In this document: piece after piece, positions 1 through 32,000 of the stretch
How the letters are laid out: the number at the start of each line of letters is the position of its first letter
How positions within the stretch are numbered: the stretch's first letter is position 1
Assembly: GCF_001412615.1 (NCBI RefSeq)
Contig: NZ_CP013011.1
Location: 1,980,001 to 2,012,000 of the forward strand
DNA length: 32,000 nucleotides
Reading direction: 5' to 3'
From: Pyrodictium delaneyi
GTDB lineage: Archaea; Thermoproteota; Thermoprotei_A; Sulfolobales; Pyrodictiaceae
Position numbers and translations under genes: made by a program
Notes under the pieces: model-generated
The model's database searches: none
The model's input: the letters and a program-made list of their open reading frames with translations, nothing else
What the model was told of the DNA's origin: nothing

Positions 1-624
1 AGGGCTTGGACTAGCTTCTCGGAGAGGCCCTTTAGCTCTATACAGCCTGAGACCCGTGTCATAGTCTACCACGCTCGCTAGCCGCAGGAGCGGGCCACAT
101 ACTCTACCAGTGCTGCAGCGGAACTCTATCTCGGCTAGAGAGCTCCTACCCCTATTGACTACAGCGACTACATCAAACCGGCTAAGGGCCTCCTCGTAGT
201 CTACAGCTATGCCTGCCAGCATGGATCTAGCCAGTACGTCTGCTAGACGGTGCAAATCCTCGCCGGCAGCCGGTGAGACGTATATGCCGAGGCTCCTAGC
301 GCCGTATGCTCTCTGCGCTCCAGGCGTCTCCCGGGAAAGTCTCACACCTTCAAGAATCATACGAGTCATTAGTCGAAGCTCCATCTCTGGAGGCTCAAGC
401 GGCTCATATACGCTTAGTGTACCCGGATTACCCTTCCAGACTGATACTATTATCACACGTTGGGCACCACGTGCAACTGCTTCATAGTATAAGTCGCGGA
501 ATGTTGCTTTGCCGCGTGTAAGTCTTTCAGCCTCCGGGAGAACCGAGACCAGGTCTTTGACAAAGCTTCTCACACGCTGCGTAGGCCGATGCGACGTCGT
601 AACTATTATACGGACCTTCTTCAA
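1..624 (-). CDS. Brix/Imp4-domain ribosome biogenesis protein (3' end runs off the window)
   Basis: Hand translation of the minus strand from TTG at 624 gives MKKVRIIVTTSHRPTQRVRSFVKDLVSVLPEAERLTRGKATFRDLYYEAVARGAQRVIIVSVWKGNPG... The frame stays open to position 1, which probably explains its absence from the ORF track (no stop in window). An in-frame TAG lies 4 codons upstream of the TTG. The TTS-R-P...RSF.KDL...RGK pattern is typical of archaeal Brix proteins, which commonly follow L37Ae in the exosome superoperon. Confidence 0.75.
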   Translation of the reverse strand, partial: MKKVRIIVTTSHRPTQRVRSFVKDLVSVLPEAERLTRGKATFRDLYYEAVARGAQRVIIVSVWKGNPGTLSVYEPLEPPEMELRLMTRMILEGVRLSRETPGAQRAYGARSLGIYVSPAAGEDLHRLADVLARSMLAGIAVDYEEALSRFDVVAVVNRGRSSLAEIEFRCSTGRVCGPLLRLASVVDYDTGLRLYRAKGPLREASPSP

Positions 625-869
625 GGCTCTATCACGCTACAAAGCACTCCTAAGCTCTGAATACATTCTCCACGGAAAGGACTATTCTAGTCTAGATTAT
701 TATTAATGCTGATTGGGATTACAGGAAGTTATAGTCTACACCTAAGCAATCCTGGAAAATAGGCATGCTTTGTAGACAAAACAGACCTCCTCAAACAGTA
801 TAAGACTTTGGTTGCCTTGCTGCTAGGTACTATCAAAACTATTACTCAATCCCTGAGGTTTTTGTGAGA

Positions 870-1136
870 TTAATCCTCACGAATGATTATCTTGGGGAAG
901 TTCTTGTTTAGCCCGGTCCTCGGCACATAAGCGCCGCCAGCCCACACTGCACCACACTTAGTGCATGTCCAGAGACCAACACTAATTCTCTTGACATGAC
1001 CCTTAACTCCACAGAATGGACATACATGGTCCGCATACCGACGCTGCATTACGTCTCTCCAACGCTTTCTTAGCGTAGAGCCGTAGCGCGGACCAAACCT
1101 TCCAGCTATGCCTACCGTGCGCGTACGTTTCGCCAT
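870..1136 (-). CDS. rpl37ae: 50S ribosomal protein L37Ae (eL43)
   Basis: 88 aa. MAKRTRTVGIAGRFGPRYGSTLRKR N-terminus plus a CPFC...CTKC zinc ribbon, the diagnostic L37Ae pattern. Confidence 0.95.
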   Translation of the reverse strand: MAKRTRTVGIAGRFGPRYGSTLRKRWRDVMQRRYADHVCPFCGVKGHVKRISVGLWTCTKCGAVWAGGAYVPRTGLNKNFPKIIIRED

Positions 1137-1210
1137 TACTGTGTCCCCCGCGACCCTTGGAGCTTAGAGGCCTAGGTTATAAGGAGTGTTGTCCACTACC
1201 ATCCAATACT

Positions 1211-2191
1211 TTACTCATTTCCGGATTCGTCGGCTTCCTGAACCGCCTCATCAACCACCTCGGTTGCCTCGACCGGCTCTTCATGCTCCTTGGGTGGAGG
1301 TGGCGGTGGCTGCTGTTCTTCACCGGGTGTTTCCGCTTTCATCTCTTCCTCCAACTTAGCACGGTAGGGTAGAACTATATCCTCAAGTACCCTATGGTAT
1401 ACACTAGCCTTGTTTAGAGCTATGCTTACAGCCGTTAGTACCTCACGATAATCTAGATCACCCATACCAGTTTTCTGTATGCCTGCAATCCTTCCATCCT
1501 CGCTAACTGCTACAACCATCCTCGTATCAGCTACTTGCTCTTCCTCGTATGTTGGATCAACTATGAGTTTTCCAGCCACCTTAGCGATAGTTACTGTCAC
1601 TACACGGTGATTTACGGGTAGTATCATTGTGTATTTGCTGCGGTCTACCTGGTATCCGTTCTCAGTCTTCACAGCTGTTGGCAGTCTAGCAGAGAGGAGA
1701 GCAGCCATAGCAGCCAACATCGAAGCATCGAACAAGTTGCCATCATGGTTCAGCACGTATATATCCACGAATACGCGCCATACATGCTTTCCGGGTTCTA
1801 AGACAAGCTTGTCTAGGGCTACAGCCTTTATCTCACGCAGACTCCTATCTATCACGCGTGCCAACTCTATAGCATTCTCGTCTGGTGGGCCTGGCTCAAA
1901 CGTCGGCGACGCAAGCGGCACAAACTCGGCATGTACGACAAGGACCCCCTCATTAGGTGTATCGGGGAAAGGAGCAACTATGTCAGTCTTTATACCAGCA
2001 AGTACGACTGTCTGACCTAGCTTGACTAGCGCAGAACCCTCTGCACGCTCAATGTAGCCCGGCACTATCTCTATACTCCTCACTTCGTCTAGCTTACGCC
2101 CGTCTAGCCTTACTCCCCGCGAGAGCAGAGTCTCCATAGTGTAGCGCTTAAGTTTCGGCACAACAGGCTGGAATGAAGGTGTTATGCTCAC
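1211..2191 (-). CDS. rrp42: Exosome complex component Rrp42 (RNase PH-like, non-catalytic) with an acidic/proline-rich C-terminal tail
   Basis: 326 aa RNase PH fold (RLDGRKLDEVRSIEIVPG..., GSALVKLGQT). The GTG start overlaps the rrp41 stop by 1 nt (TAGTG). It holds the canonical position after rrp41. Confidence 0.9.
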   Translation of the reverse strand: MSITPSFQPVVPKLKRYTMETLLSRGVRLDGRKLDEVRSIEIVPGYIERAEGSALVKLGQTVVLAGIKTDIVAPFPDTPNEGVLVVHAEFVPLASPTFEPGPPDENAIELARVIDRSLREIKAVALDKLVLEPGKHVWRVFVDIYVLNHDGNLFDASMLAAMAALLSARLPTAVKTENGYQVDRSKYTMILPVNHRVVTVTIAKVAGKLIVDPTYEEEQVADTRMVVAVSEDGRIAGIQKTGMGDLDYREVLTAVSIALNKASVYHRVLEDIVLPYRAKLEEEMKAETPGEEQQPPPPPPKEHEEPVEATEVVDEAVQEADESGNE

Positions 2192-2958
2192 TACTCACCA
2201 CCCTCCTCTGTTACCTCTACATACTTCTTGCGGAGTACCTCCTTCTGGAGCTTATATATAGTCTGGATGCCCTTGCGGGCAAGCTCCATAGCTTGCACAA
2301 ACTCGTCATGAGTTAATACACCATTGAGCTGTAGCAGAAGCACTTTACCCAAGTTAGGCGCCATTGCCACCGGCATATCCGCCTCTGCATAGTTGTCCTC
2401 TATCTCGTCGATGTCAAGAACAAGCACTCCGTCAACCTTGCCGACCGCTACGCCAGCCACCAGATCCCGCATTGCTATACCGGCATCAGCCAAGGCCAGA
2501 CTTGCAGCTGTTATCGCAGCAGTTCTTGTACCACCGTCAGACTGTAGGACTTCCATGTAAACGTCAATAGCCGTACGAGGGAATAACTCTGTGAGAACCA
2601 CAGCCTCGAGGGCTTCCCTGATTACCTTGGATAGCTCCACCTCTCTACGTGTAGGCGCCGGCGTTTTACGCTCAGCCGTCGAGAATGGAGCCATATGATA
2701 TCGGCATCGTATAACAGCACGGTCAGGGAGAGCCATATGGCGTGGATGCGCCTCACGAGGACCATAAACTGCAGCGAGAACACGTGTACCGCCATACTCT
2801 ACTAGTGCTGAGCCATCCGCATTGCTGAGTACACCAACCTCCATCCTAATAGGCCTCAGCTGCGCTGCTAGTCTACCGTCGTGTCTGACAGCTACCTTCT
2901 GACCGTCACGCTCTTCCCACCGTATGAGGGCTGGTTTCTCACCTGTCGCACCACCCAT
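2191..2958 (-). CDS. rrp41: Exosome complex exonuclease Rrp41 (RNase PH-like catalytic subunit)
   Basis: 255 aa. [45 protein letters not shown] and [21 protein letters not shown] are RNase PH motifs. It sits between rrp4 and rrp42. Confidence 0.93.
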
Positions 2959-2961
2959 GGC

Positions 2962-3684
2962 TTACACACCTCTACGGGTCTTCTCTCTACGTATAAACTC
3001 GCGCACCCTCTCAGTAAGACCGGTCGTGTGAGCCTCAGCTTCGATCTTCTTTATCGAGAGGATAACCACCTCTTCTAGGTCCTTATTCGGACAGCGTACC
3101 AGTATACGTCCATTCTGACCAACAACTATCTCGCAGCCGGTCTCCTGCATAATCATGTTTACCATAGACCCCTTCTTACCTATGACGCGGGGAACACGAC
3201 TAGGCTTTATCTCCACAATGGAGCCCTCGACTATCCTGCCCAGTCCCTTACCCTTTATCGAGAGAAGCGGGTCCCGTGCCCGGTCAAATGCCACAACTTT
3301 GGCCACTATGTAGTCGCCAACGTCTAGGTACTTCTTGAGACTGTCTACCGCCGGGTTAAATGGACGGTCGAGAACCTCTTGTACGGTGAGTATCCCCTTG
3401 TAGGGTGAGGCTATGTCTACTTCCCAATGGGTTAAACCAATGTCCTTCACTAGCCCTATTACTATGTCGCCCGGCTTTGGTATGTACGCACCTTCAAGAG
3501 GAATTATACTGATCTTGTACTTGCCGTCATCGAGTTGTTGAATGCTGGCTAGCCCGGTTATAGTAGCATAGTACTGGTTGCCTTTGCGCTCGATGAAAGG
3601 CGAATCTACTACTATATCGTTGCCCTCAGCCAGTATATCTCCAGGTAAAACGATGGATCTAGGCGAGACGTATATCCGCGCCAA
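2962..3684 (-). CDS. rrp4: Exosome complex RNA-binding subunit Rrp4 (N-terminal, S1 and KH domains)
   Basis: 240 aa. VLPGDILAEG N-terminal domain, S1-like GDIVIGLVKDIGLTHWEVDI, KH-like VPRVIGKKGSMVNMIMQETGCEIVVGQNG. TTG start. Confidence 0.92.
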   Translation of the reverse strand: MARIYVSPRSIVLPGDILAEGNDIVVDSPFIERKGNQYYATITGLASIQQLDDGKYKISIIPLEGAYIPKPGDIVIGLVKDIGLTHWEVDIASPYKGILTVQEVLDRPFNPAVDSLKKYLDVGDYIVAKVVAFDRARDPLLSIKGKGLGRIVEGSIVEIKPSRVPRVIGKKGSMVNMIMQETGCEIVVGQNGRILVRCPNKDLEEVVILSIKKIEAEAHTTGLTERVREFIRREKTRRGV

Positions 3685-3690
3685 CCCTGT

Positions 3691-4404
3691 CTACACCACG
3701 CTCACAACTTTGACGTCAACATTGCCCCGGGTGAGCTTATTGAGCTTATCCATAACTTCCTGTTGGAGTCCTGCAGGTATCTCTAGCTCGGCCACGAGGC
3801 TGCCATCACTACGCCAGTCCATATGTTTTACTTCTCCAAGCTTAGAGAGGGCCCCAGCTACGCGGCCCGAATACTGTGCAGGCACAACTATACGGAGGAG
3901 AGCCTTTGCAATCTTTATAGGGATTATGCGGCTTATAGCACGGACTATCTGTGGGGCTTGCTCTTCAACGCTCTTAAATGGGTCTACTCCTACGCCTGCC
4001 TGCTCCATAGCCGCTTCTATCCGGGCAGGCGGTATGGGAAGCTTAGTCTTCGGATCGATAGCGTTCTTGGCTATATAGTTTATAAGCTGGCGGCGCTTAG
4101 CCTCGATAAGCTTCCTGCGTTGCTCTGCTGTAAGTTGCAGCTCGCCACGACGAACTATTTCTGCAGCAATTTTCACTACATCATCTGTACCGAATACACG
4201 ACGGAGAAGCTCAGGGGATGCGCGAAGGCCCCGCCGAAGATCAGTGTATATAGCGTCACTTATGACTAGGTCTTCCAGGTTTACATCCTTCCCCTGCTTA
4301 AATTCAAAAGCAAGATCAGGATTTACGAGGACCTCAAATCTCTTACCAGCGACCTCGAGTCTAGCCACTACTGGCTCGTGCTCGCCCTTACTCTTGCGCG
4401 GCAT
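3691..4404 (-). CDS. sdo1: SBDS/Sdo1 family ribosome maturation protein
   Basis: 237 aa. VARLEVAGKRFEVLVNPDLAFEFKQGK matches the FYSH-domain signature of archaeal SBDS. The position between psmA and rrp4 is conserved. Confidence 0.9.
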   Translation of the reverse strand: MPRKSKGEHEPVVARLEVAGKRFEVLVNPDLAFEFKQGKDVNLEDLVISDAIYTDLRRGLRASPELLRRVFGTDDVVKIAAEIVRRGELQLTAEQRRKLIEAKRRQLINYIAKNAIDPKTKLPIPPARIEAAMEQAGVGVDPFKSVEEQAPQIVRAISRIIPIKIAKALLRIVVPAQYSGRVAGALSKLGEVKHMDWRSDGSLVAELEIPAGLQQEVMDKLNKLTRGNVDVKVVSVV

Positions 4405-4409
4405 CTCTA

Positions 4410-5141
4410 CTAGACACCGAGTTTTTCTAGGAACTTCTGCAGCTCCTCTTTAGACAGTTTCCGGAATCTCTGTGTTGCTGTGTCAACTACCCCTACTTCT
4501 AAGGTTTCAACAGTAGGCCTGCCCTCCATCACAGAGGCTACCGCCTTCATGCCAAGCAATATTGCATCATCTAGCGTCATGTCGTCGCGATACTCTCTCT
4601 GTAATACCTCAATGGCTTGGCCACCGCCCTGACCCAAGCCATGAGCCTTGTAGCTTATGTACTGGCCACTCGGCTCAGCAACATAGAGCTTAGGCCCTGT
4701 ATCGTCGACACCAGCAATCATTAGCGTTACACCGAAGGGGCGGACACCACCATGCTGTGTATACACCTGCATTAAGTCGCAGATCTGGCGAGTGAGATAC
4801 TCTACGGGTATCTGCTCACCATAGACGAACCGGTATTGTACCGCCAAGAGCCTGGCGTAATCTATCAGTATGCGTCCATCACTGCCGAAGCCGACGAAGC
4901 CTGCACCTATGTGTTCGTCAACCATGTAAACCTTCTCTAGCTGACCTATGTCTATCAGAGGGCTTGTCTTCCTCTTCTCAGCCACAATCACTACGCCATC
5001 TACAGCACGGACACCAACCATTGTCCAGCCGCGCTTGGCAGCCTCCATGGCATACTCTACTTGGAAGAGACGGCCATCCGGCGAGAACATCGATGTAGAC
5101 CGGTCATACCCCATCATCGCTGGTGGTGCGGGGAACGACAC
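4410..5141 (-). CDS. psmA: Proteasome subunit alpha
   Basis: 243 aa. GYDRSTSMFSPDGRLFQVEYAMEA is the alpha-subunit signature. GTG start at 5141 with GGAGGGTG about 10 nt upstream. In-frame ATG-ATG 8 codons downstream is an alternative start. Confidence 0.95.
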   Translation of the reverse strand: MSFPAPPAMMGYDRSTSMFSPDGRLFQVEYAMEAAKRGWTMVGVRAVDGVVIVAEKRKTSPLIDIGQLEKVYMVDEHIGAGFVGFGSDGRILIDYARLLAVQYRFVYGEQIPVEYLTRQICDLMQVYTQHGGVRPFGVTLMIAGVDDTGPKLYVAEPSGQYISYKAHGLGQGGGQAIEVLQREYRDDMTLDDAILLGMKAVASVMEGRPTVETLEVGVVDTATQRFRKLSKEELQKFLEKLGV

Positions 5142-5187
5142 TGTGCGTCACACCCTCCAAGCCGTGAAGCATAAACACTTACTCAAG

Positions 5188-5196
5188 CATAAAAAG
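5188..5196 (-). promoter_or_regulatory. Candidate TATA box for psmA
   Basis: Minus-sense CTTTTTATG lies 48-56 nt upstream of the psmA start. That spacing leaves room for a roughly 20-nt leader holding the GGAGGGTG Shine-Dalgarno-like element. Confidence 0.4.
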
Positions 5197-5630
5197 CCTT
5201 ATCCGAGCACAACAAACAACTAGGATACACATGGGCCGGTGAAGACGAGTCCGAAAACCGAGGTTGCGAGAGAATGGCTATGCGGAGTCTTCTCGCCCCA
5301 GAGGCCCGCCTCTAACAACATAACTGCCATCCTAGGAAGCCGCGAAACCCGGATATCCTCCCTCTACCTACACAGTTTTAGACCTGGACCTCTCGGGTGC
5401 CGCCGGGCCCCTGACAGCCCCGAAAGCCCTGGGGCCCACCTTGTGGATGAAGGGGCTCTGCGCGCCGGAACAACTATACCTCTCGTACTTATCCTCGCTT
5501 GATTAGGCCTCTTGTCTTGCACTAGGGTGTCTACGAGCGCTGTGATGAACGCGTCCTTCGTGCAGAGCAGCAGCGATGACTTGGAGGCCCCATTACTGAG
5601 CGAAAGGCATACATGTGGGAGGGGCGTGGA

Positions 5631-6293
5631 ATGCCGAGCAACATTGAGAGGAGGGTTGCCCAGGCACTTAGGAGGCTAGCGAGGAGGCGAAACTGTGTTT
5701 CTATAGCCGAAGTGGCGGCGGAAGCTAGGCTTACACCAAGCGACGTACGTGGAGCACTAGAAGGACTCGAGAAGAAACGGCTTGTGATTGTCTCGGGTGA
5801 CAGAGTCTGCTACACCGGTGGACCCGTGGATGAGCAGAGCTATGTTATTGGCCCCGAGCTGCGTCGTGTAATAAACGAGGTACGGTCTAGAAGGAGTATA
5901 GTAGCCTCCGTCTATGAGCTGGAGCGTGGACCTCTTAGACTCCTTGTGGTTGCAAGGCGAGACGGCATAGTGTTTGTTGTTCTACCGGTGTCGGGTAGAG
6001 AACCTACTGAGCGGCTAGTTGGCCTTGCTAGGAGGCTTGCACGTCTAGCTCGCCGTCTGGCTGAGGATGGCTGTCACGATCTCCCCGCTGGCCGCGGCAC
6101 ACCCAGACTGGTCGTACCGGTACTCGCGTCGGACTATGGTGCACCGAGGCTTGTCGAGGGCATAGTCTTTAGGCCCGCGAGAAGCCTCCTAGCTCTGATA
6201 ATTGGGCCAGAGCCTATACTATCTGACCCGTTTGCACGAATCTACGAGTGTAACCAGCAAGCTAGGCGAGAGGAATCTCAATATATCGAGTAG
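5631..6293 (+). CDS. Hypothetical protein: N-terminal winged-helix DNA-binding domain plus an uncharacterised Arg/Leu-rich C-terminal domain
   Basis: The ORF opens at 5613. I prefer ATG 5631 because GGGAGGGG lies 6 nt upstream of it. VSIAEVAAEARLTPSDVRGALEGLEKKRLV resembles MarR/TrmB-type wHTH. The C-terminal ~140 aa (LLVVARRDGIVFVVLPVSG..., LARRLARLARRLA repeat) is not recognisable to me. Confidence 0.6.
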   Translation: MPSNIERRVAQALRRLARRRNCVSIAEVAAEARLTPSDVRGALEGLEKKRLVIVSGDRVCYTGGPVDEQSYVIGPELRRVINEVRSRRSIVASVYELERGPLRLLVVARRDGIVFVVLPVSGREPTERLVGLARRLARLARRLAEDGCHDLPAGRGTPRLVVPVLASDYGAPRLVEGIVFRPARSLLALIIGPEPILSDPFARIYECNQQARREESQYIE

Positions 6294-7428
6294 AAGCTAG
6301 CTCGACTATACCTTCTATCTTCTCGTACTCCCTTAGTAGTTTATCCGGGTCAGCACGTGTAGCAACTAAGCCACGGGCTAGCTGACAGTACTCTCTAGTC
6401 TTGGCAGCCTCCTCGTATACTCCTATGCGCCTTGTAAGCGATACTATCTCTTCCTTATCGAAGCCAGCTAGAGGTCTTATCAGGGGGACGTTTAGGGGCC
6501 GTGCTCTAGTTAGCGCATAGAGGTTCTTTAGTGTCTGGCTCGATACCTGGCCTACACTTTCGCCCGTGTATATAGCGTCATAGCCCTCGGCTAGGGCGAA
6601 CTTCTCGGCTACAACATACATAGCGAGTCTCAGGACTATCTGTGCATAGCTGTTCTCGACCATACCCGCTATCGCAGCTGTAACCGGACGGAAGTCGAAA
6701 ACATAGAGCTTTGGACGATAGCCGTAGAGCCAGAATCTAGCTAGCTTCCTACCTACACGGAGAGCATCTATGATCGAGAGCGGCGACGCAAGCACATAGT
6801 GTACTAAGTCTACTTCAATCCCCCTCTTGGCGGCCATCCAGGCTGCTGCTGGCGAGTCAAGACCACCAGAGAATAGTACTATAGCTCTACCCTCGACGCC
6901 TATAGGTAGACCATCAGGGCCCCGGCTCATCCCCCGGTGTATGCAGGCCTTGTTACCCCTTATCTCGACGAATACCTCGACCTCTGGGTTCTCCAGGTCT
7001 ACGCCCTGGGAGAGAGGGTAAAGCGCTGCACCGATAACACGCGCCGCGTCAAGGCTTGTAAAGGGCTCTACACCACTCCTTCTAGCTCTAACGGCGAACC
7101 TCTTATCGCGAACCCACTCCCCCGCAATCTCTTTCACACGCTCTGCTAGATCATTTAAGTCACTATACTCTACTAGGTGAGCTACAGCAACTCCATGAAT
7201 GCCAAAGACTCGGGATAACACCTTAACAGCCTTCTCTACCGACTCCTCGTCCTTACAGTTTGATACGTATAACCTGGCTGCTTCTATCCATACACGGTTA
7301 CACTCTACATCCTCACGTCTAAACGCGTCAATAATGTTATTTACAAGCCGTCGTTCAAACCGCGGCCTCGTACGATCCGACTTGAGTACTATTTCTCCCG
7401 AAATGCTCGCCAGTACTACCTTTTCCAT
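6262..7428 (-). CDS. thiI: tRNA 4-thiouridine sulfurtransferase ThiI (THUMP + PP-loop ATPase, no rhodanese domain)
   Basis: 388 aa. PP-loop LFSGGLDSPAAAW, GESVGQVSSQTLKNL and REYCQ (position equivalent to E. coli Cys344). THUMP-like N-terminal half. Confidence 0.88.
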   Translation of the reverse strand: MEKVVLASISGEIVLKSDRTRPRFERRLVNNIIDAFRREDVECNRVWIEAARLYVSNCKDEESVEKAVKVLSRVFGIHGVAVAHLVEYSDLNDLAERVKEIAGEWVRDKRFAVRARRSGVEPFTSLDAARVIGAALYPLSQGVDLENPEVEVFVEIRGNKACIHRGMSRGPDGLPIGVEGRAIVLFSGGLDSPAAAWMAAKRGIEVDLVHYVLASPLSIIDALRVGRKLARFWLYGYRPKLYVFDFRPVTAAIAGMVENSYAQIVLRLAMYVVAEKFALAEGYDAIYTGESVGQVSSQTLKNLYALTRARPLNVPLIRPLAGFDKEEIVSLTRRIGVYEEAAKTREYCQLARGLVATRADPDKLLREYEKIEGIVELASTRYIEIPLA

Positions 7429-7480
7429 AGTACTCCCGGGTTCTATCCTCAGAGCCAGCGCCCCTCTTTACCTAAATTGT

Positions 7481-8230
7481 TCAGCCACACTTGCAATCCT
7501 TACGTGGCCTAAGCTCGATCTTCATCATATCCATCGTATAAGCATCAACAACTATCATTTTCCCTTTGTTTACCTCCCCCATACCCGTTACTAGCTTCAT
7601 AAGCTCCGTGACAGCGATCGAGCCAACCAGGGCCACTATAGGGCCTACAGCTGGTATCTTTGAGGGAGACTTTAGCGACGGTGGGAGGAGACAACGAAGG
7701 CAAGGTGTCTCGCCAGGTACTATCACCACTACCTGGCCCTCAAACCCGTATATTCCTGCATGTATGTAGGGCTTACCAGCTCTATACGCTGCTTCATCCA
7801 GTATGAACCTTGCCTCCCAGTTGTCTAGCCCATCAATCACTATATCGACTTGCTTGACTAGATCATCGACATTGTCTCGTGTTATCCTTTCAGTCACCGG
7901 AACTATCTCGACGTTGGGGTTTAGGCGTCGAAGTTTTTCAGCAGCAGAGATAGGCTTCGGCTTACCTATGTCGTCGGTCCAGTGGAGAATCTGGCGGTTT
8001 AGGTTGGAGTCCTCAACAGTATCGCCATCTACTAACACGAGCTTACCGACACCTAGAGCTGTGAGGTATAGTGCCTCAAATGAGCCGAGCCCACCTACTC
8101 CTGCAATCATGACGCTAGTTTTCTTCAGCTTCTTCTGCCCCTCAACCCCGAAGAGGAGGAGCTGACGCTCGTAGCGCAACAGCTCACTAGGGGTAAGCTC
8201 TATGACCTCCGCGGACGAGCAGCCGCTCAT
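7481..8230 (-). CDS. ThiF/MoeB/HesA-family E1-like adenylyltransferase (SAMP/Urm1-activating-like)
   Basis: 249 aa. YERQLLLFG..., Rossmann loop IAGVGGLGS, DGDTVEDSNLNRQ, and two Cys pairs (CLRC ... CKCG) typical of zinc-binding E1-like enzymes. Confidence 0.88.
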   Translation of the reverse strand: MSGCSSAEVIELTPSELLRYERQLLLFGVEGQKKLKKTSVMIAGVGGLGSFEALYLTALGVGKLVLVDGDTVEDSNLNRQILHWTDDIGKPKPISAAEKLRRLNPNVEIVPVTERITRDNVDDLVKQVDIVIDGLDNWEARFILDEAAYRAGKPYIHAGIYGFEGQVVVIVPGETPCLRCLLPPSLKSPSKIPAVGPIVALVGSIAVTELMKLVTGMGEVNKGKMIVVDAYTMDMMKIELRPRKDCKCG

Positions 8231-8597
8231 ACTCTGTCAACTCCTTCACATTTATCATGGACACACCACGTAGACACATACCTCTATCCGTAGTAGCATG
8301 ACCCGGATACGCAAGACTAGCGCATACGCGTAAAGGTACCATTCCTATGTAGAGTGTACCAGTATAGCTTGCGAGCCCAGAAGTGCGTCTCTTATCCGTC
8401 TGCTTTGAACTTTTACACAGCAGCTACAAGACAAGGTTGACCGTTGTTGCAGCGGTCGGATCGTCGTGAGATCTTCATTGTATGTCGGACACTACCTCTG
8501 TCTGGGACGGCGTCCTCATCCCGCCGTTCTGCCAGTACCACTTCTCCCCTATTTTACTCCCCTCGGTGCCTAAGCTTCCTACATCTCGGGGCTCTCA

Positions 8598-9293
8598 GTG
8601 TGGAATACGAGGCTTGAACTATTAGACAAAACAGCACGTGTAAGGCTAGTTATTCAGCCGATAGCCTCTATTGAGAACCACGGCGTTCTTCCTCTAGGGG
8701 CTGACCTACTGATAGCTGACTGCGTCATGAAGAATATTCGGCTTCCTCGGGGCGTAGTTGTTGCCCCAACTATACCATATTCCACGGCGATCGAGCACCA
8801 GGAGCCGCGGGTCTCAGTTAACCCACAAATGTTTATACAATACCTAGTAGAGGTTGGCTCATCTCTCCTATCCATTGCCGACACATTGTTATTTGCCGTC
8901 TTCCATGGCGGAGCCTACCACGCAACATACCTGGCTGCAAGGATTCTACGCTCAATGGGTAACAATGTAGTCCTTTTCAACTTCTGGGACACAGTTACAA
9001 AGGCTATAGGATTGAAGGATGTCTTAGTTCATGCAGACTGCATTGAAGCCAGCATACTTCTTGCATGCGGCTATGATAAAGGTATCCGCGAGACAGAACA
9101 GGTAGATCCAGACTGCACACGTATTGCACCGCACTACCAGCCCTGGGTCTCCCTAGACGTGCCCGACCTCTATCCGCGAGATAGCGTTCCCGCTTCGAGA
9201 ACGCTCGGTGAGAAACTTCTGCAAGCAGCTAGCGCGCAGCTAAGAGAGCTTGTAGAGTCGATCTTGGAGCAGCTGGAAGCCTCTTCACGATAG
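8598..9293 (+). CDS. arfB: Creatininase-family protein, probable FAPy deformylase ArfB (riboflavin/F420 pathway)
   Basis: 231 aa, GTG start. SIENHGVLPLGADLLIA resembles the creatininase E-x-HG-x-LPLGTD metal motif, and AVFHGGAY resembles the NGHGGN motif. The family includes MJ0116 ArfB, and the gene adjoins the rib cluster. The motif is one residue shorter than canonical. Confidence 0.6.
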   Translation: MWNTRLELLDKTARVRLVIQPIASIENHGVLPLGADLLIADCVMKNIRLPRGVVVAPTIPYSTAIEHQEPRVSVNPQMFIQYLVEVGSSLLSIADTLLFAVFHGGAYHATYLAARILRSMGNNVVLFNFWDTVTKAIGLKDVLVHADCIEASILLACGYDKGIRETEQVDPDCTRIAPHYQPWVSLDVPDLYPRDSVPASRTLGEKLLQAASAQLRELVESILEQLEASSR

Positions 9294-10353
9294 ATATTAT
9301 GGATGAACTGCTCCACTCTATTTCCGGTATCTCTGCCACCAACAACCTGGCTATCGGCGCGCCTTCATCAACCATAACTGTGTCTAGGCGCAGCAGCTTC
9401 ATACAGTCAATAGATGCTGCACGAAGTAATGCTCTGGCTAGGAGTTCGGCTTTATCTCGGCCATCCTTATGTACAACCATATACGTAAACATTATCTCCT
9501 CGTCGACGTACGGCGGTATCCATGCCGCGTTATCAGTGCCTATACCAATCACGGTTTTGTCAAGGAGCTCTGGGAGCACGCTAAGCAGGGGAAGCCTTCC
9601 GAGATGATACATGTTGGATCTAGGACAGAATACTAGCCCTATACCCGACTCCGCTAACTCCATGATCTCGTCTCTATCGAGGTAGGTTAGGTGTATAGCT
9701 GCCGTAGGAGCTGCCTGGAGTACTATCTCATAATCTTTAGACTGATACAGCTCTAGTGTCTCGGATACATGCACGTGTACATGTCCATTGAACCGCCTAG
9801 CATAGGATGACAGTTCGGCGAACTCCTCTGGGCTCAGGTCGAATACAGTATCGAGACCTACACCACCAGCTTCGCCTAGTAGTTGTAGGTATGCGCCAAG
9901 ACTCTTCGTGAGGGGCTGACCTAGTATCCTTGCGCTTATTCCGGCTCGGGCTGTACTATTGTTTACTAGCTCTAAACCTCTTCTAGCTAGCTCTGCGTAT
10001 ACCCCGACATAGAGTATACCCTTTCTCTTCATGGAGTCGAGCACACGGCTAATCCTTTTATCTAGCTCTACTTGGTCTAGCTTCGAGAGTAGTTTGTACT
10101 TTAGCCCTGTAGGCAGTGCCACAAGCTCATGGAGAGGGAGGGTCTCCCCCGCTTCCGCTATGGAAGCGTCGAGAATATGTAAATGAGCGTTACAAAGAGC
10201 TGGGAGGAGCACTAGCCCTGAATATATCCTCCTAGACGGGCTGCACCCTTGACCTATACCCCTTACTCGTTGCTCATCATCAATGTCTATGCATGGCTTG
10301 TAAATTGGTCGCAGCTCATCACCCACGAGGGCAACAAGGACTTCTATTTGCAT
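9229..10353 (-). CDS. Amidohydrolase-superfamily deaminase (ATZ/TRZ, COG0402-like) embedded in the riboflavin cluster
   Basis: The ORF opens at 10401. I prefer ATG 10353 (MQIEVLV...), 4 nt after the ribH stop. Motifs: CNAHLHILD (HxH), HVHVHVSETLE, AIHLTYLD, FCPRSNMYHLG, GIGTDNAAW. This is the metal-ligand pattern of guanine/cytosine/MTA deaminase-type enzymes. Confidence 0.8.
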   Translation of the reverse strand: MQIEVLVALVGDELRPIYKPCIDIDDEQRVRGIGQGCSPSRRIYSGLVLLPALCNAHLHILDASIAEAGETLPLHELVALPTGLKYKLLSKLDQVELDKRISRVLDSMKRKGILYVGVYAELARRGLELVNNSTARAGISARILGQPLTKSLGAYLQLLGEAGGVGLDTVFDLSPEEFAELSSYARRFNGHVHVHVSETLELYQSKDYEIVLQAAPTAAIHLTYLDRDEIMELAESGIGLVFCPRSNMYHLGRLPLLSVLPELLDKTVIGIGTDNAAWIPPYVDEEIMFTYMVVHKDGRDKAELLARALLRAASIDCMKLLRLDTVMVDEGAPIARLLVAEIPEIEWSSSSIISIVKRLPAAPRSTLQALLAAR

Positions 10354-10357
10354 ACTC

Positions 10358-10825
10358 TTATTCAATGTATACTGTTTCTCCCTCGAATTTTGCCTCTTCA
10401 ATAGCCCGGAGCCTCCTCACTAGCTTAACAGCTGCCTCAACTGATCTACGTGCATAGTCATCTACGCGCTCTAGCGCCTGCATACGGTTCATCCCCGGCC
10501 CTGATATTCCAAGGGTTACTGGTTTACCGTACTTCTCGGCTAGGTCTACTAGTTTCCTTGCGACCTGGTGCGCTATCACTTCGTCGTGCTTAGTAGCACC
10601 AGTTATGATTGCCCCGAGAGCCACCACCGCATCCACGTCATCCTTGCGCAACAGCTTCTCCACGAGTAACGGTATGTCGTATGCGCCTGGCGCCCTTACC
10701 ACATACGTGACTGTAGCACCAAGAAATTTTGCATGGCTTAGAGCACGCTGCAACATGAGATAAGTGACATCATGGTTGAACTCGGATACGACTATTGCAA
10801 GCCGAATACCTTCACCTGCAGCCAC
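10358..10825 (-). CDS. ribH: 6,7-dimethyl-8-ribityllumazine synthase
   Basis: 155 aa. [31 protein letters not shown] and [14 protein letters not shown] match lumazine synthase. Confidence 0.92.
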
Positions 10826-10902
10826 GGCGTATACACCTACCCGGGTATATAGGAGCGGGCTTAGGCAGGGTTAGAGGGTTATCGGTCCCAGGGATAGCCA
10901 GC

Positions 10903-11370
10903 CTAGACTCTCAAAGGGCCTGCGTCAGGATATCCCTGCCTTCTTCCTGTCCCGGCGCGCGCTGTTAGCACGTCCGGCCTGTATAGGAGTAGGTAGAGGT
11001 TCTCTGCATGCTTCTTAGCGCGGTCTACCGCGATCCGATAGAGGTCTTCCTCATTCTCTGCCTCGTCTTCATGCACCGTTACATCTATTATGTGGCGCTC
11101 AAGTTCTAGCTGTACGAGCTGTATAGCGAGACTGTAGACTGCATAGCTTATCTTATCAGTTATCGATGAACCTATCCAGCCTAGCACCATTCCGGCATCA
11201 CAATTCTCTTCTTTCATGATCTTCTTTATCTCTACTGGTACGTCCTTTATCCCCGGCACAGTGCGCCTTACTATTTGTACGCTAGGCATCAGTGTCTGCA
11301 AGGTATCTATAGCATATCTAGCCATGTCTACTCTAGCAAAGGTTGTATCTACAATACAGATCTTCGCCAA
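10903..11370 (-). CDS. ribC: Archaeal-type riboflavin synthase
   Basis: 155 aa. IVDTTFARVDMA..., TVPGIKDVPV, VHEDEAE, RQGYPDAGP align closely to my recollection of MJ1184. TTG start. Overlaps the ribB 3' end. Confidence 0.9.
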   Translation of the reverse strand: MAKICIVDTTFARVDMARYAIDTLQTLMPSVQIVRRTVPGIKDVPVEIKKIMKEENCDAGMVLGWIGSSITDKISYAVYSLAIQLVQLELERHIIDVTVHEDEAENEEDLYRIAVDRAKKHAENLYLLLYRPDVLTARAGTGRRQGYPDAGPLRV

Positions 11371-12040
11371 GCTTTTCCACCCTATCGATTATCTCATTTC
11401 CCTCAATCAGAGGGTAGCCCTTCTCCCTAGATACTCTTCTCGCATCCTCAATGCTCAGTGCATCTCCCTTCGAGAGCATCTCGACGATGACTGTTGAAGG
11501 CGTCATTCCAGCTAGTATTGCGAGATGGAGGGAGAGTTCCGTATGCCCTTTCCTCTCGTTAAGCCGACGACCTAGTAATATGGGCACGTGCCCTGGTGCT
11601 ACAAAGTTTGACTGGAAGTAGTTACGTGCTTCTCGAGTGTTGCCGTGTATTATCATTGTTAGTACCTTGTCAAGTTCGCGTATAGTAGTGGCGCGATCTG
11701 AGTCTCTTATCCCGGTTTTTACCCGTATGCTATTAACCCAAAGAGAGAACGCCGGTTTGTCGCCGTAGCCGAGTGTCTTACTAGCAAGCGGGGCTAGCTC
11801 GGGTATTGTTGAGATTATCTCGTATCCATACCTTAGCCCTACGATCCTTCCAGCCGGCTGGGGCATTGCATAGCATATGAGTCCTCCCGCGAGTGTACGC
11901 ATTTCGTAGATACGTTCAGTAGTAACCATGGATGCATGGATAACATAGTCTATCTCGTTCTCGCGGCCAGCTTCATCGTATATGAGGACAGGTATTCCTC
12001 TGCGAAACGCCTCTATGGCTTTTTCTAGTTGGTTGCTCAA
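11333..12040 (-). CDS. ribB: 3,4-dihydroxy-2-butanone 4-phosphate synthase
   Basis: 235 aa. GIPVLIYDEAGRENEIDYVIHAS, GLICYAM and RKGHTELSL are DHBP synthase signatures. Confidence 0.92.
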   Translation of the reverse strand: MSNQLEKAIEAFRRGIPVLIYDEAGRENEIDYVIHASMVTTERIYEMRTLAGGLICYAMPQPAGRIVGLRYGYEIISTIPELAPLASKTLGYGDKPAFSLWVNSIRVKTGIRDSDRATTIRELDKVLTMIIHGNTREARNYFQSNFVAPGHVPILLGRRLNERKGHTELSLHLAILAGMTPSTVIVEMLSKGDALSIEDARRVSREKGYPLIEGNEIIDRVEKLGEDLYCRYNLC

Positions 12041-12173
12041 GGGTGTCTATCCCTCAACCAGCTCCGAAAGCTATACCATGGAATTTCCTTATGCTACCCT
12101 AATCACTCATTCTAAGGCGGGGTGTTAAACGGGAGTCGCTGTCCATCTATAGATCTTGTAATGGTTTGAGAAA

Positions 12174-12890
12174 CTATCGGCAAGTTACAGTTTCTTCTCC
12201 ACGTTTGTCCACATACACTCGACAACTCCTAGCACTCCTTATAACGGATAGCGCGTGAGCTGCGCGCGCTAGCGCAGCACGCGGATTATCGTCCACGCCT
12301 ATACCTACCTTATATCTCCCGTCACCTATTGCCTCCATGACCAACCCTAAGGCATCATCTATGTTCTCCTCTGGAGCAAATAGTATAATGTTGTCGCCTC
12401 CAAGATAGCTTGGTATATAGCCTCTTGGGAGAGCATCCTCTACAAGTCTGATATAGAGCCTCATTACCTCGGCAAAAGGCTGGAGAAAGCCCTTTCGTCG
12501 CCTCTCGTTGCTAACCATGTCTAGATCTATGTGGAGTGCCGCCACACCACCATCGTCGTAGTCGTCTATTGTTATACCTGGTTCTATGGGTACTCTGTCC
12601 CAGCCCGGACGATTTGTCGCAACTACTCTCATTGCGACCGGTACAGGGGATTCACGACTCACAACCCTGTATATCTCTTCGATGTTTTCTCTCGGTACAC
12701 CGTTCAACACTGCTACCATTATGTCGTGGCTGAACGGGACTATGTATCCTCCACTAGCTGCAGCAGCATCCATCGCTGCAAGGTATATTGCTGACTGCCG
12801 CTTCTGGATTATCCACTCTCTATCGTAACCTATCTCCTCTGTCCACTCACGGTACCCTATGAGTACTATAACGCCCGCCAGCAGCACCAC
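12174..12890 (-). CDS. arfA: GTP cyclohydrolase III (FAPy-forming, MJ0145 type)
   Basis: 238 aa. VIVLIGYREWTEE..., AALHIDLDMVS and YLGGDNIILFAPE are collinear with my recollection of M. jannaschii GCH III (IQIDNYGPWT, IAHIDINN, IGGDNFMAP). Confidence 0.88.
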   Translation of the reverse strand: MVLLAGVIVLIGYREWTEEIGYDREWIIQKRQSAIYLAAMDAAAASGGYIVPFSHDIMVAVLNGVPRENIEEIYRVVSRESPVPVAMRVVATNRPGWDRVPIEPGITIDDYDDGGVAALHIDLDMVSNERRRKGFLQPFAEVMRLYIRLVEDALPRGYIPSYLGGDNIILFAPEENIDDALGLVMEAIGDGRYKVGIGVDDNPRAALARAAHALSVIRSARSCRVYVDKRGEETVTCR

Positions 12891-12918
12891 ACCGTCTCCC
12901 CTCTATGCTAGCACACGC

Positions 12919-13689
12919 CTAGCTATTCCCTCCCGGAGCATCTTTCACTAGATCTGCTATTTTCCCGGAGAGACACGGCTCTATGTAAGGCTCAGCAGCA
13001 GGAGGACAACACGTTGACTCTACACGATAAGCTACGTGTACACAATTGCCACAAGGACACTTCTCAAGGCATAAGAGCCTTAGCCGCGGAGATAGGCTGG
13101 TTGTAGGGAACCCCTCCGCCTGAGGGTCGTCGAACACATTCCTCCCAGCCGCAAAGACGTATGGAGTGTATGTTACCCGTATTTCGTCTACGAGCCCGGC
13201 TTTGAGCATGTTATAGTTTAGTATACCACCACCCTCAATGAGCAGCCGGCGTACATCATACTCCATGACTAGTATCTCCATCGCTTTAGCAAGGTCTACT
13301 ACGCCATTCTCGCCGACTACGTGGACGCGAACCCCCTTAGCCTCTAGACGCTTAATCTTCTCGCTATCACGTACAGCCGTGAATACTATGACAGGGGGAC
13401 CAGGTTCACTTACTAGGCGTAGCTCATCGTGTAGCCGCAGTCTGCCATCGACTACTACACGGTAGTACTTGTCGCTGCGAGGGTTTAGCCTTTTCCGGAG
13501 CGAGGGATTGTCTATTAGGACCGTAGAGGCGCCAACCATTACTGCCTCGGCTGCGCCTCTCAGCAGCCGAAGCCTGGCAAAGTCATAGTTACAGCTTAAC
13601 AAGCTATACCGTGTAGATGATGCTATCCTCCCGTCAAGCGTAGCAGTAGAGAATATTATCGTGTACGGCCGCGTCAACGACCTAGTCAA
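12919..13689 (-). CDS. arfC: 2,5-diamino-6-ribosylamino-4(3H)-pyrimidinone 5'-phosphate reductase (RibD C-terminal-domain family) with a Cys-rich C-terminal extension
   Basis: 256 aa. RPYTIIFSTATLDGRIAS and LIEGGGILNYNMLKAGLVDE are the DHFR-like RibD_C motifs. The TTG start overlaps the Pop5 TGA stop (cTTGA). Confidence 0.88.
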   Translation of the reverse strand: MTRSLTRPYTIIFSTATLDGRIASSTRYSLLSCNYDFARLRLLRGAAEAVMVGASTVLIDNPSLRKRLNPRSDKYYRVVVDGRLRLHDELRLVSEPGPPVIVFTAVRDSEKIKRLEAKGVRVHVVGENGVVDLAKAMEILVMEYDVRRLLIEGGGILNYNMLKAGLVDEIRVTYTPYVFAAGRNVFDDPQAEGFPTTSLSPRLRLLCLEKCPCGNCVHVAYRVESTCCPPAAEPYIEPCLSGKIADLVKDAPGGNS

Positions 13690-14237
13690 GGTAGTCTCCG
13701 CCTAGCGATGGCTAGTGCACGCTTAGCCCTCTTTATAGTGCCAGTCGTCCGTACCGGGATTATCACTGCACGGCTATCACCGATACGCCGTACTAGTCCT
13801 AAAGCTGCAAGTACGAGGTACTTAGTGTCGTGGGATACACGTAGTATACCCGCAGCCCTTTCAGGGTCATAGTATACTAGCTGTAGACGGGCCAGTGCTA
13901 CCGTTAGCTGGCCAGTTAGCCTCTCAGCCGCCCGGATTATTGCCCGCTCTACTTCCTGGGGCGATGGAGGCTGTTCACCTTCATAGACTATTATGAATGC
14001 TATGTAGCGGCGTCGTCTACGTCTACGCAGCTTCTCCAGAAACTTCTCCGCATCACTGCTCTGGAGAGCATAGCTTGCCGCTTTTAGGATACTACCCATT
14101 TCCTTGGCTAAGCTATCTAATCGCCTCTCTAGGAGTGCTACGCGCTTCTCAAGCATTCTCTGACCATGGACGCTCAAGGCTACGTAACCAGCAAAGCCGA
14201 CGGCTAGAACCGCCAGTATAGCCGTGTCTAGCTGCAA
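13686..14237 (-). CDS. rnp2: RNase P protein component 2 (Pop5/Rpp14 family), possibly with an N-terminal hydrophobic/coiled-coil extension
   Basis: The C-terminal ~110 aa (RRRYIAFIIVYEG...GILRVSHD...VRTTGTIKRAKRAL) match Pop5. The longest ORF starts at TTG 14237, 2 nt after the rnp3 stop. An in-frame ATG (MGSILKAAS...) about 46 codons downstream would give a canonical-length protein. Confidence 0.85.
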   Translation of the reverse strand: MQLDTAILAVLAVGFAGYVALSVHGQRMLEKRVALLERRLDSLAKEMGSILKAASYALQSSDAEKFLEKLRRRRRRRYIAFIIVYEGEQPPSPQEVERAIIRAAERLTGQLTVALARLQLVYYDPERAAGILRVSHDTKYLVLAALGLVRRIGDSRAVIIPVRTTGTIKRAKRALAIARRRLP

Positions 14238-14239
14238 TT

Positions 14240-14908
14240 CTATACAGCCTCCCCGCCTGGGCTTGGATGACGCGCCTTCGTATTAACTATGGCAGCTGGG
14301 TAGCCCGTTATCGCGAGTTTCGCGATGTTTTCCGGCAGCCCAAATGCTACTAGCATTGCATGCACTGTTCTGGGATGCCACATTTCCCACTTAGTCCTGG
14401 CACCACTAGTCACGACCAATGGGGCCTCGTATGCTGCTGCACGCCTCGCTATAATCATTGTACCGCGGAGGCCTGCACGTGGATCACCGCCGTGAAGTAG
14501 TGGTAGAAACCTGAGCTCAACAGCTGCCCCACCCTCGCGTAGCATAGCAGCTTGGCTCTTGTCCATATACCTGGCCATACCGGGTGAGAGTACTACTAGC
14601 CCTACTCGGGGATCCCTGGCAGCTAGTCTAACAGCTTCAGCTGACTTAGGCTTCACGGCTACTAGGTCGAAGTTCAGAGCTATTCTCTTCAGTATGTTGA
14701 CTGTCTTGCCCCAGGAGTCGGCTTCGATTGTTACACGTGTTAGAGCCTCGATGCCCTCCTCTGTGAACACTCTAGCGTATTCACGTGCACGCTGAGGATC
14801 ACTGTTCTCGATTGCTACGAGCCTATACCCCATTATCTTTGCGAGTGAAGCCATCTCCATAGCGTCGCGGAGGCTGCGCGGCTCGAGGGCTAGATCCATG
14901 GACTTCAA
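14240..14908 (-). CDS. rnp3: RNase P protein component 3 (Rpp30 family, TIM barrel)
   Basis: 222 aa. MDLALEPRS...GYRLVAIEN, DLVAVKPKSAEAVRLAARDPRVGLVVL fits the Rpp30/PHP-like fold. Canonical position upstream of Pop5. Confidence 0.85.
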   Translation of the reverse strand: MKSMDLALEPRSLRDAMEMASLAKIMGYRLVAIENSDPQRAREYARVFTEEGIEALTRVTIEADSWGKTVNILKRIALNFDLVAVKPKSAEAVRLAARDPRVGLVVLSPGMARYMDKSQAAMLREGGAAVELRFLPLLHGGDPRAGLRGTMIIARRAAAYEAPLVVTSGARTKWEMWHPRTVHAMLVAFGLPENIAKLAITGYPAAIVNTKARHPSPGGEAV

Positions 14909-15360
14909 GATACGAGCCCCAGCTCCTTGAGAACATTTATGGCTTTGTCGAGGCGCGGAGTACCTCTAAGATTTATCATTACATGTATCACATCGTCACC
15001 GTCGTAGAATCTTAGCTCGCCTAGGAAGGCGTCTTGCTTGCTGAACCTTAGGTAGAACCTACCCTGCTTGGCATCATACCTGTTCTCCAGCATCATGGCA
15101 ATGATCTTTTTGCTCTCTTTGTCGAGCCTCTCTGCTAGTCCACGTACAAACTCCTCCGCAGCATTACCTTCGAGCCTTACTACTATTCGCGTTATTGGGT
15201 TATTGTAGTGCCCCTCGAGCGTATATAGTGTAAATTCCACTTTTTCGTGGAGACTCTCTGGTACAATGTTGAGTATGGCTTGCTTAACCCGGTTGACATC
15301 CTCGGTTGCGTGTGCATGGGCAGCTATCTCTACCCTTATGACCTTGCTGGGCGCGGACAT
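14905..15360 (-). CDS. DUF54/COG1325 RNA-binding protein (predicted exosome-associated subunit)
   Basis: 151 aa. VEIAAHAHATEDVNRVKQAILNIVP... and the length match the UPF0201/DUF54 family. That family is classically found between L15e and Rpp30 in the superoperon. 4-nt overlap with rnp3. Confidence 0.7.
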   Translation of the reverse strand: MSAPSKVIRVEIAAHAHATEDVNRVKQAILNIVPESLHEKVEFTLYTLEGHYNNPITRIVVRLEGNAAEEFVRGLAERLDKESKKIIAMMLENRYDAKQGRFYLRFSKQDAFLGELRFYDGDDVIHVMINLRGTPRLDKAINVLKELGLVS

Positions 15361-15632
15361 TGCCTCTTACCCCTCGTAAGTATGTGTCGTCAAGCCTGCT
15401 ATCTTTCTCTACGTTACACCGGCCAGGTTCTATCAGACGTCGCCGGGCCTTCTTCAAGCCCACTACTCTCGAAGCATCTTTGACCATAAAATTCTTCAAG
15501 GACCATGCCTGGTCCGTTCTTCGCGTTACCGTACACGGCATGAGCCTGATACAGATGGATGTATGAGGGCAGAGCACGCGTCACTGAATGCAGGGCAAAG
15601 TAGTAGGAAGAACAGCGCTATCCTATTGCCAA

Positions 15633-15637
15633 CAAGC
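15633..15637 (-). terminator. T5 run downstream of rpl15e (candidate archaeal terminator)
   Basis: Minus-sense AAGTTTTTGGC lies about 55 nt after the L15e stop. Oligo-T tracts are the usual archaeal termination signal. Confidence 0.3.
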
Positions 15638-15691
15638 ATGCCAAAAACTTAGAGCTAGGATAACGATGCTGGAATAACATAGAAATGAATG

Positions 15692-16372
15692 TTATTGGAG
15701 GTCTCCGTGATGGTACTTTTCGCGTATCTCGTCTGGTGCGATGAGGCGGGCGCCACGGTGGGCCTCGTGGCGCTTCTTGAGCTTGCGCTCCTTCTGCTTC
15801 TTCTTCCACTTGTACTTGTGTGTACCACGTAGACCGCGTGTCTTTCTTAGACCGCGCATTTTCTTGCCAGCGCTTGTTAGGCCACGGAATACGCGGCCGC
15901 GGTGCTGTTTCTCGCATATCCATCCCAGGTCCTTGTCCCGGCACACGGCAGGGTGGCTGCGATCTACTAGTATGACCTCATACCACTTGTACTCGCCGTC
16001 CTCTGCCACATAGTAGCTGTTAAGCACCTCCATGTTGGGGTACTTTCTGGCTGCACGCTCCTCAGCTATCAGCCTCGTAGACTTTGCCGGCGCATAGCCA
16101 TAGACACCCATCCTCTTAGGGCGACGGCCCTTGTTAGGCCTCGGCCTGTTTAGACCGCCCTTGCGCACACGCACCCGAACCACTATGATGCCCTGCTTGG
16201 CCTTGTATCCAAGGCTGCGAGCACGGTCAATACGGGTTGGCTTCTCGATGCGCACAACACTTGGCTGGCGACGCCACTCCATTAGCCGGCGCTTCCACAG
16301 CTGCACTAGCTCGGGTACCTCGTGACGCTGCTTCCATGTTTCCCTAAGATAGTGGTACAGACCGCGTGCCAT
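15692..16372 (-). CDS. rpl15e: 50S ribosomal protein L15e (eL15)
   Basis: 226 aa. [14 protein letters not shown]..., [27 protein letters not shown]. An unmistakable L15e. Confidence 0.95.
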
Positions 16373-16426
16373 TGCCTTCCCCTACCTACCCTATCGTGAG
16401 CCCGGGAACCGACTAGCCCTGCTCTC

Positions 16427-16437
16427 CCTATTAAAAA
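16427..16437 (-). promoter_or_regulatory. Candidate TATA box for rpl15e
   Basis: Minus-sense GTTTTTAATAG lies 55-65 nt upstream of the L15e ATG, followed by a purine-rich AGGGGAAGG just before the start. Confidence 0.35.
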
Positions 16438-16609
16438 CACTACAGCTCAGAGGTACCAGATTAGGCCTCCAGGCCTTTTGGCAACCCTTCGGCGGGGATG
16501 AAGACTTGCCCGCATCACGGAGCCTATGCGATCCCTCTACAAGGCTATGACGAAGTGTGCGCCCCGGCTGACCTCACACCATCCACGTCTCCGCTCGACC
16601 GTGAGTTGA

Positions 16610-17941
16610 CTAGCCCTTCTTAGCCGCAGCAGCAACTATCTTGATTACATCATCGTCTCTTAGCTCGTAGTCCTCTCCTATGCGCGTCTTTGTCCGGGCA
16701 TTTATTGCATAGAGGAACGTCTTCCCAAGATCGGTATGCACCATATAGGCTAGCTCGCGCGCCGTCGTCCCCCGTGGCACAAGGTAGGCATCGGGCAGAA
16801 TTCTTCCACGACCATCCGTGAACTTGTTAGCGTCTTCAACAGGATACACTGTTATCATGCCAAGCAGCTCTAGGAATGTCTTGTTTATTGCCTCCTGCAC
16901 CCCCGTAGATCCCCACTTCTTAAGTACACGCTCCCTTATGTACTCAAGTGCTTGGAGCTGTTTCCTTGACAGTTTTTCCTCGTCAACTATTTCGAAGTCA
17001 CTATCGCCCGGTATGTACCTTATTACTCCAGCGCGCGCTGCCCGCCGCAGCGCGAGCTCTGCCGCCGCACTAGTAGGTACGACTATGTAGTCCTTGAGTT
17101 CCTTCTTCATACGCTTGATGTTGTCTTCCGCCTCCGGTATATCGGCCTTATTAGCAGCTATGAGCATCGGCTTTGACAGCCTTATCCCTTTAGCGAATCT
17201 CCTAAGATCCTCCCGGGTCCAGGACGTGAGCGACTTACCTGCAAGACCGGCATACTCTAGCGCTTTCTCTACATGGTATCTACGGATGCTTAGACCGCTA
17301 AGCCTCTGGGCAAGAGCCTCAACGATGTTAGCCCCCGTTGTGGAAACCTTCATAGCAAACCGGTCCCAGTCATTGAGCAAAATACCGTATATCCATTCTT
17401 CTAGCTCCTCTTCGAGCCACCTGACCTCCTCTACCGGGTCATATGTCCCCGGTGGAACCGGGTTCCCTGCAGCATCAGTAGAGCCAGAGGCATCTACCAC
17501 CAGTATTATCGCGTCAGCCTGCCTTATGGCGTCAAGGAACCTGTTACCAAGACCTTTACCTTCATGCGCGCCCGGAATTAGACCTGGTATATCTATGAGC
17601 TTGACTGGTATGAAACGCCAACCGTCAGCACAGTAGCCGGATGCAGGGTCACAGCGAGGAAGCCCCAGCTCTACGTGGACGCACCGCTTTCTAACATACC
17701 CTACGCCAGTACTAGGCTCCAATGTAACGAAGGGTCTGTTACCGATCTCCACGGTGGCAAGTGTTGCAGCTGCGAAGAATGTTGACTTTCCAACGTTGGT
17801 CTTACCCACTATGCCTGCCTGTCTTTCGGGTGGCGGCAAGGCTCCTAGTACACCCGCCAAGGGAGTGTCTATAGATGTAGTTCTAAGGATGTTCCGGTTG
17901 CAAACCAGCCGGTAGGCGTTACCCGAGAGTATGAACATCAT
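16610..17941 (-). CDS. YchF/OLA1-related P-loop GTPase with C-terminal TGS-like domain
   Basis: 443 aa. G1 loop GIVGKTNVGKSTFF, DIPGLIPGAHEGKGLGN (G3), AANKADI (G4), C-terminal VHTDLGKTFLYAINA...DDDVIKIV (TGS-like). The N-terminal ~40 aa before the P-loop are unusual. In-frame TTG codons (MAGVLG..., MPPPERQ...) are alternative starts. Confidence 0.85.
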   Translation of the reverse strand: MMFILSGNAYRLVCNRNILRTTSIDTPLAGVLGALPPPERQAGIVGKTNVGKSTFFAAATLATVEIGNRPFVTLEPSTGVGYVRKRCVHVELGLPRCDPASGYCADGWRFIPVKLIDIPGLIPGAHEGKGLGNRFLDAIRQADAIILVVDASGSTDAAGNPVPPGTYDPVEEVRWLEEELEEWIYGILLNDWDRFAMKVSTTGANIVEALAQRLSGLSIRRYHVEKALEYAGLAGKSLTSWTREDLRRFAKGIRLSKPMLIAANKADIPEAEDNIKRMKKELKDYIVVPTSAAAELALRRAARAGVIRYIPGDSDFEIVDEEKLSRKQLQALEYIRERVLKKWGSTGVQEAINKTFLELLGMITVYPVEDANKFTDGRGRILPDAYLVPRGTTARELAYMVHTDLGKTFLYAINARTKTRIGEDYELRDDDVIKIVAAAAKKG

Positions 17942-18054
17942 TCTCGGACACAGGGCTAGCTAGGGTACCCTACACTTACAACTATTGTAAGTCATACTAG
18001 GTAAAAACTCGTAAATGATGGTAGTAATATTGTTTCTTGAGCGTTCTAAGAGAT

Positions 18055-18483
18055 CTAATAGTCTCCTACAATCTCTTCGTCGCTGAAGAATACCTTGTAC
18101 TCGCGTTCAAAGGACTCCCTGCTGTCGCTTGCATGTATCACGTTAGCGCCTATGTCTAGCGCGAAGTCGCCACGTATGGTTCCTGGCGGTGCTTTTCTAC
18201 CATCAGTTGGGCCTATCATCAGCCTCACTACTTCTACTGCGCTGTCACCCTCGAGTATCATGGCTACAACAGGGCCGCTTGTGATGAATTCTACTAGCTC
18301 CTCGAAGAATGGCTTACCGCGGTGCACCTCATAGAGTTTCTCGGCTTCCTCGCGTGTAAGCCACTTCATCTTTAGAGCCTTTATCTTGAGGCCTTTCCTC
18401 TCAAACCTGGCTATAATCTCGCCTACAAGGCCACGCTTAACTGCATCGGGCTTTATCATTACGAATGTACGCTCTACCGCCAC
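18055..18483 (-). CDS. ndk: Nucleoside diphosphate kinase
   Basis: 142 aa. [29 protein letters not shown] and NVIHASDS (active-site His) are NDK signatures. Confidence 0.95.
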
Positions 18484-18617
18484 GCTGAGCCACCCCTCGC
18501 GCTACGCTGGAAGACTCCTAGCGGGAGGGCTGCTGGGAGGGCTATAAGAGGACACTCTTAGTACATGGTATACGGTATCGTCTAGCGTCTTTACTGGGCC
18601 TGTGATAGAGTCTTGGG

Positions 18618-19448
18618 GTGGCCTTAGTGTTTGTAGACGATGTATGTAGAGCTGTTAGATCGTTTATGGCACGGCTAGGCGAGGGTGCGCGGAGGCTATT
18701 CCTACGTGGCGTAGCCGAGATGGAGAAGCATGAAGATGTAGCCGCTCTCTACCATTATGCTACGATGATAGAAAAAGATGCCTACATGGATAGCCCGACT
18801 GTCAGCTGGCCAGGCTTCTTCAAACAGTACTACTGTTCTAACCGTGTAGAGTTGCCGGAACCCCTCAGGCATAGCGGTGTAGACACTCTTTCCGCTATAA
18901 GGCTGCGCAGGAGCCGAAGAAGCTACAGTCCCGAGCCACTAAGCCTTCTAGAAATTTCTACAATACTATACCATGCTGTAGGTATACGGGGGTGGGACGG
19001 CGACTGGCCTCTAAGAGTCTACCCTAGTGCCGGAGGCCTACAACCGGTAGAAGCCTATCTAGTTGCAGAGCGCGTTGAAGGCCTCGAACCCGGCCTTTAC
19101 CATTACATTCCTCTTACTCACTCTCTCTGCCTGCTTAGAAGTGGGAGTTACATGGACATCCTCTCGACTATAGCACTTGGCCAAGAGCACATTGTCGAGG
19201 CCCCAGCTGCGCTACTAATTACAGCTGTCTATGCTAGGACCGCTAGCAAGTATGCAGCCCGCTCCTATCGCTACATCCACCTCGACGCTGGGACAGTAGT
19301 TCAGAACGTGTACCTAGTAGCTGAAGCGCTGAAACTAGCTACCGTTGTTGTCGGTGCCTTCTACGACGAGGAACTATGTAGACTACTTAGCGTAGACTGC
19401 TACATTGAGATACCCATAGCTATCATGCCTATCGGGAAGCGGTTATGA
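18618..19448 (+). CDS. SagB/ThcOx-type nitroreductase-family dehydrogenase
   Basis: 276 aa. RRSRRSYSPEPLSLLEISTILYHAVG, YPSAGGLQPVEAYLV, GLYHYIPLTHSL and YIHLDAGTVVQNVYLVAEAL fit the SagB-type FMN dehydrogenase pattern. GTG start. ATG 18666 is an alternative. Confidence 0.75.
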   Translation: MALVFVDDVCRAVRSFMARLGEGARRLFLRGVAEMEKHEDVAALYHYATMIEKDAYMDSPTVSWPGFFKQYYCSNRVELPEPLRHSGVDTLSAIRLRRSRRSYSPEPLSLLEISTILYHAVGIRGWDGDWPLRVYPSAGGLQPVEAYLVAERVEGLEPGLYHYIPLTHSLCLLRSGSYMDILSTIALGQEHIVEAPAALLITAVYARTASKYAARSYRYIHLDAGTVVQNVYLVAEALKLATVVVGAFYDEELCRLLSVDCYIEIPIAIMPIGKRL

Positions 19449-19489
19449 AGCAGTGCCTCTCTAACCAAGCCCTCGGGAGGAGATCCGGG

Positions 19490-20386
19490 ATGTCTGGTTG
19501 TATAGCTGTTCTCGGCTTGGGGCGCATGGGCTCAGCTATGGCGAGGAGGCTTGCCGAGAAAGGCTATAGCCTGGTTCTTTGGAACCGCACAGTGTCCAGG
19601 GCTAAGGTTCTCGCAGAAGAGCTTGGGGCCGAAGTTGTCGCCTCACCTCGCGAAGCTGCCGATGCATGTGAGTTCATACACATAGTTGTATCTGATGACG
19701 AGGCCTCGCTCGAGGTTTTATCAGGGAGCAACGGTGTAGCTACAAAACCGCTAACTGGCAAGATTGTATTTAATCACGCGACAGTTACACCCCGGCACAG
19801 CATTGTAGCAGACAGCATAGTGTCGCGTGCTGGCGGCATCTATGTAGAGGCTCCTGTTGCGGGAAATCCTCGGAATGCGCTCGAGGGCAGCCTAGTCATA
19901 TTATGTAGCTCGAGAGCCGGGGAAAGGGTGTGCAATACTAAGCATCTACGCGACCTAGGCGACGTCGTCTACCTCGGCGAGCCTCCTAGGGCTGCCGCTG
20001 CTAAGCTGGCCTTCAACTTGTCATTCCTCTCCATAATAGCTGGGCTCGGAGAAGCATTCGCGCTAGTTGAGTCCTACGGACTTAGTGCTGATCTATTTGC
20101 AAGAGAGGTTCTGGGTAGGACATGGATTAAGACAATAGTAGAGCGGTATGGCGAGAGACTATGGCCTCGTGGAAAGGCGAGCTTTGTCGCCAGACTAGCC
20201 GGGAAGGACGCAAGGTACGCGTTCGAGGCTCTAACCGACGCGGGGCTGCCAGGCGGTGTAGCTGCCGCTGTGGCTAACCACTACGCCTTGATGACACTCA
20301 TGGGGCAAGGCGAGGAAGATTACCCATCACTTGCAGGTTTCCTCGCAGAGCTTGCTAGGAGTAGGAATAGGAAAGGCAGGGACTAG
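19490..20386 (+). CDS. NAD(P)-dependent oxidoreductase, 3-hydroxyisobutyrate/6-phosphogluconate dehydrogenase-like
   Basis: Rossmann loop IAVLGLGRMGSAMARRLAEKGYSLVLWNRT. The ORF opens at 19445 (ATGA overlap with the SagB stop). ATG 19490 has GGGAGGAG 7 nt upstream, so I prefer it. Confidence 0.8.
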   Translation: MSGCIAVLGLGRMGSAMARRLAEKGYSLVLWNRTVSRAKVLAEELGAEVVASPREAADACEFIHIVVSDDEASLEVLSGSNGVATKPLTGKIVFNHATVTPRHSIVADSIVSRAGGIYVEAPVAGNPRNALEGSLVILCSSRAGERVCNTKHLRDLGDVVYLGEPPRAAAAKLAFNLSFLSIIAGLGEAFALVESYGLSADLFAREVLGRTWIKTIVERYGERLWPRGKASFVARLAGKDARYAFEALTDAGLPGGVAAAVANHYALMTLMGQGEEDYPSLAGFLAELARSRNRKGRD

Positions 20387-20391
20387 CCTAC

Positions 20392-21273
20392 ATGGTGCCT
20401 GCTTTTATGGAATTCAAGGGGCTCGTCGCTATACTAGTGGCGGTTATAGCATGGAGCTTAGCTCCCGCCATAGTTAGTAGGGCATCGCTGAAAGTGAGGC
20501 GCGTAGACCCCTGGGCTTTTAATGGATGGCGGATGCTCGTCGCCGCCCTTGCAACAATACCGCTTGCCTACACCTACGAGGGCTTTCCGCTAACTACACC
20601 CTGGCTCGACCCTGTGTTCGAACTCGGTGTATGGCTAGGCGGGGTTCTTGGCACCATTCTAGGCGATGGCCTCTTCGTCTATAGTGTTAGCCGTATTGGT
20701 GCAAGTATAGCCATGCCTATTTCATATCTATTCGTGATATGGACTAGCCTATACGACTATATCCGGGGCGAGGCTGGCGTAAGCGTCCTCTTCGCCGCAG
20801 CACTTGCACTAGTAGGAATATGGACTGTGTCCACCAGCAGAGGAGGAAGGCTAGCACTACCCCACCGGGATAGATTATCCGCCATAGCTGCTGCCATAGC
20901 AACTTCCCTTATATGGGGGGCTAGCATGTATGCGTACCAGGCCGCATTGGACCGGGCCGGTTATCTAAGCGTAGCAAGTGCTAGAGCAGTATTCACAGTC
21001 CTCGTACTCCTCCGCCCGATACTTCTATGGAAAGACGCTCGCTATATAGCAGTAGAGATTGTGGCGAGCTCGCTACTAGGTTATGTTGTAGGTGCACTAG
21101 CATTCCTCGTGGCTCTTTCACTCATGCCTGCGAGCATTGTAGCCATAGGATTAGCACTCTCGCCTATAACGACGCAGCTCGTCGTCGCCCCAGTGGCAAA
21201 GGAGCATATTGAGCCACGGCTACTACTAGGCGGCGCATTGATAACAATAGCACTTATACTTGCAAGCATTTAG
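20392..21273 (+). CDS. EamA/DMT-superfamily transporter
   Basis: 293 aa, about 10 hydrophobic segments in two similar halves, typical of EamA duplications. Starts 6 nt after the upstream gene. Confidence 0.75.
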   Translation: MVPAFMEFKGLVAILVAVIAWSLAPAIVSRASLKVRRVDPWAFNGWRMLVAALATIPLAYTYEGFPLTTPWLDPVFELGVWLGGVLGTILGDGLFVYSVSRIGASIAMPISYLFVIWTSLYDYIRGEAGVSVLFAAALALVGIWTVSTSRGGRLALPHRDRLSAIAAAIATSLIWGASMYAYQAALDRAGYLSVASARAVFTVLVLLRPILLWKDARYIAVEIVASSLLGYVVGALAFLVALSLMPASIVAIGLALSPITTQLVVAPVAKEHIEPRLLLGGALITIALILASI

Positions 21274-21356
21274 CATGAAACCACAATCATAACTCTGTGT
21301 AATAGCGTATTAGGGAAGATGCAAGGCCGACTGACCGTACGACTACCAGGGAGGAC

Positions 21357-21361
21357 AAAAA
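21357..21361 (-). terminator. T5 run downstream of rpl24e (candidate terminator)
   Basis: Minus-sense CATGTTTTTGTCC lies about 47 nt after the L24e stop, in the convergent spacer with the DMT gene. Confidence 0.3.
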
Positions 21362-21407
21362 CATGCCTATAACACAGTGTCGCTGGCCAGGGCCGGCAAT
21401 GTAATAG

Positions 21408-21593
21408 TTAGTGGCGCAGTCTTGTGTAGTGCTTTGTCCACTTTAGTTTACGGGGATCACGGCCCATCTTCCATAGCTTGAGGCACTTGCTGCTGCAGAA
21501 CCATAGTATCGAGCCGTCGTTTTTCACGTACATTAGGCCAGTACCAGGCTCTATCTCGCGACCACAGTAAGTACAACTGTGTACTACCGGCAT
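21408..21593 (-). CDS. rpl24e: 50S ribosomal protein L24e (eL24)
   Basis: 61 aa. [31 protein letters not shown] is the L24e zinc-ribbon signature. Confidence 0.93.
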
Positions 21594-21599
21594 GGCCTA

Positions 21600-21845
21600 T
21601 TACCTCCTCCTACCTAGCCTCCTGGCTTCACGCTCAGTCTCTCTTAGTATAACTATGTCGCCTAGCCTTACAGGGCCGAGGACGTTACGCGTCAGCACGC
21701 GACCCTTGTCACGGCCCTCAAGCACACGCACGCGCACTTGTATGACCTCACCGTGTACTCCGGTACGGCCTATTATTTGTATGACCTCGGCGGGGAAGCC
21801 TATCTCCTCGATAATGTTGAAGTCCTTGTCCCTGCGCTGGCTCAA
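21600..21845 (-). CDS. rps28e: 30S ribosomal protein S28e (eS28)
   Basis: 81 aa. [58 protein letters not shown] is canonical S28e. TTG start. Confidence 0.93.
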
Positions 21846-21883
21846 GCCTCTCTAGCCCCCGCAGAGCCCCTAGCGAAAGCGGG

Positions 21884-21891
21884 CTATAAAA
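21884..21891. promoter_or_regulatory. Single TATA-like element (CTATAAAA/TTTTATAG) shared by divergent rps28e and the HD-like gene
   Basis: It is the only A/T-rich element in the 87-nt divergent spacer. It lies about 39 nt from the S28e TTG (21845) and about 42 nt from ATG 21933. Confidence 0.45.
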
Positions 21892-21932
21892 CACAATGCC
21901 CCCAACAACCCTCGCCTCTGGGGGCGTTCTAC

Positions 21933-22676
21933 ATGGTACGCGAAGCTGTTGTCCACGCCCTCTCTAGGATACGCGGCATAAACCCCGAGGAGCTACTCTC
22001 TGGAGTTCCACACCATGCTGTTCTCACGGCGTTCTATGCAGCAAAGCTATGCGGGCTTGAAAACTGCAGCGAGGAGACAGCCGCCGTAGCCGCTCTAGCC
22101 TACAGCTATCCTCGCGTTACCACTATGATTGATAAACTCCCACACCACATAGCCCACCATGTACGCAAGGTGCTAGAAGAAGCAGAGGATGTACACCTAC
22201 GCTCGCCCTCATCCCAGTACACGATGATAGTACTTGACGCCGATGTACTGGCACGTATAGGCGCACTATCACTGTTTAACCAGTTTACAGCATACCATGC
22301 AACCATAACAGATATGCTTCAGGCTGCACTCGACTCACTAAGCTATGCCGCCGCGTCCGATTACATAATATACACTCAATCAGCCAAGAAGCTAGCTAGC
22401 CGCATGAAACCACATACTATAGCCTACTTCAACTGGCTCGTGGAGGAGCTAGCTAACTTAGGCATAAAGGCTAGGCTGCGTACTGAGAGCACCGTAGGTG
22501 GCGTCGTCTCCTATATAGACCTACTCTCATGCCCATGCGGTGAAACTGTAGTCAAGGATATAGCTGTGAAGCCTACGGAGAAGTGTATGCGCTATACCTT
22601 ACGCTACACGTGCAGGAGCTGCGATTTCAATGCAGAAGTGTCTACATGCATCCCCGAATCCACTAGGACAAGGTAG
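21933..22676 (+). CDS. Hypothetical protein: HD-domain-like helical N-terminal region (HD dyad apparently absent) plus a C-terminal 4-Cys zinc ribbon
   Basis: The track ORF opens at 21738, but its first 65 codons are antisense to rps28e. ATG 21933 follows the TATA element and a GGGGG purine patch. VPHHAVLTAFYAAKLCG ... VLDADVLARIGAL resembles the HD-superfamily first His and terminal Asp. LAYSYPR sits where LLHDIGK is expected. The C-terminus has CPCG...CRSC. Confidence 0.6.
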   Translation: MVREAVVHALSRIRGINPEELLSGVPHHAVLTAFYAAKLCGLENCSEETAAVAALAYSYPRVTTMIDKLPHHIAHHVRKVLEEAEDVHLRSPSSQYTMIVLDADVLARIGALSLFNQFTAYHATITDMLQAALDSLSYAAASDYIIYTQSAKKLASRMKPHTIAYFNWLVEELANLGIKARLRTESTVGGVVSYIDLLSCPCGETVVKDIAVKPTEKCMRYTLRYTCRSCDFNAEVSTCIPESTRTR

Positions 22677-22723
22677 AACTCTCTATCAAGTCTCTATAAA
22701 ACGGAACTAGTGTTTCTGACAGC

Positions 22724-22728
22724 AAAAA
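22724..22728 (-). terminator. T5 run downstream of rpl7ae (candidate terminator)
   Basis: Minus-sense AATTTTTGCTG lies about 43 nt after the L7Ae stop. Confidence 0.3.
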
Positions 22729-22770
22729 TTATTTCATAGATGTGTTCTCTATAGGCAGATGTATCTAAGG

Positions 22771-23151
22771 TTAGGCAGCCTTAGCCTTTAGCTCATTTAC
22801 AGCCTTTACTATCTCATCGACTAGGCTCTTGGCCTCGCCGGGGTCTATGATGCATGCGCTTGCTGCTGCCACCTCTATGCCTGCTGCCTCGCCTAGCCTC
22901 TTCTTGCTGGGCACGTATACGTAGGGTATCTTCTTCTCCTCGCATAGTAGTGGTAGATGCGCCACTATCTCTGGCGGATCTACGTCCTCAGCTATGAGTA
23001 CTAGCTTTGCAAGGCCACGCTCTACACACTTGGTTGTCTCGTTGGTGCCCTTCTTTATCTTACCAGTCTTCCTAGCTATCTCGAGTGCCTGGTATGCCTT
23101 CTCAGCTAGCTCCTCGGGTACCTCGAACCTTACATAGAAGGGCTTGCTCAT
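22771..23151 (-). CDS. rpl7ae: 50S ribosomal protein L7Ae (k-turn binding; also a C/D and H/ACA sRNP and RNase P component)
   Basis: 126 aa. [54 protein letters not shown] is canonical L7Ae. GGAGGAGG lies upstream of the ATG. Confidence 0.95.
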
Positions 23152-23256
23152 GGCTCATCCTCCTCCCGGTGCCTGGTCGTCGCCCAGGTATCTGGGCGTG
23201 TAGAGGAGCCACTACTGCTAGGGTTTACAAAACTAGCGGGCCTTGTCTTCAGGCGG

Positions 23257-25032
23257 TTACTCGTGCGCAAATACCATTACTACTTTCCTCACGGACCCGT
23301 CTTCCGTCTCCAGAGCGTCTACTCTTGCGAAGCCTATGCGTACTAGCTGCACTATGTCTCCTTGCTTTAGTTCTGCTGCTGCCTGCTCTACTATCCCGCG
23401 TCGCTGTATTAGGTCTAGACCTTCAGGTACTAGGAGCTCTATTTGGAGCGATGCGTCGCCCGGGATCCACTGTATTATAAGGGCCCGGTGCTTACGCGCA
23501 TCCTCTAGGCCGAGGCTATGGAATCTAGCTCTTATCTTATCTCCTTCAATGTCTACTATTTCTACATTGAAAGCCTCCATGAGCCTTACAATACTGCCTT
23601 TCTTTAGTAGCTTCTTATCGCTCTGCGATATATAGACTGTTGCTGTTGGTCCTTCTAGGCTTATTCTTCTTGAACCTAGTTTGCCCGACGGATGATAGGG
23701 TATTTCAAATTCGCGTTTCTCCCATGGCAAGTTTTCTATAATCATTGGCGTCGGCGGTATGGCTGCCATTATTCTACGAGCTGTGGGGTCTACTATCACG
23801 CGGTTTGTGGCAGCTAGGTTGGTATAGCTTATACTTGCATCAGTGTACTTAACGCCTACATCTAGTATTAGTTTCCTTATAGCCTCAGCTGTTATTCCAC
23901 GCCTCCTTAGACCAGCTATAGTCGCAAATCGTGGATCGTCTATTCCACTGCTGACGCCTTGGTCAAGGAGCTGCTTTAGTGCGGACTTGCTCATTATGAA
24001 GCCTTCAAGCTTTAAGCGTCCAAAGTGTACAACGTGTGGATACTTCCAGCCCATGTACTCGTATACGTACTTCTGCTTGATCGTGTTCTGCATATGCTCC
24101 TTGGCACGGAGTATGTGTGTTACACCCATTAGCCAGTCATCAACGCCGGCTGCGAAGTTGTAGGTAGGCCAGACGATGTAGCGATCGCCGACTAGCGGGT
24201 GAGGATAGCGGCTTGTATCGATTATCCGGAATGCTACCCAGTCGCGGACGCTCGGGTCTGGGTGATTTGGATCAGTCTTTATCCTAACGACTGCCTCGCC
24301 CTCGGCGAAGCGCCCTTCAAGCATCTGGTCCCATAGTTCTAGGTTCTCCTCTGCTGTACGTAGCCGGGGCGGGTACTCGGAGAGCTTGCCAGAGTTACGG
24401 TATTTCCTAAACTCTTCACCCGGCTTATCATCTACATAGGCGTGGCCTTTCTCTAGAAGCTCCTTTATAATCTGGTAGTATATTGGCATGCGTAGGCTCT
24501 GTATGTATTCCTCGTCCCAGCGGATGCCTAGCCACTCTAGATCCTGCTTTATCAGCTCGTATGCCTCGGGTAGCGGGGTCTTTGTACGGGGATCCGTGTC
24601 CTCGAATCGAAGTATCATCTTCCCCTTGTATATCACCTTGTACTCGTAACTGAGTATAGCCGGCCTCGCATTGCCAAGGTGTATCACGAAGTCAGGGTTA
24701 GGCGCAAAGCGTGTAACAATTTTGCCCTCCTCTGCCCCGGGGAGCGGAGGTAGCGTCTTCTCCTGCTCCTTAGGCTTGCTGAGCTTCTCTAGCACCCAGC
24801 TATACTTCTCTTCGAGTAGCCTCTTCTGCTCATCCAAAGAGAGCTTGTTTACCTCAGCTACGACCTCGCGTACTATCGCCACTATCTCACGGGCATGAGG
24901 CCTTAGCTCGGGCTTTTCAGCCATAATCTTGCCCATTACGGGACCTACAGCAGCACGCCCACCGTGTTCAACAGCATTGACAAGCGCGTAAGCTCTTGCT
25001 AGCTCGCGCAGTTCGTCAGGATTGTACTTCAA
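23257..25032 (-). CDS. gltX: Glutamyl-tRNA synthetase (archaeal type)
   Basis: 591 aa. FAPNPDFVIHLGNARPAILSY (HIGH-type motif), RFEDTDPRTK, and a KMSKS-like FIMSKS. Confidence 0.93.
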   Translation of the reverse strand: MKYNPDELRELARAYALVNAVEHGGRAAVGPVMGKIMAEKPELRPHAREIVAIVREVVAEVNKLSLDEQKRLLEEKYSWVLEKLSKPKEQEKTLPPLPGAEEGKIVTRFAPNPDFVIHLGNARPAILSYEYKVIYKGKMILRFEDTDPRTKTPLPEAYELIKQDLEWLGIRWDEEYIQSLRMPIYYQIIKELLEKGHAYVDDKPGEEFRKYRNSGKLSEYPPRLRTAEENLELWDQMLEGRFAEGEAVVRIKTDPNHPDPSVRDWVAFRIIDTSRYPHPLVGDRYIVWPTYNFAAGVDDWLMGVTHILRAKEHMQNTIKQKYVYEYMGWKYPHVVHFGRLKLEGFIMSKSALKQLLDQGVSSGIDDPRFATIAGLRRRGITAEAIRKLILDVGVKYTDASISYTNLAATNRVIVDPTARRIMAAIPPTPMIIENLPWEKREFEIPYHPSGKLGSRRISLEGPTATVYISQSDKKLLKKGSIVRLMEAFNVEIVDIEGDKIRARFHSLGLEDARKHRALIIQWIPGDASLQIELLVPEGLDLIQRRGIVEQAAAELKQGDIVQLVRIGFARVDALETEDGSVRKVVMVFAHE

Positions 25033-25531
25033 TCTCCTTTACCACCTCCCGCGGCGCTACCAAGACTATGTTCCTATCCGGCCCGGATTCAGGCGAAGAG
25101 TAGATGTACACTATAACACCTTCCACATGGCTTCTAATATGACGCACCTCAAACTTCCGTGTCGCTATAAAGCCTATAGTATCCTCAATACCGACCTTGC
25201 TGCCCTCACACACCTCTACGGCTACACGCATTCCCTCTAGAGGTATAGGCTCAACGTAGCTTCCAGCCTCTACTAGGAGTCCACGCCGATAGTCCGGCGG
25301 AAGTACCACTATGAAGCTCCTTGTACATTTCTTGGCGACAAGGTCTACTATACTGTCGAGTTCCACGCCATATATCGCCTTTCCAAAACATCTAGCATCC
25401 TTTGGACACTCCATAGAACGTTTTGCTATACTGTCCCTTAATACTAGGAACTCGTCAGAATCCAGGCCCTCTATAAATAATTGGGGAATAAGGTAGGGTG
25501 ATTTGTGACAGCCCTCGACCTGCTCCGACAC
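25016..25531 (-). CDS. Conserved archaeal hypothetical protein with a C-terminal lipoyl/biotinyl-like beta-barrel (DUF2118-like)
   Basis: The ORF opens at TTG 25579, which would overlap idsA by 41 nt. GTG 25531 lies 8 nt after the idsA stop and is preferred. The C-terminal GMRVAVEVCEGSKVGIEDTIGFIATRKFEVRHIRSHVEGVIVYI looks like a hybrid-motif barrel. The family call is from memory only. Confidence 0.5.
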   Translation of the reverse strand: MSEQVEGCHKSPYLIPQLFIEGLDSDEFLVLRDSIAKRSMECPKDARCFGKAIYGVELDSIVDLVAKKCTRSFIVVLPPDYRRGLLVEAGSYVEPIPLEGMRVAVEVCEGSKVGIEDTIGFIATRKFEVRHIRSHVEGVIVYIYSSPESGPDRNIVLVAPREVVKEIEVQS

Positions 25532-25538
25532 GCCTGTG

Positions 25539-26543
25539 CTACCTCGTACGGGATACCGCAAATCTCGCAAGCTCTTCAAGCATTTCCCTGTACTCGTTCT
25601 CCGGAAGCACCTTTAACGCTGCTAGGGCTTGTTCGACATACCGGCGTGCCAGCTCCTCAGCATACTCTATGCCACCAGCCTCCTTTATGAGCTTGGCTGC
25701 CTCTTCAAGTTCTTCGCGGCCTGCATCGCGGTTTCCAAGCACTTTTTCAAGCTTCTCGCGCGCATCACCCTCGAGCTTGCTTAGAGCGTACAGTATTGGC
25801 AGAGTCTTTTTCCCCTCTCTTATGTCGCTATAGATGGGCTTACCTAGCTCACTTTCTTCACCTGCAATACCCAGTATGTCGTCACGTATCTGGAATGCTA
25901 TGCCAAGACTCTTACCGTAGCTTGCAAGCGACGATAGTATGTTCTCGTCACTTGTAGCTACGAGGCCGCCAAGGACCGCAGATGCTTCGAAGAGGGCTCC
26001 TGTCTTTTTATATATCATCTTGAGGTAATCCTCTACGTCTACATACTCTTCTTCCTCGAACATCATATCCATTGCCTGACCTTCGGCTACGATAGAGGAC
26101 GCTTGTGCTAACACACGTACAGCTTTTGCTACTCTCTCAGCTGGTACACCCTTGTCACGTGCGTCTGTTAACGCCTCAAACGCCTTGGCATAGAGCAAGT
26201 CACCAGCCGTTATAGCTAGAGGTTCGCCCCATAGCTTGTGCACTGTCGGCACGCCTCGACGAAAATCGTCACGGTCCATTATATCGTCGTGAACTAGGGT
26301 GAAGTTGTGAACCAGCTCGACAGCTGCTGCAAATGGGAGAGCCTTCTCGGCTTCCTCTCCTAGGGCTTCTGTTGTAGCTACAACAATGACAGGGCGTAGT
26401 CTCTTACCACCAGCTCTTATAAGGTGGAGTGCAGCATTATATAGCTCTTCGGGCTCGCCATGGACACGTGCATAAATGTAGCCGTCAACGAGCCCTGCTA
26501 CTCTTGTTATATAGCTGCGCAGCCTCTCGGAGAGCTGAGTCAA
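25539..26543 (-). CDS. idsA: Geranylgeranyl diphosphate synthase (trans-polyprenyl synthase)
   Basis: 334 aa. FARM LVHDDIMDRDDFRRG and SARM FQIRDDILG. TTG start with TAGGAGGT upstream. Confidence 0.92.
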   Translation of the reverse strand: MTQLSERLRSYITRVAGLVDGYIYARVHGEPEELYNAALHLIRAGGKRLRPVIVVATTEALGEEAEKALPFAAAVELVHNFTLVHDDIMDRDDFRRGVPTVHKLWGEPLAITAGDLLYAKAFEALTDARDKGVPAERVAKAVRVLAQASSIVAEGQAMDMMFEEEEYVDVEDYLKMIYKKTGALFEASAVLGGLVATSDENILSSLASYGKSLGIAFQIRDDILGIAGEESELGKPIYSDIREGKKTLPILYALSKLEGDAREKLEKVLGNRDAGREELEEAAKLIKEAGGIEYAEELARRYVEQALAALKVLPENEYREMLEELARFAVSRTR

Positions 26544-26577
26544 GACCGTCTTAACCTCCTAGAGCCTATATCCGAGG

Positions 26578-27720
26578 CTACGGGGTAGGCGAGCAGCCAC
26601 TACCGAGCTTGAATAACAACCGGGGGCCATTAAGGTATAACTCAGCGCTAATCCCCCGTGCTTCCATGAGGCTTAGCAACCGCTGGCCTAGTATTATGTT
26701 GGTGCTCCGCAACTCTGCAAGATCCTTTGAACCAGTTAGAAACATTGCTATCCTGAGCTCCATTATCATCCTCTTAAGGAGGTTTAGGATCGCGTGTCCA
26801 CCTCCCTGCACATATGCATTTATGACGGGTAAGGCTAGCCCTGCAACATCCGCCCCGAGAGCTATGGCCTTGGCGACATCAAGACCCGATCTTATGCCAC
26901 CACTGGCTATTATACAAGCATCTGGCGCAGCCCATCTAGTCTCAACAATGGCTTGTGCAGTTGGCACTCCAAAACCAGAGAATGTTGACGCTGCAGCGGC
27001 TAGTAATTCGTCGCCTTTTGCTCGAGCTCTGTACTGTTCTACTTTTACCCAGCTCGTACCACCGGCACCCGCTACGTCTATGATTTTTATACCCACTGCC
27101 CTTAGCAGAGTAGCCGCCTCTAGACCTATGCCATGACCGGTCTCCTTGACTATTATCGGCTTTCCCAGTACGTCTGCTAGTTCTCTTATCTTGTCTACCA
27201 CACCAACATAATCTGTATCGCCTTCTGGCTGAAAAGCCTCCTGTGCAGCATTAAGATGTATTGCCACAGCGTCAGCATCAATCATTTCTATTGCCTTTGT
27301 TAACTCTTTAATGCCATAACCTTTGACTAATTGTGGCGCACCTATATTGGCAACTATCACTGCTGAAGGAGCACATTTACGCACAATAGAGAACGTATAG
27401 GCTAGGTTTGGATTCTCTATTGCTGCACGTTGACTACCAACACCCATCATAAGCCCTAGCTCTTCAACAGCTTTAGCAATAGCACAGTTTATCTCAGCTG
27501 CAACAGCATGTCCACCAGTCATACCGGTAACCATTATTGGCGCTGACAGCCTCTTTCCAAGAAACTCGATGCTTGTGTCGATATCGTTGAGAGACGTCTC
27601 GGGAAGCGCTTTGTATACAAGCACTACATCATCGAGCAATGCTGAAGTCCAATCATGGTCTACACGACTGTCGACGGTTATTCTGATATGATCAAGCTTC
27701 CTAGGCGATGTAGTCGCCAT
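26578..27720 (-). CDS. fni: Isopentenyl-diphosphate delta-isomerase type 2 (FMN-dependent)
   Basis: RKLDHIRI..., MTGG, VKETGHGI, ASGGIRSGLDVAKAIALGA are IDI-2 TIM-barrel motifs. The ORF opens at GTG 27729. ATG 27720 has GGTGG 5 nt upstream. Confidence 0.92.
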   Translation of the reverse strand: MATTSPRKLDHIRITVDSRVDHDWTSALLDDVVLVYKALPETSLNDIDTSIEFLGKRLSAPIMVTGMTGGHAVAAEINCAIAKAVEELGLMMGVGSQRAAIENPNLAYTFSIVRKCAPSAVIVANIGAPQLVKGYGIKELTKAIEMIDADAVAIHLNAAQEAFQPEGDTDYVGVVDKIRELADVLGKPIIVKETGHGIGLEAATLLRAVGIKIIDVAGAGGTSWVKVEQYRARAKGDELLAAAASTFSGFGVPTAQAIVETRWAAPDACIIASGGIRSGLDVAKAIALGADVAGLALPVINAYVQGGGHAILNLLKRMIMELRIAMFLTGSKDLAELRSTNIILGQRLLSLMEARGISAELYLNGPRLLFKLGSGCSPTP

Positions 27721-27822
27721 TTTAGCCACCTTTTACTACGCCATAATTGTTATCAAGGGATAGTCTGATTGTACTACTCATAAACCATAAACAAATACGC
27801 ACGGGTAATGGTTCCGTGCCGC

Positions 27823-28611
27823 CTAGAGTATAATACGTGTTCCACAACCATACCCCATTAGTGCCGCATATGTGTTCCCTTCGCGTAAGCCATTCGTTAC
27901 TATTATTTCTCTCACGGCAGGGCATTTGTTCAACTTTATAGCGTCCAGCTTCCTCCTAATCCCTCCAGTCACGTCAACCTTATCACTTGCTTCACGATTA
28001 GCTACATTACCATGCTCTAGCTCATCCACATGAATTTCGTCTATTATTTTCCCGTCAGCAGCGATAACACCATCCACATCAGTTATGTAGATTACTGACG
28101 AGCTGCCGATGCTACACGCCATTTCTATTGCCAGTTCGTCACCGGAGACTATACACCAGTCCTTGCCACACGCATAGACGTCGCCGTAGACTACCGGGGT
28201 GATGCCCAGTTCCATGTCACGTCTGATGTAGCTCCAGTTACATCTGGGCATCAGTCCTTCAGGATTACAGAAGCTGTGAGGCGGATATATCACGGGTTTT
28301 ACTCCCTTAGATGCCAGTATGTCTGCTACAGCTAGCGCTAGTTCAAGCATATACATTGTTACTAGGGAGAGAGCGTCAGCGGGCGGGGCTTCTAGAGATC
28401 GAGCATTTGATGCCGCCACATGACCATAGCTTCCTCCTCCAAGAACAATGCCTACTTTGATACCCTTCTCTATGGCTGCTGCTATTTCTCCTGCTACACG
28501 CTCAGCAACGTGGTAGTTGAGTTTGAACGTCTTCTTGTCTGTTAATACACTGCCACCTATCTTTATAACACGAACTCGAGTATGTCGCCCAACCCCGTCC
28601 CGGGTTTGCAT
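27823..28611 (-). CDS. ipk: Isopentenyl phosphate kinase (amino-acid-kinase fold)
   Basis: VIKIGGSVLTDKKTF, GIVLGGGSYGH, DVYACG..IVSGDELA, DVDGV are IPK motifs. The ORF opens at 28644. ATG 28611 has GAGGGT 9 nt upstream. Either start overlaps the upstream ORF (49 or 82 nt). Confidence 0.9.
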   Translation of the reverse strand: MQTRDGVGRHTRVRVIKIGGSVLTDKKTFKLNYHVAERVAGEIAAAIEKGIKVGIVLGGGSYGHVAASNARSLEAPPADALSLVTMYMLELALAVADILASKGVKPVIYPPHSFCNPEGLMPRCNWSYIRRDMELGITPVVYGDVYACGKDWCIVSGDELAIEMACSIGSSSVIYITDVDGVIAADGKIIDEIHVDELEHGNVANREASDKVDVTGGIRRKLDAIKLNKCPAVREIIVTNGLREGNTYAALMGYGCGTRIIL

Positions 28612-29372
28612 ATCCCATATACCCTCTGAAGCGATGGTGTCCATTTACAGTCTGCACGTGGTGTTTCAACACCGTAGAGGAGATAGAATACCGCGTTATC
28701 CGCACGCTGAACGAGCTTAAAGACGTCCTCCCTGCTTTCTCTCAGACGTTGTACAGCTTCTAGCACTGCTAGCCCGCTTAGCCTAGTAAGGGCAGAGAGA
28801 AGTGGATCACCTAGAACTTCTACTACTTCTTCTCCTATGTCTTCCTCGCCTACGAGCTCTAGTTCTAGCCTCGTACCCGTGGAGAGTTCTACCGGTTCCT
28901 CACCACGTCGGTAAACTATGCTCTTGCCTAGCATTATGGCTTCTCTGAGCCCATCTATGTAGTCTAGGCCAACGCCGGCCTCGTCGTCGATGCTGCTGGC
29001 AGAATCAAGCATCTCGCGCGAGTCGAGTTCGTAGCCTGCAGCCTCTACAACGCTCTTAACTATAGCTAGAGTCGTTGCTGCATATATTGATGCAGCTGGT
29101 GGATACGCTATCGCGTCACTAGTCCTTATTACTATGGATGCCTTTATGGGCTGCTCAAGTCTAGCCGCTAGGGTGTCCACAAACGACTTTACAGCTATAT
29201 CGTAGCGCCATCCAAGCCTAACACCGTCTATGGTTGTCGATGTTGTCTCGCTTTCCTCAACCTCGACATCTATAGAGAAAACCGGGTTAGGAGTAATGAG
29301 TACTATATAGGGGTTTATCTTACCTGGTATGGGCACCCCCGCAAACACCAATGCCAACGGGAACTCGTACAC
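28563..29372 (-). CDS. Mevalonate-kinase-like GHMP-fold protein with degenerate motifs and a truncated C-terminus
   Basis: 269 aa, collinear by eye with my recollection of M. jannaschii MVK. IPGKINPYIVL stands against PSKVILFGEHAVV (motif 1). IAYPPAASIYAATT stands against ISCGLGSSASITIG (motif 2). ETPRADCKW...VYGICKPGTGLGDILEFVL stands against STPKLDRIV...GFGAKLTGAGGGGCVIILV (motif 3). The protein ends right after motif 3. It sits in the usual MVK slot between Memo and IPK. Confidence 0.55.
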   Translation of the reverse strand: MYEFPLALVFAGVPIPGKINPYIVLITPNPVFSIDVEVEESETTSTTIDGVRLGWRYDIAVKSFVDTLAARLEQPIKASIVIRTSDAIAYPPAASIYAATTLAIVKSVVEAAGYELDSREMLDSASSIDDEAGVGLDYIDGLREAIMLGKSIVYRRGEEPVELSTGTRLELELVGEEDIGEEVVEVLGDPLLSALTRLSGLAVLEAVQRLRESREDVFKLVQRADNAVFYLLYGVETPRADCKWTPSLQRVYGICKPGTGLGDILEFVL

Positions 29373-29435
29373 TGCTAGCTACACACCCCGCTATAGCTGG
29401 CTCTACTAGCATCATTCCCATGCTGCATAAAGACT

Positions 29436-30329
29436 CTAGTACACCTGGATAGCTGCATAGCCTACGACGCTGCTCTTATCGCCTGCAACATCACCGCTGG
29501 TAGCGTATCTGAGGAGTTTTGCTGCTGTAGCCCCAGCTCCACGTGCGTAGTAGAGCATAGCCATTACTGGGCCAGGTCCACACATGCTTATGCCGTGTTC
29601 CTGTACGACCTGGTAGAGCTTCTCAGGGCTTAGAGCGAGTATAGCATCTATTGCAAGTTTATCCTTGGCTGCAGCTACGTCGTGTGGTTCGTAGTGGGTA
29701 AAGTCACTACTAGCTAGCACAACTACGTCGCGCCCAGTAGCCTCCACTGCCTCCAGTATTGCTTTGCCAAGATCCTCGGCTACCTCGGGAGTCTGCTCAT
29801 ATACTACTATAGGGACTATGCGAAAGCGGCTTTCGAATAAATATTGAAGGAATGGTACTTGTACCTCAACACTATGCTCGTAAAGGTGAGCCTTCTCATC
29901 GGGTACCGCATAACTACTAGCATCTATTATGGCACGGGATAACTCTGCGTCAACCTCAACCTCACCAAGCGGTGTGACCCAGACTCCCCTTGGGTACACT
30001 GATACTATTTCTCCCAGTCCAGTATGGTTCGGACCTATGATAATGTACGTCTCTGCCGCCCCCTCAGCCGCTATCTGGAAATAAGCGTTAGCCGCTACGG
30101 GACCGCTATACATGTAGCCCGCATGAGGTACTACGAAGCCCTTACTTGCTGGCCGTCTTTCATCACTAACTAATGGTAGCTTGCCGGGGCCCAGAGGATG
30201 CCGGAAAGCCCACTCTATTTGTGCCCGAAGAGCTTCTGGATCAGCTTCGTAGAACATGCCAGCAACTGCTGGTAGCCTCTTATCACCAATAATACGGCCA
30301 GAATAGATGGCCATGCCAGCCCACCACAT
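29436..30329 (-). CDS. MEMO1/AmmeMemoRadiSam-system protein B family (dioxygenase-like)
   Basis: 297 aa. LPAVAGMFYEADPEAL, VVPHAGYMYSG, GPNHTG, SSDFTHY are Memo-family motifs. ATG 30314 (GGTGGG upstream) is an alternative start. Confidence 0.88.
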   Translation of the reverse strand: MWWAGMAIYSGRIIGDKRLPAVAGMFYEADPEALRAQIEWAFRHPLGPGKLPLVSDERRPASKGFVVPHAGYMYSGPVAANAYFQIAAEGAAETYIIIGPNHTGLGEIVSVYPRGVWVTPLGEVEVDAELSRAIIDASSYAVPDEKAHLYEHSVEVQVPFLQYLFESRFRIVPIVVYEQTPEVAEDLGKAILEAVEATGRDVVVLASSDFTHYEPHDVAAAKDKLAIDAILALSPEKLYQVVQEHGISMCGPGPVMAMLYYARGAGATAAKLLRYATSGDVAGDKSSVVGYAAIQVY

Positions 30330-30546
30330 ATCTTTGAGGAAGCCCCTGTTACGAATCTATACCGCTAGGCAAGTAATTGTATTTCCGCCGAGACATTGGA
30401 TCATAGGTAGAGCTGCAGAGTTTATACAGGGAATCCGACGGGATGTTCTGAAAGCCGACAGACCAATGTGGCCCCAAGGGGCTTAATTATAACCGGGTAG
30501 AAAGAGTGATGAAATGTGTCTGTTCTAAAATTCTTGTCCAGCGTTC

Positions 30547-31203
30547 TTAGCGGCGACGTACCTTGAACTCAAACGCCTCCGGAGGCTCAGGCAGATCCTG
30601 GTCCGGCTGCAGCTTACCTTGCTCTCTGAGTATCTCTCTTGTTAGTATCCAATATGTTAGCGCCAGACTCCTCCTACCCTTGTTGTTAACGGGTATAACT
30701 AGATCTATGTTCTCTATACGGTTATCCGTGTCGGCAAGCGCTACTGTTGGTATACCCATACGAGCTGCCTCGTCTACCGCTTGACTATCGGCACGTGGAT
30801 CACTTATTATTATTACATCAGGTTCTATGTACCATTCGAGGCTAGGGTTGGTAAATGTACCTGGCAGGATTCTACCTGTTAGAGCCTTACAGCCTATGTA
30901 TGTACAGAACTTTTGAACCGGCCTCTGACCATACTGCCTAACGGATACAGCGACTATTTTGGAGGGGTCGAAACGTGCTAGGAACTTTGCTGCCACTCTA
31001 AGCCTCTCATCAGTCTTTCTGATGTCAAGTATGTATAGTCCATCAGGCCTAACACGGTATACGAACTTCCTCATATACGCTGTACATATATGTGTACCTA
31101 TGTGCATACCTGCTGAGAGGTATCGCTCAAGAGGCACCAGTAGCTCGACTGTCCTACCGCCGATCTCGACCTGCTGACGGCCTAGCTCCTGACTCACAAC
31201 CAT
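30547..31203 (-). CDS. rps2: 30S ribosomal protein S2 (uS2)
   Basis: [18 protein letters not shown]..., [35 protein letters not shown]. The ORF opens at TTG 31260. ATG 31203 (GGGGTG 3 nt upstream) gives the usual N-terminus. Confidence 0.93.
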
Positions 31204-31277
31204 ACACCCCGCGTCATCCGTGCCTGGATAGAGGGCTAATATAAGCCTGGCAGCTTGCAAGAGACAAGGTTAGATAG

Positions 31278-31478
31278 TTATAGTACACGTTTAAATCTAC
31301 GTACCTCATATATTGCGGGTACATGCGCCAGGAGTGTCCTCCTACAACAATACCTCTTAATGCCGAGGTCATCCAATACCCTACCTGGCTCTTCGCCGCC
31401 TTCTACGCGCTTACGGAAATCCTCCCAGTACTGGGCAAGGGGTGTTCCACAAGTGAAACAACGAACAGGAACTATCAA
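31278..31478 (-). CDS. rpoN: DNA-directed RNA polymerase subunit N (Rpb10 homologue)
   Basis: 66 aa. MIVPVRCFTCG...YCCRR zinc-bundle signature. Confidence 0.95.
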   Translation of the reverse strand: MIVPVRCFTCGTPLAQYWEDFRKRVEGGEEPGRVLDDLGIKRYCCRRTLLAHVPAIYEVRRFKRVL

Positions 31479-31485
31479 GGATGCT

Positions 31486-31929
31486 TCACCTATAGCTCTT
31501 CTGCCAACGTCTCCTCGCGCTTCTCCTCATAGGCTTCTCGGGCTCTGTCTGCCTCGGGTCACCAGCTAGCATTGAACGATCGTACTCCTCGTATATCTTG
31601 CGTAGCTCTTCGCTACCAGTATATGCTACTAGTCCTCTTGCTATCGCCATTCTTACCGCATCAGCCTGACTCATATAGCCGCCTCCTTTAACAGTGACAC
31701 GTATGTCTACACTGTTAGCTATATCCTGGCCAGCTAGTAGTAGAGGCTCCATCATTTTCCAGCGAGCCATCTCTATAGGCCATATCTCTATGGGTACGCC
31801 ATTTATCCATACACGACCCTTACCGGGCTTTATCACTGCCCTGGCTATGCTTGTCTTCCTCCTACCGCTAGAGATGACTATTCTAATAGGCTTCTCGGCC
31901 TGAACATAAGCACCAAGCAGCCTAGGCAT
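31486..31929 (-). CDS. rps9: 30S ribosomal protein S9 (uS9)
   Basis: SGRRKTSIARAVIKPGKGRVWINGVPIE ... C-terminal RRRWQKSYR. The ORF opens at TTG 31950, overlapping the L13 stop. ATG 31929 has GAGG 5 nt upstream. Confidence 0.93.
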   Translation of the reverse strand: MPRLLGAYVQAEKPIRIVISSGRRKTSIARAVIKPGKGRVWINGVPIEIWPIEMARWKMMEPLLLAGQDIANSVDIRVTVKGGGYMSQADAVRMAIARGLVAYTGSEELRKIYEEYDRSMLAGDPRQTEPEKPMRRSARRRWQKSYR

Positions 31930-31946
31930 CTGAGCCGCCTCGCTCG

Positions 31947-32000
31947 TCAAGGCCTAGTAGCCACCCCCTTCCATCCAAGCCTCTCAGCTAGCTCACCTAC
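31947..32000 (-). CDS. rpl13: 50S ribosomal protein L13 (uL13), C-terminal 17 codons only (5' part outside the window)
   Basis: Hand translation of the minus strand from 32000 gives VGELAERLGWKGVATRP followed by TGA at 31949-31947. The ...GEL...LGWK ending and the L13-S9-RpoN order are typical of archaea. Confidence 0.5.
   Translation of the reverse strand, partial: VGELAERLGWKGVATRP

What the first reader, a model, noticed from the sequence alone, without database searches (positions are those of the whole stretch)
9229..10353. ATZ/TRZ-type amidohydrolase inside a complete archaeal riboflavin operon: candidate for the archaeal pyrimidine deaminase step
Seen in sequence:
- The minus-strand run arfC, arfA, ribB, ribC, ribH, plus convergent arfB, covers GTP cyclohydrolase III, the deformylase, the reductase, DHBP synthase, lumazine synthase and riboflavin synthase.
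- The one extra gene starts 4 nt after the ribH stop. It carries a full deaminase-type amidohydrolase ligand set (HxH, HVHVSE, H, CPRSN, GTD).

Established knowledge:
- The archaeal/fungal route needs deamination of 2,5-diamino-6-ribitylamino-4(3H)-pyrimidinone 5'-phosphate after the reductase step.
- The known enzymes for this step (RibD N-terminal domain, Rib2) have the unrelated CDA fold.
- To my knowledge this step is unassigned in most archaeal genomes. I cannot verify the current literature.

Inference:
- This may be a non-orthologous displacement by a COG0402-type aminopyrimidine deaminase.
- Alternatively it could be a DadD/MTA-type deaminase salvaging radical-SAM by-products.
Basis: partly seen in the sequence, partly recalled or inferred. 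Interest (0 to 1): 0.7.

Follow-up and report, generated by a model that had tools for sequence, protein, structure and literature searches.

The report
Predicted archaeal riboflavin pyrimidine deaminase gene
The gene is real and very probably encodes the still-unproven deaminase of archaeal vitamin B2 synthesis. The same enzyme family (MJ0699, "PyrD") was already proposed for this step in 2010 and 2017, so this is a confirmation and not a discovery.

Summary
Window 9229-10353 (-) encodes a 374-aa amidohydrolase-fold protein with a complete deaminase-type metal and acid set: H57/H59, H195-x-x-E198, H221 and D274. It is the last gene of the run arfC-arfA-ribB-ribC-ribH and converges on an ArfB-like creatininase-family gene.

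The protein belongs to the MJ0699 / NCBIfam PRK07213 family. Its Methanocaldococcus lauensis orthologue is already annotated "Pyrimidine deaminase archaeal predicted". Rodionova et al. 2017 name this candidate PyrD, citing Osterman et al. 2010. Pfeiffer et al. 2021 list MJ0699 and HVO_2483 as still untested.

My context census finds the family beside riboflavin or F420 genes in six divergent lineages with different gene orders:
- Pyrodictiaceae
- Sulfolobales
- Nitrosopumilus, where it lies between arfA and arfC
- Methanomethylicia, where it lies between cofH and a HAD phosphatase
- Njordarchaeia
- two MAGs, one labelled Pyrodictiaceae and one Desulfurococcales

Seventeen active-site and motif positions are kept in nearly every one of 16 sequences at 18-39% identity between lineages.

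The DadD/MTA and guanine deaminase alternatives fail their family tests. No enzymology exists in the literature I could search. Verdict: already-known prediction, good experimental target, low novelty.

The parts
9229..10353 (-). Amidohydrolase-fold deaminase of the MJ0699 / PRK07213 / 'PyrD' family. It is the candidate 2,5-diamino-6-ribitylamino-4(3H)-pyrimidinone 5'-phosphate deaminase. An alternative TTG start lies at 10401.
   Evidence: Pfam PF01979 and NCBIfam PRK07213 at E 1.3e-37. 30% identity to MJ0699, E 1e-32. AF2 model pLDDT 91.9 with Foldseek hits to COG0402 deaminases. Family residues conserved.
10412..10416 (-). GGAGG Shine-Dalgarno-like motif, 10 nt upstream of the alternative TTG start (10401) of the amidohydrolase gene and inside the 3' end of ribH.
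   Evidence: Read directly from the sequence. Homologues are called with the longer N-terminus.
10358..10825 (-). ribH, 6,7-dimethyl-8-ribityllumazine synthase.
   Evidence: TIGR00114, 148 bits, above cut-off. PF00885.
10903..11370 (-). ribC, archaeal pentameric-type riboflavin synthase.
   Evidence: TIGR01506, 191 bits, above cut-off.
11333..12040 (-). [quoted passage not shown]
   Evidence: NF004437, 295 bits, above cut-off.
12174..12890 (-). arfA, GTP cyclohydrolase III.
   Evidence: PF05165, 107 bits.
12919..13689 (-). arfC, 2,5-diamino-6-ribosylamino-pyrimidinone 5'-phosphate reductase (RibD_C type). Its start overlaps the stop of the RNase P Rpp14 gene by 4 nt.
   Evidence: PF01872, 127 bits; TIGR01508, 171 bits against a cut-off of 186. 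Coordinates.
8598..9293 (+). Creatininase-family gene, ArfB-like formamide hydrolase (deformylase). It is convergent with the amidohydrolase gene and overlaps its 3' end by 65 nt.
   Evidence: PF02633, 80 bits. The same arrangement occurs in Pyrodictium occultum and in Pyrodictiaceae MAGs.

Best explanation
The gene encodes a mononuclear-metal (beta/alpha)8-barrel deaminase of the amidohydrolase superfamily (COG0402 branch). It most likely performs the pyrimidine deamination step of archaeal riboflavin, and where present F420, biosynthesis.

Proposed pathway position. ArfA, ArfB and ArfC turn GTP into 2,5-diamino-6-ribitylamino-4(3H)-pyrimidinone 5'-phosphate. This enzyme then hydrolyses the 2-amino group to give 5-amino-6-ribitylamino-2,4(1H,3H)-pyrimidinedione 5'-phosphate. 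After dephosphorylation, RibH uses that product together with the RibB product, and RibC makes riboflavin.

Proposed chemistry, by analogy with guanine, cytosine and adenosine deaminases of this superfamily:
- H57, H59, H195 and D274 hold the metal.
- The metal-bound hydroxide attacks C2.
- E198 of the HxxE motif and H221 shuttle protons to the ring nitrogen and the leaving ammonia.
- The family-invariant D62, K85, E121, R245, N275 and R358 are proposed to recognise the pyrimidinone, the ribityl chain and the phosphate.

What is shown: the fold, the ligand and acid motifs, family membership and gene linkage. What is inferred: the substrate, the order of steps and the roles of the non-ligand residues.
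For: 1. Fold and catalytic set. Pfam Amidohydro_1 matches. The AF2 model has pLDDT 91.9. The best Foldseek matches are COG0402 deaminases, topped by an isocytosine (2-amino-4-oxopyrimidine) deaminase, at TM about 0.75. The HxH, HxxE, H and D motifs are present.

2. Family. PRK07213 is the best NCBIfam model by 28 orders of magnitude. 78 of 79 family representatives match it. MJ0699 is a member and aligns with the window protein at 30% identity, E 1e-32.

3. Linkage in independent lineages with different gene orders:
- Pyrodictiaceae: arfC-arfA-ribB-ribC-ribH-AH, convergent arfB.
- Acidianus: ribB-ribC-ribH-arfA-AH.
- Nitrosopumilus: ribE-ribB-ribH-arfA-AH-arfC.
- Methanomethylicia: arfA-cofG-ech-cofH-AH-HAD. 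CofH consumes 5-amino-6-ribitylaminouracil, the dephosphorylated product of the proposed reaction.
- Njordarchaeia: AH, one gene, then arfC.
- Two MAGs (L018 labelled Pyrodictiaceae, L025 labelled Desulfurococcales): AH, one or two genes, then arfC.

4. Active site. Seventeen positions are kept in nearly every one of 16 sequences that share only 18-39% identity across lineages: P51, N55, H57, H59, D62, K85, E121, H195, E198, H221, C243, R245, N247, G272, D274, N275 and R358. Thirteen are identical in all 16; N55, R245 and R358 each vary in one or two. D62 sits where guanine and isoxanthopterin deaminases have the Gln of HxHxxQ. From my own knowledge that Gln contacts the substrate.

5. Literature. 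Archaea reduce before they deaminate and lack RibD-type deaminase orthologues. This family was proposed as 'PyrD' from clustering and co-occurrence, and it lies in RbkR regulons of 15 genomes (PMC5397151).
Against: - No enzymatic or genetic test of any family member was found in the searchable literature.
- The window protein scores below the curated PRK07213 cut-off (129.6 against 294 bits). It sits on a divergent branch, 22-27% identical to the euryarchaeal and thaumarchaeal members.
- The family is not next to rib genes in many lineages. These are Acidilobaceae and other Desulfurococcales, where it sits beside SCP2-thiolase-DUF35 genes, and also Methanotorris, Methanobacterium, a Thermoplasmatales MAG and locus L041.
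- I could not search the source genome for a CDA-fold deaminase.
- I could not inspect the model's pocket for a ribityl or phosphate site.
- No gene fusions to other Rib domains were seen.
Confidence: 0.7

Rival explanations
1. It works in the riboflavin/F420 pathway but at a different step. It might deaminate the ribosyl intermediate before reduction, as in bacteria. Or it might act as an alternative formamide hydrolase for the ArfA product in genomes that lack a clustered ArfB.
For: Gene order does not fix the step. In Nitrosopumilus the gene lies between arfA and arfC. The Nitrosopumilus and Acidianus clusters show no creatininase-type arfB. COG0402 also contains an iminohydrolase, HutF.
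Against: In Pyrodictiaceae the gene coexists with an ArfB-like gene in the same cluster, so the two are unlikely to be redundant. The HxxE deaminase signature is invariant. The M. jannaschii reductase acts on the diamino ribosyl compound, which puts deamination after reduction (Graupner et al. 2002, as cited in PMC5397151).
Confidence: 0.1
2. It is a purine, nucleoside or pterin salvage deaminase (DadD/MtaD-type, guanine, isocytosine or pterin deaminase) that only happens to sit beside the rib genes.
For: The nearest solved structures are MTA/SAH/adenosine deaminases (TM0936, profile E 1e-41), isocytosine/8-oxoguanine deaminase and guanine deaminase. Many family members are not linked to rib genes.
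Against: - There is no hit to the 5'-deoxyadenosine deaminase (PRK07228) or MTA/SAH deaminase (PRK15493) models at E <= 0.01.
- The guanine deaminase model scores 20.6 bits against a cut-off of 375.
- Identity to all solved enzymes is 13-19%.
- Family-specific residues differ from them: D62 in place of Gln or Met, N275 in place of Gly, R358 in place of His.
- Linkage to rib or cofH genes recurs in six divergent lineages with rearranged orders, which chance adjacency does not explain.
Confidence: 0.1
3. It is a metabolite-repair or damage-control hydrolase that removes a reactive or dead-end by-product of the diaminopyrimidine intermediates, and is not a biosynthetic enzyme.
For: Linkage to rib genes would also be expected for a pathway-associated repair enzyme. 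The intermediates are chemically reactive (general knowledge). No experiment distinguishes this reading from the biosynthetic one.
Against: The pathway has an unfilled essential deaminase step in the same genomes (PMC5397151, PMC8305020). Filling that gap is the more economical reading. The position between cofH and a HAD phosphatase in Methanomethylicia fits a biosynthetic role.
Confidence: 0.05

Closest known systems
MJ0699 / HVO_2483 family (NCBIfam NF005552 = PRK07213 'chlorohydrolase'; SEED role 'Pyrimidine deaminase archaeal predicted'; 'PyrD' of Rodionova et al. 2017)
   Same: Full-length homology: 30% identity to MJ0699, E 1e-32. The conserved residue set is almost identical; MJ0699 has V at P244, A at S246 and A at W278. 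The same clustering with arfA, arfC, ribH and ribB that motivated the published prediction is seen here.
   Different: The window protein lies on a divergent Pyrodictiaceae-type branch, 22-27% identical to the euryarchaeal and thaumarchaeal members. It scores below the curated model cut-off (129.6 against 294 bits). It has Q146 where most members have R. No family member has been tested experimentally.
COG0402 deaminases with solved structures: TM0936 MTA/SAH/adenosine deaminase, isocytosine/8-oxoguanine deaminase (7ww2), guanine deaminase (2uz9), isoxanthopterin deaminase (2paj)
   Same: (beta/alpha)8 barrel plus small beta-sandwich domain. HxH, H, H and D metal site with an HxxE proton shuttle. 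Several of these enzymes deaminate the same 2-amino-4-oxopyrimidine substructure.
   Different: Only 13-19% identity. Asp replaces the HxHxxQ Gln. The motifs GLK, CPRSN and GTDN and the residue R358 are family-specific. The proposed substrate carries a ribityl 5'-phosphate, unlike any of those enzymes' substrates.
RibD N-terminal domain / fungal Rib2 (CDA-fold pyrimidine deaminases of riboflavin synthesis)
   Same: The proposed reaction is the same as that of Rib2: deamination of the ribityl diamino intermediate after reduction (PMC8256712).
   Different: The fold is unrelated: a cytidine-deaminase fold with a Cys/His zinc site, against an amidohydrolase TIM barrel. If the prediction holds, this is a non-orthologous displacement.
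DadD (MJ1541, 5'-deoxyadenosine deaminase)
   Same: Same superfamily branch and an archaeal distribution.
   Different: No match to its NCBIfam model PRK07228 at E <= 0.01. Different gene context.

Membership tests
MJ0699 / PRK07213 family (predicted archaeal pyrimidine deaminase, 'PyrD') | Full-length homology to MJ0699, with PRK07213 as the best-matching curated model. | tested here: met
   30% identity over 331 aa, E 1e-32. PRK07213 E 1.3e-37 against 4.8e-9 for the next model. MJ0699 identified as P0431.
MJ0699 / PRK07213 family (predicted archaeal pyrimidine deaminase, 'PyrD') | Score at or above the curated NCBIfam cut-off (294 bits). | tested here: not met
   129.6 bits. The Methanomethylicia member passes with 330 bits. 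The window protein is a divergent branch of the wider family and not a core equivalog by NCBI's threshold.
MJ0699 / PRK07213 family (predicted archaeal pyrimidine deaminase, 'PyrD') | Family-invariant residues: P51, H57, H59, D62, K85, E121, H195, E198, H221, C243, N247, G272, D274, N275, R358. | tested here: met
   All are present in the window protein. All are shared with MJ0699, Nitrosopumilus, Acidianus, Methanomethylicia and Njordarchaeia members.
MJ0699 / PRK07213 family (predicted archaeal pyrimidine deaminase, 'PyrD') | Chromosomal clustering with riboflavin biosynthesis genes. | tested here: met
   The window gene is operonic with ribH, ribC, ribB, arfA and arfC. Five further lineages show linkage.
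MJ0699 / PRK07213 family (predicted archaeal pyrimidine deaminase, 'PyrD') | Deaminase activity on 2,5-diamino-6-ribitylamino-4(3H)-pyrimidinone 5'-phosphate. | not testable with these tools
None was reported in the literature searched.
Amidohydrolase superfamily, COG0402 deaminase branch | (beta/alpha)8 barrel fold. | tested here: met
   AF2 pLDDT 91.9, pTM 0.92. Foldseek probability 1.00 and TM 0.62-0.77 to 50 COG0402 chains.
Amidohydrolase superfamily, COG0402 deaminase branch | HxH (strand 1), H (strand 5) within HxxE, H (strand 6) and D (strand 8). | tested here: met
   H57/H59, H195/E198, H221 and D274 lie at the C-terminal ends of the predicted strands. They align with the ligands of TM0936.
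DadD / MtaD (5'-deoxyadenosine, MTA/SAH deaminases) | Match to the curated models PRK07228 and PRK15493. | tested here: not met
   Neither model appears among the hits at E <= 0.01.
Guanine deaminase | TIGR02967 at or above its cut-off, and the HxHxxQ motif. | tested here: not met
   20.6 bits against a cut-off of 375. Asp62 aligns with the Gln.
RibD N-terminal / Rib2 CDA-fold deaminase | Cytidine/deoxycytidylate deaminase zinc-binding domain. | tested here: not met
   Only PF01979 is found in this protein. No CDA domain was found in the 31 window ORFs scanned.

The most novel reading that the evidence does not exclude
The family really is the archaeal 2,5-diamino-6-ribitylamino-pyrimidinone 5'-phosphate deaminase. 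That would be an amidohydrolase-fold enzyme replacing the CDA-fold RibD/Rib2. The step was predicted in 2010 but has never been demonstrated. This hyperthermophile orthologue would be a convenient protein with which to prove it and to solve the structure. A further lead is the small HAD hydrolase immediately downstream of the family member in Methanomethylicia (arfA-cofG-ech-cofH-AH-HAD). It could be the equally unassigned archaeal 5-amino-6-ribitylaminouracil 5'-phosphate phosphatase.
Probability: 0.65. Interest if true: 0.5.

Novelty: already known. Interest (0 to 1): 0.3.

Why it matters
The deaminase is one of the last enzymes of archaeal riboflavin and F420 biosynthesis without experimental proof. 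A confirmed amidohydrolase-fold enzyme would be a clear case of non-orthologous displacement. It would also correct many 'chlorohydrolase' and 'amidohydrolase family protein' annotations.

The candidate family has been in the literature and in SEED annotations for over a decade. This window therefore adds another clear, thermostable member and extra context evidence, not a new idea.

Tried and rejected
A narrower one (A4) worked but returned only Thermoproteota MAGs.
- I looked for gene fusions of the family to other Rib domains in ten unusually long members. None was found.
- I looked for the Methanomethylicia HAD neighbour in all other loci and in the window. It occurs only in the two Methanomethylicia loci.
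- I tried to identify the source genome by exact protein look-up. It is not on record. The closest matches are 94% to a JGI metagenome protein, 75% to a 'Pyrodictium delaneyi' MAG and 62% to P. occultum.
- Literature searches for MJ0699, HVO_2483, 'arfD' and for deaminase with archaea and riboflavin found no biochemical characterisation. The supplement of PMC5397151 that lists PyrD genes is not held.
- Rejected readings: DadD/MtaD, guanine deaminase and atrazine/triazine chlorohydrolase. The last is only a historical name.
- I could not obtain model coordinates, so the pocket was not inspected.
Full report
**Observation.** The minus-strand ORF 9229-10353 is real. It matches Pfam Amidohydro_1.

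The neighbouring genes are as described:
- ribH (10358-10825)
- archaeal-type ribC (10903-11370)
- ribB (11333-12040)
- arfA / GTP cyclohydrolase III (12174-12890)
- arfC, an RibD_C-type reductase (12919-13689)
- a convergent creatininase-family, ArfB-like gene (8598-9293)

The 4-nt spacer between the ribH stop and the ATG at 10353 is correct. However, an upstream in-frame TTG at 10401 is preceded by GGAGG, and homologues are called at 385-392 aa. The start may therefore overlap ribH. The rest of the window is housekeeping: exosome, proteasome, SBDS, RNase P subunits, ribosomal proteins and an isoprenoid gene group. No CDA-fold deaminase appears in the 31 ORFs scanned. Five further ORFs were placed only by synteny with Pyrodictium occultum.

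**What the protein is.**
- An AlphaFold2 model built on 12 homologues is confident (pLDDT 91.9, pTM 0.92).
- Foldseek against the PDB returns only COG0402 amidohydrolase-superfamily enzymes at 13-19% identity and TM about 0.62-0.77. The top hit is an isocytosine-specific deaminase. It is followed by triazine and atrazine hydrolases, MTA/SAH/adenosine deaminases, guanine deaminase and aminofutalosine deaminase.
- By profile, the nearest solved sequence is TM0936 (E 1e-41).
- The metal ligands and the HxxE glutamate align with those of TM0936. They lie at the C-terminal ends of the predicted barrel strands.
- Among curated NCBIfam models the best is PRK07213 'chlorohydrolase' (E 1.3e-37). The next is 4.8e-9.
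- The models for 5'-deoxyadenosine deaminase and MTA/SAH deaminase do not match at E <= 0.01. The guanine deaminase model scores 20.6 bits against a cut-off of 375.

**Family and literature.**
- An exhaustive profile search finds 396 cluster representatives at E <= 1e-30. Of the 79 aligned, 78 match PRK07213.
- Cluster look-ups show that the family contains MJ0699 (UniProt Q58110, originally 'atrazine chlorohydrolase isolog'). Its Methanocaldococcus lauensis orthologue is deposited as 'Pyrimidine deaminase archaeal predicted'.
- The window protein aligns with MJ0699 at 30% identity over 331 residues, E 1e-32.
- Rodionova et al. 2017 (PMC5397151) state that RibD-type deaminase orthologues are apparently missing in Archaea. 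[quoted passage not shown] For the proposal they cite Osterman, Overbeek & Rodionov 2010. They list PyrD in RbkR regulons of 15 genomes.
- Pfeiffer et al. 2021 (PMC8305020) name HVO_2483 and MJ0699 as these candidates and say experimental confirmation is required.
- Two 2026 riboflavin reviews do not report an archaeal deaminase. Searches for MJ0699, HVO_2483 and related terms found no characterisation.

**Independent check of the linkage.** I examined 41 loci.

| Lineage | Loci | Arrangement |
|---|---|---|
| Pyrodictiaceae and close relatives | L001-L010, L034 (P. occultum) | Rpp14-arfC-(arfA)-ribB-ribC-ribH-AH, convergent arfB, then thiF and thiI |
| Acidianus brierleyi | L038 | ribB-ribC-ribH-arfA-AH |
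| Nitrosopumilus | L036 | ribE-ribB-ribH-arfA-AH-arfC, with overlapping genes |
| Methanomethylicia MAGs | L015, L019 | arfA-cofG-enoyl-CoA hydratase-cofH-AH-HAD hydrolase |
| Njordarchaeia MAG | L040 | AH, one gene, then arfC |
| Two MAGs (L018 labelled Pyrodictiaceae, L025 Desulfurococcales) | L018, L025 | AH, one or two genes, then arfC |

In the Methanomethylicia cluster, cofG and cofH both score above their curated cut-offs. CofH uses 5-amino-6-ribitylaminouracil, which is the dephosphorylated product of the proposed reaction.

No linkage is seen in these lineages:
- Acidilobaceae and other Desulfurococcales MAGs, where the conserved neighbours are SCP2-, thiolase- and DUF35-like genes by my reading of the sequences
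- Methanotorris
- Methanobacterium
- a Thermoplasmatales MAG
- locus L041

Linkage recurs with rearranged orders in lineages whose proteins share only 21-37% identity. Inherited synteny alone does not explain that.

**Active site.** Sixteen sequences from these lineages were compared. Seventeen positions are kept in nearly every one: P51, N55, H57, H59, D62, K85, E121, H195, E198, H221, C243, R245, N247, G272, D274, N275 and R358. Thirteen are identical in all 16; N55, R245 and R358 vary in one or two sequences.
- D62 aligns with the Gln of the HxHxxQ motif of guanine and isoxanthopterin deaminases. From my own knowledge that Gln contacts the substrate.
- N275 replaces the Gly of GTDG in TM0936, and R358 replaces a His.

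The family thus has the general deaminase machinery plus its own specificity residues. These are not those of the MTA/SAH, 5'-deoxyadenosine or guanine enzymes. Assigning the basic residues K85, R245 and R358 to the phosphate, and D62, E121 and N275 to the ring and ribityl chain, is inference. I had no access to model coordinates.

**Mechanism proposed.** A single divalent metal is held by H57, H59, H195 and D274 and activates water. The hydroxide attacks C2 of 2,5-diamino-6-ribitylamino-4(3H)-pyrimidinone 5'-phosphate. E198 and H221 move protons and ammonia leaves. The product, 5-amino-6-ribitylamino-2,4-pyrimidinedione 5'-phosphate, is dephosphorylated by a still unknown phosphatase. RibH then condenses it with the RibB product, and RibC forms riboflavin. 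With this gene, the cluster encodes every step from GTP and ribulose 5-phosphate to riboflavin except the phosphatase.

**Rivals.**
- A different step in the same pathway (ribosyl substrate, or deformylase) is possible. The coexisting ArfB-like gene and published M. jannaschii biochemistry argue against it.
- A salvage deaminase that is adjacent by chance fails the family tests and does not explain the repeated linkage.
- A metabolite-repair role cannot be excluded without genetics.

**Limits.**
- The window protein falls below the curated PRK07213 cut-off and sits on a divergent branch.
- Many family members are unlinked to rib genes.
- The source genome could not be identified or searched for a CDA-fold enzyme.
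- Nothing here is biochemical.

**Verdict.** The idea is already published and embedded in annotation systems, so novelty is low. The open question, experimental proof of the archaeal deaminase, remains worthwhile. This hyperthermophile protein is a reasonable target for it.

Noticed in passing
L019 5253-11734 and L015 190-4053 (Methanomethylicia MAGs): The cluster is arfA-cofG-enoyl-CoA hydratase-cofH-AH-HAD hydrolase. The 193-aa HAD gene directly downstream of the family member is a possible candidate for the unassigned archaeal 5-amino-6-ribitylaminouracil 5'-phosphate phosphatase (EC 3.1.3.104). It was found only in these two loci.
   Followed up: partly
window 9229-9293: The amidohydrolase gene and the convergent ArfB-like gene overlap by 65 nt at their 3' ends. 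The same 65-nt overlap is present in Pyrodictium occultum (L034 11103-11167). Overlaps of similar length occur in several Pyrodictiaceae MAGs.
   Followed up: partly
window 10399-10416: An alternative TTG start for the amidohydrolase lies at 10401, with GGAGG 10 nt upstream, inside ribH. Gene callers used the equivalent long start in homologues (385-392 aa). Hyperthermus homologues also carry a Ser/Arg-rich N-terminal extension.
   Followed up: partly
window 12919-15360: The riboflavin genes follow RNase P protein genes directly on the same strand (PF01877 RNA_binding, p30, Rpp14). The Rpp14 stop overlaps the arfC start by 4 nt. The Rpp14-arfC junction is conserved in P. occultum and in several MAGs (L002, L005, L006), which suggests co-transcription of unrelated functions.
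   Followed up: partly
L013, L016, L017, L020, L021, L023, L024, L026, L027, L030, L031: In Acidilobaceae and other Desulfurococcales MAGs the family member is flanked by a conserved set: a membrane protein with no family hit upstream, and SCP2-like, thiolase-like and DUF35-like genes downstream. No rib genes are adjacent. The downstream three were identified by eye from the sequences, not by a family search. The reason for the association is unknown.
   Followed up: no
L040 6001-8915 (Njordarchaeia MAG): The family member is separated from arfC by a PF02649 (FolE2/MptA-type GTP cyclohydrolase) gene on the opposite strand.
   Followed up: no
window 5613-6293 (+), 21738-22676 (+), 28563-29372 (-): Three sizeable ORFs have no Pfam match. 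The first, next to thiI, has homologues at the same position in P. occultum and in Pyrodictiaceae MAGs (cluster c19 in my clustering, L034 14016-14714).
   Followed up: no
window 25016-28644: An isoprenoid gene group lies on the minus strand: an amino-acid-kinase-family gene (isopentenyl phosphate kinase-like), an FMN_dh-family gene (type 2 IPP isomerase-like), a polyprenyl synthase and a DUF2118 gene.
   Followed up: no
alignment position 146 of the window protein: Most family members have Arg in the G-R-P motif after strand 3. The Pyrodictiaceae-type branch (window, P. occultum, Hyperthermus, L011, L041) has Gln instead, and Acidilobus has Thr.
   Followed up: no
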